From positions 108,702 to 172,701 of the IMG/VR virus record IMGVR_UViG_2974569193_000001: a stretch of 64,000 bases of DNA, one strand, 5' to 3'. This DNA comes from a virus (taxonomy: Duplodnaviria; Heunggongvirae; Uroviricota; Caudoviricetes). The notes under the pieces were generated by a model. That model saw nothing but the letters and a program-made list of their open reading frames with translations. It did no database searches and had not been told where the DNA came from. Below, piece after piece: positions 1 through 64,000 of this stretch. Both the position numbers and the translations under genes were made by a program. Within the stretch, counting starts at the first letter, position 1. Each line of letters opens with the position of its first letter.

Positions 1-151
1 TGAGCGAGTGCCAGCCCTTGCCGTTGCCTTCGCCCTGCTGGTCGGCGATGTAGAACTGCATCGCCAGCGTCTCGATCGCGGCCTGCTCTTGGAGGGTGAA
101 TGTCTCGCCCGGCAGGAGGGGGATGCGCGTGGCGTTCTGGAGTGCGGTCAT
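1..151 (-). CDS. hypothetical protein, 5' part only (gene runs off the left edge)
   Basis: Open minus-strand frame from ATG at 151..149 (MTALQNATRIPLLPGETFTLQEQAAIETLAMQFYIADQQGEGNGKGWHSL...) with no stop before the window edge. Its ATG overlaps the TGA of the upstream gene as ATGA. Not in the ORF track because it is truncated. Confidence 0.4.
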   Translation of the reverse strand, partial: MTALQNATRIPLLPGETFTLQEQAAIETLAMQFYIADQQGEGNGKGWHSL

Positions 152-720
152 GCGGCTTCCTTGATTTCCCGAGCGCGCTCGGTCCAGATCATCAGGTCGT
201 AGTCGGCCGGGCTCATCCCGGCGGCGTCGGCAAGGCCCAGGAAGGCCTCCTCCAGGCGGCGATAGACCTTCGGGTTGCCCGGCGTCACCTTGGGCGCTTC
301 CACCCCGTTCTGGGCCAGATGCGCGAGGATGTGGGTGTCCAGGGCCGACAGGCGTTGGTCGGCGCGCGAGTGCAGCAGGAAGAACCGGGCGGTCTTGGGG
401 CCAACCCCGTGGATGGCCTCGAACTTCTCGACCGGGTCGTGACGCAGGTCCAGGCCCCAGGCGCTCTGGGCGAAGCAGGCTTCCAGCCGGGCGTATTGGC
501 CGATGCCGAACATCTCCATGTAGGCGCGCAGCTTGTTCTCGAAGATCGCGCAGCGCAGCTTGTCGAACGGCGTGGTCCCGACCATGGCGTGGAGCATCTG
601 GTCGAGCTTGCGGGCCTGGATGTCGGCGGTCTTGCCCGCGACGATGCAGCAGAACAGCCACCACTCTTCCAGTTCCGCGTCGGTGCGGTCGAACTTGGTC
701 ACGTCACGCGGGTCGATCAT
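148..720 (-). CDS. HhH-GPD superfamily DNA glycosylase-like base-excision repair protein
   Basis: 190 aa. Helix-hairpin-helix motif HGVGPKTARFFLLHS with a downstream Asp, typical of endonuclease III / OGG-type glycosylases. The antisense ORF 100..1017 is a GC artefact. Confidence 0.55.
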   Translation of the reverse strand: MIDPRDVTKFDRTDAELEEWWLFCCIVAGKTADIQARKLDQMLHAMVGTTPFDKLRCAIFENKLRAYMEMFGIGQYARLEACFAQSAWGLDLRHDPVEKFEAIHGVGPKTARFFLLHSRADQRLSALDTHILAHLAQNGVEAPKVTPGNPKVYRRLEEAFLGLADAAGMSPADYDLMIWTERAREIKEAA

Positions 721-723
721 GGG

Positions 724-1179
724 TCACTTCTTGTACTTTTTGGCGTGCTGGCGGCCTTTCCAGGACACCTTATAGCCGCCGATCTTGCGCCAGCCGCCGC
801 AACAGGGCGAGCCGCAGTCGCAACGTTCGTGCGCCTCCTCGACCAAGCCGCGCTGGTGGAGGTTGTGCATGTGCGAGCCCTTGAACGGCGTGGGCGCTGG
901 CCTGACCTTGTCGTCCGCCGCCATCTCGATCAGCAGCCACTTTGGACCGTCGATCTCGCACTGGCGACAGATGTGCTCGTCCTCGGCGGCGAACATCGCT
1001 TCGGTCTCGGCCTGTGAGCGCACGAGAGCGGAGAACTGCTCGTCCGTGTACGCGCCACTGATGTAGCGCTCGACGACGACCTCCCGCTTCAGCGTCCGGC
1101 CGCAGGTCTTGCAGGCGCAGGTGTAGCCCACCTTGGCCGTGAAGCGATCGACGTCGTCGTGGACAGCGTAACCGGCCAT
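724..1179 (-). CDS. Cys/His-rich zinc-ribbon protein
   Basis: Real start is at residue 157 of ORF 724..1647 (MAGYAVHDD...), immediately after the TAG of the upstream gene. CxxC...CxxC clusters and an HMHNLHQRG...HERCDCGSPCCGG stretch. The R/P-rich N-terminal 156 aa of the tracked ORF overlap gene 1182..1631 in another frame and are rejected. Confidence 0.5.
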   Translation of the reverse strand: MAGYAVHDDVDRFTAKVGYTCACKTCGRTLKREVVVERYISGAYTDEQFSALVRSQAETEAMFAAEDEHICRQCEIDGPKWLLIEMAADDKVRPAPTPFKGSHMHNLHQRGLVEEAHERCDCGSPCCGGWRKIGGYKVSWKGRQHAKKYKK

Positions 1180-1181
1180 GG

Positions 1182-1631
1182 CTAGAGGTGGGGCGCCAGT
1201 TCGCGTTCCAGGCGGTCGAGTTCGCCGCGCTTGTGGAGTTCGGAGACGCGATGCAGGGCGATGATCTTCTGCTCGATGTAGGTCATGGTCGCCGGCGCCC
1301 GCGTGGGCAGTTCCGACAGGCCCGTGCCGATCCCGTCGGACGGGTAGACCACGATGCCGCCCTTCTTGACGTGCTCGAACAACGGACGGAAATCCTCGTC
1401 GATCGTCCGGCACTGGGCGTCGGTGGCGATCGGATCGTCGCCGAAGAAGTCGGTGGCGTGCATGCCCGGCGTGCGCTTGGTCGCCACGCCGATGGCGTTT
1501 GGCTCGCCACGCATGTGGCCGGCCTGCCCGCCCATCCCCTGGCGGATCATGTTGTCGCCGAAGACGTAGAGGACGTCGGGGTTGCGGCGCAGGTCTTCGC
1601 GGAAAATGCGGTGCTGGTAGATGACGGGCAT
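1182..1631 (-). CDS. conserved hypothetical Rossmann-like protein (VYVFGDN / GMGGQAG glycine loop)
   Basis: 149 aa, clean ORF tightly coupled to 724..1179. Glycine-rich loop after a hydrophobic strand suggests a nucleotide-binding SLOG/Rossmann-like fold. Family not confidently recognised. Confidence 0.55.
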   Translation of the reverse strand: MPVIYQHRIFREDLRRNPDVLYVFGDNMIRQGMGGQAGHMRGEPNAIGVATKRTPGMHATDFFGDDPIATDAQCRTIDEDFRPLFEHVKKGGIVVYPSDGIGTGLSELPTRAPATMTYIEQKIIALHRVSELHKRGELDRLERELAPHL

Positions 1632-1692
1632 GGAAGCGATCCTTCAAGGTGGAAGAGGGGCCGGCGGGCCGGCCCTCGGGTTGCAGGGTGGA

Positions 1693-3252
1693 CTAGGCGC
1701 CGTGGGTGGCGACGTAGGCCTTGGCGTAGGCTTCGCGGTAGACGTCCTCGTAGGTGACGCCGGCGTCGTTCTCGCCCAGGTCCTCGAACGTCTCGAAGGC
1801 GCCGCCGCGCGAGGGCACGAGATTGAAGCCGTCGGTGTCGCCCTGGGCGTCCTGGCGGCCGTCATAGTCGCCGGCCAGCTTGGCGAAGGTGGTGTGATTG
1901 GCGTTCACCACCGCATCGAAGGCGTCGTCGTAGATCGTCGTGAAGTCGCCCGACGCGTCGATCTCCGATTCGTCGATCACGTCGCGGCGCTCGCCGTCGG
2001 TCGAGTTGTCGATCAGATCGATGATCGCATCGATCTTCTTGTCCTCGTCGCTGTTGGCGAGGATGTCGGCGATGAACTTCTCGGCGTCCTCCGTGCCCCA
2101 GGACTTGGCCATGGTCTCGGCCAGATCACGATCGTTGGCGGCGAAGCCGTTGGCGTCGTAGACCGGGCTCTCGGCGGTCGTGTCGTCCTTGGCGTCGTCT
2201 TCAGCGGCGGCCGAGAAACCCACGCCATAGCCGGACACATAGCCCTCCGAGTACGCCTGCCGGGCCGAGTCGGGGCCGTCGGTGAGTTCGCCCGGCAGAT
2301 CGAAAGACGCGTCGTACTCGTAGCCGTTGTCGAGGTCGGCCGCGCCCGCCTTCAGGCCGGCGTCGTGACCGATCTTGGCCCAGTCGACCACCGCTTCGGG
2401 AGCCTCGGTGGTGATCACGCCGTCCGCCGCCGTGGCGTCGGTCTCGATCTCGGGGTCCTGCTCAGGCGGGGTGTTGGCCTTCTCTTCGGCGTAGCGGCGC
2501 TCGACCGCCGACTGGAAGTAGTTGACCGCGTCGGCCTCGGGGATTTCGCCCAGGACCTTCATCTCGCAGCAGCGCAGCTTGGTGAGGTTGTAGTCGGTCG
2601 GGATCGCCGTGACGTCCTTGGGGTTGATCTCGACGATGATGATCTTGCCCCGGCCGCCGTGGAACGACTGGAGATAGTCGAACGAGCAGGCGTGCAGACC
2701 GCGCGAGCAGGTCTGGTTGCGATTGGGATCGCACTTGTCGCGGTCCATCGAGACCGTGCTGCCGATCTTGTACTCGACGGTGTGCGAGTGCAGGTCGAAG
2801 TAGTCTTCGCCCACGCGCTTGAAGGCGTGGAACATGCCGTCCGGGGTCAGCGGGTTGCGGCCCTTCTCCAGGAAGGCGTAGAGATCGGCGGCGATCGACT
2901 TGTCGGGGTTGAGGTCGACGTTGGCGATGAAGTTGGTCAGCGGCTCCATGTCGAAGCCTTCCGCCAGCACGCGCTTGAAGGTGCCGGCCGCCACGTAGTC
3001 GACGACCTTGCCGTCCAGGCGCAGGCGGTCGCGGTCGTCCAGGATGACGCGGCCGAACGAGTGGGCCGCCACATAGGCCGCCACGTCGGCGATCAGCCGG
3101 ATTTCGTCGATGTCCTGCGGGACCTTCTTGACGGCTTCCTCCAGCTTCTTGCCCTGCGACGAGCCGCGCGGGAAGGAGCGGTAGCGCCCGTCCAGGGTAA
3201 TCGAGATCGCGTCGACGGTGATCGTCACGGCGACCTTCGCTTGGGTAGTCAT
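1693..3252 (-). CDS. rIIB: rIIB-like protein (assigned by position)
   Basis: 519 aa directly downstream of rIIA on the same strand, the canonical rIIA-rIIB arrangement. Acidic D/E-rich C-terminal half. Assignment is positional, not motif-based. Confidence 0.45.
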   Translation of the reverse strand: MTTQAKVAVTITVDAISITLDGRYRSFPRGSSQGKKLEEAVKKVPQDIDEIRLIADVAAYVAAHSFGRVILDDRDRLRLDGKVVDYVAAGTFKRVLAEGFDMEPLTNFIANVDLNPDKSIAADLYAFLEKGRNPLTPDGMFHAFKRVGEDYFDLHSHTVEYKIGSTVSMDRDKCDPNRNQTCSRGLHACSFDYLQSFHGGRGKIIIVEINPKDVTAIPTDYNLTKLRCCEMKVLGEIPEADAVNYFQSAVERRYAEEKANTPPEQDPEIETDATAADGVITTEAPEAVVDWAKIGHDAGLKAGAADLDNGYEYDASFDLPGELTDGPDSARQAYSEGYVSGYGVGFSAAAEDDAKDDTTAESPVYDANGFAANDRDLAETMAKSWGTEDAEKFIADILANSDEDKKIDAIIDLIDNSTDGERRDVIDESEIDASGDFTTIYDDAFDAVVNANHTTFAKLAGDYDGRQDAQGDTDGFNLVPSRGGAFETFEDLGENDAGVTYEDVYREAYAKAYVATHGA

Positions 3253-3273
3253 GGGAGACTCCTTGCTCGCGGC

Positions 3274-5403
3274 TTAGTAGCTGCCGAACTTCAGGTTGAG
3301 AGGGATGGTGCGGATCAGGGCTTCCAGGGCCTTGGTGCAGGCGGTCACCTGCTCGGTCGAGGTCGCATGATTCATGGTGTCGAGGAACTTGCGGATCGGG
3401 TGGTTGGTGTTGGCGTTCAGCTTGGTGTGCCCGTCCTCGAACGTCTTGGTCAGTTCCGAGCGCGGCGGTGCCTTGAACTGGCCCTCCACCTCGTAGAGCG
3501 CCTTGATGAAGGAGCGCTCGCGCTCGGTCCACTCGACGAGACCGGCGTCCAGCAGCGGCTTGAGCGCGCCGAAGTAGGCCGCGACCGGCGACTTCATCCG
3601 CGTCAGGCGGTCGAAGTCGGCCGGGCACTTGCTGATCGCCCGGCTGTAGAAGCTGTAGGACGTCGACGAGGTCGAGAGCTTCTGGACGGCCACGACGCAG
3701 TCATCCAGACCGATGTTGTGCTTGGCCTTGACCGCCGCGTCGATCGCCTCGCGCATGGTCGGGACCTTGGCGTCCTCGACGTGCTTCTGAGCGGTGGGCG
3801 AGGCGATGTAGATGTTCTTGATGCCGTACTTGTTGGCGACGACGAAGACGTCCTCGGCCTTCTTGCGGTACAGGTCCGACGACACCCAGGCCACCGTGCC
3901 GGCAGGGAAGGTGTCGACGCCGGTCACCGCCATCTGCTCGCCCGCGCGCTTGGCCAGGGCCAGACCCCGGATCGGCGGCACGTAGGCGGGCGCGTCCTTG
4001 CTGACCTTGTCGCGGCGCGGGACCTCGCCCTTCAGAGTGGCCACGTCGATGTCCTCGAACTTGGCGGTCGGCAGGGCGCAGTTCCAGAAGGCCTTGTCCT
4101 TGTCGAAGCCCAGCATGAACACGCCGTCTTTCAGGCTCTTGCTCTCCAGGTAGAGGCGCAGGATGCGCGCAAGGCGCCGCGTCTCGCTCTGGGAGAATTC
4201 GCGCTTGGTTGTATCGTCGCGCGACGGGTCAAGCAGGTCGGAGATGTCGCGCAGGACAAGGAAGTGAGTGTCGGTCTTCTGGTTCAGGTCGAGCGTGTTC
4301 TCGATCCGGTAGCCCCAGCGCTCGCGGTGCTGGTCGAACGAGGCCTTGTAGAGGCAGGCCACGCCGGGGAAGGAGATCGTCGTGCCGTCCAGGCCCGTCG
4401 CCGGGTGCTTGGGACGGCTGTTGATGAACGGCGGGCGCAGCTTGTTGTGGGTCGTGAAGAACTCGGTGACCGACTCGATGTCCTTGATCTTGACCCAGAT
4501 CGCCGCCTCGACCTCCTGGCTGATGGACTCGATCGTGTCTTGCAGGACCTTGACCGCCTCGGGCTTGTACTGGATTTCTTCGCGCGACGGAATGGGCTCG
4601 ACCGTGCCCATCGGGACGGTGATCAGCCACTTGCGGCCGTTGTCGTGCGGCAGGTTCAGGCCACCTTTGGCGGCCAGCGGGTAGATGGCGCAGCCCTGGC
4701 GCACGTTCCAGGTCGCCGGCAGTGCCGAGTCCGCATAGGCGGCCCAGACGCCGTTGGCGGCTTCGAACTGCGTCGTGCCCAGCGGGGTCCCCAGGTCGAT
4801 GTTGCTGTCGTACATGGGGATGAAGCCCATGGCGACGTTCTTGACGGCGCGCTCGAAGGCGGCGAAGTCCTTGCTGTCGACCGCGACGGTGACCCGCACG
4901 CCGGCCGGCTCCGAACAGTCCTCGGTGCCCTGAAGCATGACGCGCGGCACACCGCCCTTGCCGATCGCGGCGGTGTAATGGCGCACGACGTCGCCGTCGT
5001 AGCAGGACAGGGCGAATTGGCTGGTGTAGGCGAAGGGGCTCTTGGAGCCCAGGCCGAAGGCGCCGGTGAGATCGTCGGTCTCGTCCTTGTCCGACTCGAA
5101 CAGGGTCGAGTAGAGGTGCATGACCTTGCCGTGGTCCATGCCGGGGCCGTAGTCGCGCACGTAGAATTCGGGGCGCATCTCGTTGGGGACGTGGACGAAG
5201 AAGCTGCCGGGGTAGCCGGCGACGATATGGGCGTCCTGGGCGTTCGAGCAGATTTCGCGGACCAGCGAGCCGATCTTGTCCGAATAGAGCCCGTCGATCA
5301 GCATCTTGAACGCTTTGCCGGAGGCCTTGATCCGGAACTCCTGCTCCTCCTCAACGCCAATGGTTTCGAGGAAGACCGGTTCGGTGGCAAGACGCATAGT
5401 CAA
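3274..5403 (-). CDS. rIIA: rIIA-like protector from prophage-induced early lysis
   Basis: 709 aa. N-terminal GHKL/Bergerat ATPase N-box LVREICSNAQDA as in T4 rIIA; size matches (T4 rIIA about 725 aa). Promoter and SD upstream at 5404..5467. Confidence 0.75.
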   Translation of the reverse strand: MTMRLATEPVFLETIGVEEEQEFRIKASGKAFKMLIDGLYSDKIGSLVREICSNAQDAHIVAGYPGSFFVHVPNEMRPEFYVRDYGPGMDHGKVMHLYSTLFESDKDETDDLTGAFGLGSKSPFAYTSQFALSCYDGDVVRHYTAAIGKGGVPRVMLQGTEDCSEPAGVRVTVAVDSKDFAAFERAVKNVAMGFIPMYDSNIDLGTPLGTTQFEAANGVWAAYADSALPATWNVRQGCAIYPLAAKGGLNLPHDNGRKWLITVPMGTVEPIPSREEIQYKPEAVKVLQDTIESISQEVEAAIWVKIKDIESVTEFFTTHNKLRPPFINSRPKHPATGLDGTTISFPGVACLYKASFDQHRERWGYRIENTLDLNQKTDTHFLVLRDISDLLDPSRDDTTKREFSQSETRRLARILRLYLESKSLKDGVFMLGFDKDKAFWNCALPTAKFEDIDVATLKGEVPRRDKVSKDAPAYVPPIRGLALAKRAGEQMAVTGVDTFPAGTVAWVSSDLYRKKAEDVFVVANKYGIKNIYIASPTAQKHVEDAKVPTMREAIDAAVKAKHNIGLDDCVVAVQKLSTSSTSYSFYSRAISKCPADFDRLTRMKSPVAAYFGALKPLLDAGLVEWTERERSFIKALYEVEGQFKAPPRSELTKTFEDGHTKLNANTNHPIRKFLDTMNHATSTEQVTACTKALEALIRTIPLNLKFGSY

Positions 5404-5467
5404 CTCCAGGGGTTGGGATCAGTGATGTCGCCGATCCTTCTAGCTACCGCCTCCGGTTCTGTCAACA
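5404..5467 (-). promoter_or_regulatory. cassette-type promoter and leader for rIIA
   Basis: Minus strand: GTGTTGACAG, 17 bp, TAGAAG, then a leader ending GGAGTTGACT-ATG. Confidence 0.5.
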
Positions 5468-5719
5468 CACTCGATCCGGCTTTTTGGTCGTGAATCTTGA
5501 CGTTCGCGCGCGGGTCAGGCACAATTTTCGCATGTGGTCAATCCGCAACATCACGTCCGAAGCCTCCCACTCGATTCGCACCTGCACCTCCAAGGACTAC
5601 CCGTGGCCTGAGCGGGGGTCGGAGGGCTGCATTTGCCGCGAACCGGGCGCGCGCCGCGACCGGGACTTCATGTTGCTGGTCGATCGCCATGGCGAGATTC
5701 AATGGTACGCGAGGACGAC

Positions 5720-6127
5720 ATGCCCGATCCACGGCCCGAAGATCACGACGGTGGACGTCGCAACAAAATCCACGACCTGATCGTCGGTGACCCGCGCGAG
5801 GACCCGCGCTACAACCGCAAGCTCAGCAACCGCGACAAGACCGCCTTCCTCTGCGGGGTCCTGCGCCATCCGCCCCAGGCGTTCGACCTGGACCTGCCGT
5901 TCCCGGTCGAGGACTGGGTTGCCTCGGACGACAACTCCCTGATCGTGGCCGGCCTCTACCTGTCGGACCTGCGGCTCCAGTTCTACGACGCCCTGGAAGT
6001 CAAGCCCGAGGACGAGCACGGCTTCGTGCGCCAGGGCGAGGCCGAGTTCTGGCACCATGCCTTCAACGTCATGGTCGAGCGCCGCAGCCACGGCGTGCTG
6101 GTCTCCGACGGGCGCGTGCTCAATTGA
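5720..6127 (+). CDS. hypothetical protein
   Basis: ORF 5633..6127 trimmed to the ATG at 5720 (MPDPRPEDHDGG...). The R/P-rich upstream 29 aa are unlikely to be coding. Start is uncertain (alternatives at 5633 and 5702). Confidence 0.45.
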   Translation: MPDPRPEDHDGGRRNKIHDLIVGDPREDPRYNRKLSNRDKTAFLCGVLRHPPQAFDLDLPFPVEDWVASDDNSLIVAGLYLSDLRLQFYDALEVKPEDEHGFVRQGEAEFWHHAFNVMVERRSHGVLVSDGRVLN

Positions 6128-6495
6128 CCCTGCTCTATGACGGCGCCCTGGAAGGCAACTGCGTCGGCCGCTTCGTGCGCGCCGGCCAGACCTTCGACGT
6201 CATTCGCCCCGGCTACGACGCCCAGGGCGTCAAGCGCCAGACCTGGACCCAGATCATCCATGAGGGTGTGCCGGTCTTCGAGGTCAAGGTCCGCACCGAC
6301 CTCGACAACGTGATCGACCGCTTCGACACGCTCTGGGAGCGCCACATCGGCGATGACGCCGACTTCCTGGCCCGCGCCCTGGCCTCGGTCAAGCGCGAGC
6401 GGACCTCCAAGTTCCGCGACGGCAAGTCCGGCGTCGCCCCGGCCCCGACCCTGGTCCACGACGATCATCCCTACCCGCCGCACTATGTCGCATAA
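6124..6495 (+). CDS. hypothetical protein
   Basis: 123 aa. TTG start overlaps the upstream TGA as TTGA, implying translational coupling. Confidence 0.5.
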   Translation: MTLLYDGALEGNCVGRFVRAGQTFDVIRPGYDAQGVKRQTWTQIIHEGVPVFEVKVRTDLDNVIDRFDTLWERHIGDDADFLARALASVKRERTSKFRDGKSGVAPAPTLVHDDHPYPPHYVA

Positions 6496-6509
6496 TGTTG
6501 GCGCGAGAC

Positions 6510-6569
6510 TGTTGACACCTCTGATTTTGTGACATAGAAGCCTCCTCGACGACAACGAAGGAGGCTTTC
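6510..6569 (+). promoter_or_regulatory. canonical cassette promoter and leader for the recombinase gene
   Basis: CTGTTGACAC (6512-6517), 17 bp, TAGAAG (6535-6540), CCTCCT-CGACGACAAC-GA-AGGAGG, then CTTTC-ATG. Confidence 0.6.
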
Positions 6570-7196
6570 ATGCCCAAGCGGATCAAAGGCAAGCGCATCG
6601 CCCTGCACCAAGCCAAGGTGCTGGACGCCCAAGAGTTCCAGATGGTTCTCGACCGCGCCGAGCAGGGGGACAACCCGCTGCGCGACCGCGTGCTCTTCAA
6701 GCTCTCTTTCTATTGCGGCATGCGTGTCGCCGAGATCGCCGGCATGGAGTGGCGCAAGCACCTCCTCGACGCCAGCGGCCGGCTGCGTCCCGCCCTCCAC
6801 GTCACCCACGACATCGGCAAGAACGCCGTCGCCCGCCACGTCCCGATCGAGGCGTCGCTGGCGGCTGACCTGCGCGCCCTGCGCAAGGAACGCCCCAACG
6901 ACCGCTTCGTTATCTACCCGCTGCGCGCCTCGATGCGCGGTGGTCCCGAGAAGACCGACGCCAACACCCTGGCCCAGTATATGCGCCGCCTCTATCGTGA
7001 GGTCGGCCTGGACGGGGCCTCGTCGCACTCGGGTCGCCGCACCTTCATCACCGATCTGGCGCGCAAGGCGAACATGGCCGATTGCTCGCTCCGGGACATC
7101 CAGGAGATGGTTGGTCACCGGCGGATCGAAACGACCGGGACCTATATCGAGACGAGCCCCCGCCAGGACCGGCTCGTCAACATGGTCCTGCGATAG
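6570..7196 (+). CDS. tyrosine recombinase, phage-integrase family, catalytic domain only
   Basis: 208 aa. [14 protein letters not shown] ... [14 protein letters not shown] carries the R..HxxR..H..Y catalytic signature. There is no N-terminal arm-binding or core-binding domain. Preceded by a canonical cassette promoter, with SD AGGAGG. Confidence 0.8.
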
Positions 7197-7205
7197 GGGG
7201 CGGCG

Positions 7206-7613
7206 ATGACCTTCATCTGCACCGAACTGGACAACGCCACCCCCGTCGATCTGGACGCGGCCGAAGCCCTGCTCGCGCCGCGCGCCCGGCCCAACTTCGC
7301 CAAGGCCAAGGGCATCTGCCGTGAGTGCGGCGCGCCCAAGAACGAGCGCCGCCTGGGCGCAGACTTCTGCTCGGCCCGCTGCCGCTCGGACTTCCACAAC
7401 CGGGCCAAGATGGAGGGCGCCTCGATCGTCCACATCATCAAGCGCTGGCGCCGTTACCGCCGGCCCGGCGACTTCGCCCTGATGACCAAGATGGCCGACG
7501 ACCTGATCCGCATGGACAAGGCGCTCAACCGCAATTTCTACCCCGATCCGCCGACCACCGCCCACGCCAAGGTCGTCGCCACCAACATCGCCGGCCGCCG
7601 CCGGCGCGCCTGA
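7206..7613 (+). CDS. hypothetical protein (CxxC motif)
   Basis: 135 aa; SD AGGGGG upstream; CRECGAP...CSARCRSDFH Cys cluster. Confidence 0.5.
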   Translation: MTFICTELDNATPVDLDAAEALLAPRARPNFAKAKGICRECGAPKNERRLGADFCSARCRSDFHNRAKMEGASIVHIIKRWRRYRRPGDFALMTKMADDLIRMDKALNRNFYPDPPTTAHAKVVATNIAGRRRRA

Positions 7614-7627
7614 AGAAGGAGTACAGC

Positions 7628-7882
7628 TTGAACCCACCCACCGAAAAGCCCGTCTACGCCATCGAGAGCGGGGGCTATCTGTTCGAGGTCCATCGGGCGC
7701 CGGACGATCACCCCCGCGCCTATCTGGGCTACTGCGACGGCGAACTGAGCGCCAGCGGCGACAGCGTCGGCGTGCTGCTGCGCGTCCTGGCCCGCAAGCA
7801 CGCGGCGCCCAAGCGCACGGCTCAGGTCATCGATTTCACCGCCGAAAAGCTCAAGCGCCTGCGCGCGGTGGTGGCGGCCTGA
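7628..7882 (+). CDS. hypothetical protein
   Basis: C-terminal 84 aa of ORF 7325..7882, which look protein-like, read from a TTG start preceded by GAAGGAG. The P/R/L-rich upstream part is rejected. Confidence 0.4.
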   Translation: MNPPTEKPVYAIESGGYLFEVHRAPDDHPRAYLGYCDGELSASGDSVGVLLRVLARKHAAPKRTAQVIDFTAEKLKRLRAVVAA

Positions 7883-8238
7883 TGGCGTCCGAAATAGAAG
7901 AGCGCCTGGACCCGAAACTGCTGGCTCCGCTGATCTACCGCTACTTCTACAATGGCCCCGTCGGCGGTGCGGCCCAACGGCTGGCGCGGATCATCCGCAA
8001 CCATGCCATGGGCTTGCCGATCATGACCTTCGACGAGGTGTTCGCCGAGTATCTCGCCGACCGCTTTGGCCTCGACGAGGACGCCATCGCCGCCGAGCGC
8101 GCCGTCTTCTGGAAGGCGATGAACGGCATGGGCGAGCCGGACCCGATCGACCGCTTTTACCGCTACGCCCAGGCCAAGGAACTCCTCGACTGCGTCAAGG
8201 TGACCCTCGAAAAACGTCGTCCGCAACAACTGTCATGA
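7882..8238 (+). CDS. hypothetical protein
   Basis: 118 aa; ATG overlaps the upstream TGA as ATGA. Confidence 0.55.
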   Translation: MASEIEERLDPKLLAPLIYRYFYNGPVGGAAQRLARIIRNHAMGLPIMTFDEVFAEYLADRFGLDEDAIAAERAVFWKAMNGMGEPDPIDRFYRYAQAKELLDCVKVTLEKRRPQQLS

Positions 8239-8239
8239 A

Positions 8240-8305
8240 TCTTGACACCTGTCGGGAAAGGAGGCTAGATGACCCCCGCCTTTCACCCCCGTCCCGACAG
8301 GCTTC
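8240..8305 (+). promoter_or_regulatory. promoter region for the replicase gene, with a 10-bp inverted repeat and an SD-led mini-ORF
   Basis: TTGACA at about 8242, 17 bp, CTAGAT. Perfect inverted repeat CCTGTCGGGA (8248-8257) / TCCCGACAGG (8292-8301). AAAGGAGG-CTAG-ATG (8269) opens a 17-codon ORF overlapping the replicase ATG at 8306. Confidence 0.45.
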
Positions 8306-11300
8306 ATGTCCGACCCCTTTGATTTCCTCGCCGCGCTGTTCGCGGCGCATGAAGGCCCGATCGCCTTCGAACACGACAACAAGACCGTCAAGACCCGCGA
8401 GCCTGAGTTCGTCGAGGATCATGCCGGCGCTCTGTATGTCTCGCCGTCCACGCCGGACGGCCGCGTCGCCTTCGTGTTCGGCTCTGACCAGGATGTCGAC
8501 CGCGACGCCTGGGAGTCGTTCCGTCTCAAGCCGACCGTGGTCCTCTACAAGGAGAAGACCGGCGACATGATCGTCGCCTGGGCCTTCGACGAGACCCAGG
8601 AACCCGACGATGTCCGCCGGCTGGCCGATGCCCTGGGCATGGCTGACCTGGAGGAGCCGATCCCGCTGCCGGGGACCAACGGCTGGGCCTTGGTCCACGC
8701 CGAGGAGAGCGACTACTACACGCTCGACGAGGTCGAACGCGTGTACGCGCCGGCCAAGAAGGTCGGCTACGACGATCCGCCCAAGAATCGGCAAAAAGAT
8801 CGGCAATTTTCTGACGCGCCTGCCGAGCAAGCCTCGGAAAAGTCTAAGAAAAAGGCTGCTTCTGACACCGGCAAGAAAACCGGCGCGGACGACCCGCCCT
8901 GGGACGAGGACCTGGGGACCTATGCCGACGCTCAGGTCAAGACGCCCTATGACGAGCGCGACCCGGCCCTGAGCCGTGAGATCATCGTCTCGGTCGGCGG
9001 CAACAGCAAGTCGATGAACTGGCAACCCAAGGCCATGCCGCTGGGCGCGTTCGTCGCCCAGTTCTGCCAGCACCGCGAGGGCGCCAAGGATGGCGTCTCC
9101 TTCGTCATGGGCGACATGGTCCCCGGCCAGCGCAAGAAGACGGCGGTCAAGGCCCTCTACGCGGTGGGCCTGGACGTCGACGTCGGCATGTCCTCGGCGG
9201 CGATCGACGCGGCGTTGAAGAAGTTCGGGCGCATGGCCGTGCGCTACACCACCCACTCGCACCTGAAGTCGGTCACGGACGTCAAGAAGGACGTCTTGAT
9301 CAAGTGGTGCGAGCAGGAAGCCGACGGCGCTGACTACGAGGAGGACGAGGTCCTCCAGCGCTACTTCCTGGCCAAGGACCTGATGACGCCGGAGATCGCC
9401 AAGACGGTCGAGTTCAACGGCACCGAGCACAAGGACGGCGGCATCATGGTGAGCGTCAAGCACGCTCCCATCGCCAAGCACCGGATCATCGTGCCGCTCG
9501 CCGAGGCGTTCGACATCTCCAAGGTCGCCCCGACCCAGAAGGAGGCGATGGAAAAGTGGGCCAAGGTTCCGACCGCGCTGGCGGCGGAACTGGGCGTGCC
9601 GCTCGACAAGTCGTGCCTGGACCCCTCGCGCCTCTTCTATCTGCCGCGTCACGCCAAGGGCAAGCCGTTCGAGGTCAGCCTGTTTGGTGGCGACCTCTTC
9701 GACTGGAAGAGCCTGACGCTCGACGACCCGTTCGAGGCCGAGATCGCCAAGCTCTCCAAGGGCACCAGCAAGTCCAAGACCGCCGCTGGCCGCGACCTCG
9801 GCCGCTGGTCGATGAAGGCCGCCCACGGCTTCCAGGTCGTGCAGGTGATGGAGGAGCACTGCCCCGACAAGCTGCGCCATCAAGTCTCGACCGGCTACGA
9901 GATCGAGTGCCCGTTTGACGACCTGCACTCCAATGCCGGCGACACCGAAGACCGCGCCTGTCTGGCGGTCAACGCCGGCGATGGCCCCAGCGAGTGGTTC
10001 ACCGTCCGCTGCCAACACGAGTCCTGCCGCGAGTTCACCAACCTCGACATGCTGGGCAAGATGGTCGAGGACGGCTGGTTCGACCGCGCCTGCCTGGACG
10101 ACGAGGACTACAACATCGTCGAGGCCGAGAACGCGCCCAACCCGGTCGCGGCCAAGCGCATCGAGACCGAGGACAAGGCCAAGGAAGCCTACATGCAGGC
10201 GATCTTCGACCTGCCTCAGATCGACTTCACCGACGACGACGTCGACAAGGTGGTGCGCATCTGTTGCGAGGCCGCCCTGGGGACCCTGGCCGAGAACAAG
10301 GCCAAGGACGCCCTCAAGGCGCGCCTGGGCGTCAACGGCACGGTCATCAACAAGATGTTCAAGGACATGAAGGCGAGCCTCGCCCGTGAACAGAACGTCG
10401 AGGGCACGGTCAAGGACCCCCTGGGCCGCAGCATCTTCTCCTATGCCGGCGAGTTCAACTTCGACGAGGCGTTCTCCTGCTGCTTCCGGGCGCTGCTGAA
10501 CACCAACCGCGAGAAGGACCAGCCGATCTTCTCCTGCTTGCAGGACAAGCCGGTCCGGATGGCGACGGATGTCGATGGGCGCCTGAAGTTCACCGAGATC
10601 GGGGCCTCGGCCGCGATGAACGCCGAACTGAACGAGCTTGTCACCTTCGTGCGCAAGAACGATCAGGGCACGGGCGCTCGCGGCCGGGTGCCCGACGACG
10701 TCGCCCGCCACGTCTACGAGAAGTGCTATACCCGCCTGCCTCGGACGCCCGAGATCATGTACACCCCGATCTACACGGCCGACGGTGACCTGATCCGCAA
10801 GCCGGGCTGGTATCAGAACCTGGACATCATGATGGCCGACATCGGCTTCCAGGTGCCCAAGGTCTATAGCGACCCGACGCCCGAGGAGGTCCAAGAGGCC
10901 GTGCGCCTGCTGACCGACGACGTGCTGATCGACTTCCCGTTCCTGGACTACGACACCCAGGGCAACGAGCGTCGTGAGCCGTCGCTGGCCAACGCCCTGG
11001 CGATGCTGATCACCCCGTTCATGCGCCGCATGATCGATAGCTGCACGCCGGTGTTCTTCGTCTCCAAGCCCACGCCCGGCACGGGTGGGACATTCCTGGG
11101 CATGGTGCCGATCATCCTCTTCGACGGGGAAGAGCCGGCCCCGATCCGCTATACTCAGAACGAAGAAGAGATGCAGAAAGCTCTTCTGGCTTCGCTGATG
11201 AATTCGAAGGCCTACTTGTTCTTCGATGACGTCAAGGAGTTTAACAATCGGGTGCTCCTGATGGCGATTACTTCCCGCTATATTGGCGGGCGGGTGCTGG

Positions 11301-11962
11301 GTTCCTCGAAGAACATCGAGATGCCTAACAACTCGATCTGGATCGCCACCGGCAACAACCCCTTGATCTCCTCGGAAATGGCGCGGCGGGTGGTCGACAT
11401 CCGCCTGAACGCCAAGACCTCGGACATCCAGAAGCGGACCTACCGCCACCCCGACTACGTCCAGTGGCTCAAGGCCAACCGGGGCGAGATCGTCCATGCG
11501 ATCCTGACCCTGATCGCCCACTGGATCAACTGCGGGATGCCCAAGTTCACGGCGCGCAAGCGCGCCTCGTTCGAGGACTGGTCCGAGAAGGTCGGCGGCG
11601 TGCTGATGTGCGCCAACATCGACGGCTTCCTGGACAACCGCCGCTCGGTGGCCGCCGACATGGATGAGGCCGCCATCAAGCAGTTCGTCCGCGACTGGCT
11701 GCTGAAGTGGGGCGAGAAGGCTCCGGTCAAGATTTCCGACCTGTGGAGCTACGCGTTCGACATGGAACTCGACATCGTGTCGGGCGCCAACGACGACCAG
11801 AAGAAGGCCCGCTTCATGCGCATCCTTCCGACCCTGGACGGCCGGACGTTCAAGATGCCGCGCGGCGACTGCATGGTCCGCGCCGGCTCCGACATCGACG
11901 GCAACGTCACCTATCATCTGGAGCGCTTGAGCGCGCCGGAGGAGGTCCTGGAGACTGCCTGA
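8306..11962 (+). CDS. large replication-associated multidomain protein, putative primase-helicase-like
   Basis: 1218 aa. Cys/His cluster CPFDDLHSN...CLAVN...RCQHESCREF, and a C-terminal NTPase-like region (SKPTPGTGGTFLGMV ... YLFFDDV) resembling D5/P4-type replicative proteins but with an atypical lysine-less loop. No polymerase motifs were seen. The antisense 1240-aa ORF 8195..11917 is a GC artefact. Confidence 0.6.
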   Translation: MSDPFDFLAALFAAHEGPIAFEHDNKTVKTREPEFVEDHAGALYVSPSTPDGRVAFVFGSDQDVDRDAWESFRLKPTVVLYKEKTGDMIVAWAFDETQEPDDVRRLADALGMADLEEPIPLPGTNGWALVHAEESDYYTLDEVERVYAPAKKVGYDDPPKNRQKDRQFSDAPAEQASEKSKKKAASDTGKKTGADDPPWDEDLGTYADAQVKTPYDERDPALSREIIVSVGGNSKSMNWQPKAMPLGAFVAQFCQHREGAKDGVSFVMGDMVPGQRKKTAVKALYAVGLDVDVGMSSAAIDAALKKFGRMAVRYTTHSHLKSVTDVKKDVLIKWCEQEADGADYEEDEVLQRYFLAKDLMTPEIAKTVEFNGTEHKDGGIMVSVKHAPIAKHRIIVPLAEAFDISKVAPTQKEAMEKWAKVPTALAAELGVPLDKSCLDPSRLFYLPRHAKGKPFEVSLFGGDLFDWKSLTLDDPFEAEIAKLSKGTSKSKTAAGRDLGRWSMKAAHGFQVVQVMEEHCPDKLRHQVSTGYEIECPFDDLHSNAGDTEDRACLAVNAGDGPSEWFTVRCQHESCREFTNLDMLGKMVEDGWFDRACLDDEDYNIVEAENAPNPVAAKRIETEDKAKEAYMQAIFDLPQIDFTDDDVDKVVRICCEAALGTLAENKAKDALKARLGVNGTVINKMFKDMKASLAREQNVEGTVKDPLGRSIFSYAGEFNFDEAFSCCFRALLNTNREKDQPIFSCLQDKPVRMATDVDGRLKFTEIGASAAMNAELNELVTFVRKNDQGTGARGRVPDDVARHVYEKCYTRLPRTPEIMYTPIYTADGDLIRKPGWYQNLDIMMADIGFQVPKVYSDPTPEEVQEAVRLLTDDVLIDFPFLDYDTQGNERREPSLANALAMLITPFMRRMIDSCTPVFFVSKPTPGTGGTFLGMVPIILFDGEEPAPIRYTQNEEEMQKALLASLMNSKAYLFFDDVKEFNNRVLLMAITSRYIGGRVLGSSKNIEMPNNSIWIATGNNPLISSEMARRVVDIRLNAKTSDIQKRTYRHPDYVQWLKANRGEIVHAILTLIAHWINCGMPKFTARKRASFEDWSEKVGGVLMCANIDGFLDNRRSVAADMDEAAIKQFVRDWLLKWGEKAPVKISDLWSYAFDMELDIVSGANDDQKKARFMRILPTLDGRTFKMPRGDCMVRAGSDIDGNVTYHLERLSAPEEVLETA

Positions 11963-11985
11963 CGGGGGTGAGTGCTCCAGGACTA

Positions 11986-12021
11986 CGAAAAAGGCCCCAG
12001 GAGCGATCCTGGGGCCTTTTG
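11986..12021. terminator. bidirectional rho-independent terminator
   Basis: AAAAA-GGCCCCAGG-agcgat-CCTGGGGCC-TTTT between the convergent genes 8306..11962 and 12032..12421. Perfect 9-bp GC stem flanked by A and T runs. Confidence 0.7.
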
Positions 12022-12031
12022 AGTAGGCGGC

Positions 12032-12421
12032 TTAGAGCCAGACCACCCGAGGCGGCTTGCCGCGCTCCCGGACGATCCTGACATCGCCGGAGGCGACGAG
12101 CTTGGCGAACATCTTGTCGAGCGACGAGGTCTTGGTCTTGCCCTTCTGGGCGGCCTGGGCGCGCCGGCGCTGGCGGCGGTTCATCTGCCCTTCATCCGCG
12201 AAGGCGTTATTGGTGCTGTCGGCCTCGGTCCCCCGACCGTAGCTCATCTCGAACGCGCCCGATTGGAGGTCCTGGCGGCTCAGACTGCCGCTGGAGATCG
12301 CTTGGTCCAGGACGGCGATCGCGTCGGGCGGGTACTTGTCGCGGACGGCCTCCAGATAGGCCGCCTTCTCCTCAGGAGAGATGGCCTCGGCCGGATCAAG
12401 GGTGGAGGGGTGGGGCGTCAT
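12032..12421 (-). CDS. hypothetical protein
   Basis: 129 aa; basic K/R-rich C-terminus; SD GGAG upstream; convergent with the replicase gene at a bidirectional terminator. Confidence 0.5.
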   Translation of the reverse strand: MTPHPSTLDPAEAISPEEKAAYLEAVRDKYPPDAIAVLDQAISSGSLSRQDLQSGAFEMSYGRGTEADSTNNAFADEGQMNRRQRRRAQAAQKGKTKTSSLDKMFAKLVASGDVRIVRERGKPPRVVWL

Positions 12422-12479
12422 GAAAATCTCCAGAGGCGGGAATGTCGCCCTTCATGACACGCCCCGCAGTAGACGTAAA

Positions 12480-12536
12480 GTGTTGACAGACGACACTCGA
12501 TCCCGGTATGTGATCCTTGTACGGTAAGGGAAACCG
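12480..12536 (+). promoter_or_regulatory. cassette-type promoter
   Basis: GTGTTGACAG (12480-12489), 17 bp, GTATGT, then a leader ending GGTAAGGGAAACCG-ATG. Confidence 0.5.
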
Positions 12537-13136
12537 ATGAACGACGACGATTTGGACTGGCAGGATGGCGAGCTTTCGCCGCCCCGCGCTCCGGTCACGA
12601 CCAAGGACATCGCCGATGTCGCCCAGGCTCCGGCTGGCGGGCGGATGGCGGCGATGCGCGAGGCGGGGGATGCGCATCGGCGCGACTTCCTGCTTCTGCG
12701 TGGTCCGCTGGGCGTTGTCCGTCTGTCGCTCGCGCACATCCCAGCGCTGCACGCTCTTTGGCGGGTCTGGACGCGCAAGCGCACGGCCCAGGCCGCCGAC
12801 CCTGGCGCCAGTCTTGCAGAGATCGGCGAGGAGATGAATTTGCCGGCGGCCTCGGTGCGTCCGATGGTCGTCAGCCTGCTCAAGAACCGACTCATCCGGA
12901 CGCGGCGCAGCCACCACGGATGGCAAGGGGTGCGGGCGACCTACTACCCGTCGGCGATCGCCGTCCAGGCCCTGGCCTTGGCGGAGGTCCTCGGTCCGGG
13001 GCATGCGGTTCAGGTGGGGCGTAACGCCTCGGCCTGGGCCAACCGCAGCCTGACCGAACCCGGCAATTTGTTCCAACACGCCGCCTTGTTGCGCGGCGGG
13101 GCTCCCCTCGGGGCCTCCGAGACGGAGTATTCATGA
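12537..13136 (+). CDS. hypothetical protein, possible winged-helix regulator
   Basis: 199 aa. ASLAEIGEEMNLPAASVRPMVVSLLKNRLIRTRRS resembles a MarR/wHTH recognition helix. Cassette-type promoter upstream. Confidence 0.5.
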   Translation: MNDDDLDWQDGELSPPRAPVTTKDIADVAQAPAGGRMAAMREAGDAHRRDFLLLRGPLGVVRLSLAHIPALHALWRVWTRKRTAQAADPGASLAEIGEEMNLPAASVRPMVVSLLKNRLIRTRRSHHGWQGVRATYYPSAIAVQALALAEVLGPGHAVQVGRNASAWANRSLTEPGNLFQHAALLRGGAPLGASETEYS

Positions 13137-13137
13137 G

Positions 13138-13554
13138 ATGCCGCAACGCCAAAAAGACGACCAAGCCCAAGCCGCCAAGCCCCCTGGGGTTAAGGGAGGC
13201 TCGCAGCCTGGAAGTCCTCAAGGCGAGGCCACCCAGGGCGCGGTGCTTCTGAGCCCCGAGGCGATCGGTCAGATCGGCGAGGCGCTCGGTGGTCGGACCC
13301 ACTGGCAGGCCTCGATCGCGCGCCGCGTCGGCGTCTCCAAGTCGCAGATCACCCGCTACCTCAACGGGGATCGCACGCCCAACACCGCGCTGGGCGACAG
13401 CTATCTCGAACTGATGGTCGACAACATCGAGGAGCTTTCGGAGCTTCTGGCGACGCCGGGCTTGCCCCAGGCCGATAGTCCTGAGGTCAGCGAGGCCCGC
13501 CGCCACATCGAGCAAGCCGTGCGCCTCCTGCGCGAAAAAGTTCTCTACATCTGA
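13138..13554 (+). CDS. XRE-family HTH transcriptional regulator
   Basis: 138 aa. QASIARRVGVSKSQITRYLNGDRTP is a Cro/C1-type helix-turn-helix. Confidence 0.6.
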   Translation: MPQRQKDDQAQAAKPPGVKGGSQPGSPQGEATQGAVLLSPEAIGQIGEALGGRTHWQASIARRVGVSKSQITRYLNGDRTPNTALGDSYLELMVDNIEELSELLATPGLPQADSPEVSEARRHIEQAVRLLREKVLYI

Positions 13555-13562
13555 AGGACCCC

Positions 13563-14024
13563 ATGACCACCCTGATCGAACAACTCCGCAACGACGCCCT
13601 GGCCGCGCGCAAGGCCGCCGTCAAGAAGGAAGCCGGCGGCGAGCACGCCGCGCTCCTGGCCTCGGTCGCGTCCGACGCCACCATGATCGGCAAGAACGAC
13701 CGGGCCGCGCCCGGCCGCGAGCCGACCGATGACGAAACCGCCAAGGTCGTGAAGAAGTACATCGCCGGCCTGGAGACCTCGATCGAGGCGGCCCGCAGCG
13801 AGGAGGAGCGTTCGCGCTTCATCGTCGAGAAGCGGCGCCTGGAGGGCTTCCTGCCGCAGATGCTCGATGGCGGTCATCTGACCGATGCGATCCACGTCAC
13901 CCTGGCCAAGCTGGGCGTCGAGCGCGACGTCAAGAGCACCAAGGCGGTGGTCGCCGATCTGCAAGAGACCTATCCCGGTCAGATTGACCCGGCGGCCGTC
14001 TCGCGCTACCTTCGCAACGTCTGA
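13563..14024 (+). CDS. GatB/YqeY domain-containing protein
   Basis: 153 aa. Pattern DEETAKVVKKYIAGLETSIEAAR...EKRRLEGFLPQMLDG...KSTKAVVADLQETYPGQIDPAAVSRYLRN matches the YqeY fold. Confidence 0.6.
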   Translation: MTTLIEQLRNDALAARKAAVKKEAGGEHAALLASVASDATMIGKNDRAAPGREPTDDETAKVVKKYIAGLETSIEAARSEEERSRFIVEKRRLEGFLPQMLDGGHLTDAIHVTLAKLGVERDVKSTKAVVADLQETYPGQIDPAAVSRYLRNV

Positions 14025-14043
14025 TCCCAGACGAAATCCCAAC

Positions 14044-14076
14044 CAGAACTCAAAAGGCCCCGGAGCGATCCGAGGC
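14044..14076. terminator. bidirectional rho-independent terminator
   Basis: CAAAA-GGCCCCGGA-gcga-TCCGAGGCC-TTTTC (8 of 9 bp paired) between the convergent genes 13563..14024 and 14094..14402. Confidence 0.65.
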
Positions 14077-14093
14077 CTTTTCTTCGTCCAGGT

Positions 14094-14402
14094 CTATGCT
14101 GGCGGATCGCCGTAGATGACGGGGTAGCGTGCCCGGACGTCCGGCGCGGTGAAGTCGCCGCCATCCTTGAGGCACTCCCGCGCCCGCATGACGGTGTGGT
14201 CGTAGAGTGTCAGAAGCTCCTCGCGCGTCAGCGCCATCAGGGCGTTGGTGAACCAGACCCGCTGGGAGCCGTGGACCTCGGTCCGATCAAACTCCAGCGG
14301 CGCGGTCAAGAAGACCTGATGGGCGCGATCGTCGCGCCAGTTGGCGGTCTTGAGCGCCCGCTGGAGCAGGTCCATGGGGTTGACGGGATCAAGCGGCGTC
14401 AT
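14094..14402 (-). CDS. hypothetical protein
   Basis: ORF 14094..14543 trimmed to the ATG at 14402 (MTPLDPVNPMDLL...), which has SD GAGGCGG and overlaps the ligase stop by 14 nt. The upstream part of the ORF lies inside the ligase gene. Confidence 0.45.
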   Translation of the reverse strand: MTPLDPVNPMDLLQRALKTANWRDDRAHQVFLTAPLEFDRTEVHGSQRVWFTNALMALTREELLTLYDHTVMRARECLKDGGDFTAPDVRARYPVIYGDPPA

Positions 14403-15462
14403 CGTCGGCCGCCTCCTGCTGGGCCAGCCAATCGGCGTAGAGCGCTTGAAGGACCTTGACGCGGGCGCCGTCCATGTCGGACGGATCACGCAGGCCCTCG
14501 AACACCCCGTGGCGCGGCAGGTCGTAGTCGCCGGCCAGGGCATAGCTCATCTTGACGAACTGGCCCAGCGGTGGATTGGCGTAGAACTCGGCCTTGTTCT
14601 TGTCGTTCAGCCCCGAAGCGACGCGCGCGACCTCGCCCGGCCATTCGGGGAAGATCACCAGGAGCTTGCCGGCGCGACCCTTGGCGGCCTTGTTCGCCTT
14701 GTGGGTCGAGCGCTTGGTGTAGCCGCGCTCATCGAGCGTCGCCTCGTTGTTGTTGGCGAACTCCTCCTCGACGCCGACGCAGACGCCCTCCAGGTCGGCC
14801 TTGTCCTTGGCCTTGACGTTGTAGCCCTCCAGGACCGTCGAGCGGCCCGGCTTGTAGGGGCCGTCGAGCGCGCAGAAGATCAGGCCCTCGTCGTCGTTCT
14901 CCAGCGCCTCGCGGTACATCGCCAGCGCCTCCTCGGCGTTGCGAAGCAGGCGCTGCTCCAGGACCACCACCCACGACGGCAGGGAGAGTTCCAGGGCCTT
15001 GAGAGCGTTCAGACGCTCGGTCTTGCCGCCCGGCGTCAGGAAGTGCTCGAAGACGTAATAGCGGATGTCCGGCTCGCCAGCCTGGGTCATCACCGCCGAG
15101 GTCGACCCCCGGAAGTTCAGCTTGCCGTCGACCAGGATGCCGATCTCGCCGTCCAGGCCGTGCGGCAGCGTCGACAGCAGCTTGCGCACATGCAGGTTGG
15201 GGATGTATTTCAGTGAGCGGGTGATGCCATGGCCGATCACGTCGCGCTCGCTGGTCACCCAGCCGGTCTCGGTATGGGTGATCACGTCCGCGATCTTGTC
15301 GGGATGCACCGGCGAGACGCTGGCGCGAACCCCATCCTTCTTGAAGGACCCGTAGCACGGGAACTGGATGCGTGTTTCGAATTCGCTCGGCTTGACCGAG
15401 TCGGTGTCGGCCAGGGCGATCCGGAAGCGCCCGTAGAGCTTGGGCTTCTTGGTCTTGCTCAT
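14389..15462 (-). CDS. lig: ATP-dependent DNA ligase (T7-like)
   Basis: Start moved to MSKTKKPK (SD GAGGGGA). Motif I KKDGVRA (adenylated Lys), III DGEIGIL, IV EGLIFCALDGPYKPGRS, V NVKAKD. About 357 aa, similar to T7 ligase. Confidence 0.8.
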   Translation of the reverse strand: MSKTKKPKLYGRFRIALADTDSVKPSEFETRIQFPCYGSFKKDGVRASVSPVHPDKIADVITHTETGWVTSERDVIGHGITRSLKYIPNLHVRKLLSTLPHGLDGEIGILVDGKLNFRGSTSAVMTQAGEPDIRYYVFEHFLTPGGKTERLNALKALELSLPSWVVVLEQRLLRNAEEALAMYREALENDDEGLIFCALDGPYKPGRSTVLEGYNVKAKDKADLEGVCVGVEEEFANNNEATLDERGYTKRSTHKANKAAKGRAGKLLVIFPEWPGEVARVASGLNDKNKAEFYANPPLGQFVKMSYALAGDYDLPRHGVFEGLRDPSDMDGARVKVLQALYADWLAQQEAADDDAA

Positions 15463-15920
15463 CTCAATTTCCCCTCGATCAACTTGAGGCCGGGTTGGTC
15501 CCGGTCCATCTGGTAGACGGTGTAGCGATCGCCGTCGAACTCGACGCTGTAGACCCGGATGCCGGCGTTGAGGCACTGCATCCACATGTCCCGCGTGCCC
15601 GGCCCGCCGGGGAACGCCACGCAGACGTCGGGCTGGCTGGTCTCACGCATGCGGGTGTTGCGGCGCTTGGGCGCATCGTCGCCCTCGCCGTCCAGCGCGG
15701 GGTCGACCTTGTAGACCTCGGTGGCGAACCCCCACTTCTTGGCCCAGGCCCGGCAGAGCCGGTCATAGCCCACTGCATCACCGTCGACCCAGATCATGTC
15801 GCGCGGCCAGCGCAGCGCCGAGACCAGGGCCGACAGCACCAGGGTGGGCGCGACCTCGACGACGCCGACCCGGCCGCCGCAGACCACCGCCACGAACGGG
15901 CGTTCAGCTTCAGGCGTCAT
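15459..15920 (-). CDS. SLOG/DUF2493-like Rossmann-fold protein
   Basis: Start at MTPEAERPFVAVVCGGR. The loop VAFPGGPGTRDMW matches the LOG/SLOG PGGxGT motif. ATGA overlap with the ligase gene. Confidence 0.55.
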   Translation of the reverse strand: MTPEAERPFVAVVCGGRVGVVEVAPTLVLSALVSALRWPRDMIWVDGDAVGYDRLCRAWAKKWGFATEVYKVDPALDGEGDDAPKRRNTRMRETSQPDVCVAFPGGPGTRDMWMQCLNAGIRVYSVEFDGDRYTVYQMDRDQPGLKLIEGKLR

Positions 15921-17817
15921 CGAAGATATCCGGGTTGAGGATTTCGGGTTCCATGTCGATGAACGAGCCGTCGAGCTTGCCGGCGCGGCCAATGCCCGGC
16001 ACCTGCGCGTGGTACGACATCAGGTCCATCTCGACACGGTGGCGTTGATAGTCAGCGTTCGCGTTGTAGCTGTATTTGTTGTGATACACCTTGACAGCAT
16101 GCTCAATGGTGTCCGAAGGCGGCGCGTAGCTGACCCCCCGCCCACCGCTGCCGAGATAGTCGTAGCGCGGGCTATGGCGGTGCCGCCCGAACTCGCGCTC
16201 GGACATCACTGCTTGTTGCTGCATCTGGTCGCGGAACTTGGTGTAGCGCGTCGACAGGGCGACGTGATAGGCGCTGACATCGGCCAGGAGCTTGATCAGG
16301 GGCTTGAACGATTTCTGCCCGTCCGAAAACTCGGTCACCGCGTCGACGAAGGCCTCCGCCGCCGCGACCGAACGTGGCGCGCCGCCCAGCCAGGACAGAA
16401 GCTGCCCAGGCTTGACGTCGTAGCAGGAGCCGTCGATCGCCCATCCCCGTTCCTGTTCGTCCCAGGTCCACTGGGCATTGTTCATCAGCGCCAGGACCCC
16501 GAACGGGTCGTAGCGATCCTTGCCGTCGCGCAGCACACCGAACCCGAACTTGGTCTTGGCCATCAGCGCCGTCCACTCGGCCATGATGCCCGCGTCGGCG
16601 TTCATCTGGCTGAGAAGCTGCTGGAGCCGCCGCACGTTCGCCGGGACGTCGGTGCTGACGCTGTCGCGCACGACCGACCCTTGGAACGTCGTCCAGGATT
16701 CGAGGGTGCAGAACCGCTGGTGCAGGGGCTGACGGTCGTATTCCATGCGCACGTCGTCCAGGGCCGCGAACTGACCGGCGGAGCCGGGGAAGCCATAGCG
16801 ATCCCGGCGGCGATAGTACATCCCGCCGCCGACCTTCATGATCGGCATGTCGTGGTAGGCTTCGAAGATGCTGCCCAGGTCGTGGTAGCCGTCGTAGTCC
16901 CGGCTCTTCTCCAGTTCGGCATCGGGGATCGCCCACAGACCCGTCCATTCGCCGTCCGGACCCCAGAGGAAGAGGTTGGCCATCGGCCCCATCTCATTCA
17001 CCGACGGCGTGCGATCCGGCAGGTAGGGCGCGAAGTGGTGAGCGTTCTTGTGGATGAAGTCGCGCACGTGAACTTCATAGCGATCGCGGGCGCGCCTTTC
17101 GCTGCGGTCGTACATCGAGTGATGAATGGAAGACATCTTGGTGTCCATGTACTTGAGGGGCGAGGCGGTCAGCCACCGCATCATGTCGCGTTGGTAGGGG
17201 CGGAGCGAAAGGCTCTGGTCCATGATCAGGTGGTCGCGCATGACCTGATCGGCGGTGCGCCCCTGGGCCTTGTGCGCGGTGATCACGAGGGTCCTCGCCA
17301 TCTCCTGAAGCCGGGACTTGCCGTGCTGGCGCGGCGCGATGTGAACCGTTCGGCAGAGGTTGTCGAGCTTGCCGCCCAGAGGGTCGGGCCACGGAGCATC
17401 GAACTCGGTGACGTCCTGCATCATGGTCGCCTCATCGATGAGCCACGTGTTGTTCTGGGTGTCATGCCCGAAGAACTGGTGGACCGTGCCGCCGGACTTG
17501 CCGGCCGGGTCGATGCCGTAGTGGACCTTGAACGGCCCCAGGACGGCGTCGTCGACCTTGCGCTGCATCTCCTTGATGCGCTCCTCGATAGAGGGCAGGG
17601 TCGAAGCCTGCTCCAGGACCTCCATCGACAGCGGGAAGACGCTCGTCTTCCAGTCGGCCTTGACCTGGGAGGCCTTCATCACCGCGATCTGATCAGACAG
17701 CTTCTGGATCGACTTGGCCGCCTTGCCGGTCGGCGCCGGCATGACGAAGCTGGGGGCCGCAGCCGGCTCCTTGAACAGGCTGAAGACGTCGGCCGGCGGA
17801 GCGCTGACCTGCTTCAT
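15910..17817 (-). CDS. large hypothetical protein with a Walker-A-like APRQHGKS motif
   Basis: Start at MKQVSAPP, 11 nt after the upstream stop. The A/S/P-rich N-terminal 80 aa of the tracked ORF are rejected. LIDEAT (Walker-B-like) and HIAPRQHGKS (Walker-A-like) are present in unusual order. Confidence 0.55.
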   Translation of the reverse strand: MKQVSAPPADVFSLFKEPAAAPSFVMPAPTGKAAKSIQKLSDQIAVMKASQVKADWKTSVFPLSMEVLEQASTLPSIEERIKEMQRKVDDAVLGPFKVHYGIDPAGKSGGTVHQFFGHDTQNNTWLIDEATMMQDVTEFDAPWPDPLGGKLDNLCRTVHIAPRQHGKSRLQEMARTLVITAHKAQGRTADQVMRDHLIMDQSLSLRPYQRDMMRWLTASPLKYMDTKMSSIHHSMYDRSERRARDRYEVHVRDFIHKNAHHFAPYLPDRTPSVNEMGPMANLFLWGPDGEWTGLWAIPDAELEKSRDYDGYHDLGSIFEAYHDMPIMKVGGGMYYRRRDRYGFPGSAGQFAALDDVRMEYDRQPLHQRFCTLESWTTFQGSVVRDSVSTDVPANVRRLQQLLSQMNADAGIMAEWTALMAKTKFGFGVLRDGKDRYDPFGVLALMNNAQWTWDEQERGWAIDGSCYDVKPGQLLSWLGGAPRSVAAAEAFVDAVTEFSDGQKSFKPLIKLLADVSAYHVALSTRYTKFRDQMQQQAVMSEREFGRHRHSPRYDYLGSGGRGVSYAPPSDTIEHAVKVYHNKYSYNANADYQRHRVEMDLMSYHAQVPGIGRAGKLDGSFIDMEPEILNPDIFDDA

Positions 17818-17827
17818 CAGGGCCGCG

Positions 17828-18469
17828 CTAGGCGCTCCTAAGAGGCTCGAAAGGCTGGTCGCCGGCGATGTAGAGGGGGTGGCGGGGATGGCCGTCTTTG
17901 GACTTGCCAAGGCACTTGACTTCGACCCCGGTGATTTCGGCTTGCTGGACCGCGCCATAGTCTTGATCCTTGAACTCCCCATGGACACCCCAGCCGGCGA
18001 TGACATCGGCCTTGGCGGTGACAGCGTACTCGAAAGCGTGTTGCAGGAACCGGGCATTGAGCGGCCCGATCGGATCAGGCGCCGCCTTCATGATCGCCGG
18101 CGATTTGGACCGGAAGGCGAAGAGGTTGACGACGATGATCCCACCATAGTCGTCGCGGCGCGCAAAGCCCATGCACCGGCGGATGGTGTTGTCGTCCAGG
18201 CGCGCGGTGGCGGTGGACGGGTTGAGCATCATGAAGATCAGGAGCGGCTTGCTCGGGTCCCAGACCCGCATGAGCATGTAGCGAAAGGTCTCGCACTGCG
18301 AGAGGATCGCGGCCTTGATCACGTCGTTCTCGATCACCACGTCGCCATAGACGCCGGTGATCTCCGGATCGTCGATCGACAGTTCAGCGGTCCCGTCCTC
18401 CAGGACCCGCAGGAAGTCGCCCCAGGAGGGCGCGTTCAGTTGTGCGGTGATCGTCGTCATTCCTGACAT
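17828..18469 (-). CDS. DUF1643 family protein
   Basis: LIFMMLNPSTA signature of DUF1643. Start placed at MSGMTTITAQL, directly downstream of an AAGCGTTGACAAAGCC promoter, possibly leaderless. Confidence 0.65.
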   Translation of the reverse strand: MSGMTTITAQLNAPSWGDFLRVLEDGTAELSIDDPEITGVYGDVVIENDVIKAAILSQCETFRYMLMRVWDPSKPLLIFMMLNPSTATARLDDNTIRRCMGFARRDDYGGIIVVNLFAFRSKSPAIMKAAPDPIGPLNARFLQHAFEYAVTAKADVIAGWGVHGEFKDQDYGAVQQAEITGVEVKCLGKSKDGHPRHPLYIAGDQPFEPLRSA

Positions 18470-18500
18470 TTGCCCCGAGAAGGTTGGCTTTGTCAACGCT
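18470..18500 (-). promoter_or_regulatory. second-class promoter AAGCGTTGACAAAGCC, possibly leaderless, for the DUF1643 gene
   Basis: Minus strand: AAGCGTTGACAAAGCC, 17 bp, then GCAAAT followed directly by ATG-TCA-GGA-ATG. Confidence 0.45.
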
Positions 18501-18508
18501 TGGAATCA

Positions 18509-18540
18509 AAAGGGCCGCCCCGCAGGACGGCCCTTTCTCG
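18509..18540 (-). terminator. rho-independent terminator (minus strand)
   Basis: Plus strand reads AAAAGGGCCG-ccccgcagga-CGGCCCTTTCTCG. On the minus strand the 8-bp stem is followed by TTTTGATT. Lies after gene 18756..19013. Confidence 0.55.
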
Positions 18541-18755
18541 ACCTTACCAGACTTCGCCGAACTTGCACGTCCTAGGACGTCGACCGCCTCGGAGTCTGGT
18601 CTTGTAGCGCCTCAAACGCTTGCCCCGCGCGCCGCTCTAAGGAGACTAGGAGATCGTTGCGCTGGTCTAATGGGCGGCAGGTGATCGCTGGCGGTCTTTC
18701 CGTGTAGGGCCTCCTACCTCTTGCGGTTCTGTTCTAGGATCGCCGGCCTAGGCCG

Positions 18756-19013
18756 TCAATCCTCAAGCAGGGCCTTTTGAGCCAGGGCGCGATTGTACTC
18801 CAGGAGCTTGCGAAGAGCCTTGCGGTCGCCGTCAGCCATGGCGTAGAGCCGCACCACGTCATCGTAGTCGAATTCGTTGACGAGGTCGCGCAGGTCCTGG
18901 TCCATCTTGTCGATGGTCCGAAACAGGCGCTCGCGATATTGGCGCTGCTCCTGCCGGCGGCGACGGCCGGCGAGAACACCGATCCGCTGCCGCACGCGGC
19001 GATGACGCAGCAT
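18756..19013 (-). CDS. hypothetical small protein
   Basis: C-terminal 85 aa of ORF 18756..19232 (MLRHRRVRQRIGVL...EYNRALAQKALLED). Start overlaps the upstream TGA as TGATG. The R/G-rich upstream part is rejected. Confidence 0.35.
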   Translation of the reverse strand: MLRHRRVRQRIGVLAGRRRRQEQRQYRERLFRTIDKMDQDLRDLVNEFDYDDVVRLYAMADGDRKALRKLLEYNRALAQKALLED

Positions 19014-19525
19014 CAGAGCGTCTTGGGCGCGTGCCAGTCCTCGCGGTCGTCGGCATAGAGCACCGACGCCAGCGGACCGGTCCCGATGTCGCACTTGGCG
19101 GCGATCTCCACCGCCTGGGCGGCCGTGGCGCCCATGTGCAGCGCCCCCAGAGCCGACCACGTGCCCGAGCCGAAGGCGTAGAAGGGCGCACGCATCACAT
19201 AGGCCGGCGCGCCGCTCTCGAACCGCAGGCATGTGCCATCCGGGAGGATGACATAGCCGTTGGTCTCCTTGTCGGGCTTCTCAGGGCGGCCCATGTCGCA
19301 GTACGCGCCCTTGCCGCCGTCCGCCAGCCACTCGTCGAATTGCTCGGACTTGACCCAGTCGAGGAAGATTTGGACGTAGGACGACTCGCCCGCCGCGCCG
19401 AAGAGCAGCGTGCCGCCCGGTCCGGTGCGCTTGCCGATCTTGGGGACGTCCCCGCAGGGGGTCCACAGGTCCAGAACCCGCGCGTCGGCGGCCAGGGCGC
19501 CGTCTCGATAGACGATACACGTCAT
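19013..19525 (-). CDS. HslV / 20S proteasome beta-subunit-like Ntn-hydrolase peptidase
   Basis: 170 aa. Thr at position 2 (MTCIVYRDGALAAD) would become an N-terminal nucleophile after Met removal. FGSGTWSALGA...AVEIAAKCDIGTG resembles the HslV GSGG..A.GAA..AL and D..G segments. SD AGGAG. Confidence 0.6.
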   Translation of the reverse strand: MTCIVYRDGALAADARVLDLWTPCGDVPKIGKRTGPGGTLLFGAAGESSYVQIFLDWVKSEQFDEWLADGGKGAYCDMGRPEKPDKETNGYVILPDGTCLRFESGAPAYVMRAPFYAFGSGTWSALGALHMGATAAQAVEIAAKCDIGTGPLASVLYADDREDWHAPKTL

Positions 19526-19556
19526 ACGTCCAAACTCCTACTGATATCTTCTAGGT

Positions 19557-20246
19557 TTAGCGCGGAGCGCGGGGCAGACGCGCGGCGGCCGGGTTCTTCA
19601 GCGAGCCGGTAGTCGGCCCGGCTTGGCGTGCGCCGGCCTCCGGCTTGAAGCCCTCGGGGAGCAGCGGCGTGCGGGACTTGCCCGAGGCGGCCGACCGTTC
19701 CTTGACGAGATCGTCGCCGCCTTCGCTTTGGACCTTGGCGTCCGAGATCAACTTGTCCTTGCGCTTGGAGGGCGCGACGTTGTTGGACTGGAGGGTGCCG
19801 TCCGACCCGGCCGCGATCTGCCGCGTCGTCAGATCAACGACAGCGTTGACCAGCGCGGACAGCATCGCCTTCTCGGCGCTGACGGAGGCGGTGGTCGAGG
19901 CACCCGTGAAGCCGGTCCCGTCGCCTTTGGCCTTGCCGCTGACGCGCACGGTGATCAGCTTGCTCTTCTTGTTCTTCAGGAAGCCCGAGGCCTCTTCGCG
20001 CGACGAGACGTCGACCCGTGCGCCCGGCGCGATTTGCTCCAGCAGCCCCAGGGCCGCGTGGTAGCTGCTGGTGAAGTTGAGCGCGCCCTTGTAGCCGCTC
20101 GGGGCGGAGATTGTCTTATCGATCGTCTGATCGATGACCGTGGTGGCCAGATAGGTGGGCTCAGGGTCGCGCAGGTAGACGTCGACCTGCTCCTTGACGG
20201 CCCGCAGGCGGTTGATGTCGAGAGTGAGGGCGCGCGTGGCGACCAT
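19557..20246 (-). CDS. hypothetical protein
   Basis: 229 aa; S/T/G-rich central region. The antisense ORF 19623..20852 is an artefact. Confidence 0.5.
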   Translation of the reverse strand: MVATRALTLDINRLRAVKEQVDVYLRDPEPTYLATTVIDQTIDKTISAPSGYKGALNFTSSYHAALGLLEQIAPGARVDVSSREEASGFLKNKKSKLITVRVSGKAKGDGTGFTGASTTASVSAEKAMLSALVNAVVDLTTRQIAAGSDGTLQSNNVAPSKRKDKLISDAKVQSEGGDDLVKERSAASGKSRTPLLPEGFKPEAGARQAGPTTGSLKNPAAARLPRAPR

Positions 20247-20255
20247 GGTGTGCTC

Positions 20256-20807
20256 CTATTGCTGCTCGTCGATCGCCTGGGCGACCTGGGTGTTGCCGTA
20301 GCGGTAGTTGTTCCAATGGTCGCTCGTGGCGTAGCGACCCTTGCGCTTGAGGCTGACCTCGACTTCCGGCGAGACCAAGCCCATCTTCTCTCCGGCCGCG
20401 ATGAGGTCGAAGAACGCCTGCTGCCAGGGCGGCGGCATTTCCTGGATGGACATGCGAGGCAGGGTAAACCACGCCGCACGCCCCAGCCCGAAGAAACTAT
20501 CGACCGGCGCGTAGGGCATGGTCATCTCCCCGGCATAGTGGACGACCCGCCCGTCGCTCTCCTTGACCGAGTGCGTGTACGCGGCAATCCTGGCGCGCTC
20601 GTAGGCCTCGTCGTCCGCCTGCCGGATAAGCAGGGCGCGGATGTCCTCGGGACAGCCGTGGAAGAACGCCTCGTCCTTGGGCGTCAGGCAGTCGGCCAGG
20701 GCCGCCTTGAGCGCGCTGCGCATCTCGTCGAGCGCCTGGGCCGCGTCCTCATCCCGGTCGGGATGGAAGTCGTCGGCGATCTCAGCGATGCGGTCACGCA
20801 GGTTCAT
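20256..20807 (-). CDS. hypothetical protein
   Basis: 183 aa, clean ORF. Confidence 0.5.
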   Translation of the reverse strand: MNLRDRIAEIADDFHPDRDEDAAQALDEMRSALKAALADCLTPKDEAFFHGCPEDIRALLIRQADDEAYERARIAAYTHSVKESDGRVVHYAGEMTMPYAPVDSFFGLGRAAWFTLPRMSIQEMPPPWQQAFFDLIAAGEKMGLVSPEVEVSLKRKGRYATSDHWNNYRYGNTQVAQAIDEQQ

Positions 20808-21265
20808 TGGCAGACCTTCACGGGGTCGACGGCCGCGACCGGCGACATGTAGGTGTCGGGGTCCCAGGCGCCAGGAACGTTACCGCCCGAGATGTACTGG
20901 TAGTCCGGCGAGGGCGGGGTCATCGAGCCGCCATTGCTGGCGACCTTGCCCGGATTGGGGTAGAGCGACAGCCACAGGCGCCCGTCGGCCCCACGCAGGA
21001 CATATTGCCCGCTCTGGCGGCAGACCTTGGCGATCTGCATCCGCCACGCGTAGTTGAGCTTCTTCTTGCGCGCGGCCTCGTCGCGCAGCCACTGCTCATG
21101 ACCCATCCGCGCCCAGCGGGCCTTCTTGGCGACGAGTTCCTTGTGCTCCGGCGACCAGCGGAGGTGATCCTCCTCGTCGAGCGACACCACGGCCGCCGTC
21201 ATCCCAAGGATGACGACGACCGCTATGGTCGTGAGCCAGAACAGCGGATCGGTCAGGCGCTTCAT
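20804..21265 (-). CDS. membrane-anchored hypothetical protein
   Basis: Start at MKRLTDPLFWLTTIAVVVILGMTAAVV (N-terminal transmembrane segment). ATGA overlap with the upstream gene. Confidence 0.5.
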   Translation of the reverse strand: MKRLTDPLFWLTTIAVVVILGMTAAVVSLDEEDHLRWSPEHKELVAKKARWARMGHEQWLRDEAARKKKLNYAWRMQIAKVCRQSGQYVLRGADGRLWLSLYPNPGKVASNGGSMTPPSPDYQYISGGNVPGAWDPDTYMSPVAAVDPVKVCQ

Positions 21266-21507
21266 CAGGCGACGATGTCCTTGAAGGTGTCGCGGGCGTG
21301 GTCGGTGACCAACCAGACGCCCTCCTGGGTGTGGATCGGCATCAGCCAACCGGCGCGTTCGGCGAAGTCCAGGTTGCCGCAGAGTTGCCAGCCGCCGCCA
21401 GTATGGGCGTAGGTCGTCTGACCCTCGCCCACAAGGCCCTTGACGAGTTCGAAAGCGTGGGCGGCGTCATCGGCCACCAGGGCGGTGGCGGGGCGTTGAT
21501 AGCTCAT
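21265..21507 (-). CDS. hypothetical protein
   Basis: 80 aa; strong SD GAAGGAG. Confidence 0.5.
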   Translation of the reverse strand: MSYQRPATALVADDAAHAFELVKGLVGEGQTTYAHTGGGWQLCGNLDFAERAGWLMPIHTQEGVWLVTDHARDTFKDIVA

Positions 21508-21518
21508 GATCTTCTCCT

Positions 21519-22949
21519 TCAGGCGATCTCATAGCCAGCGGCGACGCGCTCGCGGATTTGGTCCAGCGTCGTCGGCTCCAGCACCTTGCCGGTGTTGAAG
21601 ACCTCGTCCAGCAGATCGTGCTCGACGACGTCGCCCTCGTGGACCGTGATGGTCTCGAAGCCGCCGGCCTCGTTGGTCACCAGGGCCAGCTTGCCCTTCT
21701 TGGAGACCTTGCCCGGATCGGTGATGGGGTCCTTGAAGATGTCGACCCACTCGCCGTTGATCTCTTGGGCCGACGACTTCATCGCCCACTTGTTGGTGTC
21801 GCGGTCCAGGTCGCCCGTCGCCAGACCACCGCCGGCCGCCGTCATGATGCTGTCGGGCGCGATGCCCAGGTCGCGACCCAGATAGAACGGGTCCATGTGG
21901 GTGTGCTCGTTCATGCCGTCGCCCTGGAGGACCTTGGCGTTCAGGTTGAGCACGTCCAGACCCTTGCTGTTGCGTTGGGTCCCGAAGCCGTCGGCCATGA
22001 TCTTGAGCACCGGCGGGATGACCTCGCCCAGCTTGCCGCTATCGGGACGGCAGACGATCGTGATGTTCTTGTTGGCGATCAGGTCCTTGAACTTCACCAG
22101 CTTGCGGGTGAACTCGAAGATGTTCCAGGTGTCGCCGACCAGCGAGACGATCGAACCAGCCGGCGCCCGGTTCAGGCAGTGCTCGATGTATTCGTCGTCG
22201 TTGTCGCGCCCGAACGAGCAGGAGATCGAGTGCTCGGTGGCCAGCACCGAGTAGGCCGACATCTCGCTGAAGTAGTTGATGTTCGCCGCGCGCACGGCCG
22301 GGACGTTGTCCGAGCCCTGGAAGTGGTAGAGGTGCGCGATGCCGGCCAGGACCGAGTGATCATAGCCCATGGTGCCGCGCGAGGAGAAGTCCAGGAAAGC
22401 GAACGGCGACATCGGCGTGTCGCTGGTGAGGTCCCAGAAGCTCTTGATCCGCGACGCGATGTTGTTGACGCGCGCGGCGATCGTCGAGGCCGTCCAGACG
22501 TCGCGCAGGATCATGGTCTCGAAGTACGAGGTCAGCCAGGGCAGGCGCGGGTCGAGGTTCTCGACGCTGATCAGGGCGTTCTTGACCGGGATCATCATGC
22601 CCTCGGGCACGGCCTTGATGCGCAGCGGCAGGTAGCCGCCGTACTCGTTCAGGATGATCTCCCAGCCGTCGCGGTTGAACGGCAGGCCGTGGGCCGGCAC
22701 GAACACGGCCATCTCGTCGATGTCGGCGCGGGTGATCGGCTTGCAGAGCTTCTGGAAGAGCAGGCGCTGGAACGCGGCCAGCATCACCTTGGGGTAACGC
22801 CCGCCCCGGCTCTCGATGTAGCTGTAGACGGTGGTGCAGCCGTCGCGATAGAGCACCCAGTGCCCCAGCTTGTAGCTGTCGGTGTCGGCGATCAGGTTGT
22901 AGGTCTCGACGGGAGCGACCCCGTCCCATTTGGCGATGTCGAAGGCCAT
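21519..22949 (-). CDS. nadV: nicotinamide phosphoribosyltransferase (NAMPT/NadV)
   Basis: 476 aa. N-terminal DTDSYKLGHW (NAPRTase-family DSYK..H signature) and overall NAMPT-like length. Antisense ORFs 21558..22970 are artefacts. Confidence 0.85.
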   Translation of the reverse strand: MAFDIAKWDGVAPVETYNLIADTDSYKLGHWVLYRDGCTTVYSYIESRGGRYPKVMLAAFQRLLFQKLCKPITRADIDEMAVFVPAHGLPFNRDGWEIILNEYGGYLPLRIKAVPEGMMIPVKNALISVENLDPRLPWLTSYFETMILRDVWTASTIAARVNNIASRIKSFWDLTSDTPMSPFAFLDFSSRGTMGYDHSVLAGIAHLYHFQGSDNVPAVRAANINYFSEMSAYSVLATEHSISCSFGRDNDDEYIEHCLNRAPAGSIVSLVGDTWNIFEFTRKLVKFKDLIANKNITIVCRPDSGKLGEVIPPVLKIMADGFGTQRNSKGLDVLNLNAKVLQGDGMNEHTHMDPFYLGRDLGIAPDSIMTAAGGGLATGDLDRDTNKWAMKSSAQEINGEWVDIFKDPITDPGKVSKKGKLALVTNEAGGFETITVHEGDVVEHDLLDEVFNTGKVLEPTTLDQIRERVAAGYEIA

Positions 22950-22959
22950 GATGTCCCCT

Positions 22960-24183
22960 TTATGCGTTGAGGCTGAGCATGCGGTCCACGATGAAGGCGT
23001 GGTCCTCGAAGGTGTTGGACGGGTCGATCTCGGAGATCGGGTCCCAGTCGGCGGCGGCGGCGTCGTCGTGCCCCTTGACCACCGGCAGGCTCAGGCCCAG
23101 CGCCGGCGGCGGGATGAGGAAGTGGAAAGCGGTCGAGATGATGTGGGCGCGCCGCGAGCGGTGCGGATCGTCAAAGACCTGGGGCTCGCCGACCAGGAAG
23201 CGGCGAAGCTCCTCCATGGCCTTGACCACGTAGCCCGGCGCGGCCGGCGGGCGCAGGCCCAGCTTCTCGGCCTGCTTGCAGGCGGCGAGCCAGTGGACGA
23301 AGTTGGGATAGTCCCGCTCGGAAATGAACAGCGCGGTCTCTTCGATGATCTCGCGCAGGCAGTTGGCCAGCAGCGAGGAGCCGGCGTTGACGAAGCCGCC
23401 GGGCAGGGCCTTCATGCCCAGCCCCTCGGCGCCGCCGCGCTCGATCCGCAGAACGTGACCGGCGCACTCGACCACGCCGTCGACGGCCAGGAACGGACCC
23501 GGCCCCCAGCGTTCGCGGTAGGCGTCCTCGGCCTTCTTCTGGTCGAGCAGGTAGGCGTAGACCTTCTTGTCGCGGAACCGCTCCAGGAAGTCGATGGTGC
23601 TCGGATAGAGCAGATCGGTCCAGGCATGGCCCCGGTCGCTCCAGGCGGTGTCGCGGAAGTTGACCCCGCCGGCGAAGTAGGCTTGACGCAGAGCCGTGGC
23701 GTTGACGCCGTTGTCCTCGACCGGGGTATAGGGCCATTGCGGGAACCAAGTCAGGTATTCGCTGGTGGCGTCGCGGACGTTGCCGATCAGGGTGACGCGC
23801 GGGCGCAGCACCTTGGTGGCGTTCTTGACGTGCTGCTGGACCTGGGCGATCCACTCGTTCTTGCCATAGGGGCCGGTGTCGTTGAGCGCGATCACCTCGG
23901 TGTTCGACAGGTGATGCAGGATGCGCTCGCCGGTGATCTCGACATCGCTATCTTCGACCTCCTCGCGGGCCAGATCGCTGAGCCCGTTGAGGATCATCTC
24001 CTTGCGTTCCTCGAACACGAAGGGATTGCGCGTGTCGCGGGCGAGGTTGGCCGAGCCGATGAACCAGAGGACCTTGCGGGCCTTCTTGCGCGCCGCCTGA
24101 TACAGGCGGAAGTGGCCGAGCTTGGTCGGCATTTGCGCCCGCGTGATCAGCACCGCGATGTCGTACTCGAAATCCACCATCAC
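22960..24183 (-). CDS. natV: bifunctional NMN adenylyltransferase / Nudix ADP-ribose pyrophosphatase (NatV/NadM-like)
   Basis: 407 aa. N-terminal nucleotidyltransferase region (VLITRAQMPTKLGHFRLYQ). C-terminal Nudix box GGFVNAGSSLLANCLREIIEETAL. Confidence 0.8.
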   Translation of the reverse strand: MMVDFEYDIAVLITRAQMPTKLGHFRLYQAARKKARKVLWFIGSANLARDTRNPFVFEERKEMILNGLSDLAREEVEDSDVEITGERILHHLSNTEVIALNDTGPYGKNEWIAQVQQHVKNATKVLRPRVTLIGNVRDATSEYLTWFPQWPYTPVEDNGVNATALRQAYFAGGVNFRDTAWSDRGHAWTDLLYPSTIDFLERFRDKKVYAYLLDQKKAEDAYRERWGPGPFLAVDGVVECAGHVLRIERGGAEGLGMKALPGGFVNAGSSLLANCLREIIEETALFISERDYPNFVHWLAACKQAEKLGLRPPAAPGYVVKAMEELRRFLVGEPQVFDDPHRSRRAHIISTAFHFLIPPPALGLSLPVVKGHDDAAAADWDPISEIDPSNTFEDHAFIVDRMLSLNA

Positions 24184-24635
24184 CTCCTAAAGGCCGGGCG
24201 GATGCGCCGGGCCGGCTTGTTCTCGGTCAATTCCCGCCCGCTGAAGGGCGGGAAGGAAAGCTCGCTGATGCCGTTCTGCCGGATGGCGAACTGGCGCTTC
24301 TTGGTGTCGATCCCGTCGAGGTGCGTGCTGCGCCGCCGCTCGATGAGTTCGAGGTCGACGACGTCACCAAACACCTTGCCGTGGAAAATCTGCCGCCGCG
24401 CCCAGGTGATGGCCGAACCCAGGTGCTCGAAGGTCCTGGTCTTCTCGGCCTCCAGGAGGCTGGCGCCGTCATGGAAGGACGGGTCCACCCACGACAGCTT
24501 GATTTCCCGCGCCGGGAGAGACTTGACCAGGACGTTGATGGGCTCGTAGCCGAAACGCTGGGCAAAGTCGCCCACGTCGTAGCTCTCGATGTCCAGCACC
24601 ACCATGGTGATCGGCTTGGTCGTTACGGACGACAC
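24180..24635 (-). CDS. hypothetical protein
   Basis: 151 aa; GTG start directly after an AAGCGTTGACAAAGCC promoter, possibly leaderless. Confidence 0.5.
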   Translation of the reverse strand: MSSVTTKPITMVVLDIESYDVGDFAQRFGYEPINVLVKSLPAREIKLSWVDPSFHDGASLLEAEKTRTFEHLGSAITWARRQIFHGKVFGDVVDLELIERRRSTHLDGIDTKKRQFAIRQNGISELSFPPFSGRELTENKPARRIRPAFRR

Positions 24636-24665
24636 TATCGATTTCCCTCCGGCTTTGTCAACGCT
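24636..24665 (-). promoter_or_regulatory. second-class promoter AAGCGTTGACAAAGCC, possibly leaderless
   Basis: An identical 16-mer AAGCGTTGACAAAGCC, 17 bp, then ATAGTG, where the GTG is the start codon of gene 24180..24635. Confidence 0.45.
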
Positions 24666-25142
24666 TTAACGCAGGAGCTTGAGCGAGGCCGGCGCGTGGT
24701 ACTTGAACGACGACTCGGTGATCGGTCCAATTCCGACGAAGGTCACGGTGGGCTTGTCGAAAACGGTCCGGCCGGCGTCCACGACCAGGGTCGCGCCAGA
24801 GTAATCGCGGAACCGCTCGTAGAGGGCTTCCAGTTCTTCGTTGGTGCCGGTGTGGAGCGCGATCTTCGCCGCCGACTGCGAGTAGCGGTACTGGCGCGCG
24901 GTCTTCGGAAATCGCTCCATGGCGTCCCACCACGCATGCAGATAGGCGTGTCCAGCCTGGGCGGAGAGCTTGCCGATGTTAAGGGACTTGTCCTCCGGCT
25001 TGCGGCTGCGCTTGGCCACGGTCATCGCGTCGAGCGCTTCCTGGCTGACGATGGCGTAGAGTCGCAGTTCCGCCTTGGGCTTGCCGGCGAAGCAGGCCAT
25101 CAGAAGGTCCCAGGCGTGCAGCCAGTTGTCGATGAATTTCAT
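24666..25142 (-). CDS. pth2: peptidyl-tRNA hydrolase, PTH2 family
   Basis: 158 aa. GKLSAQAGHA (Pth2 GKxAAQxxHA) and C-terminal TLVVDAGRTVF...TFVGIGP...LKLL match Pth2. Confidence 0.7.
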   Translation of the reverse strand: MKFIDNWLHAWDLLMACFAGKPKAELRLYAIVSQEALDAMTVAKRSRKPEDKSLNIGKLSAQAGHAYLHAWWDAMERFPKTARQYRYSQSAAKIALHTGTNEELEALYERFRDYSGATLVVDAGRTVFDKPTVTFVGIGPITESSFKYHAPASLKLLR

Positions 25143-25582
25143 GCCCGCAAGGCCCTTTCATAGTGATCCTCCAGCGCGATGGCCGCGTCGAAGGCGATGT
25201 CGATGAGGTCCTCGTTGATGATGACCTCGCAGGAGCGATGGAGGCTGACCATCGCCAGGGATTCGTAGGCCTTGTTGAGGGCGCTCAGCGTCTTGAGGTT
25301 CAGGGCCAGACGATCCAGCAGCTTGACGCCATAGACCTCAGGGCCGAATGGTCCCTTGTGGGTGTAGAGCCGTTTCTTGACCTTCGGGAAGGTCTCCCAG
25401 TCCTTGACGTGCAGGTCGGCCATCAGGTCGGCGGTCTGCTCGATCAGCACCACATAGCGCATCAGCTTGCGCAAGCGCGCCTGGATGTCGTCGGACTTGG
25501 CCGTCGGCGGAGGATCGCGACAATCCTCCGCCTCATAGGCCGCCAGCATCCGCGCTCGATACAGAACGTCGGCGATCGCCAC
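25139..25582 (-). CDS. hypothetical protein
   Basis: 147 aa; ATGA overlap with pth2. Confidence 0.5.
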   Translation of the reverse strand: MAIADVLYRARMLAAYEAEDCRDPPPTAKSDDIQARLRKLMRYVVLIEQTADLMADLHVKDWETFPKVKKRLYTHKGPFGPEVYGVKLLDRLALNLKTLSALNKAYESLAMVSLHRSCEVIINEDLIDIAFDAAIALEDHYERALRA

Positions 25583-25585
25583 CGA

Positions 25586-26017
25586 TTAGGCCTCGGGGGT
25601 CGGGGCTTCGGTTTCCGGCTCGGCGGTGGTCTTGGCCTTACCCTTGGCGCCCGTCGTCGGCGAAGCCTGCGGCTCGTCAACCATCGGCGCGGCCGGCGTC
25701 TCGACCTGCACCGGCTCGACGTCGGCCGGGACGTCGACCGCCGCGTAGTCGGCCTCGAACGCGGCCGGCTTCAGGATCAGCATCTCGTAGTCGTTCTCGC
25801 CGCGCGGGATGCGCACGATGTAGTCGTCCTGGGTCGCCGAGGCGATCTGGCCGTTGATCGGCACCAGCAGCTTGCCGACCGCATCCTTGCCGACGCTCAT
25901 GGTGCCCATGGCGGTGTAGGCGGAGTGCTTGGTCAGCCATTCCGGCAGGTCTTCCAGGCGCTGGAAGGTGTATTGGACCGCGTCGACGGTCACGGGCAGG
26001 CGGGTGTACTTGCTCAA
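25586..26017 (-). CDS. hypothetical protein
   Basis: 143 aa; TTG start with SD AGGAG; acidic P/E/T-rich tail. Confidence 0.5.
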   Translation of the reverse strand: MSKYTRLPVTVDAVQYTFQRLEDLPEWLTKHSAYTAMGTMSVGKDAVGKLLVPINGQIASATQDDYIVRIPRGENDYEMLILKPAAFEADYAAVDVPADVEPVQVETPAAPMVDEPQASPTTGAKGKAKTTAEPETEAPTPEA

Positions 26018-26026
26018 GGATAGCTC

Positions 26027-26611
26027 CTACTGGGGTTGGGCCGGCGCCGGGATGGCGAAGGCAAGGGATTGTTCGACCAGGGCCAAGAGGTCGGTTACCA
26101 GCTTGGGATTGAGGTCGTCCTCGGTCAGGGCGGCGGCGACGGCGTTGATCCGCGACCACGTGAAGTCCTCGGTCAGGCCAAGGTTGTGGAGGCGCAGCAG
26201 GGTCTCGCCGTGGATCGCCACGACGCCGGAAAGGTCACGCAGGTTGCGCAAGGTCAGCAGCCGCTCGGAAAGCATCTTGATCGCGCTGCCCGAGGGCGCC
26301 AGGAGCAGGCGCATCCAGTCGCCGCCGGGGTCGTCGCCCCGGCGCAGGTCCGGATGGTCCAGGGTCGCGCCCCAGATCACCGCGTGGGCTTTGGCGGCCA
26401 GCGACTGCCGGCGCTTGGCGATGGCCTCGGCTTCCTTGGCTTCGCGCTGGGCGGTCAGGAAGGTGGCGATGATCGCCGAGGGAAAGATCGCCACGAGGAA
26501 GAAGGCGAGGCGGTCGGTCCAGACCGCGTGCGGCGTGATCACGTTCATGGCCGTGCCGATCAGCACCGTGGGATAGATCAGGCCGCCGTGGCGGTGGATG
26601 AACTTGATCAT
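26027..26611 (-). CDS. membrane protein
   Basis: 194 aa with two N-terminal transmembrane segments. Preceded by a cassette promoter; a GGCCTCCG/CGGAGGCC hairpin in the leader contains the SD. Confidence 0.55.
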   Translation of the reverse strand: MIKFIHRHGGLIYPTVLIGTAMNVITPHAVWTDRLAFFLVAIFPSAIIATFLTAQREAKEAEAIAKRRQSLAAKAHAVIWGATLDHPDLRRGDDPGGDWMRLLLAPSGSAIKMLSERLLTLRNLRDLSGVVAIHGETLLRLHNLGLTEDFTWSRINAVAAALTEDDLNPKLVTDLLALVEQSLAFAIPAPAQPQ

Positions 26612-26674
26612 GAAAAGGGCCTCCGGCGTTGTCGTCGGAGGCCCTTCTAGCGAGTCGGTGTCAGGCTGTCAACA
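26612..26674 (-). promoter_or_regulatory. cassette promoter with a hairpin leader
   Basis: GTGTTGACAG, 17 bp, TAGAAG, then GGCCTCCG-ACGACAACG-CCGGAGGCC (an 8-bp stem that sequesters the SD), then CTTTTC-ATG. Confidence 0.55.
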
Positions 26675-26678
26675 CATG

Positions 26679-27293
26679 TCAGCCAGCCGCAGCCACCAAC
26701 TTCTCGATGCGGTTGAAGCCCAGTTCGAGCCGGCCCCAGAAGGCGCTCGGCACGTGCGGCTTGACGACCTCGGTGAAGCGCGCGCGCTCCTTGAGGTACA
26801 TCTTGGCCATGCCCAGGTGAGGCGCCTGGGTCGCCGGGTCCTTGATCGACGCCTCGACGTTGGCGATCCGGTCGGCCAGCTTCAGGATGCAGGCCTCGGG
26901 GTTCTCGCCGAGCTTGCGATAGATGTCCTCGTTGCGGGACTTGCGGTTGGGACCGATGCCCGAGACCGCCCAGACCAGCGCCGCGACGCGGTCGCCGAAC
27001 TTGTCCTCGATCATCTGACGGCGGGCCTCGGGCGTCATGTCGAGGTGGGTGTCCTCGATCACGTCGTGCAGCTTGGCCGCCGCCGTCCAGGTGAAGCCGG
27101 CATAGCCGAAATCGTCCAGGATGCGCTCGACCTTCTGGAGGTGGTAGAGGTAGGGCTGGCCGGCGTACTGCTGATCGCCGTGCGCGGCGATGGCGAACTT
27201 CGTCGGGTCCTCCTGGTGGAAGCCGCCGGGCGCGCCGACGTCCGCCATCAGGTTGGCCAGTTGGTCGGGATCGGACAGGGGCGTGTCGGTCAT
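26679..27293 (-). CDS. HD-domain small alarmone hydrolase ((p)ppGpp hydrolase, SpoT/Mesh1-like)
   Basis: 204 aa. AAHGDQQYAGQPYLYHLQKV ... LHDVIEDT matches the RelA/SpoT hydrolase HD motif (H..GQ.R..G.PY..H ... LHD..EDT). Confidence 0.75.
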   Translation of the reverse strand: MTDTPLSDPDQLANLMADVGAPGGFHQEDPTKFAIAAHGDQQYAGQPYLYHLQKVERILDDFGYAGFTWTAAAKLHDVIEDTHLDMTPEARRQMIEDKFGDRVAALVWAVSGIGPNRKSRNEDIYRKLGENPEACILKLADRIANVEASIKDPATQAPHLGMAKMYLKERARFTEVVKPHVPSAFWGRLELGFNRIEKLVAAAG

Positions 27294-27697
27294 GACGTTT
27301 TCTCGGGGATCAGGGTGAAGACTTCCACGCCCTCGTCGATGCGCATGTGGTGCGTCGGCGGGTGGGCGGGGTTGTAGCGGATGTAGCCGGCGAGGCCGCC
27401 GTCGATCATCGCGCCGCCGCGCTCCTGGTAGTCGTGGCGGAAGCGCGAGACCAGGAACGAGCCATCGGCGAGCTTGATGGCCGAGAACACCGCCTCGCGG
27501 ATCGAGGCCGCCGAGGTAATGTAGACGCCCTCTTTGAGGGGATGGACGAACAACCCGAAGTAGTTGTCGTGGCCCTGCGACCGATCCGGCGTCTCGGTGT
27601 AGAAGACGTAGAACGGACCCTCCCGATCGGGGAGGTCATAGTAGCCCACGTACTTGGCGTTGTAGCGCTCTTCGGCGACTTTGACGTTGATGCCCAT
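27290..27697 (-). CDS. hypothetical protein
   Basis: 135 aa; ATGA overlap with the SAH gene. Confidence 0.5.
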   Translation of the reverse strand: MGINVKVAEERYNAKYVGYYDLPDREGPFYVFYTETPDRSQGHDNYFGLFVHPLKEGVYITSAASIREAVFSAIKLADGSFLVSRFRHDYQERGGAMIDGGLAGYIRYNPAHPPTHHMRIDEGVEVFTLIPEKTS

Positions 27698-28197
27698 CAG
27701 GCGACCCTCAGGAATTCACCCCACGCGGGGGCGGCGTATTTCAGATAGGCCTCGTGCGCGGCCTCCGGCGTACTATAGCGTCCCAGGAAGCGATAGACAC
27801 CATGAATGGTGATCTGGGCCTGGAACGGCTTGCTCTTGCATCGGCACTTGGTCACGCCCTTGGGCAGGGCGCCGATCGGGCGGCGGTTGACGAGGTTCTG
27901 CGACCGCGTGGCCTTCCGGAGGTTCTTGATCCGGTTGTTGCGGCGGTTGCAGTCCTCGTGGTCGACGTCATGGTCGGGGACGACCCCGTGGTGGAGCGCC
28001 CAGGCCAGCTTGTGGGCGGCGATCTGGATGCGGCGGCCCTCGTAGGGGACCTTGATCACCCGGTAGCCGTCCTGGTTGACCGTGCCCAGGCGCTTGCGGG
28101 TCTTGGAACCCCGCAGATAGATGGCGCCGGACGAGGCCTCATAGCGGTAGCGCGCCTTGAGGTACTCGACCGGGATGACGTACTCTGCCCCCGACAT
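27697..28197 (-). CDS. HNH homing endonuclease with C-terminal AP2 DNA-binding domain
   Basis: Start at MSGAEYVIPVEY (SD AAGGA). HNH motif AHKLAWALHHG...HEDCNRRNNRIKNL; AP2-like KCRCKSKPFQAQITIHGVYRFLGRYSTPEAAHEAYLKYA. Confidence 0.75.
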   Translation of the reverse strand: MSGAEYVIPVEYLKARYRYEASSGAIYLRGSKTRKRLGTVNQDGYRVIKVPYEGRRIQIAAHKLAWALHHGVVPDHDVDHEDCNRRNNRIKNLRKATRSQNLVNRRPIGALPKGVTKCRCKSKPFQAQITIHGVYRFLGRYSTPEAAHEAYLKYAAPAWGEFLRVA

Positions 28198-28201
28198 GGG
28201 A

Positions 28202-28441
28202 TCAATCCTTCTTGGCGTACCGCTTGAAGAGGAGATAGAAGCCATAGGCGACCAGCGCCCCGAGCCAGCAGAACCACAGGATCGCCGCCTGCCCCAGGGT
28301 CATGAAGAAGAACCCGATCTTCCAGTCGTCGTTGAACCGGTTCTCCCGGTTCTCCCGGACCTGGGGGTAGTCGATGGCGTAGCGGTAGCCGATCCTGGCC
28401 AAAGCGATCAGGCCGCCCAGGATGAAATAGATGTCCTGCAT
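28202..28441 (-). CDS. small membrane protein
   Basis: 79 aa, two predicted transmembrane helices. Confidence 0.5.
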   Translation of the reverse strand: MQDIYFILGGLIALARIGYRYAIDYPQVRENRENRFNDDWKIGFFFMTLGQAAILWFCWLGALVAYGFYLLFKRYAKKD

Positions 28442-28448
28442 GGCGGAC

Positions 28449-28724
28449 CTACTTCGTCGAGGCGTTGTCGAGGGCGTCGACGCCCTTTTCAGCCAGGGCG
28501 CCCAGCTTCTTGCGCACGAAGAAGAACACGCCGGCCCAGAAGCCCAGGAACAGCGCCAGCGGCCAGATCAGGCCGATGATGATCCCGGCGATGCCGAAGA
28601 AGAAGCAGTAGACGCCGATGCCTTCGTAGTCGGTGATCCCCAGCTTGCGGAACACCGCCGGGAAGACGGTCGCGGCGGCGGCCCAGACGCCGGCGCAGAT
28701 GAAGAGCGCGGTGAGGAAATACAT
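28449..28724 (-). CDS. small membrane protein
   Basis: 91 aa, two or three transmembrane helices, FFF/GIAG-rich. Confidence 0.5.
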   Translation of the reverse strand: MYFLTALFICAGVWAAAATVFPAVFRKLGITDYEGIGVYCFFFGIAGIIIGLIWPLALFLGFWAGVFFFVRKKLGALAEKGVDALDNASTK

Positions 28725-29026
28725 CAGGTCGGTTCCTTTTCGAGCCCGTGATCGGGGTCGTACTTGACGAGGATGCCGTCTTCGTTCCGGTGCTCCATCA
28801 GGGGCAGGCCGGAGACGAACTGCGGCACGAAGAGGTCGCGGCGCGGCTGCTGGAGCCAGATGAGGCCGGTCTCGGCCACCTGCGCGCGCTCGGCCGGCGA
28901 AAGCTCCCAGCAGGAGATCACACCCTCGGGGCCGGTGTAGGTGTGCAGCGGGATGACCGAGTCCTCGTTGCCCGGCGCCGGGTTCCAGACCTTGTTGGAG
29001 CCGGCGAAGTTACGCGGCGTGGCCAT
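28724..29026 (-). CDS. hypothetical protein
   Basis: 100 aa soluble protein in the membrane-gene cluster. Confidence 0.5.
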   Translation of the reverse strand: MATPRNFAGSNKVWNPAPGNEDSVIPLHTYTGPEGVISCWELSPAERAQVAETGLIWLQQPRRDLFVPQFVSGLPLMEHRNEDGILVKYDPDHGLEKEPT

Positions 29027-29258
29027 GTTTGGACCCCTTGTTGACGAAGAACCAGATCGCCAGCGCGATCAGGAAGCCGGGCACGGCCAGGGGCCACGCG
29101 AAGGTGACTCCCAGGAAGACGAAGACGCCCAAGAAGACCGCACCGACCGCGTCGGAGAGCTTGAGCACCCCGTCCTTGGTCTCGTGCTTGATCGCCCAAA
29201 AGAGCGCGCCCAGGCCGGCAATCACGCCGACGACGAGAGAGAAGAGGATGTACTTCAA
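29010..29258 (-). CDS. small membrane protein
   Basis: 82 aa, two or three transmembrane helices. Confidence 0.5.
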   Translation of the reverse strand: MKYILFSLVVGVIAGLGALFWAIKHETKDGVLKLSDAVGAVFLGVFVFLGVTFAWPLAVPGFLIALAIWFFVNKGSKHGHAA

Positions 29259-29638
29259 AGCAGCCCCGCCGCCTGCTTGGCGGCCTCCTTAGCTTGAACC
29301 TTCTCGTGGGAGAGGGTCTTGACGCGGTTGATCTCGTCGGCTTCGCAGCCGTCGGCGCTGATCCCGAGGTTCTCGCAAAGCGTGTAGAGTGACAGCAGCA
29401 GCCCGCCGACCTCCTCCTTGACCTCGCCGACCGGGCGGCTGAAGGTCCATTCGGCTTGGCGGATCACATCTTCCTTCGTCAGGCCCTGGGTCTGGACGAG
29501 TTCCATGCACTCCTCCAGCGTCCGGAAAGCCTGGATGCGGCGGTTGAAGACGCGGCCCGTCAGGACCTCCTCAACCCACTTCCAGCACCACGTCTGACGC
29601 TTGGCCCGGTGCTCGTGGCACGCGTCCACCTCGGTCAT
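29255..29638 (-). CDS. mazG: MazG-like nucleoside triphosphate pyrophosphohydrolase
   Basis: Genuine C-terminal 127 aa of the chimeric 601-aa ORF 29255..31060. EEVGGLLLSLYTLCENLGISADGCEADEINRV matches the all-alpha NTP-PPase EE.GDLL ... D.E motif. Start at MTEVDACHEH overlaps the TGA of a small upstream ORF as TGATG. Confidence 0.6.
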   Translation of the reverse strand: MTEVDACHEHRAKRQTWCWKWVEEVLTGRVFNRRIQAFRTLEECMELVQTQGLTKEDVIRQAEWTFSRPVGEVKEEVGGLLLSLYTLCENLGISADGCEADEINRVKTLSHEKVQAKEAAKQAAGLL

Positions 29639-29781
29639 CACTTGCCCCATCCGAAAGCCTTCCACAGAGATTGGCCGGTGTCGCGCGAGCAGCGCCACGG
29701 GCGGATGACGAGGACCGAGGCGATGACGGCGACGATCATGTAGATCGCCGCCGCCCGCCCGAGGATGTCGAGCAACGCCAT
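29638..29781 (-). CDS. small hydrophobic peptide (47 aa), not in the ORF track
   Basis: MALLDILGRAAAIYMIVAVIASVLVIRPWRCSRDTGQSLWKAFGWGK. ATG lies 3 nt after the rtcB stop and its stop overlaps the mazG start. One transmembrane helix. Confidence 0.35.
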   Translation of the reverse strand: MALLDILGRAAAIYMIVAVIASVLVIRPWRCSRDTGQSLWKAFGWGK

Positions 29782-29784
29782 CGA

Positions 29785-31017
29785 CTAGCCCTTCACGCAG
29801 AGGACTTGCTTCAGGGTGTGGACGATGTCCACGAGGTCCTTCTGCGCCTCCATGACCGCGTCGATGTCCTTGTAGGCCATCGGGATTTCGTCGATCACGC
29901 CGATGTCCTTGCGGCACTCGACGCCTTCGGTCGCCTTGATCTGGTCTTCCAGCGTGAAGGCCGCCTTGGCGGCGGTGCGCGACATGGTCCGGCCCGCGCC
30001 GTGCGAGCACGAGCAGAACGAGTCGGCGTTGCCCTTGCCGCGCACGATGTAGGACTTGGCCCCCATCGAGCCGGGGATGATGCCGAACTGGTCCTTCTGA
30101 GCCGACACCGCGCCCTTGCGGGTCACGAAGACCCACTCGTCGAAGTGGAACTCCTTCTGGACGTAGTTGTGGTGGCAGTTCACCGCTTCCTTGTCCGTCT
30201 TGAAGGGCGGCAGGCCCGAGGCGCGCATGGCGTCCAGGACCCGGATCATCATCATCTCGCGGTTGATCCGCGCGAAGTCCTGGCCCCAGGCGACGGCTTC
30301 CACGTAGTCGTAGAATTCCGGCTCGCCTTCCGACAGCCACGCGAGGTCCTTGTCGAGCGGCTTCTGGCCGTCCCGACGCAGCATCATCTCCTTGGCCTTC
30401 TCGATGAAGATACGACCGATGGTGTTGCCGACGCCGCGCGAGCCCGAGTGGAGCATCACCCAGACGCGCTGGTCCTCGTCGAGGCAGACCTCGATGAAGT
30501 GGTTGCCGCCGCCCAGCGTGCCCAGTTGGACGACGCTGTTGGCGTTCTTGAGGGCCTTGTACTTGTCGCAGAGCTTCTCGAACCGAGCCTCCAGGCCCGA
30601 GTCGACCCACTTGCGCATGATCGAGTTCGGGATGCCGCTGCGCCCGTTCCAGCCGCCCGACGGACCCGGCCCGCCGTGCGGGACGGCGTGCTCGATCAGC
30701 GAGCGCAGCTTGGCGAGGCTGTCGGGCAGGTCCGAGGCCGTCAGCGAGGTGCGCACGGCCATCATGCCGCAGCCGATGTCCACGCCCACGGCCGCCGGGA
30801 TGATGGCGCCCTTGGTCGGGATCACCGAGCCCACGGTCGAGCCGATGCCCATGTGGACGTCCGGCATCAGGGCCACGTGCGAATGGATGAACGGCAGGGC
30901 GGCGAGGTTGTGCGCCTGCACCTGGGCGGGTTGTTCGAAGGTCACGCCCCGGACCCAGGCCTTGATCACCCCGCCGTTCCAGCCGGTGATCTCTTCGTAT
31001 TGGGTCTCGGCGGTCAT
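29785..31017 (-). CDS. rtcB: RNA-splicing ligase RtcB
   Basis: 410 aa. RtcB hallmarks: HSHVALMPDVHMGIGSTVGSVIP, GGGNHFIE, HSGSRG, NCHHNYV, SCSHGAGR. Cassette promoter upstream. Confidence 0.9.
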   Translation of the reverse strand: MTAETQYEEITGWNGGVIKAWVRGVTFEQPAQVQAHNLAALPFIHSHVALMPDVHMGIGSTVGSVIPTKGAIIPAAVGVDIGCGMMAVRTSLTASDLPDSLAKLRSLIEHAVPHGGPGPSGGWNGRSGIPNSIMRKWVDSGLEARFEKLCDKYKALKNANSVVQLGTLGGGNHFIEVCLDEDQRVWVMLHSGSRGVGNTIGRIFIEKAKEMMLRRDGQKPLDKDLAWLSEGEPEFYDYVEAVAWGQDFARINREMMMIRVLDAMRASGLPPFKTDKEAVNCHHNYVQKEFHFDEWVFVTRKGAVSAQKDQFGIIPGSMGAKSYIVRGKGNADSFCSCSHGAGRTMSRTAAKAAFTLEDQIKATEGVECRKDIGVIDEIPMAYKDIDAVMEAQKDLVDIVHTLKQVLCVKG

Positions 31018-31081
31018 GTGCTCCTCGCTGCCGTTGTCGTGATTTACGACTTTTGACCACGCCCTTCGTCGTCTGTCAACA
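31018..31081 (-). promoter_or_regulatory. cassette-type promoter for rtcB
   Basis: Minus strand GTGTTGACAG with TTGACA at about 31074-31079. Confidence 0.45.
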
Positions 31082-31364
31082 CACCTTCGACCGCTTCGAT
31101 CTGGATTTGCAGCGTCGTCCTGGCGATGCTCAGCGGCGGGAGTTGCTCACCGACAAGCTTCATGTCCCCCAGGGCGTAGAGCAGGGTGTCGTAGAACTCG
31201 GCCTCCGAGCCCCCGACGTTGAGCCGCTCCTGGATATGGGTGATCCGGGCCTGGAGGACGCGGGCGCGATCATCGTTGGGCAGGAGCGAGGCCTCGACCT
31301 GGGCGATCGCCTCGACGGTGTCTCGCAGCATGCTGCGGTAGGTGTTCTGACGCGGGGTACTCAT
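31044..31364 (-). CDS. hypothetical protein
   Basis: Trimmed to MSTPRQNTYRS... (107 aa). The R/G/P-rich N-terminus of ORF 31044..31613 is rejected. Start overlaps the TGA of the small ORF upstream as ATGA. Confidence 0.5.
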   Translation of the reverse strand: MSTPRQNTYRSMLRDTVEAIAQVEASLLPNDDRARVLQARITHIQERLNVGGSEAEFYDTLLYALGDMKLVGEQLPPLSIARTTLQIQIEAVEGVLTDDEGRGQKS

Positions 31365-31465
31365 GGGATCGCCTTCAGCAGTTGGAGAATGGCCGCCCAG
31401 AGCGCCAGATCGGCGAGCACGGCCAGGAAGAGTTCGTAGTTCAGACGGTAGCCCTTGTGGGTCAT
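31361..31465 (-). CDS. small hydrophobic peptide (34 aa), not in the ORF track
   Basis: MTHKGYRLNYELFLAVLADLALWAAILQLLKAIP. Lies just downstream of a minus-strand terminator and is coupled (ATGA) to the next gene. Confidence 0.3.
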   Translation of the reverse strand: MTHKGYRLNYELFLAVLADLALWAAILQLLKAIP

Positions 31466-31485
31466 CGTTGCCTCCCTGAAACGAA

Positions 31486-31522
31486 AAACGCCGGCGAGAG
31501 GGTCCCGCCGGCGTTTCCTTAG
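31486..31522 (-). terminator. rho-independent terminator (minus strand)
   Basis: Minus strand ACGCCGGCG-ggaccctct-CGCCGGCGT followed by TTTTTCGTTTC; lies after the SPFH gene. Confidence 0.6.
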
Positions 31523-31552
31523 TCCACAGTCGTGCGGCTGGGCCGCGCCGAC

Positions 31553-32383
31553 TTACTTCACGTTGACGAAGGGAACCGCGCCGCCGGTCGTGGTCGGCAG
31601 ACGACCGTCCCACTTCTCGATCGCCTTCAGTTCGACGATCTGCGGGCTGGCCGCGATCGACGCCGCCAGCAGACGGTTCGATTCGGCTTGACCACGGGCT
31701 TCTTCGATCGCCGCGTTGGCGCGCGCCTTGGCGACTTCGACCTGGGCCGTGGCGGACACGGTGTCGGCGTCAGCCTTGGTCTTGGCCTGGATCGAGTCGA
31801 GGATCACCTGCGGGTAGCGGATGTTGCCGATCCAGTCGAGTTGGCTGATCGTCACGCCTTCCTTCGCCCACTTGTGCTGGACGCTGGCGAGGGCCTTCTG
31901 GATCACCTGCTGCCGGCCGCCCTTGTACAGGAACTCGACCGACACCAGTTCGGTCTCGCGGGCGATGGCCGAGCGCACGTCGTTGCGGATCGGACCTTCG
32001 AACAGTTGGTCGAACGACAGCCGGTACTTCTTGTAGAGCGCCGGCGCCGCCGCCGAGTCGACGCGCATGACGAGTTGGACGTCGGCGGTCATCGGCAGAG
32101 CGTTGTTGTCCGAGAACGTGACTTCTTCGTTCTCGGCGCCGCGCTCGTCGGAGTCCTTGGTGTAGGTGTAGGTGCGTTGGATCGCCGGGTAGTCGACGAT
32201 CTTCTCGCCGAAGCTGTTGAAGTGCATGCCCGAGGACAGCGGCGCCGGATCGACGCCTTGGCCGCCGACGGTGCGGATTTTCACGCCGACATTGCCGGGC
32301 TCGACCGTATGCCAGCCGCAGGCCGAGAGGGAAGCGCCTAGGCCCATCAGGGCCACGGCGGTCAGAATTGCCTTAATTTTCAA
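31553..32383 (-). CDS. SPFH/band-7 (prohibitin/HflKC-like) lipoprotein
   Basis: 276 aa. Signal peptide with lipobox LSAC; SPFH-like core. TTG start with SD AAGGAG. Followed by a hairpin terminator. Confidence 0.7.
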   Translation of the reverse strand: MKIKAILTAVALMGLGASLSACGWHTVEPGNVGVKIRTVGGQGVDPAPLSSGMHFNSFGEKIVDYPAIQRTYTYTKDSDERGAENEEVTFSDNNALPMTADVQLVMRVDSAAAPALYKKYRLSFDQLFEGPIRNDVRSAIARETELVSVEFLYKGGRQQVIQKALASVQHKWAKEGVTISQLDWIGNIRYPQVILDSIQAKTKADADTVSATAQVEVAKARANAAIEEARGQAESNRLLAASIAASPQIVELKAIEKWDGRLPTTTGGAVPFVNVK

Positions 32384-32723
32384 CGGATTGCTCCTTAGGT
32401 TGTTTCGGGGACTTGTGGAACGCTTTGGCGATGTCGCCCAGAAGCTTCATCGCGAACAACAGGACGGTCGGCATGCCGAGGACCAGGACGAGAAACGCCA
32501 CGATGGTCGAGCCGACGAAGTGGGCCTCGGTGAGGGTCCAGGCGAAGCCCATGTAGACCAGGACGCCGGCGATGATCACCAGAGTCGGGTAGAGGCTCAG
32601 CCGGTAGAAGAGGCCGGGCAGACGCTTGTCCCGCAGCGCCGCGCTGGGGCCGCCCAGGGCCGAGACCAGGAAGGCGACCATCAGGATCAGGTAGAGCGGG
32701 AAGAGGGGAAGGAAGAGCCTCAC
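32373..32723 (-). CDS. membrane protein
   Basis: C-terminal 116 aa of ORF 32373..33182 from a GTG start overlapping the upstream TGA as GTGA (VRLFLPLFPLYLILMVAFLV...). Three predicted transmembrane helices. Confidence 0.45.
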   Translation of the reverse strand: MRLFLPLFPLYLILMVAFLVSALGGPSAALRDKRLPGLFYRLSLYPTLVIIAGVLVYMGFAWTLTEAHFVGSTIVAFLVLVLGMPTVLLFAMKLLGDIAKAFHKSPKQPKEQSVEN

Positions 32724-33421
32724 GGGGTGGGACCTTTCAGAATGGTGTCGATCCGTGCGAGGAGGTCCCCGCAATCGACGCCGCCAACTTTGAAAGCCGA
32801 GGCCACCTCCGCCAGCAGGGCCGTCTTCTTGGCCGTGGCGATGGCAACCTGTTCCTCGATCGCCTCGACGATCGCAGCCACGAGGACCTCCTGGCGCACG
32901 CGCCAGCAGCCATCGGAGCCGGCATAGAACCACGTCGAGATGATGTTGTCGGCGCGGCCATTGTCGGCGATCTTGCGCGCGGCGTGGTAGGGACCTTCGT
33001 CGCGCCCGATGACGGAGCCGGCGGACAACGCCGCCTCGATGTCCTTGAACCGGCCGGCGACCATCGGGAACCACGACTCGCGGTCCTTGAAGTCGTCGCG
33101 GGCGTTCTGGATGATCTGGAGGATCAGGGTCACGCGCTTGTCGGAGATCGGGCGGTCCTCGACCAGCCGGCGGGCGGCCCACTTGACGCGCTCGATCGGC
33201 ATGACCGCGACCGGCGCGCCGGCGTCGACCAGCAGTTTAGCGACCTCGTTCTCGTAGGCCTCGTCCTGACGGACGCGCGCTTCCAGGCGGCGGATCGTCT
33301 CCAGGTCAGTCTTCTTCTCCTGGGCGTAGGCGTCCAGGGCCTCGTGGGCTTCCTTCAGCCGAAGCTCCAAGGCCGCAATCTGCTCGGCGTCCGCGAAGGA
33401 GGCGATCATATGCTCCGCCAT
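32720..33421 (-). CDS. hypothetical protein (coiled-coil N-terminus)
   Basis: 233 aa, clean ORF. Confidence 0.5.
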   Translation of the reverse strand: MAEHMIASFADAEQIAALELRLKEAHEALDAYAQEKKTDLETIRRLEARVRQDEAYENEVAKLLVDAGAPVAVMPIERVKWAARRLVEDRPISDKRVTLILQIIQNARDDFKDRESWFPMVAGRFKDIEAALSAGSVIGRDEGPYHAARKIADNGRADNIISTWFYAGSDGCWRVRQEVLVAAIVEAIEEQVAIATAKKTALLAEVASAFKVGGVDCGDLLARIDTILKGPTP

Positions 33422-33705
33422 CAGGAAGCGAGCCCGCGCTGCTTCAAGGCGACGATCTGCTCGATCTCCTTGAGGATGTGCTCAGACAGGCGGTCGGTGC
33501 GCTCCTTGATGCCGGCGGGGACGCCGATCTTGCATTGGCCGATCTCGTGCAGGCGATCGGAGACCGCCTTCAGATCGATCAGGGTGTCGCGGATCAGCAC
33601 GTCGGCGAGGCTCAGGGCCTCGGACTGGAGCGCGGCGATGCGCTGGGCGGTGGTGATCTCGTCGCCCGTCGTCACAACGGCGAGCTTGGTCTGGGCAGCG
33701 GTCAA
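33421..33705 (-). CDS. hypothetical protein
   Basis: 94 aa; TTG start after a cassette promoter and leader. Confidence 0.5.
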   Translation of the reverse strand: MTAAQTKLAVVTTGDEITTAQRIAALQSEALSLADVLIRDTLIDLKAVSDRLHEIGQCKIGVPAGIKERTDRLSEHILKEIEQIVALKQRGLAS

Positions 33706-33766
33706 ATCGGGTCTCCTTGTTGTCGTCGGGCGTGACTTCTAGCCGGCGTCCGTGGGGCTGTCAACA
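33706..33766 (-). promoter_or_regulatory. cassette promoter and leader
   Basis: GTGTTGACAG, 17 bp, CTAGAAG, then CGCC-CGACGACAAC-AAGGAGACC, then CGAT-TTG start. Confidence 0.55.
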
Positions 33767-34296
33767 CTTTCGCTCACGGGCACGGCACCATAGTGCGCGA
33801 CCAGCACGAGCCGCGCGCCGCAGGCCACGAGCGAGCCCTGGGCGTTGTAGATGAGCCGCCCGGCTTCCTGGCCGTTGGCGTCGAGGATCGCGGCGGCATG
33901 CGCGTAGGTCGGCTTGCCGCCCTTGCCCTTCTGGATGCGGATCGGCGGAGCGTTGGTCTGGTGCTTGGTGTTGCGGTCGATGACCTGCCGGTTGACGTTG
34001 AGCACGATCATGCCGCGCTCGATCTTCGGCAGCGGCGCGGGCTCCTCGGGTGGAAGCGGCATCCAGCCAATGACGTCGTCAATGGTGTAGGCGTCGCGCC
34101 CAGCCATTTTCCAGCAGATGTAAGGATCGTCGTCCTCGTCGATCTGCCAGTCGACCAGTTGTGCCGTGTACATGCGTCCGTGCTGGGTCTTCACCAGCAC
34201 CCAGTCGGAGGCCTTGGCTCCCCAGGGGTCCTCTTGCTTGATCTCGGGCGGATCAGCATGCGGGTGACGCCACAGGGGCCAGGACGGATTGTTCAT
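33739..34296 (-). CDS. hypothetical protein
   Basis: Start at MNNPSWPLW with SD AGGAGG. The upstream R/G-rich part of ORF 33739..34383 is rejected. Confidence 0.55.
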   Translation of the reverse strand: MNNPSWPLWRHPHADPPEIKQEDPWGAKASDWVLVKTQHGRMYTAQLVDWQIDEDDDPYICWKMAGRDAYTIDDVIGWMPLPPEEPAPLPKIERGMIVLNVNRQVIDRNTKHQTNAPPIRIQKGKGGKPTYAHAAAILDANGQEAGRLIYNAQGSLVACGARLVLVAHYGAVPVSESVDSPTDAG

Positions 34297-34304
34297 GAGA
34301 CCTC

Positions 34305-35204
34305 CTACCAGCCAAACTTGGTGGCGCAGACCGGGCCGATGCCGGCATCGATCGAAGCGTGATTGGTCAGTTCCCGGCCGCAACAGGCGCAGGAGCCGGT
34401 GCGCTGACCGTAAGCGATGGCGGCGGCGTGGGGATCGGCCGCCAGGGCGAGGATTTCGGCTTCCTGCTCGGTGGTGCAGTCGCGCACCTTGAGGAACTTG
34501 CCGTTCATTACCTTGCCCATGTACACGCCCTCCACGGTGCGCACGTAGATGGCGCCGGCGTTGGTGCTGTCCATGGCGGCGGGCTTGAACTTGTAGCCGG
34601 CCAGTCGCAGGGTGATGTTCTTCAGGCCCGAACCCTTGGCGTGGAAGAAGGCTTCTTCCAGCTTGGCGAGCGAGATCACCGGCGCGGCGGCTTCGCGGGC
34701 GACCCGCTCGGCTTCGCGCTGGATCGCGCGCTTCTTGTCCTCGGCCGCGAGCCGTTCGACGGTCGCCAGTTGCTTCTCGGTCAGGTGACCGAACCGTTCC
34801 ACGGCCTGAAGCATCTGATTGGCGAAGTCGAAACGCGGCGCGCGCTCGACCATCCAGGCCGTCGCCTCGGGGTGCGCCAGCTTCCAGGCGGCGCGTTGCT
34901 GCTGGAGATCGAACTGGACCTGGGCCTTTTTCTTGTCGGCGTTGGCGCGGCGGCGGGCGCGTTCCTCGGGCGAGGTCTTGCGCACGAACTTGCCCTTGCC
35001 CTTACAGACGAAGCACTGGCGGCCGTACTGCGACATGCCGCGATAGGTGCCCGTGCCCCGGCATTTGGGGCAAAGCTCGATCCACTCGGCCGGCGGCGGG
35101 GTCTCGTCGACGAAATCGACGCCCGCCTCCATGGGCTCACCCGGTTGGGTTTCCCGGACCACCGGCTCGGTGATCAGTTCATCCATGTCAGCGAAAAGGT
35201 CCAC
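34305..35204 (-). CDS. zinc-ribbon protein with DUF6011-like C-terminus
   Basis: 299 aa. N-terminal CPKCRGTG...CFVCKGKG; C-terminal CACCGRELTNHASIDAGIGPVCATKFGW. GTG start with SD GGAG. Confidence 0.55.
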   Translation of the reverse strand: MDLFADMDELITEPVVRETQPGEPMEAGVDFVDETPPPAEWIELCPKCRGTGTYRGMSQYGRQCFVCKGKGKFVRKTSPEERARRRANADKKKAQVQFDLQQQRAAWKLAHPEATAWMVERAPRFDFANQMLQAVERFGHLTEKQLATVERLAAEDKKRAIQREAERVAREAAAPVISLAKLEEAFFHAKGSGLKNITLRLAGYKFKPAAMDSTNAGAIYVRTVEGVYMGKVMNGKFLKVRDCTTEQEAEILALAADPHAAAIAYGQRTGSCACCGRELTNHASIDAGIGPVCATKFGW

Positions 35205-35265
35205 GGCGGGTCTCCATCAGCAGGTGATGGAGCCCTTCTAGGCCTCTCGACCTAGCGTGTCAACA
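35205..35265 (-). promoter_or_regulatory. cassette-type promoter
   Basis: GTGTTGACAC, 17 bp, TAGAAG, then a leader ending GGAGACCCGCC-GTG. Confidence 0.5.
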
Positions 35266-35288
35266 CTCTCGCGCCAACAAAATGTCGG

Positions 35289-35612
35289 CTAATAGGTTTC
35301 GAGTTTCGGAGCCTCTTCCAGGACCAGGGTGTACATGTCGCGGGGATCACCGCACGGGATGATGTCCACGATCACGCAGGTCCGGATGCGCTCGCTTTGG
35401 GTCAGGTAGATGACGAAGTCACCCAGGCGCGGTCCTTGGCAGTGGACCATCACGCTGATGCGCTCGATCTTCAGCGGCTTCCTGAACCAGCCGCGCTTGA
35501 CCAAGCGCGGCTGCTCGATCTTGAACGTGCTGGAGTGCATGGCGTGACCCCAGCCTTGCTTGCCGGGGCGGAAGTCGAAGGTCCGAGGACCGTTGTTAAG
35601 ACGCAGGAGCAT
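35289..35612 (-). CDS. hypothetical protein
   Basis: 107 aa. Confidence 0.5.
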   Translation of the reverse strand: MLLRLNNGPRTFDFRPGKQGWGHAMHSSTFKIEQPRLVKRGWFRKPLKIERISVMVHCQGPRLGDFVIYLTQSERIRTCVIVDIIPCGDPRDMYTLVLEEAPKLETY

Positions 35613-35826
35613 GGCGATCCTTTTCGGCTAGGACGCGGCGCTCCAGACGGCCGTGTCCGATAAAGGTGATGATGTCCTTGCCCCGGACGCGTTTGGGCAT
35701 GTAGCCGCCAAAGCGCCGCTGGAGCGGGATGCGCCGGTACTTGGGATCGAACAGCCCGACCCAGCGGCGCGCCCTGGGGTTCTCGCGCGGCAGGATCACC
35801 GACAGGACATAGGGTGAGAAGTTCAT
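35596..35826 (-). CDS. hypothetical small protein
   Basis: C-terminal 76 aa of ORF 35596..36219 (MNFSPYVLSV...), with ATGA overlap to the upstream gene. Confidence 0.4.
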   Translation of the reverse strand: MNFSPYVLSVILPRENPRARRWVGLFDPKYRRIPLQRRFGGYMPKRVRGKDIITFIGHGRLERRVLAEKDRHAPAS

Positions 35827-36065
35827 GTCGTGAACGTCGAGAGGACGTAGGTCGCCTCGGCCCGGCCGTAGTCGTCGGGGCCGATCAGCGCCAGTTGCGA
35901 CGGCTGGTCGAGATCGACATCGCGCCAGACCACCTTGCCCTTGCGGCCGGTGATCGACGGGTCGTGCGGCAGGTCGGCGATCAGCCGCAGGGCGCCGGTG
36001 GCAATCTGGTGGGCCTCGTAGGAGCCCGGCTCGATATGGTCGGCGAGGGTGAGCTTGACGAGCAT
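35823..36065 (-). CDS. hypothetical protein
   Basis: 80 aa. Confidence 0.45.
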   Translation of the reverse strand: MLVKLTLADHIEPGSYEAHQIATGALRLIADLPHDPSITGRKGKVVWRDVDLDQPSQLALIGPDDYGRAEATYVLSTFTT

Positions 36066-36097
36066 CTGGGCTCCTTTCTATCCGTGAAGAGAGGTCT

Positions 36098-36589
36098 TCA
36101 GGTGGGCGCGGCCCTGGTGATACATCCGCACCGCTTGCTTCTCGGTCTTGCAGGGACCAAACCAGAGCAGGTCCCCGGCCGCCGGGCGGCGAACCCGTAT
36201 TGGCGCATGGGCTCTTCAACGTAGTCGACCCCGGCCAAAATGCTGATCACCTCGTAGGGGCTTTCGCCCGCTTCGATCTGCGCGTCGTCCACGCCGACGT
36301 AAAACGAGACATCCTTGCCGAACATCCCGCCGGTGACCCTGGCGTGCCGCCAGGACGACCAGAACCATCCGCGTCGTAGTTCCAAGCCGCCACGCCGTCC
36401 CAGGAACGCTTCCATCGGCTCACCGTCGGGCCAGGACCCGAGCACCGACGCCTGGAAGACCGAGTCAGCAGGAGACTCCGCCTTGACGAGACCGGTGGCG
36501 ATCCGCTTGGCGTCGTCCTCGTCGACCGCCGTGACCTCGACCTCGGTGACGAGGGCCTGGGTGACCTTGATCAGGAAGGTTTCAGTCAC
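36098..36589 (-). CDS. hypothetical protein, possibly frameshifted at its 3' end
   Basis: N-terminal 130 aa look native. The last 35 aa are R/P-rich, while the -1 frame gives a better C-terminus (...PIRVRRPAAGDLLWFGPCKTEKQAVRMYHQGRAHLKTSLHG) ending near 36076. Confidence 0.45.
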   Translation of the reverse strand: MTETFLIKVTQALVTEVEVTAVDEDDAKRIATGLVKAESPADSVFQASVLGSWPDGEPMEAFLGRRGGLELRRGWFWSSWRHARVTGGMFGKDVSFYVGVDDAQIEAGESPYEVISILAGVDYVEEPMRQYGFAARRPGTCSGLVPARPRSKRCGCITRAAPT

Positions 36590-37268
36590 GCAGGTGCGCC
36601 AATTGAAAGGCCGTGGCGCCGACCGCCGCCGCCAGTTCCGACTTGATCTGGTCGACGTCGGCCTTCAACTCCTTGAAGTAGGGCGTGTCGGCGAGCAGGT
36701 CCTGCATCTTCCACAGGCCCATATAGGCGCGCAGCACGTAGCCGGTCGGGTCATCCTCGACCAGCGGCACGACCTCGGTGGTCTTGACCTCGAACGTGCC
36801 CATCGGCCCGACCAGGAACACCACGTCGTGGGGCTCGATGATCCGCACGCCGCCCGAGGCGAGGTTCTTGACCACGCGCTCGCGGTGCTCGCAGTGGCTG
36901 ACCAGGGCGATAGACGCGCTTTCGGCATGCGGCGGATTGTTGGTCACCACCACCACGCGGTCGCCCGGCTGGAGCGCCCAGCGGACCTCGGGATCGTTCA
37001 GGTGGTCATCAACCATCTTGCGGATCGTCGCCAGCGAGCGATGACCATAGCAGTCGCCGTTGACGACGTACTGGATGATCTTCCACTCCTTGTCGGTCGG
37101 CGAGGGGATTTCCTTGCCATCGCCGTCGCGGCCGTGGAAGTAGGCCACCGACTCCAGGCGCTGGATGGCCTCAATGTCGTTGTCGGTGTCGGTCTCGATC
37201 GTGTCGAGCAGGTTGATCATCCGCACGAGACTGTAGGTGATCGGACGGGTGTAGGGGCGCTTGATCAC
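36582..37268 (-). CDS. hypothetical protein
   Basis: 228 aa. Confidence 0.55.
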   Translation of the reverse strand: MIKRPYTRPITYSLVRMINLLDTIETDTDNDIEAIQRLESVAYFHGRDGDGKEIPSPTDKEWKIIQYVVNGDCYGHRSLATIRKMVDDHLNDPEVRWALQPGDRVVVVTNNPPHAESASIALVSHCEHRERVVKNLASGGVRIIEPHDVVFLVGPMGTFEVKTTEVVPLVEDDPTGYVLRAYMGLWKMQDLLADTPYFKELKADVDQIKSELAAAVGATAFQLAHLRD

Positions 37269-38161
37269 AGGTGCTTCTCCAGGCCCAGGTCGTCGATCAC
37301 CGCCTGGGCGATGGCTTCGAGGTTGAAGTGGCCGTCGAGGATCGCATCACGCATGTCGTCGGCGTCGACCCAGTTGGAGGCGCCCTGATAGGCGGTGTTC
37401 TCGGCGGCCTCGATCGCGCGCTTGAGCGCGTCGGCCAGGATCACCGCCGGGGTGCGCTTGACCTTGGCCTTCTTGACCTTCCAGTGGAGGTCCTGGATGC
37501 GCACGACGCGGCGGGCGCCGTCGTCGATGTCCTTGAACGCGCCGGCCTCGACCAGCCGCTCGACGGTGGCGTCGCTGAAATGCGGATTGGCGTCGTCGAC
37601 CGGGAAGGTCGTCCAGCAGTCGGTGCCCAGTTGAGTCAGGGTGCCCGACGGCGTGGCGCGCGCGGCGTGGATGGCGTGGTATTCGTCGGCGAGCATGAAC
37701 TGCTCGTAGCCGGGGCCGCTCTCCTCGCCCTTGTCGTCGATGACGCGGACGTAGCAGTTCTCGCCGTTCCACGAGTCGGAGACGTAGCACTCGACCAGGA
37801 TATAGGTCTTGCCGACGGTGAAGCGTTCGCTGCTGCCCACGTAGACCGCCTTGGCGTTCTGAGGGAAGGGCCAGCGATAGTGCTCATGGTCCGGATCGAA
37901 CTTCGCCAAGACGGCGAGGATCGAGTCCAGGCTGACATCCTCAGGCGAGAAGCGCTTGTACTTGCCGGTCTCGTCGCGGCCATGGAAGAGGTCCTGACAC
38001 TCGCGCACGATGTCGTACTCGTCGGGCCAGATCGCGCCGCCGCGATACTCGGACAGCACCTTGTCGAACTCGGCGACCGAAGCGGTGTCGTGCGCCAGAC
38101 GGAGTAGGGTCTGGAGAATCTCGGCCGGCTGGCGGGCATAGGCGTGGGGTTGGCGGACCAT
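37265..38161 (-). CDS. hypothetical protein
   Basis: 298 aa; ATGA overlap with the downstream gene. Confidence 0.55.
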   Translation of the reverse strand: MVRQPHAYARQPAEILQTLLRLAHDTASVAEFDKVLSEYRGGAIWPDEYDIVRECQDLFHGRDETGKYKRFSPEDVSLDSILAVLAKFDPDHEHYRWPFPQNAKAVYVGSSERFTVGKTYILVECYVSDSWNGENCYVRVIDDKGEESGPGYEQFMLADEYHAIHAARATPSGTLTQLGTDCWTTFPVDDANPHFSDATVERLVEAGAFKDIDDGARRVVRIQDLHWKVKKAKVKRTPAVILADALKRAIEAAENTAYQGASNWVDADDMRDAILDGHFNLEAIAQAVIDDLGLEKHL

Positions 38162-38526
38162 CAGGCCGACACCTTGCCCAGTTGCTTTTCCAGTTCGGCG
38201 CGCAGTTCGGCGTCGGTCAGGCCCAGGCGTTCCTTCATGAACGTCAGGGCGTCGGCCGCGTTATCGAAGGAGCGGGTCTCCCGATCGGTACTGTCGCGCA
38301 GGCCCCGGATTTCGGTCACGCCCCAGAAGGTCGCCCAGAGGGCCACGACCAGGGCCGCCAGCGCCGCGAAGAACGAGCCACCGAACTGGTGCGCATCGAC
38401 GCGCTCGACGAGATCGGCTGCGGCCCAGGTCGCGGCGAGCACCGCCACGGTGCCCAGATGCAGCAGGGCGGTCTTGCGGGTGTAGGTCGGGGTCACCGCC
38501 AGGGTGAACTTGTCGCTGGTCTCCAA
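38161..38526 (-). CDS. membrane protein
   Basis: 121 aa, two transmembrane helices; TTG start after a cassette promoter and leader. Confidence 0.5.
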   Translation of the reverse strand: METSDKFTLAVTPTYTRKTALLHLGTVAVLAATWAAADLVERVDAHQFGGSFFAALAALVVALWATFWGVTEIRGLRDSTDRETRSFDNAADALTFMKERLGLTDAELRAELEKQLGKVSA

Positions 38527-38590
38527 GAGAGGTCTCCTCTGTCGTTGTCGTCGAGGTGCTTATAGGCGGTGGTCAACCGGCTGTCAACAC
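38527..38590 (-). promoter_or_regulatory. cassette promoter and leader
   Basis: GTGTTGACAG, 17 bp, TATAAG, then CACCT-CGACGACAAC-GACAGAGGAGACC, then TCTC-TTG. Confidence 0.55.
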
Positions 38591-38592
38591 TC

Positions 38593-40011
38593 TCACGCCA
38601 GCTTTACGCCGACCGTGCCCGCGACCTTGGCTAGGGCCTCGCGCTGCGCCTTGATGCGCTTGTCGAAGGCGTCGAGCGAGGCCATCATGTCGCTCTCCAG
38701 CTTGTCCAGCGCCGCCCATTGCTCGACGACCGCCTTGGCGGCCTTGTCCTGGGCTTCGTTGCGCTCGGGACCATAGACCCGCTCACGCAGTTCAGCGACC
38801 CAGGCGCGGGGCAAGCCCAGTTCCTTGGAGACCTTCTCGTCGGTCATGTCGCCGCCATAGCACTGGCGGTTGGTGTCGTAGTGGATATCCAGAGCTTCGA
38901 GGATGCGGCGGTTTTCGGCTGGCGTCGCCGCGCGCGGCGGCTCGGCGGTCTGGACCGGGGGCGAGGTCTTGGTGGCGGTTGCGGGCATGGCGATCTCCGG
39001 AATAGGGGTTTCGATATGGGCTTCGATGGTGGTCGGATTGTTCTTCTTGGCCAGCCGCGTCTTGGCGGCGGCCTTTTGGCGCTCGGAGCGCTCTTCCTTG
39101 GTCATGGCGGCCCAGTAGGCGCGCGGACCCGCACCGCGCTTCTCGCGCTGCTCAGCGATCTTGGCCTGCTTCTTGGCCTTGCGGGTGGCGTGGCCCTTCT
39201 TGGCGAGTTCCGACTTCTGCTCGGGCGTCAGCGACTCGTGATGGGCGCGCAGATGGGCGCCGTCGAAAAGCTTGCGCAGGTCGACCTTGCCGTCGGCTTC
39301 CTGTTCCTTGCGCACGATGGCGTTGGCCTCCTCGATAATGGCGTTGAGGAACTTGTCGGACACGTAGTGCTCGATCTCCTCGGCCAGCACGTCGGGCTCG
39401 GTCTTCAACTGCTTGAGCATCCGGCGCACGGACTCCAGGAGGGGAGCCGGCGGGGCGTCGACACCGCACTCGCGGAAGAACTTGCCCGCGTACACCGTCA
39501 GGATGCCCTTGATCCGGTTCTCGCGGGGATAGCCCCCGGTGGTTTTGCGGATGGCGCCGCGCACGATCTTGTCGGCCGTGTCGGGATCGATCTCCGCCAC
39601 ATTGGCCAGCATCTTGCCCACGGCCTCATCTTCGAGGACGAAATCGCCAGCCTTGCCCGGCTCGACGAGTTCCAGAGGCTTGATCGCGTTGGCCACCATC
39701 TGGATCGCCGTGTCGATGGCGATGTCGTCGCGTTCGGCGGCGGGGGCGGAGTGTACCTTGGCGTTGCCGTGGCAGGAGGGGCAGACGTCCTTGTTGCGAT
39801 TGGCACCGATCGCCCAGCCGCGCTTGCGGAATATCTTGGAGGCCAGTTCCGCCGGGATGTGCGGGCTGCGCGTCGTCACCGGGACGGCGTCATCGCGCTC
39901 GCATTTGCGGCAGACGGCCACGACATGGTTCTGGCGTTTGTTGGGGTCGGACACCAAGGGTCGCATCTCGACCCGGAACGACTCCCGCGTGGCGAGTTTG
40001 GTCGTGCTCAT
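38593..40011 (-). CDS. hypothetical protein with N-terminal zinc-ribbon (CRKCERDD...CPSCHGN)
   Basis: 472 aa; K/E/R-rich central region. The antisense ORF 38719..40095 is an artefact. Confidence 0.55.
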   Translation of the reverse strand: MSTTKLATRESFRVEMRPLVSDPNKRQNHVVAVCRKCERDDAVPVTTRSPHIPAELASKIFRKRGWAIGANRNKDVCPSCHGNAKVHSAPAAERDDIAIDTAIQMVANAIKPLELVEPGKAGDFVLEDEAVGKMLANVAEIDPDTADKIVRGAIRKTTGGYPRENRIKGILTVYAGKFFRECGVDAPPAPLLESVRRMLKQLKTEPDVLAEEIEHYVSDKFLNAIIEEANAIVRKEQEADGKVDLRKLFDGAHLRAHHESLTPEQKSELAKKGHATRKAKKQAKIAEQREKRGAGPRAYWAAMTKEERSERQKAAAKTRLAKKNNPTTIEAHIETPIPEIAMPATATKTSPPVQTAEPPRAATPAENRRILEALDIHYDTNRQCYGGDMTDEKVSKELGLPRAWVAELRERVYGPERNEAQDKAAKAVVEQWAALDKLESDMMASLDAFDKRIKAQREALAKVAGTVGVKLA

Positions 40012-40340
40012 TTCTTGCCTCTCGGACGGTTGGCCTCAAACCACGCATGCCACTCGGCCTTGGTCATCCAAGGCTGGGTGCGGCGGGCGTTGTAGAGGGC
40101 GAGGCCCTCCTCGGTCACGGTGTAGAATTTCGAGCCGCGCTCCATGTGCGGCATGCGCTGCTCGGACTTGGCGAGCCCGCGCTTTTCGAGCTTGGCCAGG
40201 GTCGCCGAATGGTGCGAGCCATTCGAGCCGCCGACATCCATGGTGCGGTGCCGGCGGATCGGTTCATCTCGGAAGGATGGGATCAGGCACCCCAGGACCT
40301 CCCAGTCGCGGTCGGTCAGCGGGGACAGGCGTCGGGTCAT
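40008..40340 (-). CDS. winged-helix DNA-binding protein
   Basis: Start at MTRRLSPLTDRDWEVLG. HSATLAKLEKRGLAKSEQ...SKFYTVTEEGLALY is PadR/MarR-like. Cassette promoter upstream. Confidence 0.5.
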   Translation of the reverse strand: MTRRLSPLTDRDWEVLGCLIPSFRDEPIRRHRTMDVGGSNGSHHSATLAKLEKRGLAKSEQRMPHMERGSKFYTVTEEGLALYNARRTQPWMTKAEWHAWFEANRPRGKK

Positions 40341-40400
40341 CGCGGTCTCCAGGTTGTCGTCAATCCGACATCTAGGAGGCTTTTCCGAACCTGTCAACAC
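40341..40400 (-). promoter_or_regulatory. cassette-type promoter for the winged-helix regulator gene
   Basis: Minus strand GTGTTGACAG with TTGACA at about 40393-40398. Confidence 0.45.
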
Positions 40401-40402
40401 AA

Positions 40403-40618
40403 TCACGCCAGCGAGGAGGTAAACACCACGGCGCCGACGATCAGGCAGTAGAGGCCGCCGACGATCGAGGCGCCGCGCAGCCAGCCACGCGCCTGGGTAT
40501 AGAAGGTCCGATCATTTCCGGACGCGCGGGCGATCACCTGGGGCAGGATGTCGTCTGCCAGATAGAGGCCCAGGGCGCTGACCAGCATCACCGTGATCAT
40601 GATACCCGAGAGGTTCAT
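40403..40618 (-). CDS. small membrane protein
   Basis: C-terminal 71 aa of ORF 40403..40807 (MNLSGIMITVMLVSALGLYL...), with ATGA overlap. Confidence 0.45.
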   Translation of the reverse strand: MNLSGIMITVMLVSALGLYLADDILPQVIARASGNDRTFYTQARGWLRGASIVGGLYCLIVGAVVFTSSLA

Positions 40619-40959
40619 CGGTCTTCTCCTTGTTCGGCCTCGGCGAGGCGTTGGATGTAGTCGCGCATGCCTGCGCTCGACGCATAGCGCCACGTCCAGG
40701 GGACTTGTTCGGGCCGGGCGCCGTTGAAGCGGCAGAGCCAGAGGAAGGCCTCCTCGGTGTGCGGGTAGTTCTCGGCGTCGGCCGAGAAGCCCGTCATGCG
40801 AAAGCATGCCGCGACCTGGGCCGGCGTGAGGTTCGGATCGCGCACGGCCTTGAGCTTGACCTTCACCTCCTCGGGAGGTGGCGGTGGTGGAGGCTCGACC
40901 TCGTAGCCGGCCGCGCGTAGGAGCTTGATCGCCGCAACGATCTCAGGAGACGGCTTCAT
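40615..40959 (-). CDS. hypothetical protein (poly-Pro linker)
   Basis: Start at MKPSPEIV; contains EPPPPPPPE; ATGA overlap with the upstream gene. Confidence 0.5.
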   Translation of the reverse strand: MKPSPEIVAAIKLLRAAGYEVEPPPPPPPEEVKVKLKAVRDPNLTPAQVAACFRMTGFSADAENYPHTEEAFLWLCRFNGARPEQVPWTWRYASSAGMRDYIQRLAEAEQGEDR

Positions 40960-41195
40960 GGGCGCGCCTTCCATTCCCCGCACCACGCGTTCACGTGGGT
41001 CTGGGGGAACTTTGCCCAGCCGATCTGATCAGGCGCGCGGTCGCCTTGGAAGCTTCCGCCCGAGCGCGCAGCATGATAGCGCGACGGATCGGTCGGGATC
41101 GAGGGTGGAAAACGCCGGCATTGCCCGTGCATCCGAACTTCCTGGGTGTCCCGGAAGAACTTGCAGTTGGCGCAGCTTTCCTCGGCCTCGCTCAT
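40956..41195 (-). CDS. hypothetical Cys-rich small protein
   Basis: C-terminal 79 aa of ORF 40956..41474 (MSEAEESCANCKFF...HGQCRRFPP...), with ATGA overlap. Confidence 0.45.
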   Translation of the reverse strand: MSEAEESCANCKFFRDTQEVRMHGQCRRFPPSIPTDPSRYHAARSGGSFQGDRAPDQIGWAKFPQTHVNAWCGEWKARP

Positions 41196-41719
41196 AGGAC
41201 GTAAGTCCCACCGTCGGCGCTCTCGCAGCGCTGGTCGTGGAACGCATCCATGCCAATGCGGTAGACCTCGCAGATCGTGGGGCGTGAGTGCGGCTCGTCC
41301 CAGGGACGCATCAGGCCGTTCAGGGCTAGTTCGAAGCCCTGGACCTGACCGTAGTGGGTGAAGACCGCGCCGAAGGGTACGTTCAGCGGGCGCACCAGGA
41401 TCGCCTTGACCCGCTCGTAGGTTTGGATGTCCTCGGGCATGTAGCCGTCCTGGCAAAGCACCGCCAGTTCGCAAGCGACGCGCGTGCGCCGGCCGTAGAC
41501 GTTGTCGATCTCCTCACCGGTCAGGAACCGATCGTCGAAGATCGGCGTCGTTCGGTCTGTCTTCTCCAGGAAGGCCAGTTGCTTTTCCGCCCACTGCCCC
41601 GCGCTCATGTAGGGCTGGTATAGGCAGGTCGCGACGATGCCGTCCTTGACGCTCTTGTCGTAGAGCGTGTAGCGGCGGCCGGCGTGGTCGCGCTCGATCC
41701 AGATGGCCGGGCGCTTCAT
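41192..41719 (-). CDS. hypothetical protein
   Basis: 175 aa. Confidence 0.55.
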   Translation of the reverse strand: MKRPAIWIERDHAGRRYTLYDKSVKDGIVATCLYQPYMSAGQWAEKQLAFLEKTDRTTPIFDDRFLTGEEIDNVYGRRTRVACELAVLCQDGYMPEDIQTYERVKAILVRPLNVPFGAVFTHYGQVQGFELALNGLMRPWDEPHSRPTICEVYRIGMDAFHDQRCESADGGTYVL

Positions 41720-42024
41720 TGACGGATCACCTCGATGGTTTGGATCGAGAATTCGACGTGGCCGTGATCGCAGTCACCCGCACCCAGCAAGATGGCCTCC
41801 AGCGCCTCACGGGTCCCTCGCTCCCAGGCGTCGCGCGCGGCGCGGGCTTCCGAGGGGGTGGCGGTGGGGTTTCGATCGGGCATCTTGAAGCGGCGGGAGA
41901 TCACGCTGTTCAGCTTGGCGGAGGTCTCCTCGGCGTGGGCCGAGTCGGCGAACGCGGCGAGGTTGGTGATGCTCCCGGCATCGTAGTCGCGGTCATCCAT
42001 GACCAGGATGTAGACGGTGTCCAC
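41716..42024 (-). CDS. hypothetical protein
   Basis: 102 aa; GTG start after a cassette promoter and leader. Confidence 0.5.
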   Translation of the reverse strand: MDTVYILVMDDRDYDAGSITNLAAFADSAHAEETSAKLNSVISRRFKMPDRNPTATPSEARAARDAWERGTREALEAILLGAGDCDHGHVEFSIQTIEVIRQ

Positions 42025-42084
42025 GGTGGGCCTCCTTCGTTGTCGTCGGAGCCTACCTAGACTGGCGCGAGTGTGTTGTCAAGC
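42025..42084 (-). promoter_or_regulatory. cassette promoter and leader
   Basis: GCTTGACAAC, 17 bp, TAGGTA, then GGCTC-CGACGACAAC-GA-AGGAGG, then CCCACC-GTG. Confidence 0.55.
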
Positions 42085-42222
42085 GGGCGTGCAGCGCATG
42101 AGGAGCACGGCCACGAGGAGCAACACGGCGCTCACGCCAAACAGGCGAAAGCTCGGCACGGCGATCGAGAACAACAGCCCTAGGAGGCCCAGAAGCAGTA
42201 GGATGAGAATCAGGACGGCCAT
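42076..42222 (-). CDS. small membrane peptide (48 aa), not in the ORF track
   Basis: MAVLILILLLLGLLGLLFSIAVPSFRLFGVSAVLLLVAVLLMRCTPA. ATG lies 2 nt after the upstream stop; its 3' end overlaps the promoter of the next gene. Confidence 0.3.
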
Positions 42223-42224
42223 GA

Positions 42225-42485
42225 TCAAGCCGCCGCGACCGCTGCCATGATGACCAGGATCACCAGCCCCACCGTCACTACCGCGACCGCCGGGCAGAGG
42301 AGCAGCGACAGAAGGAAGGTCAGGGTCGGATGGTCGAGGAAGAAGTAGTCGAGATAGGCCGGCGGATGCGGCTGGTCATAGAGATAGCCGGCGACGAAGC
42401 CCAGGATCACGACGCCGCAGGCGTAGGCTGCGATGTACCAGAGCGTGTATTTGACCGCGTTGGGCATCAGAGCCTCCGCTTGCAC
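42225..42485 (-). CDS. membrane protein
   Basis: 86 aa, three transmembrane helices. Confidence 0.5.
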   Translation of the reverse strand: MQAEALMPNAVKYTLWYIAAYACGVVILGFVAGYLYDQPHPPAYLDYFFLDHPTLTFLLSLLLCPAVAVVTVGLVILVIMAAVAAA

Positions 42486-42664
42486 GAGAACTCGCCGGTC
42501 AGGGCGCCCCAGGTTGCGCGCACGCCCACGCCAATGTAGTAGCAGGCGAGGATGCCGACCTGCCCCGGCGGAGCGATGTTTGCTGACGTCATGATCACGA
42601 GAGCAAGGATAGGGGCCAGCAGGAGCAGGAGCGCCAACAGGCTGATCGAGAGCAGGAATTTCAT
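42467..42664 (-). CDS. small membrane protein
   Basis: 65 aa, with a signal-peptide-like poly-Leu N-terminus. Confidence 0.4.
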   Translation of the reverse strand: MKFLLSISLLALLLLLAPILALVIMTSANIAPPGQVGILACYYIGVGVRATWGALTGEFSCKRRL

Positions 42665-42987
42665 CAGTTCCCCCTTTGGCTTTCCAGATAGCTGATGCGT
42701 CCGCGCAGCGACGAGATCGTGTCCTTCAGGCCCTCGATCTCCTTGGCGTGGCGCTTGTCGGTTTCTTCGCTCTCTCGGCGGTGGCGATCGCGCGTCTGAC
42801 GCAACTCGGTGTCCAGCGGGTTGGGGATCACGTCGTGACCCATCGCCTGACCGTAGTTCTCGGCCGAGGTCTCGATCCCCTGGGCGATGCCGTTGCGTTG
42901 CTCTTCGGTCAGACTGCTCCAGACAGCCCAGAGGTCCAGGCCGTCGAACGCGTAATCCAGGCTGTCGCGCCAGTAGCTATTCGACAT
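42664..42987 (-). CDS. hypothetical protein
   Basis: Start at MSNSYWRDSL; coiled-coil C-terminus. Confidence 0.5.
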   Translation of the reverse strand: MSNSYWRDSLDYAFDGLDLWAVWSSLTEEQRNGIAQGIETSAENYGQAMGHDVIPNPLDTELRQTRDRHRRESEETDKRHAKEIEGLKDTISSLRGRISYLESQRGN

Positions 42988-43357
42988 CGACGTCGATATC
43001 CCGCTTGATCGCCCTGGCGAAACCCACGGGCTTGTCGGCGGACCCATCGTGATGAAGGTCGCCCGATTGGATCAGCATGTTGACCGTGGCCTCGCCGATC
43101 CGCACGGTGCGGTGACCGATCGGGTACCAGTCGCCGTCGTGGTCCTTGAGGAGACCATGGTCGCGCACCGCCCAGGACAGCGCCTGGGCCGCGCGCTGGG
43201 CGGCGGCCGTGGCGCCCTCGGCCATCTGCCGCAGGTCCTCGGGCGAGAAGCAGTTCAACAGCTTCTCGCGCATCCCTTCACGATCTTCGGCCGGCGGCTT
43301 GATGAAGAATTCCAGCAGCAGGTCGACGTGGTGCTCAGGCGAGTTGGTCTCGGTCAT
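42977..43357 (-). CDS. hypothetical protein
   Basis: 126 aa. Confidence 0.5.
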   Translation of the reverse strand: MTETNSPEHHVDLLLEFFIKPPAEDREGMREKLLNCFSPEDLRQMAEGATAAAQRAAQALSWAVRDHGLLKDHDGDWYPIGHRTVRIGEATVNMLIQSGDLHHDGSADKPVGFARAIKRDIDVDVE

Positions 43358-43626
43358 CTCTGCTTTTCCAGCGCGGCCCAGGTGACGTCGATCGTCACGC
43401 CCAGCGTGGTGTGCTCATCGGGGAAGCCCTCGGGCAGGTCGATCCCAAACTCCTCCTCCAGCGACATCGCCAGATCGACGAGGTCAAGGCTGTCGAAGCG
43501 CAGGTCTTCCATGAGACGAAGCCCCTTGTGGTAGTCATCCAACGCAATATGCGACTCGCTCATCATGTGCGCGAACTCGTAGACCGCGATCTGGACTTCA
43601 GACCATGTGGTGCTCGTATCGACCAA
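43354..43626 (-). CDS. acpP: acyl carrier protein
   Basis: 90 aa. DSLDLVDLAMSLEEEFGIDLPE holds the phosphopantetheine-attachment Ser in a DSL motif. TTG start with SD AAGGGG after a cassette promoter. Confidence 0.65.
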   Translation of the reverse strand: MVDTSTTWSEVQIAVYEFAHMMSESHIALDDYHKGLRLMEDLRFDSLDLVDLAMSLEEEFGIDLPEGFPDEHTTLGVTIDVTWAALEKQR

Positions 43627-43685
43627 GGACTTCCCCTTCTGCTGCTGCCGGGCGGTTCTAGCTAAGCTTCACTATGGTGTCAACG
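43627..43685 (-). promoter_or_regulatory. cassette promoter with a variant leader, for the acyl carrier protein gene
   Basis: GTTGACAC, 17 bp, TAGAAC, then CGCC-CGGCAGCAGC-AG-AAGGGG, then AAGTCC-TTG. Confidence 0.5.
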
Positions 43686-43687
43686 TA

Positions 43688-44353
43688 CTAACGCCAGACC
43701 CAACTCAAGCTGAGCACGATGTCGTGGTCCTCGTAGGCGGCGCTGCGGCCGGTGATCAGCTTGATTCCGCGCAGAGGACCCAGGCGCCACAGTTGCACCT
43801 CGCGCCGCTCATGGCGACCAGGGACGTGCTCCAGCAGTTCGCGGCGCTTGATCGCCACGTGCTTTTGCTCCCGGTGGACGACCAGGGCGATCTTGTGGGT
43901 CGGGCTTGCGCCGAACCACCGCCGCCAGTAGCCCGGCGTATCGATGTCGTCGAACAGGCGCTCGACGCGCTTGCTGACCGGACGCAGCCCCGACATGCTT
44001 CGCCGCACGCTCAGCGGCGGGAAGGTGCAGGACGGCCAGACATCGAGCAGGCCCTGACGCAGCCGGCGAAATTCCTCCGCCGGCATGGCGTTGTCCTTGG
44101 TGTTGTTGCACGCCACGCAGGCCGCCGCGACATTGCTGTCGTGGTTGGAGCCGCCCTCGGCCTTGGCTTCCAGGTGTTCGATCGTGACCTCGTCCGGTTC
44201 CAGATTGCCGGCCTTCTTGCCGACGCGCTGGCGGTATTTCATCTGCCCCGTGCAGTAGGTGCAGAGCCCACCCGATTCCAGGAAGAGCCGGCGCCGGCGG
44301 TTTGGAGCCGCCGGCGGGAGAGGATCGTAGACGATGACGTCAGAGGACGACAT
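43688..44353 (-). CDS. HNH endonuclease
   Basis: Start at MSSSDVIVYD. CTYCTGQM...TIEHLEAKAEGGSNHDSNVAAACVACNNTK is an HNH motif. The upstream R/S-rich 52 aa are rejected. Confidence 0.7.
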   Translation of the reverse strand: MSSSDVIVYDPLPPAAPNRRRRLFLESGGLCTYCTGQMKYRQRVGKKAGNLEPDEVTIEHLEAKAEGGSNHDSNVAAACVACNNTKDNAMPAEEFRRLRQGLLDVWPSCTFPPLSVRRSMSGLRPVSKRVERLFDDIDTPGYWRRWFGASPTHKIALVVHREQKHVAIKRRELLEHVPGRHERREVQLWRLGPLRGIKLITGRSAAYEDHDIVLSLSWVWR

Positions 44354-44780
44354 AGCTGTCCTCGCCGGTCTCGAACGCGAGATCAGCGAAACGCAGGTTT
44401 TCCAGGGCGGTGTTGAACGCCTCCTCCGAGCCGCCGACCTTGGCCCAGATCGACCGGCGGGGGACCACCGTGGCGAAGAGGTTGGGCGAACGCCCCTGGC
44501 GGACTTCATCGGCGGCGAGATCGACGAGCACGCGATAGGCCGCGCCCGACACCGTCTGGCGGCTGCGGACGTCGACGAGGCTCAGACCCCGCAGGGTGTC
44601 CAGATAGGCGCTCAGGTCCTTGATCTCGACGCCGGCCGTCATGGCGAAGGTCGTCGGATTGGTGTCGAGCACCTTCAGCGACTCGGCGCGCCGCAGGACG
44701 ACCTCCTCGCGGGCCTCGATCTCCAGTTGCTCGTCCGACTTCTTCTCGGCTTGCTTGATCTTGCGCAGGGGCTTCAGCAT
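44340..44780 (-). CDS. hypothetical protein
   Basis: Start at MLKPLRKIKQ with SD AGGAG, 9 nt after the upstream TAG. Confidence 0.5.
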   Translation of the reverse strand: MLKPLRKIKQAEKKSDEQLEIEAREEVVLRRAESLKVLDTNPTTFAMTAGVEIKDLSAYLDTLRGLSLVDVRSRQTVSGAAYRVLVDLAADEVRQGRSPNLFATVVPRRSIWAKVGGSEEAFNTALENLRFADLAFETGEDSYVVL

Positions 44781-44788
44781 GGGGTCTC

Positions 44789-45181
44789 CTAGTAGAGGAC
44801 GCTCCAAGACTTCTGGGTCTTGGCGTAAGCGGATGGGACGATGTAGCCGCGATCGTTCAGATCGGCGAGCAGGGTTTCGGTGGTCGGCAGGAACGCCTCT
44901 TCGCTCGCGGGCTCCTGGCCCGGCTCGCAGTGGTTCCGAGCCCACCAGTAGAGGCGGTGGTTCAGGCGCAGCGTCGTGCGCTCGAACGCCCGGCGCGGAT
45001 TGATCTCGTTGGCCAGGATGTGCATGAGCCAGCCCGCCAGCGTGTAGCGCGAGGAGTTGCCGACCGGGTCCCGGTAGAACCCGGCCTGCTTCAGGCGCTC
45101 GAACTCGGCCTGGAACTCTGGCAGGAAGCGCACGAGGCGTCCGAACGGCTCATGGAAGACGACGATCTGCCGATCATTCAT
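44789..45181 (-). CDS. hypothetical protein
   Basis: 130 aa. Confidence 0.5.
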   Translation of the reverse strand: MNDRQIVVFHEPFGRLVRFLPEFQAEFERLKQAGFYRDPVGNSSRYTLAGWLMHILANEINPRRAFERTTLRLNHRLYWWARNHCEPGQEPASEEAFLPTTETLLADLNDRGYIVPSAYAKTQKSWSVLY

Positions 45182-45539
45182 CGGCTTGATAGCCCAGATG
45201 CGGCCTCAAGTTGACGAGATCGTCTTCTTCCAGACGGATCGCGGTCAGCTTCGAGCACCGGGCGCTGTCGGCCATCTTGGTGTAGCGCTTGGCGAGTTTC
45301 CAGTAGGTTTGGGCGTGATCCCACCAGCGGTAGCTCGCGCTCTGGATTTCCTCGGCCTCCTCGCGGGTCACCGGCCGGCGCTGGAAGAGCCACCACGGCG
45401 AGACCGTCACCCGCTCCTGGCGCATGATCTTGGCGATCGTCTCCTCGCGGATGGCGTCGCCCTGGGCCTCGAAGTCCTCGGCGCCTTTGGTGGCGGCCTC
45501 GATCAGGACGAGACGGTCGATTTCGGCGCTCATGGTCAC
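45174..45539 (-). CDS. hypothetical protein
   Basis: 121 aa. Confidence 0.5.
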   Translation of the reverse strand: MTMSAEIDRLVLIEAATKGAEDFEAQGDAIREETIAKIMRQERVTVSPWWLFQRRPVTREEAEEIQSASYRWWDHAQTYWKLAKRYTKMADSARCSKLTAIRLEEDDLVNLRPHLGYQADE

Positions 45540-45805
45540 TTCAGCTTCTCCCCGACATAGACCTCCAGGAAACGCGCCTGCGTGTCCGGGTCCTGGAACA
45601 TCCAGATGGCGTACTTGGTGCGCGGGAACGGCTGACGGAAGAACTCGGCACCGCCCAGCGTCTGCTTGGCGATGGGCGGGGTCGGCGCGGTCAACGGCGT
45701 CTTGACCACGAACGGGTAGGCCGTCAGGTGCTTGATCACCGCCAGCGAGCAGTCGCGCTCACGCGAGGTCTTCTCCGGCAGGTCGCGGGTCCAGGTCGTC
45801 GTCAA
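45536..45805 (-). CDS. hypothetical protein
   Basis: 89 aa; TTG start overlapping the upstream TGA as TTGA. Confidence 0.45.
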   Translation of the reverse strand: MTTTWTRDLPEKTSRERDCSLAVIKHLTAYPFVVKTPLTAPTPPIAKQTLGGAEFFRQPFPRTKYAIWMFQDPDTQARFLEVYVGEKLK

Positions 45806-45957
45806 AAGGGCTTCTCCGAAGCGCGGGCGATGATCGCCACCAAGAGGATGGAAAAGAGAGCGGCCGTGATCATCGGCGGCTGGCGGTGGTAGCCGTCGAC
45901 GAAGCCTTGGATCACACCGACCAGCATGGCGGCGCCGTAAGCGGACCAGAACTTCAA
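45802..45957 (-). CDS. small membrane peptide (51 aa), not in the ORF track
   Basis: (M)KFWSAYGAAMLVGVIQGFVDGYHRQPPMITAALFSILLVAIIARASEKPF. TTG start and TGA stop both form TTGA overlaps with the neighbouring genes; SD GAGGAG upstream. Confidence 0.3.
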   Translation of the reverse strand: MKFWSAYGAAMLVGVIQGFVDGYHRQPPMITAALFSILLVAIIARASEKPF

Positions 45958-46526
45958 GCCTTGATCTCCTCGAAGCGGCCGTCCATGAACTCGGCCTCGC
46001 GCCGGCCCCAGACCTGTCCGCTGCCGTCGATATAGGTCAGCAGGATTTCGTCATCCTGGATCGGGGTCTCGCATTGGATGCGGACGATCCCCACCAGGGC
46101 ATAGTCGGTCCCGCGCTTCTTGTGCCGGAACCGCCGCATGCCGCGCGGAAGTTCGGCCAGGAACGCTTTCATGGCGTCGGCTATCTTGGTGAAGCCGTGC
46201 GGGAAGTGCGAGCCGGGGTTGCGCATCCAGGCATAGACCGTGGCCAGGGCGAACCGCCCGGCCGCGATCTCGCCGGTGGGGTCCTTGCGCAGGACGTCCG
46301 GGGCGTGCTCTTCCAGATAGTTGGTGCCGACGAGCGCCAGCATCCGGGCCTCGTCGACGCTCGTCGGCAGGTTGATGTGTCCCACCGGGGTCGACGTTTC
46401 CAGGCGCTTGATCATGTCGTCGATCAGCTTGGCGCTGTCCTGGTGAAAGCGCTTGAGGTCGCCGCCATAAATGGAGGCGCTGCTGAGATGCCAGTCCCGG
46501 AGAAGGATGAGAGGGTCTTGAGTCAT
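45954..46526 (-). CDS. hypothetical protein
   Basis: Start at MTQDPLILLRDW, set by the promoter and leader (ATG 8 nt after AAAGG). Confidence 0.55.
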   Translation of the reverse strand: MTQDPLILLRDWHLSSASIYGGDLKRFHQDSAKLIDDMIKRLETSTPVGHINLPTSVDEARMLALVGTNYLEEHAPDVLRKDPTGEIAAGRFALATVYAWMRNPGSHFPHGFTKIADAMKAFLAELPRGMRRFRHKKRGTDYALVGIVRIQCETPIQDDEILLTYIDGSGQVWGRREAEFMDGRFEEIKA

Positions 46527-46584
46527 TGGAGCCTTTCGTGTCGTCACCCGCGACACTAGCTGGTCGCGGGTGAAGCTGTCAACA
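46527..46584 (-). promoter_or_regulatory. cassette promoter with a 10-bp inverted repeat straddling the -10
   Basis: GTGTTGACAG, then CTT-CACCCGCGAC-CAG-CTAGTG-TC-GTCGCGGGTG-ACGACACGAAAGG, then CTCCA-ATG. Confidence 0.55.
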
Positions 46585-46586
46585 CA

Positions 46587-47111
46587 TCACGCCAGGGCGT
46601 CGAGGCCGCGATGATAGAAGAGGCGGCGGCCGTTGAAGAACAGCCGAACGCGGAACTTCTCGCCCAGCACGCCCATATCGAGAGAGAACCCCAGCAGGCC
46701 CAGGCTCACATAGGCATGCTTTCCGCGCATGCCGCCGGCCATGGGGAGGTCGTTCATCCCGCCGATCACGATCCGCGCCAGCCAGAGCCAGCCCAGGTCG
46801 AAGCGCTTGAAGCCCTGCCAGGAGATCGAGCGCCAGGAGAAGCCGCCATCCAGGATGCGCAGGTCCGCGTCGAGGTTCCAGCCGCCGGCCAGGGGGTCGC
46901 CCCGGCGATGGTAGCGCAGGCGGCAGAGCACGGTCTGGTAATCGAACTGCGGCAGGCGTCCGAGAAGGGCGAACCAGAGCCGCGCGACGACGTAGAAGAA
47001 GGGATGGATCAGGACCGCGTACAGCAACACGGCCAGGAAGACCCAGGCGTGGTAGTAATTGATCCAGAAGAGGCCCAGGAAAAGCCCGAGCTTGGGTTGG
47101 TCGTTGGTCAA
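46587..47111 (-). CDS. membrane protein
   Basis: 174 aa, several transmembrane helices; TTG start overlapping the upstream TGA. Confidence 0.55.
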   Translation of the reverse strand: MTNDQPKLGLFLGLFWINYYHAWVFLAVLLYAVLIHPFFYVVARLWFALLGRLPQFDYQTVLCRLRYHRRGDPLAGGWNLDADLRILDGGFSWRSISWQGFKRFDLGWLWLARIVIGGMNDLPMAGGMRGKHAYVSLGLLGFSLDMGVLGEKFRVRLFFNGRRLFYHRGLDALA

Positions 47112-47740
47112 GGCAGGTCCCCCTTGGCGAAGTCACCGGCGCGGCCGATGATCGGATAGAACGCGTACACGTCGCCCGGACGGTTCCAGGCGTCGCGGCT
47201 GATCACCGGCAGGTCCGGGGCGTAGCGGGAAAACCACGCGGCCTTACGCGCCGCCCAGGCTTGCGGGTCCTCGTCATGGTCCCAGCCGAACACCCCGCGC
47301 CCGTTGTCCTTGCCCTTGCGGATCGAGGACAGCATCTGGTTGGTGCCGATGTAGCGGCAGTAGGACTCCGGCGCCGAGCCTTGCTGCGTCGGACGCGGGC
47401 CATCGAAGGCCAGATCGTTCTTGGAGAGGTCCTGCTCGATCCAGCCGCGCCCGTCCTTGACGAACGGGTCGACGAGCTTGGTGATCTCGCGGTAGACGTC
47501 CCAGCCGACGAAGGCGCTGTAGCCCTTGGACAGGTCCAGGTTTTGATCCGTCCCGTCACGAATGGCGATCAGGGCGGCGCAGCCCTCGGCGATGGTCTTG
47601 CCTTCAAGGCGCTCGGCGAACTTCATGCAGGTGTCGCCCCAGGCCTTGGCGGACATCACGTCCCAGGCGGTGCGCTGCAAGACGTCGCGGCGGTAGTAGA
47701 CCTGGGCGGCTTCGCGCAGGTGATCGGAGAAGGTCTGCAT
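47108..47740 (-). CDS. hypothetical protein
   Basis: 210 aa. Confidence 0.55.
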   Translation of the reverse strand: MQTFSDHLREAAQVYYRRDVLQRTAWDVMSAKAWGDTCMKFAERLEGKTIAEGCAALIAIRDGTDQNLDLSKGYSAFVGWDVYREITKLVDPFVKDGRGWIEQDLSKNDLAFDGPRPTQQGSAPESYCRYIGTNQMLSSIRKGKDNGRGVFGWDHDEDPQAWAARKAAWFSRYAPDLPVISRDAWNRPGDVYAFYPIIGRAGDFAKGDLP

Positions 47741-48033
47741 CAGGCGTCCTTCGTCGAGCGCTTGAAGCGGCCGTTCTCGTCGTAGTGGTCGATGCTGGCG
47801 CCGGGCGCGTGGAAGCCGGCGATCGAGCCGAACTCCATGGCGGCGCGCTGCTGCTTGGTCACGCCCATGCGCTCGTTCAGAGAGTCGACGACGTCCTGGC
47901 CCTGGACGCCATAGCCCGTCGGGTAGTAGCCGGTCTCGTCCTTCTTCAGGACGACCGTCGTACCGTCCGCCGGGCTGACCGCATAGCAGAGGTCGGGAAG
48001 GGCGGCGAGATTGATCTGGCGAAGCGTCATCAT
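47740..48033 (-). CDS. hypothetical protein
   Basis: 97 aa; cassette promoter and leader with SD AAGGAGG. Confidence 0.5.
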   Translation of the reverse strand: MMTLRQINLAALPDLCYAVSPADGTTVVLKKDETGYYPTGYGVQGQDVVDSLNERMGVTKQQRAAMEFGSIAGFHAPGASIDHYDENGRFKRSTKDA

Positions 48034-48094
48034 GGGGGCCTCCTTGGTTGTCGTCGACGATCCCTATAGACCTGCCTTGTCAGGCTGTCAACAC
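48034..48094 (-). promoter_or_regulatory. cassette promoter and leader
   Basis: GTGTTGACAG, 17 bp, TATAGG, then GAT-CGTCGACGACAAC-CA-AGGAGG, then CCCCC-ATG. Confidence 0.55.
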
Positions 48095-48405
48095 TCGACA
48101 GCCAAGTAACGATTCCGCCTGGGTTCATAGGGGAGATCGTTGGCGACCGCCATCAGCCAGCCGGCGTGACAGCGCTTTGGGGCGCAATGGCAGACGAGGT
48201 GGAAGCCCTTGAGATTGGCCTTGACCCAGGCGATGAACTCCGGATCGAGTTCGCGCACGGCGATGTAGTGGTCGATCACCTGATCGCGGGTCCCGTCCAC
48301 GCCGATGAGAAAAGGGTTGCCCGCCGGCGTCCCCCGGCCGACGTACTTGGACATCGGCGGGAGGTGGCCTGGGAAATCGCTTCGGCTCAGGACTTGGAGG
48401 ATCAC
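48088..48405 (-). CDS. DUF4326 domain protein
   Basis: 105 aa. KYVGRGTPAGNPF ... HLVCHCAPKRCH is the DUF4326 signature. GTG start overlapping the upstream TGA. Confidence 0.7.
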   Translation of the reverse strand: MILQVLSRSDFPGHLPPMSKYVGRGTPAGNPFLIGVDGTRDQVIDHYIAVRELDPEFIAWVKANLKGFHLVCHCAPKRCHAGWLMAVANDLPYEPRRNRYLAVEC

Positions 48406-49097
48406 GCCGCCTTGCTCTCCACGTATTCGGCCAGCCGCGCGATCGTGTCCTCCGCCGAGGTGTGGTAGATCGCGAAACCCCCGGCGTCGATCCAGGCGTT
48501 GCAGTTGGCCGTGCGGTCGTCGATCAGGACTTGGTGGTCCGAGTGCTTGCGGTGCATGAAGGTCTGCTTCAGCGCCGACGTCGTGCAGATGAACCGATGG
48601 TCCGGCAGGCGGACGCGGCGGCTGAACGGCGGGTCCTTCTCGAACACGATCTCGGTGATCCGGGCGACGGCCTCTTCCTCGCTGATCTCGCTGGGAATGG
48701 CGCGCGCAAGGTCGCCGTAGAGGTTGGCGGCGGGGATGAAGCGCTCTTCGACCCAGCGCCGCTTGCTATAGGCCGCGCCCAGCCAATAGGGATGGGTCAG
48801 ATAGGTGTCATCCGTGGCGCCGAACTTCGGAGCCGCCGTCAGGATGATGGGCTCAGCCGGGGCCAGGGTGTGGAGCAGCTTCAGGGCGCCCGGCATGAAC
48901 GGCAGGGTCTCGAAGAAGTCCGTGCCTTGGATCGACCGGTACATCCCCTGCTTCCAGAGGTTGGCCTCGTCATCCATGGTGTGGCTCGACTGGTTGTAGG
49001 TCGGGTCGGGGTTGAAGCCCAGCCGGCGGATGCCTTCGTCGAAGTCGGCGCCGACCCCGTCGAGGTCGAGATAGATGGCGTAGTTCTTCAGGTCCAT
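48402..49097 (-). CDS. HAD-superfamily 5'(3')-deoxyribonucleotidase-like hydrolase
   Basis: Start at MDLKNYAIYLDLDGVGADF (HAD motif I DxDGV with ADF, as in NT5C-type nucleotidases). The R/P-rich N-terminus of ORF 48402..49178 is rejected. Confidence 0.6.
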   Translation of the reverse strand: MDLKNYAIYLDLDGVGADFDEGIRRLGFNPDPTYNQSSHTMDDEANLWKQGMYRSIQGTDFFETLPFMPGALKLLHTLAPAEPIILTAAPKFGATDDTYLTHPYWLGAAYSKRRWVEERFIPAANLYGDLARAIPSEISEEEAVARITEIVFEKDPPFSRRVRLPDHRFICTTSALKQTFMHRKHSDHQVLIDDRTANCNAWIDAGGFAIYHTSAEDTIARLAEYVESKAA

Positions 49098-49099
49098 GA

Positions 49100-49465
49100 T
49101 CAATTGCACTCCCGCAGGTCGCCCAGGCCGCCGATCTGGACGTCGCACTCGGCCAGGGCCTGCTCGCGCCGCTCGCACATCCCGATCAGGTCCTCGATGC
49201 AGTCGACCAGCATGCCGACCCCGTCGTAGAGGTCGATCTCCTGGTCCTCGGTCAGCGTGCCGCCCACCTCGGCGATGTCGGCGATCTGACGGAACTTGGC
49301 CAGCTTGCCGCCCGGCTCCAGGAGTTTCTTGAACGCTGCGAGGTTGGGGCTGGGCACCTGGGCGCCCGCCGTGACGAAGCCCGACAGGCGCGGCGCGACG
49401 CGCGCCATGGACTCTTCCCGAAGGTCCCCGACCGGACCCTTCAGGCTCATATTGACGACTTCCAT
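49100..49465 (-). CDS. hypothetical protein
   Basis: Start at MEVVNMSLKGPVG, 2 nt after the upstream TAG. Confidence 0.5.
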   Translation of the reverse strand: MEVVNMSLKGPVGDLREESMARVAPRLSGFVTAGAQVPSPNLAAFKKLLEPGGKLAKFRQIADIAEVGGTLTEDQEIDLYDGVGMLVDCIEDLIGMCERREQALAECDVQIGGLGDLRECN

Positions 49466-49467
49466 GT

Positions 49468-49665
49468 CTACTCCGGAAATTTGTTGTGCAGGTCGATCGC
49501 GATGCGGGCCAACTCGTAGTTGGTCTTGACGGTCAACTTCGCCGTCGGGACCCGCTCGATTTTCAGTTGGTCGCACATCATATGGATGGCGTGGATGATG
49601 TCGCTCTTGCGCTTCTTCTCATAATAGCGGTGCGACACCGTGGCGCGGATTTCGACGATCGCCAT
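49468..49665 (-). CDS. hypothetical protein
   Basis: 65 aa, basic. Confidence 0.45.
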   Translation of the reverse strand: MAIVEIRATVSHRYYEKKRKSDIIHAIHMMCDQLKIERVPTAKLTVKTNYELARIAIDLHNKFPE

Positions 49666-50003
49666 CAGAGGGCGCCCGCGCAGGCCAGGGCCATTATCCA
49701 GCCCCGCTCGGTGGGCTCGAAGCGCGCCACCGGCGAGATCACCTTGCGATCGTCGGTGAAGTGGGGGTCGAGCCAGCCCTTGTTGGCTTTGACGATCTGG
49801 TCGATCCCGCTGGCCTGGAACACCAGGACCTTGCGGCCCTCATAGTTGAGGCAATCAGGGTAGCAAATTTCCGCCACAAAGCCGCGACCGACCTTCTCGC
49901 CCCGGATCAGAGTCCACTTAGCGGGGTTGGGATCGCCGGGCGCCAGGGTGAGAGGCGATTGCCCCTCAACCTTGACGGCGACACCTGATGAGAATGGGCG
50001 CAT
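49665..50003 (-). CDS. hypothetical protein
   Basis: Trimmed to MRPFSSGVAVKVEG; start uncertain (the tracked ORF extends to 50105 with an R/S/P-rich N-terminus). Confidence 0.4.
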   Translation of the reverse strand: MRPFSSGVAVKVEGQSPLTLAPGDPNPAKWTLIRGEKVGRGFVAEICYPDCLNYEGRKVLVFQASGIDQIVKANKGWLDPHFTDDRKVISPVARFEPTERGWIMALACAGAL

Positions 50004-50105
50004 GCCGACGTCCTCGCGTTCGAGGGTTCGGCTGGTCGACAGCGGACGGATTCCGCTAGGCTGGCGCGGCGAGCGCCCGGCCGAGAAATGACGCATGACC
50101 CCCAT

Positions 50106-50492
50106 CTAGTCCCCCAGGCCTTGCATGGCGTTGTCGCGGCTGTCCTCGGCGTCGGGCCGGACCGCCAGTTCCGCCAGGAGGTCGACGTCCAGGTGGCGGT
50201 TGTAGATCGCCGCGCCCCTGTACTTGAAGAGTTCGCTGGCCTCGTGCAGCAGCGCCCGCTCCACCGCCGCCCAGGCCGTCTGCACGATCTCGGTGTCGGT
50301 GGCGTAGTAGGAGAGCTTCCACTTGCGGCCCTTCCAGGCCTCGGGCTCGCCCGTGACGGTGTTGACGCCGTCCTTGCAGGACACCTGGAGCCAGACTTCC
50401 GCATGGCTCGTGCTGAGCAGGAACTCAAAGCCCGGATAGCTGACTCGATCGACGACGTCGCGGATGGACTGGGGCGTGCGCATCTCTGCCAT
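50106..50492 (-). CDS. hypothetical protein
   Basis: 128 aa. Confidence 0.5.
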   Translation of the reverse strand: MAEMRTPQSIRDVVDRVSYPGFEFLLSTSHAEVWLQVSCKDGVNTVTGEPEAWKGRKWKLSYYATDTEIVQTAWAAVERALLHEASELFKYRGAAIYNRHLDVDLLAELAVRPDAEDSRDNAMQGLGD

Positions 50493-50493
50493 G

Positions 50494-50958
50494 TCAGGGC
50501 CTCGACTTGATCAGCCGGCGCGGCTTGCGCCGGGGCGACTTGAAGGACATCAGCGGGTAGCCGCTACCCGCGTACACGGGTTCCGGCGGCGGATCGGGGA
50601 GGTCGGCCGGGCGCTCCAGGCTGAAGCCACCCATGTCGAGGTCGTAGATCGACAGGCGCTCGCTGTAGCCGTAGCGGTTGTTGGCGAAGGTGATCCCGAC
50701 ATCGCCCATCGACGAGACCATGATCACCCGGCAGGCCTTCCCGCCCTTGCGCCCGTAGAGCGCCGGCATGAAGCCCGCCTCCTCGATCGCCAGGGTCTCG
50801 GTGGCGTTGCCGGCGTTGAGCGCCAGGAAGCCCCGGACGATGGCCGGCAGCTTGTAGTCGCAGATCGCCCGGCTGTTGCTGGCCTCGTAGGGCATGCCGA
50901 TCTTGCCCTCGATCACCGCGCCCAGGATTTCGGCGTCCGACATCGTCTCAGCGGTCAT
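50494..50958 (-). CDS. hypothetical protein
   Basis: 154 aa. Confidence 0.5.
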   Translation of the reverse strand: MTAETMSDAEILGAVIEGKIGMPYEASNSRAICDYKLPAIVRGFLALNAGNATETLAIEEAGFMPALYGRKGGKACRVIMVSSMGDVGITFANNRYGYSERLSIYDLDMGGFSLERPADLPDPPPEPVYAGSGYPLMSFKSPRRKPRRLIKSRP

Positions 50959-51205
50959 AGGTGATCCTGTAGGGCAGACCGCCGACGCAAATCTTGCCCC
51001 GACGCCCGCTGGCGGTGGTGAAGGAAAAGCCCTGGCGGCCTTTGGTCCCGGCGCAAGCGAACCAGCGCCGGTGGAAGCTCACGATCGTCGAGCCCGTGTC
51101 GCGCTCGACGAGCCGCCGGGCATGGTTGCCCTCCCAGCCCAGGGCATAGAGCCCGATCGCCGTGAAGATCAGGCCCAGGGCGAAAGTCGCGGCGATCGAC
51201 CTCAC
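50948..51205 (-). CDS. hypothetical protein (N-terminal transmembrane helix)
   Basis: 85 aa. Confidence 0.45.
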   Translation of the reverse strand: MRSIAATFALGLIFTAIGLYALGWEGNHARRLVERDTGSTIVSFHRRWFACAGTKGRQGFSFTTASGRRGKICVGGLPYRITYDR

Positions 51206-51582
51206 GCGGCGGCCAGCCCGCCGATGACGTCGGTGACGATCCGGCGCTTTTCAGCCGACATGCCGGCCAGGGCCAGGATCGTGCCCGCGCCGATCTCGGC
51301 GACGGCGTTGTCCACGGCGGCGCGGCCGTCGGTCATGTAGGCGGGATCATCGACCGGCGGGTAGAAGCTCTCGATCGGCTGCTTCAGGAAGCGCGCGGCC
51401 TCGTAGAGCTTCGAGGACGAGATGCGGTTGGAGCCGCGCTCGTACTTCTGCACCTGCTGGAAGGTCAGGCCCAGAGCAGCGGCGAGGTCGCCCTGGGAGG
51501 CACCTTGCTCCTTGCGGGCTTGACGCAGGCGCTGGCCGACGAACAGGTCGACGGGGTGAGGGGTCTTGTCTTCGTCAGCCAT
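51202..51582 (-). CDS. XRE-family HTH transcriptional regulator
   Basis: Start at MADEDKTPHPVDLFVGQRLRQARKEQGASQGDLAAALGLTFQQVQKYERGSNRISSSKLYEAARFL, a Cro/CI-type helix-turn-helix. Confidence 0.65.
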   Translation of the reverse strand: MADEDKTPHPVDLFVGQRLRQARKEQGASQGDLAAALGLTFQQVQKYERGSNRISSSKLYEAARFLKQPIESFYPPVDDPAYMTDGRAAVDNAVAEIGAGTILALAGMSAEKRRIVTDVIGGLAAA

Positions 51583-52558
51583 TGACGGCTTCCTCCTTCT
51601 TTTGTTGGCGGGCCTTGCGGCGGTGCGTGTACGCCGCGCGCAGGGCCTGGGTGGTGTCGTCGTGCGTGCCCAGGTCAATCCCATCGGGCGCGACGACGCT
51701 GTTCTTCAGGCCGAACCGGTAGCCCTCGGCCTCCAGTTCGTAGATCGCCTGCTCCTCGTGCATCTGGGCGAGGTGGCGGTAGTATTCCGCCAGGGCCAGT
51801 TCGTAGTCGCCCAGGAAGACGCGCGCGCTGCGCTCGGTCCCGGCGACCTCGGCGTGGAAGGTCAGCAGGAACCGGCCAGGGCCGACATGCGTCAGCTTGT
51901 AGCCGGTCTCGGCCAGGACCTCCTCGACGGTCTTGACGACCTCGTAGATGTGGAAGGTCCACACCGACTCGATGTGGGTGTCGTGGTAGAGGTACTCGTG
52001 CTCGGGCTTCTGCTCGCCGATGTAGGGACCCCACTTGTGATAGCGCCAGCCGCCGCTTTCGGGCTGATGCTCGCGGCGCACCTCGACCATCGAGATGAAG
52101 TAGTTGGTGTCCGGATCGTCGATCAGGTCCGGGATCAGCGCCAGCAGTTGCTCGGGGCCGTCGCAGACGCCGTAGCTGTCGATGGGTTCGGCGATGCGCT
52201 TGTAGCCGTCGGCCACCGGCGGCAGGTCCTCGTTGTCCAGGTCGCCCACGACCTCGATCTTGTACTTGTCGTAGAGGAGCTTGATGCGCGCCTCGCGGCG
52301 CTCGCCATCGGCCTTGATCCAGGCGCGGAACGCAGCGGTGCGCTCATCCTCGGTCTGGCCGGCCTTGTACTCAGGCCCCCAGCGGCCCCACTTGTCCTCG
52401 ATCTTCTCGACGATCTCGTACTCGGGGTTCCAGGAGCCCAGCGCGAAGACGCCCTGGGCCAGCCGCTTGGGAAAGCCCGAGCGCTTGCTGCTCTCGGCGA
52501 TCATGCGAGCGATGGGATCGACGGCCGAGGCCGGGCGCGGGGTGATGTCGTAGAGCAT
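51575..52558 (-). CDS. hypothetical protein
   Basis: 327 aa. Confidence 0.55.
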   Translation of the reverse strand: MLYDITPRPASAVDPIARMIAESSKRSGFPKRLAQGVFALGSWNPEYEIVEKIEDKWGRWGPEYKAGQTEDERTAAFRAWIKADGERREARIKLLYDKYKIEVVGDLDNEDLPPVADGYKRIAEPIDSYGVCDGPEQLLALIPDLIDDPDTNYFISMVEVRREHQPESGGWRYHKWGPYIGEQKPEHEYLYHDTHIESVWTFHIYEVVKTVEEVLAETGYKLTHVGPGRFLLTFHAEVAGTERSARVFLGDYELALAEYYRHLAQMHEEQAIYELEAEGYRFGLKNSVVAPDGIDLGTHDDTTQALRAAYTHRRKARQQKKEEAVNG

Positions 52559-52857
52559 CAGGCGGCGCCCTGGGCGATTTCGTAGACGATCTTGGAGATG
52601 CCGCCGAGGTCCACGGTGAAGCGGTCCTCCGAGCCATCGAAGATGTACTGCCCGACGCAGCCGATCGGCAGCATCTTGCCGTTATCCAGGTAGATGGCGT
52701 GCGGGGTGGCCTCGACCACGCCCCGGATCGCGCCTTGCTCTTCAGTCGGCGCCATGTCCACGAAGGTGTCCTTGGCGCTCTTGATCCGAACCACCGCCAC
52801 GCGAAGACGCGCGCCCGGCTGGTTGAGTTTGGCAATCAGGTCGGCGGTGGTTTGCAC
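52558..52857 (-). CDS. hypothetical protein
   Basis: 99 aa; GTG start after a cassette promoter and leader. Confidence 0.5.
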   Translation of the reverse strand: MQTTADLIAKLNQPGARLRVAVVRIKSAKDTFVDMAPTEEQGAIRGVVEATPHAIYLDNGKMLPIGCVGQYIFDGSEDRFTVDLGGISKIVYEIAQGAA

Positions 52858-52918
52858 GCGGGTCTCCTCTATGTCGTCGTCCCGACCCTCTTAGGTGGAG
52901 TTTCCACTTCTGTCAACA
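52858..52918 (-). promoter_or_regulatory. cassette promoter and leader
   Basis: GTGTGTTGACAG, 17 bp, TAAGAG, then GGTCGGGACGACGACATAGAGGAGACC, then CGC-GTG. Confidence 0.55.
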
Positions 52919-52935
52919 CACAACCGCCAGCAGGC

Positions 52936-52972
52936 AAAAAGAAACCGCCGACCCGAGGGCCGGCGGTTTTGG
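52936..52972. terminator. bidirectional rho-independent terminator
   Basis: CAAAAAGA-AACCGCCG-acccgagggc-CGGCGGTT-TTGGG, with T-rich tracts on both strands; lies after gene 52990..54852. Confidence 0.6.
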
Positions 52973-52989
52973 GAGGTGTGGGCTCGCGA

Positions 52990-54852
52990 CTAGACGTCGA
53001 GGATGAAGTAGCGCTCGCTGGACGGGCCGTCGACTTCAACGACAAAGCCCGCCGCCTTCAGGGCCTCGATTGCCTTGGCGGTGTGGTAGAGCGACAGCGA
53101 GGACGCTTCGCTGATCCGGGACAGCGAGAAGCCATGCTCGGCGATCTTGAGGTCTTGCAGCGACAGTTCGTTCAGGGTGGTGATCACCACGCCGGCCGGG
53201 GCCAGTTCGTAGGCGCCCTCGAAATCGCGATCCTCCGAGAGGCGCACAAGGCCCTCCTGCTCGATGTTGTCCATCAGCGCGGCCAGGAACTCCGGATCGA
53301 CGTACCCGACGTGGCTGCGGATTTCGCTCAGATAGGCCGGGCCGTCGATGTCGACGGCATTGAGCACCGCCAGCAGGGCGATGCCCGGCATGACCGCGAC
53401 GACTTGCTCGGCCTTCTCCTCCTCGGACAGTTCGACCGGGATGCCGGCGCCGCGCGACAGCGGGATCACGGCCTCGTCCGGGTGCGTCTCGATATAGGCC
53501 TTGATCGCCCGCAGCGCGGACAGGAAGTGCGCCTGGGGGATTTCGTCCAGCTTGAACGTGATGCAGTCATCGTCGGTCAGGGGGTAGTGGGCGCGCAGGT
53601 TGGCGACGATGTCTTCGGGCCAAGCCTCCAGCACCGCGTCCCACAAAGCCTTGGGCATGTGGAAGGCGCCGAAGGACAGGGACTGCTCGGGCGTGGCGCT
53701 TTCGACGGCGGCGATGGACTCGTCGATGCTGGCGGCGCTGTAGCCGCCGACATAGCCGTTTTGCGACGCGTGGAGGACCTCGGCGGCCTCCTCGGCGCTC
53801 AGCCCCGTGATGGTCTTCTCCACGGCGTCCTCGGGCTCCTGGAGCGGCTCCAGGGTCTTCAGCCGATCGCTCAGGCCCTGGATGGACTCGTAGGCTTCGG
53901 CCGCGTCAACGTCGAGCTTCAGCGTCAAGCGCTCCGGCCGGGCGCTGAACTCCTCGCCCGTGATGGTGTAGGCGCCGTCGCGCTCCAGGATTTCCAGGTT
54001 CAGGAAACGCCCAGTGTCGTTGAGGGCGCGGAAGCGCGCATAGAGCGCGTCCTGCTCGATCAGATCGGTGAAGATGCCCTTGTCGAGCGCGAACAGCAGG
54101 TCACCGTAGGACCGCAACGCCTCGCCTTCGACGAAGGGCGCGCTCTCCTCGGGCTGCTCCCGCGTGAAGCGTAGGCCCGGCCCGGTGGTTTCGGTCTCTT
54201 GCGGCTTGATGAGGGGTTCTTCGATCACGGGGGCTTTCTCCTTGAAGATGATGGAGGTCAGTTCGTTCAGCGAAACCGACCAGTTGGTGTCGACCTGGGC
54301 GGCATAGCGGCCGGAAAGGTCGTTCCATTCGACCTTGCCGATCTCACCGCTGAGCATCTTGCTGTCCCAGGCCGAAGGGAACGTGACGTCGGCGCCGCCG
54401 AAGAAGTCGGTCAGGTGCCCCGCGAAGGCCTCGATGTCCTCGCGGGTCGCCGGGCGCACTTCACGCAGCGGGTAGGAGTGATGGACGCCGGGCCGCGCGT
54501 CTTCGATCTCGACGAAGATCGGCCCGTGCTCGGTGTGGAAGCGCTGGGTGTAGCCGATCATCTCGCCTTGGGGGGTCATGACCATCACCGGTAGGGCCGA
54601 GAACTTGTGGTTCAGCCGATCCACATAGTCGCTCGGATAGGCGGTGGTCGTGTAGATCAGGTTGTCGCCGCGCCGCACGCCGCTGTAGTCGATCACGCAG
54701 AGGGGCACGGCGGTGCCCGGCGGCAGGCGCGGGCGGTCGACGAAGACCTGACCATCGGCCACCGGCGGGGACGATCCATGGATATAGGGGAGCACCTCGC
54801 TGAAGGTGGCGGTCCAGGCGGGCTTGACCCGGTCGAGGAAAGTTTCGGTCAA
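52990..54852 (-). CDS. large hypothetical protein
   Basis: 620 aa, clean ORF; ends at a hairpin terminator. Confidence 0.6.
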   Translation of the reverse strand: MTETFLDRVKPAWTATFSEVLPYIHGSSPPVADGQVFVDRPRLPPGTAVPLCVIDYSGVRRGDNLIYTTTAYPSDYVDRLNHKFSALPVMVMTPQGEMIGYTQRFHTEHGPIFVEIEDARPGVHHSYPLREVRPATREDIEAFAGHLTDFFGGADVTFPSAWDSKMLSGEIGKVEWNDLSGRYAAQVDTNWSVSLNELTSIIFKEKAPVIEEPLIKPQETETTGPGLRFTREQPEESAPFVEGEALRSYGDLLFALDKGIFTDLIEQDALYARFRALNDTGRFLNLEILERDGAYTITGEEFSARPERLTLKLDVDAAEAYESIQGLSDRLKTLEPLQEPEDAVEKTITGLSAEEAAEVLHASQNGYVGGYSAASIDESIAAVESATPEQSLSFGAFHMPKALWDAVLEAWPEDIVANLRAHYPLTDDDCITFKLDEIPQAHFLSALRAIKAYIETHPDEAVIPLSRGAGIPVELSEEEKAEQVVAVMPGIALLAVLNAVDIDGPAYLSEIRSHVGYVDPEFLAALMDNIEQEGLVRLSEDRDFEGAYELAPAGVVITTLNELSLQDLKIAEHGFSLSRISEASSLSLYHTAKAIEALKAAGFVVEVDGPSSERYFILDV

Positions 54853-54861
54853 GGTGGTCCC

Positions 54862-55326
54862 CTATTCGCTCGGAATGACGGACGCCGGGGCGTCCAGGTC
54901 GAAGGTCTCGCCCTCATCGGTGAGGGCGAAGGTGGCGTAGCCGTCAGGGCTCTTGACCATGGACAGCATCTTGATCAGGCCGTGCTTCTCCAGCGCCTGG
55001 GCGGCGGGATAGTCGGCGTGCTGGTAGAAGACGTTGAGCCGCCCGCCGTTACCCAGGATGCGCACGCTGCGCAGCAACATGGCCTCTTGCTCGCTCAAGC
55101 CCAGCGTACCCTTGATCCGCACGCGGGCCAGATGCACGTCGATCACATGCGTTTGGCCCTCATGCTCGAACTCGATGATCGCCAGCGGCCCGAACGAGCC
55201 GTTGGTCACCGCCAGGATCACGCCCTCGAACTCGGTCGTCTTGCGGGCGGTGATCGGGACGTAGTAGTCGAAGAACACGGTCTTGCCCTTCATCACGTGG
55301 TGGGCCTGGGGCGCGACAGTGCTCAT
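54862..55326 (-). CDS. hypothetical protein
   Basis: 154 aa. Confidence 0.5.
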   Translation of the reverse strand: MSTVAPQAHHVMKGKTVFFDYYVPITARKTTEFEGVILAVTNGSFGPLAIIEFEHEGQTHVIDVHLARVRIKGTLGLSEQEAMLLRSVRILGNGGRLNVFYQHADYPAAQALEKHGLIKMLSMVKSPDGYATFALTDEGETFDLDAPASVIPSE

Positions 55327-55574
55327 GTTGTGGAGTCCTTCTTGCGGGCGGTGTAGTGGAACTCGTCGTGCATGCGCCCGTCCAAGGTGATCTCGTAGCC
55401 GGGACCCAGTTCAGCCAGGATGCGCGCCTCGATCTCGGCGAAGTCGATGTTGGCCATCGCACGCTCGGCCGCCGCCGCCTGCTCCAGAAAGCTGCTCCTG
55501 ATCTTGGCGCCGGCCTCGGTACGGATCGGGATGTTCTGGATGGGTGGCTCGGACTTGGACAGGCGCTCGGTCAT
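55323..55574 (-). CDS. hypothetical protein
   Basis: C-terminal 83 aa of ORF 55323..55739 (MTERLSKSEPPIQN...), start overlapping the gcrA stop as TGATG. Confidence 0.45.
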   Translation of the reverse strand: MTERLSKSEPPIQNIPIRTEAGAKIRSSFLEQAAAAERAMANIDFAEIEARILAELGPGYEITLDGRMHDEFHYTARKKDSTT

Positions 55575-56119
55575 CAAGCCCTCTTTTTCTTGCCGACGTG
55601 CGAGGGGCGCGTGGCGGCCTTGTAGACGAATGGGCGATAGGCCATGCGGTGGTGGTCGATGCAGTAGACGCCCTGCGCGGTGCGGCACCCGCAATGGCCG
55701 AAGTTCTGGTCGGTCGGGTCGCCGTAGGGCCAGCGGCACATCCCGCGCCCCAGGCTCAGGGTGGGGACGACAGTCTCGGGACGCACCGGGATCGGCGCCT
55801 GCCCCTCGGGGACCAGTTCGATCTTGGGCTTCGAAGGCGTTTCGGCCTTGGGCTTGGCGGCTTTCTTGGGCTTGGCGACCTTGACCTTCTTGATCTGGAT
55901 GCCGTAGCCGCGCGTTTTCTTGCGGCGCTCCTGGAGCGGCAAGACCTTGTCGCCCAGTTCGCCCTTCTGGCGCAGGCGATCGCCCATGCCGCAGACGGCG
56001 CTCTTGCTGCGCGGCTCGCGTAGCATTTCCCCGATCTGCTTGGTCCCGACAGGCTCGGCCCAGAGCTTCTTGAGCAGGGCGATGTCCTCGGCCAGCCAGT
56101 CCGACTTACGCTTCTTCAC
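55574..56119 (-). CDS. gcrA: GcrA-family cell-cycle regulator homologue
   Basis: 181 aa. N-terminal W..E....LKKLWAEPVGTKQIGEMLR and C-terminal CRWPYGDP...FGHCGC...GVYCIDHHRMAY follow the GcrA pattern (N-terminal DNA-binding helix, C-terminal Cys/His cluster). Confidence 0.8.
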   Translation of the reverse strand: MKKRKSDWLAEDIALLKKLWAEPVGTKQIGEMLREPRSKSAVCGMGDRLRQKGELGDKVLPLQERRKKTRGYGIQIKKVKVAKPKKAAKPKAETPSKPKIELVPEGQAPIPVRPETVVPTLSLGRGMCRWPYGDPTDQNFGHCGCRTAQGVYCIDHHRMAYRPFVYKAATRPSHVGKKKRA

Positions 56120-56127
56120 CTTGAACG

Positions 56128-56316
56128 CTACTCCTGTTTTGCCTTGGCGGGGCGCCGGCGGCTCGTGGGATGGGGGACGAACACCAGGGCGACGGTCGAG
56201 CCGCCGGTGTAAAAGGTCCGGCGGCTATAGAGCCAACCGCCCTCGACTTCCAGGCGATCGGTGACTTGCCCGTCCGCTTCGTCGACTTTTTCCCATTTCG
56301 TCTTCTTGGCCATGTG
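56128..56316 (-). CDS. hypothetical small protein
   Basis: Start at MAKKTKWEKV with SD GAGGGG. Confidence 0.4.
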   Translation of the reverse strand, partial: HMAKKTKWEKVDEADGQVTDRLEVEGGWLYSRRTFYTGGSTVALVFVPHPTSRRRPAKAKQE

Positions 56317-56449
56317 CCCCTCGAAATTCGCCGGCACCCTAGAGACGCGCCGATGTGTTGACAAGCGCAAAATAGCTCTGGCTGGCGAGTGTTGACAAGG
56401 AGGCGGTGGTCCCTTAGAAGGGCGGCGACGACAACGAAAGGAGGCGCCG
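56317..56449. promoter_or_regulatory. divergent control region with tandem GTGTTGACAAG boxes
   Basis: Plus strand: GTGTTGACAAG at 56356-56366 and again at 56390-56400; the second is followed after 17 bp by TAGAAG and GG-CGGCGACGACAAC-GA-AAGGAGG, then CGCCG-ATG (56450). The same boxes read TTGTCAACAC on the minus strand upstream of the 56316 gene and gcrA. Confidence 0.55.
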
Positions 56450-56749
56450 ATGCGCTACGTTCTGGAGTACATGGACTGCGACGACCAGATCGTCCAGGTC
56501 GACTTCGAGGCCGCCACCCGCGCCTCGGCGATCGCCAAGGCCAAGCGCCTCTTCGTGAAGGCGGTCGAGGCCAGCGGTCGGTCGATCTTCACCGGCTATA
56601 TGTTCGAGGACCACTCGATCACCATGAAGGTGAAGCTGGTCCCGTTCGGCACCCTGAGCCGCTACCTGGGTCTGGGCAAGGTCACCGTCGCCAACATCGC
56701 GTTCGACGACCGCGACGCCAAGATCGCCCGCCAGGACATGGCCGCATGA
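56450..56749 (+). CDS. hypothetical protein
   Basis: 99 aa; first gene after the tandem cassette promoters. Confidence 0.5.
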   Translation: MRYVLEYMDCDDQIVQVDFEAATRASAIAKAKRLFVKAVEASGRSIFTGYMFEDHSITMKVKLVPFGTLSRYLGLGKVTVANIAFDDRDAKIARQDMAA

Positions 56750-56958
56750 TCAGGGTCGAGGACGTCAAGCCCGGCTTCATCTATCGCGGCGGCAAGGGCG
56801 GCGCCCTGCGCCAAGTGGTCAGCTACGGCGCCCACGAGGGCTTTGTCTGCTGGGCCAACCCGCACGATCGCCTGCCCTATGGCGGGTTCCTCACCACCAC
56901 CTGCACCAGCCGGGCGTCGTTCGCCCGCTGGGCCGACAAGATCGAGGAAGAGGTTTGA
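56746..56958 (+). CDS. hypothetical protein
   Basis: MIRVEDVKPGF... (70 aa), the in-frame C-terminal part of ORF 56389..56958, with ATGA overlap to the upstream gene. Confidence 0.45.
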   Translation: MIRVEDVKPGFIYRGGKGGALRQVVSYGAHEGFVCWANPHDRLPYGGFLTTTCTSRASFARWADKIEEEV

Positions 56959-57245
56959 TCACCACCTTCCTACGCTGCACCCACCGCGACGCCGAGGGGC
57001 GTCGGTACCTGGAGTTCCGCGAGCCAGACCTCGTCCAGCGTCTCTATGTGCGCAAGCCGGCCGACGATTGGACCCAGGGCTACCCTATCGTCCTGGAGGA
57101 CTTCTACAGTGGCTCGCCCGGCGGCAAGACCCTCTTCCAGGCCGGCAAGCGCCGGGGCTGCGGCATCGGAGCGTTCTTTCGCGCCTACCCCGAGGTCTAC
57201 AGCCTCATCGTTTTGCGCCAGGAGGCACTCGATGCCCAGGTCTAA
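56955..57245 (+). CDS. hypothetical protein
   Basis: 96 aa; TTG start overlapping the upstream TGA. Confidence 0.5.
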   Translation: MITTFLRCTHRDAEGRRYLEFREPDLVQRLYVRKPADDWTQGYPIVLEDFYSGSPGGKTLFQAGKRRGCGIGAFFRAYPEVYSLIVLRQEALDAQV

Positions 57246-57495
57246 GCGCCCCAACCTGCCGATCACCGTCGCCGACCTCAAGGCGTTCCTGGAGAAGTTC
57301 CCGGACGACATGAAGGTCGGCATCCGCGCCGGCGGCGGACGCTTCACTGGCTTCACCGAGGTCGAGGTCAAGAACCTCACCTCCTACGGCGCCGAGAAGG
57401 ATCGCCTGACCATGGAGACCTCTCGCGGGGCCAACATCTTCAAAGGCTACAAGGGCAAGATTTCCGAGCCCTTCGACGCCCTGATCTTCGACTAG
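57232..57495 (+). CDS. hypothetical protein
   Basis: MPRSKRPNLPITVADLKAF... (87 aa), the in-frame part of ORF 57046..57495, with SD GGAGG. Confidence 0.45.
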   Translation: MPRSKRPNLPITVADLKAFLEKFPDDMKVGIRAGGGRFTGFTEVEVKNLTSYGAEKDRLTMETSRGANIFKGYKGKISEPFDALIFD

Positions 57496-57503
57496 GAGGG
57501 ACC

Positions 57504-57758
57504 ATGAGCAATCGCGTTTGGATCGAACTCGAAAAGCCAAAGACGGCCGAGGAAGGCAAGGCGCGCGCCGCGCTTCTCTGCAAGATGCTCGGCCGGCTGG
57601 GCGTCGAGTTCGGCCGCTATCCCGCCGTGTTCTGGAGTGAGCGCGACGGCAACTACGCCTTCACCCTCGATGGCGGTGGCAGCTACGCCGTCTGCGAGGG
57701 CGCTGATCCTGGCCACTGGTACAACCTGGACTACATAGTGGAGGGGCTCGAAGCGTGA
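57504..57758 (+). CDS. hypothetical protein
   Basis: 84 aa; SD AGGAGGG. Confidence 0.5.
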   Translation: MSNRVWIELEKPKTAEEGKARAALLCKMLGRLGVEFGRYPAVFWSERDGNYAFTLDGGGSYAVCEGADPGHWYNLDYIVEGLEA

Positions 57759-58153
57759 CCCAGGACACCTTCCCGCCGATCCGTTCCCGCGAAGCCAGGG
57801 ACGAGGAAATCCATGGCTTCGTCGTCCGCTACGGCTGGTTCTGGAACGTGGTGATGCTGAACGGCGACATCCTGGCGTTCGACCCCGACGACGTCGATCC
57901 GTGCCGCTACGGCGTGACCGACAAGGACGCCTTCCGCAACCTCGCCGGCCCGGTCGAGACGATCGTCTCCTACGAGTGCGTCCAGGGCTGGCACGCCAAG
58001 GCCAAGCACCTGTCGGGCTGGACCGAGCGCCACGACGACCGCCTCGAAGCCCTGCGCACGGCCTATCGCCGGCTGGAGGCGCAGCGCGAGCGCAACTCCA
58101 AGGCTCTGGAGGAGCACGGCGGCATCTTCAAATTCCTGGAGAAGCAGGACTGA
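57755..58153 (+). CDS. hypothetical protein
   Basis: 132 aa; GTG start overlapping the upstream TGA. Confidence 0.5.
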   Translation: MTQDTFPPIRSREARDEEIHGFVVRYGWFWNVVMLNGDILAFDPDDVDPCRYGVTDKDAFRNLAGPVETIVSYECVQGWHAKAKHLSGWTERHDDRLEALRTAYRRLEAQRERNSKALEEHGGIFKFLEKQD

Positions 58154-58154
58154 C

Positions 58155-58346
58155 GTGCTGACCAACGAGGAGATCACCTTCGCGGGCCTGATCCGGGCCA
58201 TGGAGGACGCCCGCCGCGAAGCCCGCGCGGTGGGCGATCTCCTCAAGTCCGCCGAGATCGACGGCTGGTTCAAGGAGCACGCGCCGATCATCCGGGCGAT
58301 CCGCGACAAGGCCGAAGCCGACGAATTCGACAATCCGTTGGCGTGA
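58155..58346 (+). CDS. hypothetical protein
   Basis: 63 aa; GTG start. Confidence 0.4.
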   Translation: MLTNEEITFAGLIRAMEDARREARAVGDLLKSAEIDGWFKEHAPIIRAIRDKAEADEFDNPLA

Positions 58347-58349
58347 GAG

Positions 58350-58410
58350 TGTTGACAGCCTCGCCGCGCCCGGTTAAAAGCCTCCTCGACGACAACGCAA
58401 GGAGCCTGTC
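58350..58410 (+). promoter_or_regulatory. canonical cassette promoter and leader
   Basis: GTGTTGACAG (58350-58359), 16-17 bp, TTAAAAG, then CCTCCT-CGACGACAAC-GC-AAGGAGC, then CTGTC-TTG. Confidence 0.6.
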
Positions 58411-59574
58411 TTGACCGATTTCCCGATCATCCGCGCCGCCATCGAAGGCCGCCGCGCCGCCGCGTTCGACACGATGCTGGCCAATGCCGACGCCTTCGCC
58501 GCCGAGGGCGTGCTGATCAAGGCCGAGTTCGAGGACATCAAGGGCGTCTTCACCCGCTGCATCGACGCGGCCTGGGAGGTCGTGCGCAAACGCTACTTCT
58601 TCATCGACCACGCCCTGCGCACCAAGGAAGTCGAGGACCTCTTCTGGAGCTTCTCGATCCCCTACCCGCACGTCCTGCCGGGCTACCTGAAGAAGACCCT
58701 GGCGGCCAAGAACATCCCGTCCAACGTCCGCGAGGACCTCGTGGCCCTGTTCAACGAGGGCATCGCCCTCAACGACAAGCTGGTGGCGCTCAAGCCCCTG
58801 ATCGGCAAGCGCGCGCCCAAGAAGACCAAGGTCGAGATCGAGCGCGAGGGCAAGGAGCGCACCTGCCAAATCTGCGGTCGCGGCATCCTGGCCGAGGGCG
58901 GCACCATCGCCCACCACGGCTATACCCGTCCCGGCTACGGCTGGCAGACCGCCTCCTGCTCAGGCGCCCGCGAGGTCCCGTTCGAGATCAGCCGCGACGA
59001 ACTGCGCAAGGAGATCGAGGCCCTCAAGGCGTGGCGCGTGCGCAAACTCGCCGAGCGCGCCCGGATCGAGGCCGAGGAAGTCAAGCTGGTGCTGAAGTAT
59101 CAGGTCTCCGAGCAGGACCCGCGCCGCGCGCAGGGCTTCAAGCTGACCGTCGATCGCCAGATCGAAGTCACCCGCGACACCTTCGAGGCCCTGAAGGTCT
59201 CCACGCCCGAGGCCTTCTCGGGCAAGTACAACCCCCGCAAGGAGGGCAAGTACACCTACGAGGCCCTGACCTTCGATGGTCTCAAGACCCAAGCCATCGG
59301 CATGGTCGACATCGAGATCGGCCGCCTGGACACTGACATCCTCCGCCAGCAGGCCCGCTATGACGGCTGGACCCAGAAGGCGATCTTTGGCGCCGGCCGC
59401 TATTGGTTCATCGGCGAGACGGTCCGCGTCCCCGGCGGCGACACCGGCAAGATCAAGGGCTTCTACCAGCACGTCCCGCCGCAGCCCGGCGACATCGCCG
59501 GCGGCCTCTACCTGGAGCAGGAAGCCGGCGGCCACAAGTCCTGGAACGTGGCCGAACTGGAAGCGGTGGGCTGA
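58411..59574 (+). CDS. hypothetical protein (CxxC zinc-ribbon centre)
   Basis: 387 aa; TTG start after a cassette promoter and leader; CQICGRG...HHGYTRPGYGWQTASC. Confidence 0.55.
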   Translation: MTDFPIIRAAIEGRRAAAFDTMLANADAFAAEGVLIKAEFEDIKGVFTRCIDAAWEVVRKRYFFIDHALRTKEVEDLFWSFSIPYPHVLPGYLKKTLAAKNIPSNVREDLVALFNEGIALNDKLVALKPLIGKRAPKKTKVEIEREGKERTCQICGRGILAEGGTIAHHGYTRPGYGWQTASCSGAREVPFEISRDELRKEIEALKAWRVRKLAERARIEAEEVKLVLKYQVSEQDPRRAQGFKLTVDRQIEVTRDTFEALKVSTPEAFSGKYNPRKEGKYTYEALTFDGLKTQAIGMVDIEIGRLDTDILRQQARYDGWTQKAIFGAGRYWFIGETVRVPGGDTGKIKGFYQHVPPQPGDIAGGLYLEQEAGGHKSWNVAELEAVG

Positions 59575-59975
59575 TGCGCTTCGTCTCCCAGACCCAACCC
59601 TATTGCCGCTGCTGTGGCAAGCCGATCAAGAAGTTCACGACCCGCCTGACGTTCGGCAAGCGCGAGTACAAGGACCACGGCTGGTCGATCGACCGCACTG
59701 AAAAGCCGATGTCGAAGGAGGAACTCCAGCGCGCCGTCAACGGGAAGATCATCTCGTTCTCGTGGGATCACGATACGACCTATGGCGCCGACTATCAGCC
59801 CATCCGCACGAAGACCCACATTGGCGAGGCCAATGTCTGGGACGGCGAGACCTACGAGGCGGAGTTCTTCTGCACCCTGCGGTGCGCCGCCGCTTTCGGC
59901 GAGATGGCCGCCCGTGAATATCCGGGCCTCCACACCCAGACCTACGCTGACGCCATGAGAAAGAGGGAGGGCTAA
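59574..59975 (+). CDS. hypothetical Cys-rich protein
   Basis: MRFVSQTQPYCRCCGKPIKK... (133 aa); ATG overlaps the upstream TGA; C-terminal CTLRC. Confidence 0.5.
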   Translation: MRFVSQTQPYCRCCGKPIKKFTTRLTFGKREYKDHGWSIDRTEKPMSKEELQRAVNGKIISFSWDHDTTYGADYQPIRTKTHIGEANVWDGETYEAEFFCTLRCAAAFGEMAAREYPGLHTQTYADAMRKREG

Positions 59976-60697
59976 TGTCCGACGAGATCAGGAAGACCCA
60001 CGAAGCCTTCGGCGTGATCGGCTACAGCCACACCCAGGGCGACACCGATCTGGTCGGCGTCGACTACGCCCAAGGGCACTACGTGTCCCTGACGATCAAG
60101 ACGGCGATCGCCTACGAGGGCGAGACGCATGATCGCTTCCACGGCGACAAGTACATCTGCAAGGTGTCGATGAGCGAGGTCCAGTGGGCCTCCTTCATCG
60201 CCAACCCCAATCGGGGCGACGGCGTGCCCTGCACCTTGCAGTTCTACCGTGACCCGCTGACCGGCGAGGCCAAGCAGCCCAAGTACATGCGCGAGCGCCT
60301 GACCCGCATCGACCGCACCCGCGAGGCCGTCACCGCCCGCGCCAAGGCCCTGTCGACCAAGGTCAAGGAAGCGCAGGCCGAACTCCAGCGGCTGATGGAC
60401 GGCGGACCGATCAAGAAGGGCGACCTCAAAGCGCTCAAGGACCTGCTCTACTTCGCCAACCAGGACATGGACATGAACCTGGGCTACTTCGTCGAGCGGG
60501 TCGAGGAGACCATCGACAAGGCGGTGGTCGACGCCAAGGCCCAGGTCGACGCTCACGTCGATTTCGTGGTCCGGGAACTGGGCGTGCGCGCCCTGGGCTC
60601 GCGGCTGCAAGCAGCGATCGACGCAGGCCATGAGCCGGGCGCGGTCGGCCAAGCCCTGCTTGACGCGATAGCCCCGCCCCAGGAGCCGCCGACGTGA
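59975..60697 (+). CDS. hypothetical protein
   Basis: 240 aa. The antisense ORF 59972..60703 is an artefact. Confidence 0.55.
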   Translation: MSDEIRKTHEAFGVIGYSHTQGDTDLVGVDYAQGHYVSLTIKTAIAYEGETHDRFHGDKYICKVSMSEVQWASFIANPNRGDGVPCTLQFYRDPLTGEAKQPKYMRERLTRIDRTREAVTARAKALSTKVKEAQAELQRLMDGGPIKKGDLKALKDLLYFANQDMDMNLGYFVERVEETIDKAVVDAKAQVDAHVDFVVRELGVRALGSRLQAAIDAGHEPGAVGQALLDAIAPPQEPPT

Positions 60698-60936
60698 GGA
60701 CACCCCGCTTCCTGAACCGCTGGCGCGACGGCGACATCGCCGAGGAAAAGGCCTTCCAGACCAAGGGGCTGGCCTTCGCCCATGCCGCGCGCATCGCCAG
60801 CCGCCTGGGCGAGATCGTTCGTGTCGAGCACCAGGAACCCATCAGCCAAGCCTCCCCGAACTGGGCGGTGGTCGAGAAGTGGTCCTTCCACCCCGACGGC
60901 CGCATGACCCGTGACCTCAAGAAGGAAGTCCTATGA
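60694..60936 (+). CDS. hypothetical protein
   Basis: 80 aa; GTG start with GTGA overlap. Confidence 0.45.
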   Translation: MRTPRFLNRWRDGDIAEEKAFQTKGLAFAHAARIASRLGEIVRVEHQEPISQASPNWAVVEKWSFHPDGRMTRDLKKEVL

Positions 60937-61427
60937 CCCGCAGCACCGCCGAAATCATCGCCCGCATCGAGGCCCTGGAGAACGACCTCTCGGACTTCTT
61001 CGGCTTCCAGAAGGGCGATCTGATCTGCTACCTGCCGTTCGACGACGCCAAGCGCTGGCTCAACGACAAGGCCTCGGCCGACGCCTGGGAGCCGAACGTC
61101 AACACGCCCGAGGCGATCAAGTCGTCGATCTACGACTACATGTCGTTCGCCTGGGACAAGGCCAACAACTGCCGGGGGCTGTCGGCCGGTCGCTCCATCG
61201 ACCACATGAAGGCGTGGCTCTGGCTGCTGGGCGAAGACGAGGCGTGGGTCGAGGCCCTGCGGCTCGACAACTACAACATGTACGGCAAGCCCCAGCTTCG
61301 TGCGATCTGCGAGCGCTTCGGTTGGGACTGGACCAAATGGGATGACGGGTCCTGGACCAACAGCGAAGGCGAGGCCGGATACGGCCCTGATCAAGTCCCG
61401 CGCGTCGGCGTCGTCGAGCCGGCCTAA
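60933..61427 (+). CDS. hypothetical protein
   Basis: 164 aa; ATGA overlap with the upstream gene. Confidence 0.5.
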   Translation: MTRSTAEIIARIEALENDLSDFFGFQKGDLICYLPFDDAKRWLNDKASADAWEPNVNTPEAIKSSIYDYMSFAWDKANNCRGLSAGRSIDHMKAWLWLLGEDEAWVEALRLDNYNMYGKPQLRAICERFGWDWTKWDDGSWTNSEGEAGYGPDQVPRVGVVEPA

Positions 61428-61447
61428 ACACTCCGCTGGCGTTAGAG

Positions 61448-61506
61448 TGTTGACAGTCGTCGGGGCCTCCTCTATAGACACGCTCGACGACAACGAGGAG
61501 GCCCCG
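61448..61506 (+). promoter_or_regulatory. canonical cassette promoter with an 11-bp inverted repeat around the -10 and +1
   Basis: GTGTTGACAG, then TCGTC-GGGGCCTCCTC-TATAGA-CACGCT-CGACGACAAC-GAGGAGGCCCC-G-ATG. GGGGCCTCCTC (61461-61471) and GAGGAGGCCCC (61495-61505) are perfect reverse complements. Confidence 0.6.
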
Positions 61507-63288
61507 ATGACCACCGAGACCATGACCCTGAGCTTCCGGATCGAAGGCGCTGCGCTCGTTGAGCGCGCCCGCGATCGCGTCATCGAAGGCAACTGGGAGC
61601 ACGGCCTGCGCATCCTCGTCGAGGGTCTGCACGGCATGACCTATGACTACGCCATCGACATCCTCAGGGGCAAATACACGCTGGGCGGCTGGTCCTCGGA
61701 CCCCGAGGGCGTCTATCTCGCCGACCAGGACCCCGAGGACGAGACCTTCAGGCGCTACAAGGAGACCTTCGACTACCAGTTCGGCGCCGTCCTGAAGATG
61801 GACGATGGTCGCATCATGCGGCCCTACGCGGTGGTCGACAGCTACTCCAAACTCGATTTCGATTCGCGCGTGCGCCACCTGCGCCTAGCCCCCGGCTCGG
61901 ACCCGGTCCACGTCCGTCCCAAGCGGTTCCGTGACGTGCGCGCCGAACTCGATGGCGAGCAGATCGACTGGGCCTATCGCTCGCTCCACTACGCCGACAA
62001 CCCGACCCAGGACATCGCCAAGCTGGTGACGCTGGACGGATATCACCCGACCCACCGGATGGTCGTGCTGTTCGAAGAGGTCCGGGACTACCCCAAGCTC
62101 CTGAAGCCGTCGGTCGAGACCGACGCCCAGAAGGTGGTCGATCTGGCCCTAAAGTGCGGGCGCGGGCTCAACAAGCGCGGGCACATCTACGATCACGGCG
62201 AGCCGGGCGTGACGGACGAGTACATGTACGGCACGACCAAGACGGTCGACAACGTCCCCGGCGCCTGGACCCTGCGGAACCCGAACTACATCGCCCCCGC
62301 CACCGCGAGCCTGACCGAGGCTGTCGCCGGCGCCAACAAGGTCTCGGCCGTCAAGGCGATCGAAGCCGTCGGCGGCCCTATGGACGAGGTCGGAGCCATG
62401 AACCGGCTGATCAAGGATCAGGTCGACGAGGGCATGACCATCAGCGCGGCCATCGACATCGCCCGCGCCCGCATGGCTCTCATGGGCGGCATGGCCGAGG
62501 ACCCAGAGCAGCGCCTGCGGGCGATCAACGACGCCTACGCCGCCAAGTATGAGCGGGCCGAGGGCCGCAGCGTCGAGGAGTACCGCAAGGCCATCCTCGC
62601 CCAGGCCGGCGACGACTTCTTCGATCTCGCGTACACGGATGTCGACGGCAAGGACGTCGTCCTGAAGGTCCCGACCGCGCCGTTCGAGCAATGGGCTCTG
62701 TGGCGCACGGCCGGCTCCCACCTCGCCAAGCCTTGGAAGCGGGTGACCTACACCGGCTTCAAGATGTTCGGCGATGATCCCTACCACACCGACTGGGTGC
62801 TGGGCGCGGGGCTCAATCCCGAGGACTGGCCGATCGTGGAGAGCGACAACCCGCCGCTCCACAAGGCCGCCTGGGACAAGCGCTTCCAGCTTGCCGAGGA
62901 AAAGCTGGGCGGCAACATGCGCGTCCTGCTTGGCAAGGGCTTCGTGACCGGCAAGATCGTGATGCTCAAGCCGGGCGAGACCCTATCGCCGGGCGAGATC
63001 GGCGTGATCCGCAACGCCGGCCCCGACTTCGTCCAGGCCGCCCAGAGCGCGATCGAGCACAACACCGCCCTGATCTGCGAGAATGGCGGCAGCGTCGCCC
63101 ACCTCGTGGTCGAGTACCTGGACAAGCCGCTGCGCCTGACCCGGATCGAGAACGCCCGCAAGATTTTCAAGGACGGCATGACCGTCTACCTCGACTTCGA
63201 CAAGTCGACGCGCACGATCGCCAAAGGCGGCCTGGGGCCGAGCCCCGCCGACCTGGGCCTGGACTCCGAATGGGAGATTGAAGAGTGA
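61507..63288 (+). CDS. protein with C-terminal PEP-utilising-enzyme mobile (phosphohistidine) domain
   Basis: 594 aa from the ATG after a cassette promoter. GKGFVTGKIVMLKPGETLSPGEIGVIRNAGPDFVQAAQSAIEHNTALICENGGSVAHLVVEYLDKPL matches the swivelling His domain of pyruvate-phosphate dikinase / PEP synthase / rifampin phosphotransferase (GG..H). The N-terminal 450 aa are unrecognised. Confidence 0.6.
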   Translation: MTTETMTLSFRIEGAALVERARDRVIEGNWEHGLRILVEGLHGMTYDYAIDILRGKYTLGGWSSDPEGVYLADQDPEDETFRRYKETFDYQFGAVLKMDDGRIMRPYAVVDSYSKLDFDSRVRHLRLAPGSDPVHVRPKRFRDVRAELDGEQIDWAYRSLHYADNPTQDIAKLVTLDGYHPTHRMVVLFEEVRDYPKLLKPSVETDAQKVVDLALKCGRGLNKRGHIYDHGEPGVTDEYMYGTTKTVDNVPGAWTLRNPNYIAPATASLTEAVAGANKVSAVKAIEAVGGPMDEVGAMNRLIKDQVDEGMTISAAIDIARARMALMGGMAEDPEQRLRAINDAYAAKYERAEGRSVEEYRKAILAQAGDDFFDLAYTDVDGKDVVLKVPTAPFEQWALWRTAGSHLAKPWKRVTYTGFKMFGDDPYHTDWVLGAGLNPEDWPIVESDNPPLHKAAWDKRFQLAEEKLGGNMRVLLGKGFVTGKIVMLKPGETLSPGEIGVIRNAGPDFVQAAQSAIEHNTALICENGGSVAHLVVEYLDKPLRLTRIENARKIFKDGMTVYLDFDKSTRTIAKGGLGPSPADLGLDSEWEIEE

Positions 63289-63578
63289 ACGACCTGACCC
63301 TGACCCTGGTGGGCTCCGACGCCCAGGACCGTTTCGCCGTCGAGACCCGCGTGGCTGACGTGCCGGGCGGCAAGCTCTACATCACCACGGCGCATGCCGG
63401 CGAGAACTCCGAGGCCATCTCGGTCGCCCAGGCCTTCGTGCCGAACCCGCCGCCGCAATTCACCGTGCAGGTCACCGACGAGGACCTGCGCGCGCTCGCC
63501 GAGTGCAGGGACGTCGCCAGGGCGCGCAGCCTGTTCCGGGGCATCCTCAAGGCGCACGGCCTGGATATCGTGGCCTGA
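63285..63578 (+). CDS. hypothetical protein
   Basis: 97 aa; GTG start overlapping the upstream TGA. Confidence 0.45.
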   Translation: MNDLTLTLVGSDAQDRFAVETRVADVPGGKLYITTAHAGENSEAISVAQAFVPNPPPQFTVQVTDEDLRALAECRDVARARSLFRGILKAHGLDIVA

Positions 63579-63757
63579 TGCCGCTCTACAGCTTCAAGGC
63601 CACGGTCACCTATCACGACGAGGTCGTCATCGACGCCGAGGACGAAGACCACGCGCGCGAACTGGTGGCGGAGACGGGCTTCACCGGAAGCCACATCGTC
63701 AGCCACGACGCCGACCTCGACCCCGAGATCAAACTCCACCTGGACGAGGAGGACTGA
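63578..63757 (+). CDS. hypothetical small acidic protein
   Basis: MPLYSFKATVTYHDEVVIDAEDEDHARELVAETGFTGSHIVSHDADLDPEIKLHLDEED; ATG overlaps the upstream TGA. Confidence 0.4.
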   Translation: MPLYSFKATVTYHDEVVIDAEDEDHARELVAETGFTGSHIVSHDADLDPEIKLHLDEED

Positions 63758-63758
63758 C

Positions 63759-64000
63759 ATGGCCGACTTCAGCAAAGCCCGCCGCACCATGGAGGCGTCC
63801 GACATCGTCGATCGCCTGAAAGCTCTCCACGACCTGGAAGATGCGCGCGACCACCCAGACGAGGAGACCAAGACCGTCCTCAAGGAGGCGGCGATCCACA
63901 TCGGCCTGTGGCATGATCAGGCCCGGCTCAATGACGACCTCGCAAAAGCTGCGTTGGCGCACGCCAACGTCTACAAGACCATCGCCCTTACGGCTTCCCA
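63759..64000 (+). CDS. hypothetical protein, 5' part only (gene runs off the right edge)
   Basis: ATG at 63759, 2 nt after the upstream stop. MADFSKARRTMEASDIVDRLKALHDLEDARDHPDEETKTVLKEAAIHIGLWHDQ... with no stop before the window end. Confidence 0.4.
   Translation, partial: MADFSKARRTMEASDIVDRLKALHDLEDARDHPDEETKTVLKEAAIHIGLWHDQARLNDDLAKAALAHANVYKTIALTAS

Follow-up and report, generated by a model that had tools for sequence, protein, structure and literature searches.

Several phages direct small antisense RNAs against their own genes, among them P22 sar, the c4 RNA of P1 and P7, the CI RNA of P4 and lambda OOP. These RNAs are encoded in cis or released by processing from the same operon, each of them is devoted to one operon and most serve immunity or lysogeny decisions; P1 c4 and P4 CI recognise short repeated targets in a leader. 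In T4, it is proteins that act on GGAG or RBS motifs, namely the RegB endoribonuclease and the RegA translational repressor. Trans-acting anti-SD sRNAs of alphaproteobacteria are exemplified by the alpha-r14 family (NfeR1) and AbcR1/2, ~100-120 nt long and composed of hairpins and a terminator, in which a C/U-rich anti-SD located in an unpaired region silences many mRNAs by RBS occlusion (PMC10746234). Repeated phage cassettes are represented by the PeSLs (promoter-early stem-loops) of the T4-type phages RB49 and phi1 (Arbiol 2010, PMC2839356; Comeau 2014, PMC4122927). Here, a repeated promoter-leader cassette of a Caulobacter phage is compared with these systems.

A repeated promoter-leader cassette

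The window, i.e. the whole stretch of DNA that was analysed, is 64 kb of the phiCbK-like Caulobacter phage CcrBL10, and motif counts were extended to the whole genome. The initial annotation had described a repeated promoter-plus-leader cassette defining a regulon, which is borne out by the 11 matches in the window to the composite TTGACA-N16-18-TA-N4-N5-8-GACGACA (0.00 expected from 100 shuffles). The extended -35 GTGTTGACAG is found 16 times in the window when at most one mismatch is tolerated (2.6 expected), although the match at 10009 is intragenic and was rejected as a promoter. All 19 TTGACA positions originally listed are present in the sequence, as are the 12 exact copies of GTGTTGACAG, but these are split between the minus (nine) and plus (three) strands instead of all lying on the minus strand. 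The repeat unit itself stands, except that the conserved block is longer than had been claimed and reads in full YTGGCGYGAGAGTG-TTGACA-N17-sCTAGAAG-(CCTCCT)C-GACGACAAC-N0-4-GGAGG-N5-8-start. The distance from TTGACA to the start codon is 57-62 nt in 21 of the 22 leader-bearing cassettes genome-wide, and ranges from 54 to 68 nt when annotated starts in the window are considered. The copies discussed below are the following (window coordinates).

6496..6572, plus strand: class I cassette with exact leader, singled out in the initial annotation and heading the tyrosine recombinase gene; upstream element 6496-6511, -35 TTGACA 6512-6517, spacer 6518-6534, -10 TAGAAG 6535-6540, discriminator CCTCCTC 6541-6547, leader GACGACAAC 6548-6556, SD GGAGG 6560-6564, ATG 6570
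26609..26688, minus strand: class I cassette with exact leader; a GGGCCTCCG/CGGAGGCCC hairpin is followed by TTTTC and is thus terminator-like for read-through RNA; its 3' half recurs unchanged in the copy at record position 187,129
31015..31095, minus strand: class I cassette with leader variant CACGACAAC and a weak -10 (TCAAAA), heading rtcB
33703..33780, minus strand: class I cassette with exact leader, whose promoter extends into the 3' end of the preceding gene
38524..38603, minus strand: class I cassette with exact leader
40338..40413, minus strand: class I cassette with leader TGACGACAAC, heading the gene for a winged-helix DNA-binding protein
42022..42098, minus strand: class I cassette of 'inverted' type with exact leader; the upstream element is reverse-complemented within the spacer, TTGACA-ACACACTCGCGCCAGTC-TAGGTA
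46524..46598, minus strand: class I cassette with leader variant TGACGACACG; the -10 lies within an 11-bp inverted repeat, for which no conservation is seen in phiCbK
48031..48107, minus strand: class I cassette with exact leader
52855..52932, minus strand: class I cassette with leader variant GGACGACGAC, preceded by a strong terminator (52942-52969); the third gene of the operon is the orthologue of phiCbK tgrL
56376..56452, plus strand: class I cassette with exact leader, at a point of divergent transcription
58336..58413, plus strand: class I cassette with exact leader
61434..61509, plus strand: class I cassette with exact leader; the -10 and leader are flanked by the arms of an 11-bp stem, GGGGCCTCCTC/GAGGAGGCCCC, with z = -6.6 for the read-through fold, and the predicted sRNA duplex is the best of all (-33.9 kcal/mol)
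5395..5481, minus strand: promoter of the same type (GTGTTGACAG-N17-TAGAAG) without leader, heading rIIA
12467..12539, plus strand: same extended -35 (GTGTTGACAG) with -10 TATGTG, without leader
35202..35279, minus strand: full upstream element, -35 and -10, without leader; a separate CTCCATCA/TGATGGAG hairpin covers the SD
43624..43699, minus strand: promoter of the same type in which a T-free leader GGCAGCAGCAG replaces GACGACAAC, heading the acyl carrier protein gene
18458..18512, minus strand: variant promoter AAGCG-TTGACA-AAGCC; with the ATG 6 nt 3' of the -10, a leaderless mRNA is likely
24633..24677, minus strand: variant promoter AAGCG-TTGACA-AAGCC; the annotated GTG start lies within the -10

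Cassettes of this promoter class number ~28 and lie within 114-202 kb of CcrBL10, where they head blocks of mostly small genes of unknown function. Each is co-directional with an annotated gene start downstream, and a cassette is present in 16 of the 27 intergenic gaps of at least 40 bp in the window. The exact leader 9-mer GACGACAAC, for which 1.5 copies would be expected from genome composition, is found 28 times; 20 of these copies sit 5-9 nt 3' of a -10, all within 115-201 kb. In the window, CGACGACAAC occurs exactly at nine sites, all of them promoter-linked, to which TGACGACAAC at 40353 can be added. The first genes behind the cassettes include those for tyrosine recombinase, RtcB and acyl carrier protein, in agreement with the regulon as initially described. 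Membership of the replicase genes is not supported, the DNA replication module (80-108 kb of the record) being devoid of any cassette copy, nor is that of the PE-PGRS ('PEP-domain') gene at 8306, which is driven by another promoter class. Among the TTGACA sites, 8242 belongs to a different promoter class (TGTCATGAATC-TTGACA, without leader), 56358 arises as the mirror image of TTGTCA, the -35 of a divergent promoter on the minus strand, and 5465, 12483, 35263 and 43683 have the promoter without the leader. A GcrA site was considered in the second promoter class and dismissed, both for its GANTC context (TGAATCT / AGATTCA, unlike YGAKTCK) and for its position (unlike the reported -20 / +2 to +30). 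The cassette gave one match among 185,579 bacterial species genomes (a Leptospirales MAG), which is at chance level and offers no sign of a host origin. Its matches in IMG/VR were confined to Karma and Rogue genomes, and no Rfam family was found across the window at the gathering threshold.

The promoter had been thought to be E. coli-like rather than host-like, an idea that the present analysis corrects. The consensus of Caulobacter RpoD (sigma-73) is TTGaCgS / GCtANAWC (PMC8144410). The -35 is TTGACA in 27 of the 28 cassettes and TTGACG in the remaining one, which fits RpoD TTGAC(a/g), and base seven of this region is G or C in 19/28; TTGACA by itself fits both consensuses. The hexamers are separated by 17 bp (19/22) or 18 bp (3/22), within the 16-18 bp range. 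In the -10 hexamer, the first position is always T (28/28) and the second almost always A (27/28), A is found at position 4 in 23/28 and at position 5 in 18/28, a C lies directly upstream in 16/28 and the last base is G in 18/28, C in 5/28 and T in only 2/28. Compared with the 8-mer GCtANAWC, the -10 shows 0-4 mismatches across cassettes, and sCTAGAAG has CTA-A-A in common with it. A scan for E. coli-type promoters, which requires a final T in the -10, detected none of the cassettes. Judged by its sequence, the promoter appears to be of the host RpoD type rather than of the E. coli type. A sigma-54 promoter (TGGCAC-N5-TTGC, with GG and GC spaced by 10 bp) was discarded by inspection for the upstream element, as TGGCGYGAGAGTGTTG reads TGTT where TTGC is needed. 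In phiCbK, tgrL is highly expressed and peaks at ≤15 min (PMC10688885), and it is the third gene behind an orthologous cassette (BL10 52855..52932 / phiCbK). From sequence plus this one experimental anchor, we infer that the cassettes are early promoters. TgrL is itself a phage XRE factor.

In 19 of 22 cassettes the G of the leader lies 6-7 nt 3' of the -10, the spacing predicted for +1, which suggests that transcription starts at the G of GACGACAAC. All cassette mRNAs would then begin with the same ~25-nt 5' UTR (GACGACAAC, 0-4 nt, GGAGG, 5-8 nt, start codon), which is predicted to be unstructured and is U-poor (T content 6% vs 17% genome-wide). One cassette keeps the leader at the promoter although the SD lies 36 nt further downstream. 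In 14 pairs of orthologous BL10/phiCbK cassettes, identity is 100% for the -35, 96% for the leader and 77% for the -10, compared with 60% for the spacer and 62% for CDS. Six promoters of the class are devoid of the leader, which is therefore dispensable for promoter function. A protein that reads the leader, be it a sigma, an anti-sigma or a repressor, had been envisaged as well; it stays conceivable, although this analysis brought up nothing in its favour. A T7-type primase site was rejected, for it would give no reason for the promoter linkage. That the leader pairs with 16S rRNA seems unlikely: a 7-nt match to helix 34 is probably of no significance, and the 3' tail of this rRNA presumably ends short of where the leader could pair.

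A secondary feature is a hairpin that read-through RNA is predicted to fold over the SD. Bases complementary to the SD are found between the -10 and +1, or in the spacer, in ~40% of cassettes. Read-through RNA is more stably folded than shuffled sequences (mean z = -1.7, p about 0.002), with z < -2 for 7/22 cassettes in BL10 and 8/18 in phiCbK, whereas RNA from the cassette's own start has z = +0.5 to +0.9 (p = 0.002-0.02) and would be unable to form a hairpin covering the SD; a role for this difference would be in keeping with these statistics. A U-tract follows the hairpin in only about three copies. When 61 cassettes were aligned with MAFFT, RNAalifold found no consensus structure, the SD being out of register among them; hairpins were assessed by folding each cassette and by an arm-permutation test, according to which the arms co-vary within cassettes (P < 0.001). 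The upstream block CTGGCG..GAGTG (preceded by ATTTT or TTTTC in only a subset) always adjoins TTGACA/TTGTCA. It is located 5' of the -35 or, as its reverse complement, within the spacer, and at Bajun 4286 two copies flank the -35 as a palindrome.

A predicted antisense sRNA matching the leader

The suggestion that the leader is a shared post-transcriptional or translation-control signal gains computational support from a conserved sRNA-like gene that is complementary to it and whose seed co-varies with it. This predicted gene of ~96 nt lies outside the window, between the tRNA cluster and phoH (CcrBL10 record 52,131-52,226, plus strand), and its phiCbK counterpart (52,957-53,051) is ~95 nt long. 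Its predicted promoter, TTGACA-N17-(GC)TACAAC, is of the same type as those of the cassettes, and its predicted terminator consists of a 12-16-bp GC stem followed by GUUUCGU; both are conserved across 6 aligned genomes, and the terminator is annotated in phiCbK, Karma and Swift. The RNA would comprise a 5' stem-loop, an unpaired GUUGUCGUCA linker and the intrinsic terminator, with a fold of -61.7 kcal/mol (z = -5.95) that leaves the GUUGUCGUCA seed unpaired. This linker is perfectly complementary to the leader, and the GCCUCUG next to it can pair with the SD, so that GACGACAACG-A-GGAGGC and GCCUCU-G-CGUUGUCGUC, for example, form a duplex of 10 + 6 bp at about -30 kcal/mol. The locus is conserved in 26 genomes, and in six genomes that are 82% identical overall the seed is invariant and unpaired in the consensus fold. 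Over the window's 13 cassettes with a leader, seed duplexes average -28.7 kcal/mol, compared with -17.2 kcal/mol for 92 other start regions (p = 5e-8) and -15.9 +/- 0.9 kcal/mol for shuffled seeds, with strong energies also at some start regions without a cassette (e.g. 48405, -33.1). The Rfam model RF02344 (ar14) scores 20.8 bits, below its gathering threshold of 58.8. No prior description of the cassette or of the sRNA was found in the literature searched, and the phiCbK genome paper reports tRNAs as the sole functional RNAs.

Syntenic counterparts are found in CcrColossus and in two Brevundimonas phages, Bajun and Kabachok; in CcrSC, examined as a fifth lineage, there is no obvious one at the syntenic position. 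The Colossus site reads CCUCC-UGAUCGUCA and matches the Colossus leader variant UGACGAUCA, while those of Bajun and Kabachok have an anti-SD and GUCGUCA, their seeds reaching only the GACGAC core plus the SD. When each sRNA was paired with each set of leaders, the cognate set had the best mean energy in four of the five columns of the matrix, the Kabachok column (only 5 UTRs) being a tie. Contiguous complementarity to the leader alone is 9.8 nt for the phiCbK type with its own leaders vs 6-7 nt with those of other lineages, and 7.7 nt vs 4.6-5.5 nt for Colossus. At the sequence level, predicted seed and leader thus show clear co-variation between the phiCbK type and the Colossus type. In a search with a covariance model of phiCbK-type sequences, the Bajun candidate came out on top (E = 0.004), followed by E = 0.046 for Kabachok and E = 0.16 for Colossus, but these matches outside the phiCbK type are weak and terminators reach similar scores.

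Proposed mechanism and rival explanations

We consider it reasonably probable that the cassettes are early promoters of the host RNA polymerase and that a phage antisense sRNA controls the class by targeting the 5' UTR they share. Whether a single sRNA silences or co-regulates a temporal class of ~20 units through leader and SD, and has co-evolved with it across the Dolichocephalovirinae, seems to us an evenly balanced question. In the first of these scenarios, unmodified host RNA polymerase with the housekeeping sigma (RpoD, sigma-73) would read the ~28 cassettes into mRNAs sharing the UTR described above, and the reason for the invariance of the leader would be that a single phage-encoded sRNA targets it in all of them. 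Pairing, to which the observed complementarity and co-variation point, would block the RBS of every early transcript and would probably hasten transcript decay. Promoter and antagonist sRNA together would thus constitute an incoherent feed-forward loop generating a pulse of early expression. Since the sRNA promoter resembles those of the early class, promoter class alone does not account for the timing of shut-off, and the orientation-flexible upstream element is left unexplained by the sRNA model.

It is also conceivable, although unlikely, that the leader is a cis module tuned to the host, i.e. an initial transcribed sequence aiding escape from a very strong promoter and/or an unstructured, U-poor UTR with an open SD, and that the sRNA-like locus is irrelevant. 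This would agree with a leader that begins at the predicted +1, with the T-poor UTR, with cassette-started RNA being less structured than shuffles in three phages and with the finding that initial transcribed sequences can shift promoter output >10-fold, productive yield correlating with purine content (PMC5961368). However, such general properties need no exact 9-10-mer at 96% conservation, Colossus and phiCbK differ in leader variant yet share a host, and the leader has CA at +6/+7, CG/CA steps near +6 being known from E. coli data to slow promoter escape. A cis module also gives no account of a conserved, lineage-matched antisense copy placed between a promoter and a terminator. The same antisense gene is not predicted by a protein operator, and it is quite improbable that the conserved blocks are operators for a phage or host protein, either a repressor that turns the class off or an activator that raises its expression. 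The blocks in question would be TGGCGYGAGAGTG, which adjoins the -35, the leader together with the CCTCCTCG...CGAGGAGG inverted repeat on its flanks, or both. The invariable contact of the upstream element with the -35 in either orientation, the palindromic pair in Bajun and the HTH proteins among early gene products would suit such a role; perfect -35 hexamers speak against activator dependence, and the leader has no dyad of its own. As far as the upstream element is concerned, the operator idea can coexist with the sRNA model.

The last alternative, that of PeSL-like mobile cassettes homogenised by recombination, with the sRNA-like locus as a fossil inverted cassette fragment under gene conversion, we regard as very improbable. 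The architecture is admittedly PeSL-like, combining an SD with a strong early promoter and, in part of the copies, a predicted stem-loop that overlaps it (PMC2839356, PMC4122927), types are swapped at orthologous loci (BL10 182339 and 188502 vs phiCbK 178464 and 185967), and two non-orthologous copies have identical 3' halves. Indel gaps also touch a cassette more often than at random, in 8/22 cases vs 2.2 between BL10 and Rogue (P = 0.0015) and in 9/38 vs 4.3 between BL10 and phiCbK (P = 0.03), but by our estimate a gene-boundary null already yields about 6/22, and PeSL-type shuffling, although suggestive, was not retained as it does not go beyond this null. Moreover, the blocks are conserved although spacers have diverged like neutral sites, a pattern expected of selection and not of recent copying. 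The sRNA locus has only ~19 nt in common with the cassettes, and four lineages keep its promoter, structured 5' domain, unpaired seed and terminator, the 5' domain displaying wobble or compensatory changes among them.

Significance and comparison with known systems

In the Caulobacter cell-cycle model, phiCbK serves as the standard phage, and no description of its promoters or temporal control was found in the literature searched. Whether or not the sRNA is real, some 30 sequenced phages have their early transcription units defined by the list of cassettes. If the sRNA model is true, it would provide a simple and testable mechanism for the early-gene pulse that RNA-seq has revealed, a case of regulon-wide, RNA-based switching of a phage gene class and a compact toolkit of promoter, leader and sRNA for controlling genes in GC-rich alphaproteobacteria. 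To our knowledge, it would then also be the first case in which a phage marks all genes of a class with a shared leader for a single antisense RNA.

A close architectural parallel is with PeSLs, which likewise come in many near-identical copies of ~75-100 bp before small genes of unknown function in a plastic region of the genome, and combine a strong early promoter for host sigma with an SD and start codon at the 3' end. However, there is no sequence relation, and both phage family and host are different. The PeSL stem-loop overlaps the -35/-10 and can stop or insulate upstream transcription, whereas a hairpin is clear in only ~40% of the present cassettes; the upstream region of PeSLs is AT-rich, while here it contains a GC-rich, orientation-flexible element. 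PeSLs have neither an invariant +1 to +9 leader nor a matching antisense RNA, and the present cassettes have both, the latter as a predicted sRNA. Concerning the RNA itself, ar14 alone in Rfam aligns over the full length of the predicted sRNA, with a score far below threshold, and the segment aligned with the 5' hairpin of ar14 coincides with the phage promoter and lacks conservation in phiCbK. Unlike in alpha-r14, the predicted phage seed is an anti-SD joined to a 9-10-nt anti-leader specific for the phage's own transcripts. By analogy with T4 RegB and RegA, early mRNAs might be inactivated post-transcriptionally as a class through their SD regions, although the T4 proteins do so without a dedicated leader or an antisense RNA. 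Finally, as for P22 sar, P1/P7 c4, P4 CI and lambda OOP, a small RNA would pair with the RBS region or leader. Unlike these, the predicted RNA has its gene 60-150 kb away from the targets, in a giant phage of virulent type, and would address ~20 separate transcription units via a leader embedded in their promoters.

A repeated promoter-leader cassette

The window is identical to the corresponding part of Caulobacter phage CcrBL10 (BL10; MH588544.1 / NC_048045.1, 220,934 bp, Dolichocephalovirinae, genus Poindextervirus), window positions being record positions minus 108,701. Genome-wide counts were taken over the whole CcrBL10 genome, and the comparison regions came from phiCbK, CcrRogue, CcrColossus (Colossus) and the Brevundimonas phages Bajun and Kabachok. 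The repeated promoter-leader cassette proposed in the initial annotation is real: in the window, the composite TTGACA-N16-18-TA-N4-N5-8-GACGACA has 11 matches vs 0.00 in shuffles, GTGTTGACAG has 16 with at most one mismatch (2.6 expected) and CGACGACAAC has nine exact copies and 34 with at most one mismatch (7 expected). TTGACA is present at every site listed there, although the one at window 56358, counted as a copy, is the mirror image of the -35 of a minus-strand promoter. This site lies in a divergent promoter region (window 56314-56449), where minus-strand TTGTCA-N17-TAGGGT heads the gp192/GcrA-like operon.

The repeated unit itself stands, but its conserved block extends further than first described: YTGGCGYGAGAGTG-TTGACA(G)-variable 17-nt spacer-sCTAGAAG-(CCTCCT)C-GACGACAAC-0-4 nt-GGAGG-5-8 nt-start, where GACGACAAC is the leader and GGAGG the Shine-Dalgarno sequence (SD). 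All cassettes in the window are directed at the neighbouring gene, 54-68 nt before annotated starts, and they occupy 16 of the 27 intergenic gaps of at least 40 bp; the genes first behind them include those for a tyrosine recombinase, RtcB, an acyl carrier protein and a winged-helix protein. Genome-wide there are 28 exact copies of GACGACAAC vs 1.5 expected, 20 of them 5-9 nt past a -10, and these promoter-linked copies are confined to record 115,213-201,404, with none counted in the terminal repeat, structural, lysis or replication modules. Searches with the composite motif found only Karma and Rogue in IMG/VR, and a single match, consistent with chance, in 185,579 bacterial species genomes. 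Unusually long unannotated gaps also occur amid the tight gene packing (window 36066-36581, 40867-41191, 49824-50105 and 31365-31552), the first holding a 163-aa ORF (36098-36589, minus strand) that is the positional counterpart of annotated CcrRogue gp188.

The cassette -35 is TTGACA in 27/28 cases and the spacer 17 bp in 19/22, while the -10, sCTAGAAG, has T at its last position in just 2/28, and a scan with an E. coli-type consensus requiring that T recovered 0 cassettes. Common to the cassette and the host RpoD consensus, TTGaCgS / GCtANAWC (PMC8144410), are TTGAC, C-T-A-n-A-A and a final G/C. The earlier description of these promoters as E. coli-like rather than host-like is thus unsupported, because the -10 rarely has the final T and features are shared with the host consensus. 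As to timing, 41% of the phage genes are classed as 'early', and the one experimental anchor is phiCbK tgrL (gp216), which is highly expressed, with a peak by 15 min (PMC10688885). Placed by its published cloning primer, tgrL is the third gene behind the phiCbK cassette at 156,557, orthologous to that at window 52,916; a strong intrinsic terminator (window 52942-52969, minus strand; 12-bp stem, T-run) lies just 5' of the cassette of the tgrL-orthologue operon. The cassettes are very probably early promoters read by host RNA polymerase.

Leader conservation and a predicted sRNA gene

The G of GACGACAAC is found 6-7 nt past the -10, the expected +1, in 19/22 cassettes, and the leader-SD distance (0-6 nt) is looser than the -10-leader distance. 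In the cassette at BL10 190,540 / phiCbK 185,967, the leader stays at the promoter, with a hairpin of ~30 nt lying between it and the SD. Across 14 BL10/phiCbK orthologous pairs, identity is 100% for the -35, 96% for the leader, 77% for the -10 and 74% for the discriminator, vs 60% for the spacer and 62% for coding DNA (60% at third codon positions). With -35 and leader identity so far above spacer and coding, the blocks are, on this comparative evidence, under selection and not merely recent copies. The same architecture was found in Bajun (TTTCTTGGCGCGAGAGTG-TTGACA...TACAnC...CGACGAC..), likewise in Kabachok, and as a variant in Colossus (TTGACR-N10-11-TTTCTT-TACAAG-cctcct-TGACGATCA(A/C)).

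Eight GACGACAAC copies genome-wide lack a promoter link, seven of them in coding DNA. The eighth is intergenic, at record 52,184 of the minus strand, within a region that is predicted to be transcribed on the plus strand and has the layout of a small RNA (sRNA) gene.

Predicted sRNA locus and its counterparts (L-numbers denote sequence pieces with their own coordinates)
CcrBL10 record 52,095-52,226 = L004 2095-2226, plus strand: predicted sRNA unit including promoter
Within this unit, plus strand: promoter sequence of the cassette type, TTTTTCTGGCTCTTATGTG-TTGACA-N17-GCTACAAC
Record 52,131, plus strand: predicted start, then a 5' stem-loop
Record 52,176-52,185, plus strand: unpaired linker (seed), GUUGUCGUCA
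Record 52,226, plus strand: end of a strong intrinsic terminator
phiCbK NC_019405 52,921-53,051: sRNA-like locus
Colossus JX100810 69,437-69,583: sRNA-like locus, GAGAG-TTGACA-N17-TATATC ... GGGCCUCC-UGAUCGUCA-AG and terminator
Bajun ON529858 138,779-138,923: sRNA-like locus, UCUCCUUUCAUCC-GUCGUCAG and terminator
Kabachok L038 5328-5462: sRNA-like locus, GGUCCUCC-GUCGUCA-AG and terminator

In 26 phiCbK-like genomes the locus follows the last tRNA gene and precedes phoH, and it is annotated as a 'terminator' at most. The predicted RNA folds at -61.7 kcal/mol (z = -5.95). An alignment of six genomes (overall identity 82%) shows no variation in the -35, in the -10 (GCTAMAAC, matching the host consensus perfectly) or in CTG-CGTTGTCGTCAG, and the stems carry wobble or compensatory changes within a consensus fold that keeps the seed unpaired. 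The existence of an sRNA gene here is likely. Its linker matches the leader exactly as a reverse complement and, with the adjoining GCCUCUG, is computed to pair with leader and SD over 10 + 6 bp (~-30 to -34 kcal/mol). Mean seed-region duplex energy was -28.7 kcal/mol for the window's 13 start regions that bear the leader vs -17.2 kcal/mol for 92 others (Mann-Whitney p = 5e-8), and -15.9 +/- 0.9 kcal/mol for shuffled seeds.

Promoter-to-terminator units occupy the syntenic spot (tRNA cluster / phoH) in three further lineages, Colossus, Kabachok and Bajun, and the Colossus seed, UGAUCGUCA, is the complement of UGACGAUCA, the leader specific to that phage. Relative to phiCbK, two base pairs have changed in leader and seed alike, one from C:G to U:A and the other from A:U to C:G; the changes span ~7-13 cassette copies plus the one seed. 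In four columns of the energy comparison (BL10, phiCbK, Bajun, Colossus) the cognate pair had the best mean duplex energy; the Kabachok column, with 5 UTRs, was a tie. Counting the leader alone, the contiguous complementary stretch is 9.8 nt long in the phiCbK type, against 6-7 nt with leaders of other lineages, and 7.7 nt long in Colossus, against 4.6-5.5 nt; the seeds of Bajun and Kabachok extend over the GACGAC core only. With a covariance model based on five phiCbK-type sequences, the Bajun candidate came out top in 44 kb (24.2 bits, E = 0.004); the Kabachok candidate was fourth with E = 0.046 and the Colossus one sixth with E = 0.16, and plain terminators scored similarly. No obvious counterpart was seen at the syntenic spot in CcrSC. 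The putative partner constraining the leader follows phage lineage, not host, because Colossus and phiCbK have a common host and different leaders. On balance, functional sRNA-leader pairing is the best, moderately probable, explanation of leader invariance, and repression is favoured as its putative effect.

Located 5' of, or inside, the tRNA cluster is another short unit (CcrSC L039 2640-2850; CcrBL10 record ~50,465), in which a promoter is directly followed by a small conserved ORF (MSK(T/S)YRQFV...) and a terminator, possibly a leaderless micropeptide gene.

Read-through hairpins and further promoter classes

RNA that would read through a cassette, from spacer to start codon, folds with a mean z of -1.7 in BL10 and phiCbK (p ~0.002), 7/22 BL10 and 8/18 phiCbK cassettes having z < -2. 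The 5' arm falls within the discriminator, -10 or spacer, all 5' of +1, and its partner is the SD region; RNA initiated at the predicted +1 has less structure than shuffles do (z = +0.5 to +0.9; three phages, p = 0.002-0.02). Exchanging 3' halves among cassettes weakened the fold from -9.35 to -8.12 kcal/mol (P < 0.001 overall; 0.007-0.026 per genome), and the hairpin arms therefore co-vary. A U-tract is added in only ~3 copies, one of them an annotated terminator in phiCbK. Of 22 indel gaps between BL10 and Rogue, 8 touch a cassette vs 2.2 at random, which is not clearly above the gene-boundary expectation alone. The upstream element TGGCGYGAGAGTG also occurs reverse-complemented within the 17-nt spacer (TTGACA-ACACTCTCGCGCCAACA-TAGAAG), either orientation being possible at orthologous genes, and in one Bajun cassette (L010 4286) the -35 sits between the two copies, which form a palindrome around it. 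These two orientations may reflect a protein-binding site or a read-through hairpin.

Inverted-element cassettes and other promoters
CcrBL10 window 42082 (-); record 173962, 182339, 187129, 190540: inverted element
phiCbK 169599, 183481, 185967; Bajun L010 4286: inverted element
Window 5497 (+), 8242 (+): second class
Record 29917, 32669, 46945, 52274, 53902, 55922, 71578, 79456 (+); 85831, 92906 (-): second class
Window 18458-18512 (-), 24633-24677 (-): AAGCG-TTGACA-AAGCC promoters

In the second repeated class, (T)GTCGTGAATC abuts TTGAC(A/T/G) without the GACGACAAC leader. It is located in the structural, lysis and replication modules, and is probably a middle/late class. It includes a GANTC (CcrM) site, whose context matches neither the published GcrA preference YGAKTCK nor the reported positions. 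At the AAGCG-TTGACA-AAGCC promoter at 18460 an ATG follows the -10 by 6 nt, which makes a leaderless mRNA probable; the GTG annotated as start at 24635 falls within the -10 hexamer, an in-frame ATG at 24605 being the more likely true start. In Colossus L009 and Kabachok L011 a conserved (G/A)TTTCTT immediately precedes the -10 TACAAG of most promoters, and a second Colossus subclass reads GAGAG-TTGACA-GACGGCG; both may be further promoter classes.

Relation to known systems

The Rfam family ar14 aligned to the sRNA full-length at a sub-threshold score (20.8 vs 58.8 bits), and no other family did. Members of ar14/NfeR1 act as anti-SD sRNAs, silencing many mRNAs through occlusion of the ribosome-binding site (PMC10746234). 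Membership was not assigned because the ar14 5' hairpin aligns to the promoter of the phage unit, a match that phiCbK does not preserve. The phiCbK genome paper reported tRNAs as the sole functional RNAs found by Rfam, and our literature search, with partial coverage of phiCbK-group papers, found no description of the cassette promoters or the sRNA.

For the cassette itself, the closest system is the PeSL cassettes of T4-type phages, which likewise bear a hairpin, although the upstream region here is not AT-rich. For the sRNA, the nearest phage parallels are antisense RNAs, namely P22 sar, P1 c4, P4 CI and lambda OOP, and T4 RegB and RegA are functional analogues in the class-wide inactivation of early mRNAs.

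What the first reader, a model, noticed from the sequence alone, without database searches (positions are those of the whole stretch)
21519..24183. Phage NAD+ salvage pair NadV (NAMPT) + NatV (NMNAT-Nudix)
Adjacent co-directional genes encode a nicotinamide phosphoribosyltransferase (DSYKLGHW signature) and a bifunctional NMN adenylyltransferase / Nudix hydrolase (Nudix box GGFVNAGSSLLANCLREIIEETAL). From established knowledge, this two-enzyme NAD-regeneration pathway is carried by some large phages. It has been shown to rebuild NAD+ from ADP-ribose plus nicotinamide and so overcome NAD-depleting defences such as Thoeris, DSR, SEFIR and some CBASS systems. Its presence suggests the host or its relatives use NADase-type abortive infection.
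Basis: partly seen in the sequence, partly recalled or inferred. Interest (0 to 1): 0.55.

Follow-up and report, generated by a model that had tools for sequence, protein, structure and literature searches.

The report
Known phage NAD+ salvage gene pair
The two genes are real and encode a nicotinamide phosphoribosyltransferase and an NMN adenylyltransferase/Nudix enzyme, but this is the already annotated and already catalogued "NARP2" NAD+ salvage pair of Caulobacter phage CcrBL10, so it is an ordinary finding.

Summary
The window is an exact piece of Caulobacter phage CcrBL10. It carries NatV (22960-24177) and NadV (21519-22949) on the minus strand, 10 nt apart. NadV passes the NCBIfam equivalog cutoff and keeps the NAMPT catalytic residues checked. 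NatV models confidently (pLDDT 95.5) as a full-length NadM-Nudix enzyme.

The pair is annotated in GenBank. Supplementary Table 2 of Osterman et al. 2024 lists this very protein as "Nmnat-associated", i.e. NARP2. It is already known.

- Rebuilding NAD+ from ADP-ribose plus nicotinamide is NARP1. NARP2 uses PRPP, nicotinamide and ATP.
- NARP2 was shown only against type I Thoeris and DSR2.
- The genome has no Adps.

Two minor unreported details emerged.
- The phiCbK-like NatV has a non-canonical first motif, TRAQMPTKLGH instead of GRFQPFHxGH, and lacks the first Nudix-box Glu. Both domains are nevertheless under purifying selection.
- An orphan 151-aa gene (24180-24635) directly abuts NatV's start in CcrBL10 and about 14 related phages and contigs. 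Its function is unknown.

The parts
21519..22949 (-). nadV: nicotinamide phosphoribosyltransferase (Nampt), 476 aa; CcrBL10 gp154c
   Evidence: Pfam NAMPT_N 6e-20 and NAPRTase 7e-25. NCBIfam NF006629 scores 428 bits against a cutoff of 405. phrog_448 1.6e-142. PDB Xanthomonas NAMPT 7yqo 4.8e-95 and human NAMPT about 6e-66. Of 22 human NAMPT active-site residues mapped, 21 are conserved, with only S398->A. Listed as 'Nmnat-associated' in Osterman Table S2.
22950..22959 (-). 10-nt NatV-NadV spacer 'AGGGGACATC' holding the Shine-Dalgarno sequence for nadV
   Evidence: Read directly from the sequence.
22960..24177 (-). natV: bifunctional NMN adenylyltransferase / Nudix (ADP-ribose pyrophosphatase-type), 405 aa from the GTG at 24177 (alternative starts ATG 24180, GTG 24183); CcrBL10 gp155c
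   Evidence: phrog_395 1.2e-77. NCBIfam PRK05379 scores 224 bits, below the equivalog cutoff of 397. PDB 2qjo 2.4e-40 and 2qjt 2.1e-26. AF2 pLDDT 95.5, pTM 0.91. Foldseek to 2qjo/2qjt gives E about 1e-29 to 1e-31 and target-normalised TM 0.86-0.91. dN/dS is 0.06-0.47 in the core segments across four comparisons.
24112..24144 (-). Non-canonical nucleotidyltransferase motif TRAQMPTKLGH, in place of GRFQ-PFHxGH
   Evidence: Translation confirmed. Column statistics over 115 homologs: G13 107/115, F15 97/115, the inserted residue occurs in only 2/115, first His 99/115 (Q 11, T 3, K/R 2). R14, G22 and H23 are kept. The pattern T-[KR]-x-G-H is conserved in six phiCbK-like phages.
23329..23400 (-). 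Nudix box GGFVNAGSSLLANCLREIIEETAL: the REIIEE core is intact, but the G-x5-E glutamate is Ser
   Evidence: Translation confirmed. At the first-Glu position E occurs in 104/115 homologs and CcrBL10 is the only Ser. R276, E277, E280 and E281 are conserved in at least 112/115.
24180..24635 (-). Orphan small ORF gp156c (151 aa, phrog_12373). It abuts natV: the natV Shine-Dalgarno AGGAGG lies in its last codons and its stop overlaps candidate natV starts. Possible third member of the cassette; function unknown.
   Evidence: phrog_12373 8.4e-70. Junction sequence read. Homologs sit in the same position in CcrRogue, RBC8, BL57, CcrSwift, phiCbK, CcrPW, Gurke, Bajun and five metagenomic contigs; Karma and a 280-kb Caulobacter phage contig also carry a homolog, but the position was not inspected. 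No Pfam hit. AF2 pLDDT 60.8 and no PDB fold match.

Best explanation
This is the NARP2-type NAD+ salvage module of Caulobacter phage CcrBL10, a phiCbK-like Poindextervirus.

Proposed mechanism:
- NadV (Nampt) condenses nicotinamide with host PRPP to give NMN.
- The N-terminal domain of NatV transfers AMP from ATP onto NMN to give NAD+.
- The C-terminal Nudix domain of NatV most likely hydrolyses ADP-ribose to AMP and ribose-5-phosphate. Host PRPP synthetase can turn the ribose-5-phosphate back into PRPP.
- The two genes are co-transcribed in the order natV then nadV, probably together with the small upstream ORF.

The result is that the infected cell keeps or raises its NAD+ pool. This supports phage replication in general. 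It would also blunt NADase-based defences (TIR, SIR2 and similar) if the host carries them.

Shown here: gene identity, intact Nampt active site, NadM-Nudix fold, purifying selection, operon-like layout, absence of Adps.

Inferred from the KVP40 homologues and from enzyme-family knowledge: the actual activities, the ADPR-to-PRPP loop and the anti-defence effect.
For: - The window is 100% identical to MH588544.1 and sits at genome position 108702.
- NadV: equivalog-level NCBIfam hit, strong PDB NAMPT hits, and 21 of 22 mapped human NAMPT active-site residues conserved, including D219 (nicotinamide specificity) and H247.
- NatV: full-length sequence and structure match to Synechocystis and Francisella NadM-Nudix. 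It keeps R14, G22, H23, G42-S43, R48, N52-P53, T162, R165 and the REIIEE core.
- dN/dS is 0.06-0.47 for the catalytic-domain segments and about 0.3-1.3 for the two lineage-specific insertions.
- The natV-nadV adjacency holds in CcrPW, Gurke, Bajun and six of seven metagenomic contigs.
- No Adps: tblastn with three Adps proteins against all 220,934 bp gives a best E of 1.3.
- NadV scores 322 bits to Xanthomonas NAMPT but only 72-153 bits to two NARP1 Namat proteins.
- Osterman et al. Table S2 labels this protein 'Nmnat-associated'. That paper describes the NARP2 chemistry and phenotype.
Against: - No experiment exists for any CbK-like phage enzyme.
- NatV lacks the first His of the (H/T)xGH motif, has a one-residue insertion there, and has T and A in place of the G and F of GRFQ.
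- NatV lacks the first Nudix-box Glu.
- NatV falls well below every NCBIfam NadM equivalog cutoff (224 vs 397 bits).
- The pair is a conserved core gene set of the whole phage subfamily. Anti-defence genes more often have a patchy distribution, so the defence-evasion role is not established.
- No NADase defence system of Caulobacter was identified here (one search was uninformative).
Confidence: 0.82

Rival explanations
1. The enzymes are the same, but the selected function is general metabolic support rather than defence evasion. The pair acts as an auxiliary metabolic gene set that raises NAD+ for a large phage with heavy nucleotide and redox demand.
For: - NARP2 raises NAD+ even without any defence system.
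- NAMPT and NMNAT are shared ortholog groups of the whole CbK-like cluster. They occur in all 40 Caulobacter and Brevundimonas phage records hit.
- They lie in a replication/metabolism region with RtcB, an HD hydrolase and a Pth2-like gene.
- The CbK-like Erythrobacter phage paper treats them as auxiliary metabolic genes.
Against: - This reading and defence evasion are not mutually exclusive.
- The homologous KVP40 pair abolished Thoeris and DSR2 defence.
- No NAD+-consuming phage enzyme was found: the phage ligase looks ATP-dependent, and no ADP-ribosyltransferase or Sir2 is annotated.
Confidence: 0.35
2. The NMNAT domain of the phiCbK-like NatV is catalytically impaired or has changed specificity, for example to another nucleotide or to NaMN. 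The phage would then contribute mainly Nampt and ADP-ribose hydrolysis, and host enzymes would finish NAD+ synthesis.
For: - The motif is TRAQMPTKLGH instead of GRFQPFHxGH, with a one-residue insertion seen in only 2 of 115 homologs. The first His is replaced in this clade (Q, T or K/R).
- Pfam CTP_transf_like scores only 21.3 bits against a cutoff of 21.
- NCBIfam scores are far below the equivalog cutoffs.
Against: - Thr is an accepted alternative at the first position of the (H/T)xGH motif (established knowledge). The closest relatives have canonical TKGH or TRGH.
- R14, H23 and R165 are conserved. By motif correspondence they match R11, H19 and R136 of the archaeal NMNAT, which are the residues targeted in the mutant structures listed. 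This mapping is my inference from the motifs, not a computed alignment.
- dN/dS for the NMNAT segments is 0.11-0.31.
- T-[KR]-x-G-H is itself conserved across six phages.
- The model is confident through this region, with pLDDT 89-96 for residues 1-30.
Confidence: 0.12
3. The pair performs the chemistry the first reader described, direct reconstitution of NAD+ from ADP-ribose and nicotinamide (NARP1-like).
For: KVP40 Nampt can use ADPR-PP weakly in vitro. Nampt and Namat are homologous.
Against: - No Adps or Prs-like gene exists in the genome to make ADPR-PP.
- NadV is much closer to true Nampt than to Namat. In the one pairwise alignment made, it also lacks the roughly 20-residue insertion that the Namat sequences carry after the RPDSG motif.
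- Osterman et al. class it as Nmnat-associated and found no phage carrying both pathways.
Confidence: 0.03

Closest known systems
NARP2 of Vibrio phage KVP40 (NadV/Nampt + NatV/Nmnat-Nudix; Lee et al. 2017 as cited in, and Osterman et al. 2024, bioRxiv 10.1101/2024.02.11.579819)
   Same: Same two enzyme families and domain architecture. Same predicted chemistry: nicotinamide + PRPP -> NMN, then + ATP -> NAD+, with a Nudix ADP-ribose pyrophosphatase domain. No Adps. The CcrBL10 protein is listed in that paper's own table as 'Nmnat-associated'.
   Different: - NatV is only about 29% identical to the homolog from Vibrio phage nt-1, a large T4-type vibriophage used here as a stand-in for KVP40.
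- In nt-1 no nadV lies within 6 kb of natV. In CcrBL10 the two genes are 10 nt apart.
- CcrBL10 NatV has a variant first motif, lacks the first Nudix-box Glu, and carries two extra helical insertions at about residues 71-95 and 286-325.
- A small orphan ORF is coupled upstream.
- No experimental data exist for the CbK-like version.
Bacterial NadM-Nudix (Synechocystis slr0787, PDB 2qjo; Francisella tularensis NadM, PDB 2qjt/2r5w)
   Same: Full-length two-domain match. Sequence E-values are 2.4e-40 and 2.1e-26. Foldseek target-normalised TM is 0.86-0.91. The GSxxxxRxxxNPF and xATxxR motifs and the REUxEE Nudix core are shared.
   Different: About 26-30% identity. HLGH is replaced by (T)KLGH with an insertion. 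The Nudix G-x5-E Glu is replaced by Ser. About 65 extra residues sit in two insertions. The score is below the NCBIfam equivalog cutoffs.
NAMPT / NadV (human NAMPT, e.g. PDB 2gvg; Xanthomonas NAMPT, PDB 7yqo)
   Same: Same length and domains. 322 bits to Xanthomonas NAMPT and 226 bits to human NAMPT. Active-site residues are conserved.
   Different: S398->A. It lacks the roughly 10-residue loop of vertebrate NAMPT near residue 42-51. Phage-encoded.
NARP1 (Adps + Namat) and NARP3 (PnuC + NadR-like)
   Same: Same end product and the same proposed biological purpose, restoring NAD+ during infection.
   Different: NARP1 starts from ADP-ribose via ADPR-PP and needs Adps, which is absent here. NARP3 imports nicotinamide riboside, and no PnuC or NadR is annotated in CcrBL10.

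Membership tests
NAMPT / NadV (type II phosphoribosyltransferase) | NAMPT_N plus NAPRTase catalytic domain, scoring at equivalog level | tested here: met
   PF18127 6.3e-20 and PF04095 7e-25. NF006629 scores 428 bits against a cutoff of 405, covering 17-471 of 476 residues.
NAMPT / NadV (type II phosphoribosyltransferase) | Active-site residues of human NAMPT (D16, Y18, F193, R196, D219, H247, R311, D313, G353, D354, G383-385, R392, K400, K415, K423) | tested here: met
   All are conserved: D24, Y26, F188, R191, D214, H240, R301, D303, G343, D344, G373-375, R383, K391, K406, K414. Only S398->A389 differs (from the alignment). The list of functional residues comes from established NAMPT structural literature, recalled from memory.
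NAMPT / NadV (type II phosphoribosyltransferase) | Catalyses nicotinamide + PRPP -> NMN | not testable with these tools
   Needs an enzyme assay.
NadM-Nudix bifunctional NMNAT / ADP-ribose pyrophosphatase (NatV) | N-terminal nucleotidyltransferase domain fused to a C-terminal Nudix domain, matching solved NadM-Nudix over the full length | tested here: met
   PDB 2qjo matches over query residues 6-287 and 330-403. The AF2 model (pLDDT 95.5) gives Foldseek E 2.7e-31 and target-normalised TM 0.89-0.91 to 2qjo.
NadM-Nudix bifunctional NMNAT / ADP-ribose pyrophosphatase (NatV) | GRFQPxHxGH, i.e. the (H/T)xGH nucleotidyltransferase motif | tested here: inconclusive
   The sequence is TRAQMPTKLGH. 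R, Q, G and the second H are kept. The G and F of GRFQ and the first H are not, and there is one extra residue. A Thr lies one position upstream of where H/T is expected. The variant is conserved in the clade and under purifying selection.
NadM-Nudix bifunctional NMNAT / ADP-ribose pyrophosphatase (NatV) | Second NMNAT motif (I)SxTxxR | tested here: met
   NATALR. T162 is found in 108/115 homologs and R165 in 115/115. Francisella NadM has NATEFR.
NadM-Nudix bifunctional NMNAT / ADP-ribose pyrophosphatase (NatV) | Nudix catalytic core REUxEE | tested here: met
   REIIEE at residues 276-281, with each position conserved in at least 112/115 homologs.
NadM-Nudix bifunctional NMNAT / ADP-ribose pyrophosphatase (NatV) | First glutamate of the Nudix box (G-x5-E) | tested here: not met
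   Ser268. E occurs in 104/115 homologs, and CcrBL10 is the only Ser.
NadM-Nudix bifunctional NMNAT / ADP-ribose pyrophosphatase (NatV) | NCBIfam PRK05379 equivalog score cutoff | tested here: not met
   The best score is 224 bits against a cutoff of 397. It is a divergent phage subfamily; phrog_395 matches at 1.2e-77.
NARP2 (Osterman et al. 2024) | Nampt of the Nmnat-associated clade, not the Adps-associated Namat clade | tested here: met
   The paper's Table S2 labels MH588544_00183 'Nmnat-associated'. NadV scores 322 bits to NAMPT and 72-153 bits to Namat.
NARP2 (Osterman et al. 2024) | An Nmnat encoded in the same phage, and no Adps | tested here: met
   natV lies 10 nt upstream of nadV. 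tblastn with three Adps proteins against the whole genome gives a best E of 1.3.
NARP2 (Osterman et al. 2024) | Restores NAD+ and overcomes NAD+-depleting defence | not testable with these tools
   Shown only for the KVP40 genes, against type I Thoeris and DSR2.
NARP1 (Adps + Namat) | A PRPS-like ADPR pyrophosphokinase (Adps) next to the Nampt-family gene | tested here: not met
   No Adps homolog anywhere in the 220,934-bp genome. The neighbour of nadV is an NMNAT-Nudix gene.

The most novel reading that the evidence does not exclude
In CbK-like (Dolichocephalovirinae) phages, NARP2 may be a three-gene, tightly coupled cassette rather than a pair. The third gene is an orphan protein of about 115-175 aa (CcrBL10 gp156c, phrog_12373 family; conserved core F-x-H-L-G-x-A-x-x-W-A-R-R). 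It has no Pfam or PDB-fold relatives and sits directly upstream of natV.

It could be an accessory subunit or regulator of the pathway. One possibility is that it limits the PRPP drain and toxicity reported for KVP40 NARP2.

In part of the same lineage, NatV has relaxed or re-engineered the first position of its HxGH motif (H to Q, T, or K/R with an insertion). That may reflect altered catalysis or regulation.
Probability: 0.22. Interest if true: 0.45.

Novelty: already known. Interest (0 to 1): 0.15.

Why it matters
It matters little as a discovery. The pair has been annotated in phiCbK-like genomes since 2012-2018. It is listed by name in the paper that defined NARP2, and comparative papers describe it as a core gene set of CbK-like phages.

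The value of this check lies in three things:
- It corrects the NARP1/NARP2 chemistry mix-up.
- It documents that the Nampt active site is intact.
- It flags two small leads that have not been described: a variant NMNAT motif in a Caulobacter-phage lineage, and a conserved orphan gene coupled to natV.

Caulobacter with phiCbK is a tractable model system, so both leads could be tested cheaply.

Tried and rejected
- The long plus-strand ORFs (21558-22970 and 22930-24549) were rejected as high-GC antisense artefacts. Their third-position GC is 0.57-0.72, against 0.92-0.95 for the minus-strand genes.
- The promoter and terminator scan of 19-29 kb was uninformative. It found one sigma-70-like site (24661-24634, minus strand, just upstream of gp156c) against 0.8 expected, and four terminator-like sites against 5.2 expected.
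- I looked for other NAD-related genes that might explain the pair. No LigA, ADP-ribosyltransferase, Sir2, NadR, PnuC, NadE or Prs is annotated in the whole genome. The phage ligase gives only weak ATP-dependent-ligase hits. Most genes are 'hypothetical', so absence by annotation is weak evidence. Absence of Adps was tested directly.
- For gp156c, the single-sequence search found only 2 relatives. The IMG/VR scan found only 4 loci, all Caulobacter phages. Pfam at E<=1 found nothing for 12 members. The AF2 model was mediocre (pLDDT 60.8). The PDB Foldseek search had no hit with E<0.2, and the weak eIF4E and Maf hits were rejected as noise. The afdb50 library was unavailable.
- The small ORF does not track the non-His NMNAT variant. 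It occurs with canonical-His NatVs too (L021, L022, L024, L025).
- A literature search for NADase defences in Caulobacter returned only general reviews.
Full report
**What is there.** The window is an exact 64-kb piece of Caulobacter phage CcrBL10 (MH588544.1 / NC_048045.1). This is a 220,934-bp phiCbK-like siphovirus of the genus Poindextervirus, subfamily Dolichocephalovirinae, and the window starts at genome position 108702. The interval in the finding holds two minus-strand ORFs. NadV is 21519-22949 (476 aa, gp154c). NatV is 22960-24183 as the longest ORF.

GenBank starts NatV at the GTG at 24177 (405 aa). That codon lies 5 nt after a perfect AGGAGG, and an ATG at 24180 is also possible. 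Transcription runs natV then nadV, with a 10-nt spacer AGGGGACATC that serves as nadV's ribosome-binding site. Third-codon-position GC of 0.92-0.95 supports these frames. The long antisense ORFs have GC3 of 0.57-0.72 and are artefacts of a 65% GC genome.

**NadV.** It carries NAMPT_N and the NAPRTase catalytic domain. It passes the NCBIfam equivalog NF006629 (428 bits against a cutoff of 405) and matches phrog_448 at 1.6e-142. It aligns end to end with solved NAMPTs: Xanthomonas 7yqo at 4.8e-95 and human at about 6e-66.

I mapped the alignment onto human numbering. Every residue I know to line the active site is conserved: D16, Y18, F193, R196, D219, H247, R311, D313, G353, D354, G383-385, R392, K400, K415 and K423. 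The only change is S398->A. The list of functional residues is from established NAMPT structural work, recalled from memory. The mapping itself is computed.

**NatV.** It matches phrog_395 at 1.2e-77 and the solved NadM-Nudix enzymes of Synechocystis (2qjo, 2.4e-40) and Francisella (2qjt, 2.1e-26) over both domains. An AlphaFold2 model built on 115 homologs is very confident (pLDDT 95.5, pTM 0.91). Its best PDB matches are those same structures over their full length, with target-normalised TM of 0.86-0.91. Next come ADP-ribose-type Nudix domains and archaeal NMNATs.

It is nevertheless a divergent member. Pfam scores barely pass (22.4 and 21.3 bits), and all NCBIfam NadM equivalogs are missed by a wide margin (224 against 397 bits).

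Across 115 homologs the first motif is GRFQ-PFHxGH. CcrBL10 has TRAQMPTKLGH (24112-24144). The G (107/115) is T and the F (97/115) is A. There is an extra residue seen in only 2 of 115 sequences. The first His (99/115) is replaced by Lys, with a Thr one position upstream. All six phiCbK-like phages I compared keep T-[KR]-x-G-H. The next relatives have canonical TKGH or TRGH, or an unusual Q[ED]GH (11 sequences).

In the Nudix box the G-x5-E glutamate (104/115) is Ser, while the REIIEE core is intact.

Set against these deviations, R14, G22, H23, G42-S43, R48, N52-P53, T162 and R165 are all kept. By motif correspondence R14, H23 and R165 are the residues mutated in the archaeal NMNAT structures that appear (R11, H19, R136). 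This correspondence is my inference, not a computed alignment.

Nei-Gojobori dN/dS between CcrBL10 and four relatives is 0.11-0.31 for the NMNAT segments and 0.06-0.47 for the Nudix segments. It is about 0.75-1.3 for the insertion at residues 71-95 and 0.30-0.94 for the insertion at residues 286-325. The model shows both insertions as helical. I conclude the enzyme is most likely active with a variant (T)xxGH motif. I leave about 12% for an impaired or re-specified NMNAT domain.

**Which pathway.** Osterman et al. 2024 define two pathways.
- NARP2 uses Nampt and Nmnat to turn PRPP plus nicotinamide into NMN, which is then adenylated with ATP to NAD+.

NARP2 (the KVP40 genes) abolished type I Thoeris and DSR2 defence. 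DSR1, SIR2-HerA and SEFIR were shown for NARP1. CBASS is only predicted.

CcrBL10 fits NARP2 on several counts.
- natV is adjacent to nadV.
- tblastn with three Adps proteins finds nothing in the whole genome (best E 1.3).
- NadV is far closer to true Nampt (322 bits) than to two Namat sequences (72-153 bits). In the one pairwise alignment made, it also lacks their insertion after RPDSG.

Decisively for novelty, Supplementary Table 2 of that paper lists MH588544_00183, 'Caulobacter phage CcrBL10', as 'Nmnat-associated', with this exact sequence. phiCbK is listed too. GenBank already annotates gp154c as nicotinamide phosphoribosyltransferase and gp155c as a NadM-family NMNAT/ADP-ribose pyrophosphatase. 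Two comparative papers describe the pair as shared by CbK-like phages. It attached NARP1's substrates and defence list to a NARP2 module.

**Function in this phage.** The anti-defence role is an inference from KVP40. The pair is conserved in all 40 Caulobacter and Brevundimonas phage records hit, and NARP2 raises NAD+ even without a defence system. A constitutive metabolic role is therefore at least as plausible, and the two roles are not exclusive.

I found no phage-encoded NAD+ consumer that would give a third rationale. The ligase looks ATP-dependent, and nothing relevant is annotated elsewhere in the genome. Most of those genes are unannotated, so this is weak evidence. The claim that the host uses NADase-type abortive infection could not be tested.

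**A by-product: the upstream ORF.** gp156c (24180-24635, 151 aa, phrog_12373) ends inside natV's start region, and natV's AGGAGG is formed by its last codons. Homologs sit in the same abutting or overlapping position in many relatives:
- CcrRogue, RBC8, BL57, CcrSwift and phiCbK
- CcrPW and Brevundimonas phage Gurke
- Bajunvirus and five metagenomic contigs

Karma and a 280-kb Caulobacter phage contig also carry a homolog, but I did not inspect its position there.

The immediate flanking genes differ between these genera. Several profile hits lie on contigs whose lengths match contigs that carry NatV homologs. The ORF is absent from two more distant natV contexts (L026, L027), from Xanthomonas phage X1 and from Vibrio phage nt-1. 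It does not correlate with the non-His motif.

It has no Pfam match. Its model is confident only in a core of about 60 residues, and there is no PDB fold match. The wider region is broadly syntenic in these phages, with RtcB, an HD hydrolase and a Pth2-like gene recurring nearby. Conservation of position alone is therefore weak evidence for functional linkage. I rate a real role in the NAD module at about 0.2-0.25.

**Verdict.** The finding is real, correctly located and correctly named, but it is already known and catalogued. Interest is low.

Noticed in passing
window 24180-24635 (-): An orphan small ORF (gp156c, phrog_12373) is tightly coupled to the natV start. It holds that position in CcrBL10 and about 14 CbK-like phages and contigs. 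It has no Pfam or PDB-fold relatives. Conserved core: F-x-H-L-G-x-A-x-x-W-A-R-R.
   Followed up: yes
window 24590-24605 (-) region of gp156c; L024:2522-3004: The N-termini of several members of the small-ORF family carry a D-[IL]-E-[ST] stretch (CcrBL10 VLDIESYD, Swift FDIETGGLG, Bajun MDIETTGLNGE). This resembles the Exo I motif of DEDD exonucleases. The proteins are too short for a full exonuclease, and the CcrPW-type members lack the stretch, so it may be coincidence.
   Followed up: no
window 24666-25142 (-): A Pth2-like peptidyl-tRNA hydrolase (PF01981 4.2e-14; phrog_11824 4.8e-90) lies just upstream of the cassette. A PTH2 gene also lies near natV in metagenomic contig L020.
   Followed up: no
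window 26679-27293 (-): An HD-domain protein resembles the hydrolase half of SpoT/RelA (PF13328 HD_4 2.3e-9; TIGR00691 1.6e-12 over residues 33-147). An HD_4 gene recurs within a few kb of natV in L020, L022, L024 and L026, and CcrPW has an annotated metal-dependent phosphohydrolase nearby. It could be an alarmone or nucleotide hydrolase.
   Followed up: partly
window 29785-31017 (-): An RtcB RNA ligase (PF01139 4e-123) also recurs upstream of natV in L021 and L022. Together with the many phage tRNAs and the Pth2-like gene, it suggests a tRNA/RNA-repair theme in this region.
   Followed up: no
window 15459-15893 (-) and 17828-18460 (-): gp145c gives a sub-threshold hit to the YAcAr/SLOG family (22.8 bits against a cutoff of 28.2). 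SLOG domains are linked to NAD/ADPR-derived nucleotides in the literature (paper). gp147c is a DUF1643 protein (1e-40).
   Followed up: no
window 19013-19525 (-): An HslV-like NTN-hydrolase/peptidase homolog (phrog_1040 7.5e-42) with no Pfam hit.
   Followed up: no
window 21519-24177 compared with L006/L007: Synonymous divergence between CcrBL10 and CcrSwift/phiCbK is 0.20 for nadV but 0.50 for the adjacent natV. This hints at a recombination boundary between the two genes, or at different codon constraints.
   Followed up: no
P0045 (628 aa, 19,446-bp JGI contig): A NatV homolog carries precomputed Pfam hits to both NAMPT_N and CTP_transf_like. It may be a NatV-NadV fusion or a gene-calling merge.
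   Followed up: no
L026:626-1129 and 3001-6701: In a more distant phage contig, natV and nadV are separated by three small genes. A NADAR-domain protein, a PRA-PH protein and an HD_4 protein lie just upstream, which is a richer NAD/ADPR neighbourhood than in CcrBL10.
   Followed up: no
L015:1253-2083: Xanthomonas phage X1 encodes an annotated NAD(+) synthase about 2 kb upstream of natV, and a 152-aa unrelated ORF lies between natV and nadV.
   Followed up: no
window 24634-24661 (-): The only sigma-70-like promoter match in 19-29 kb (TTGACA-16-GATAGT) sits in the 30-nt gap just upstream of gp156c. That would fit a gp156c-natV-nadV transcript, but one match against 0.8 expected is not significant, and Caulobacter promoters differ from the E. 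coli consensus.
   Followed up: partly
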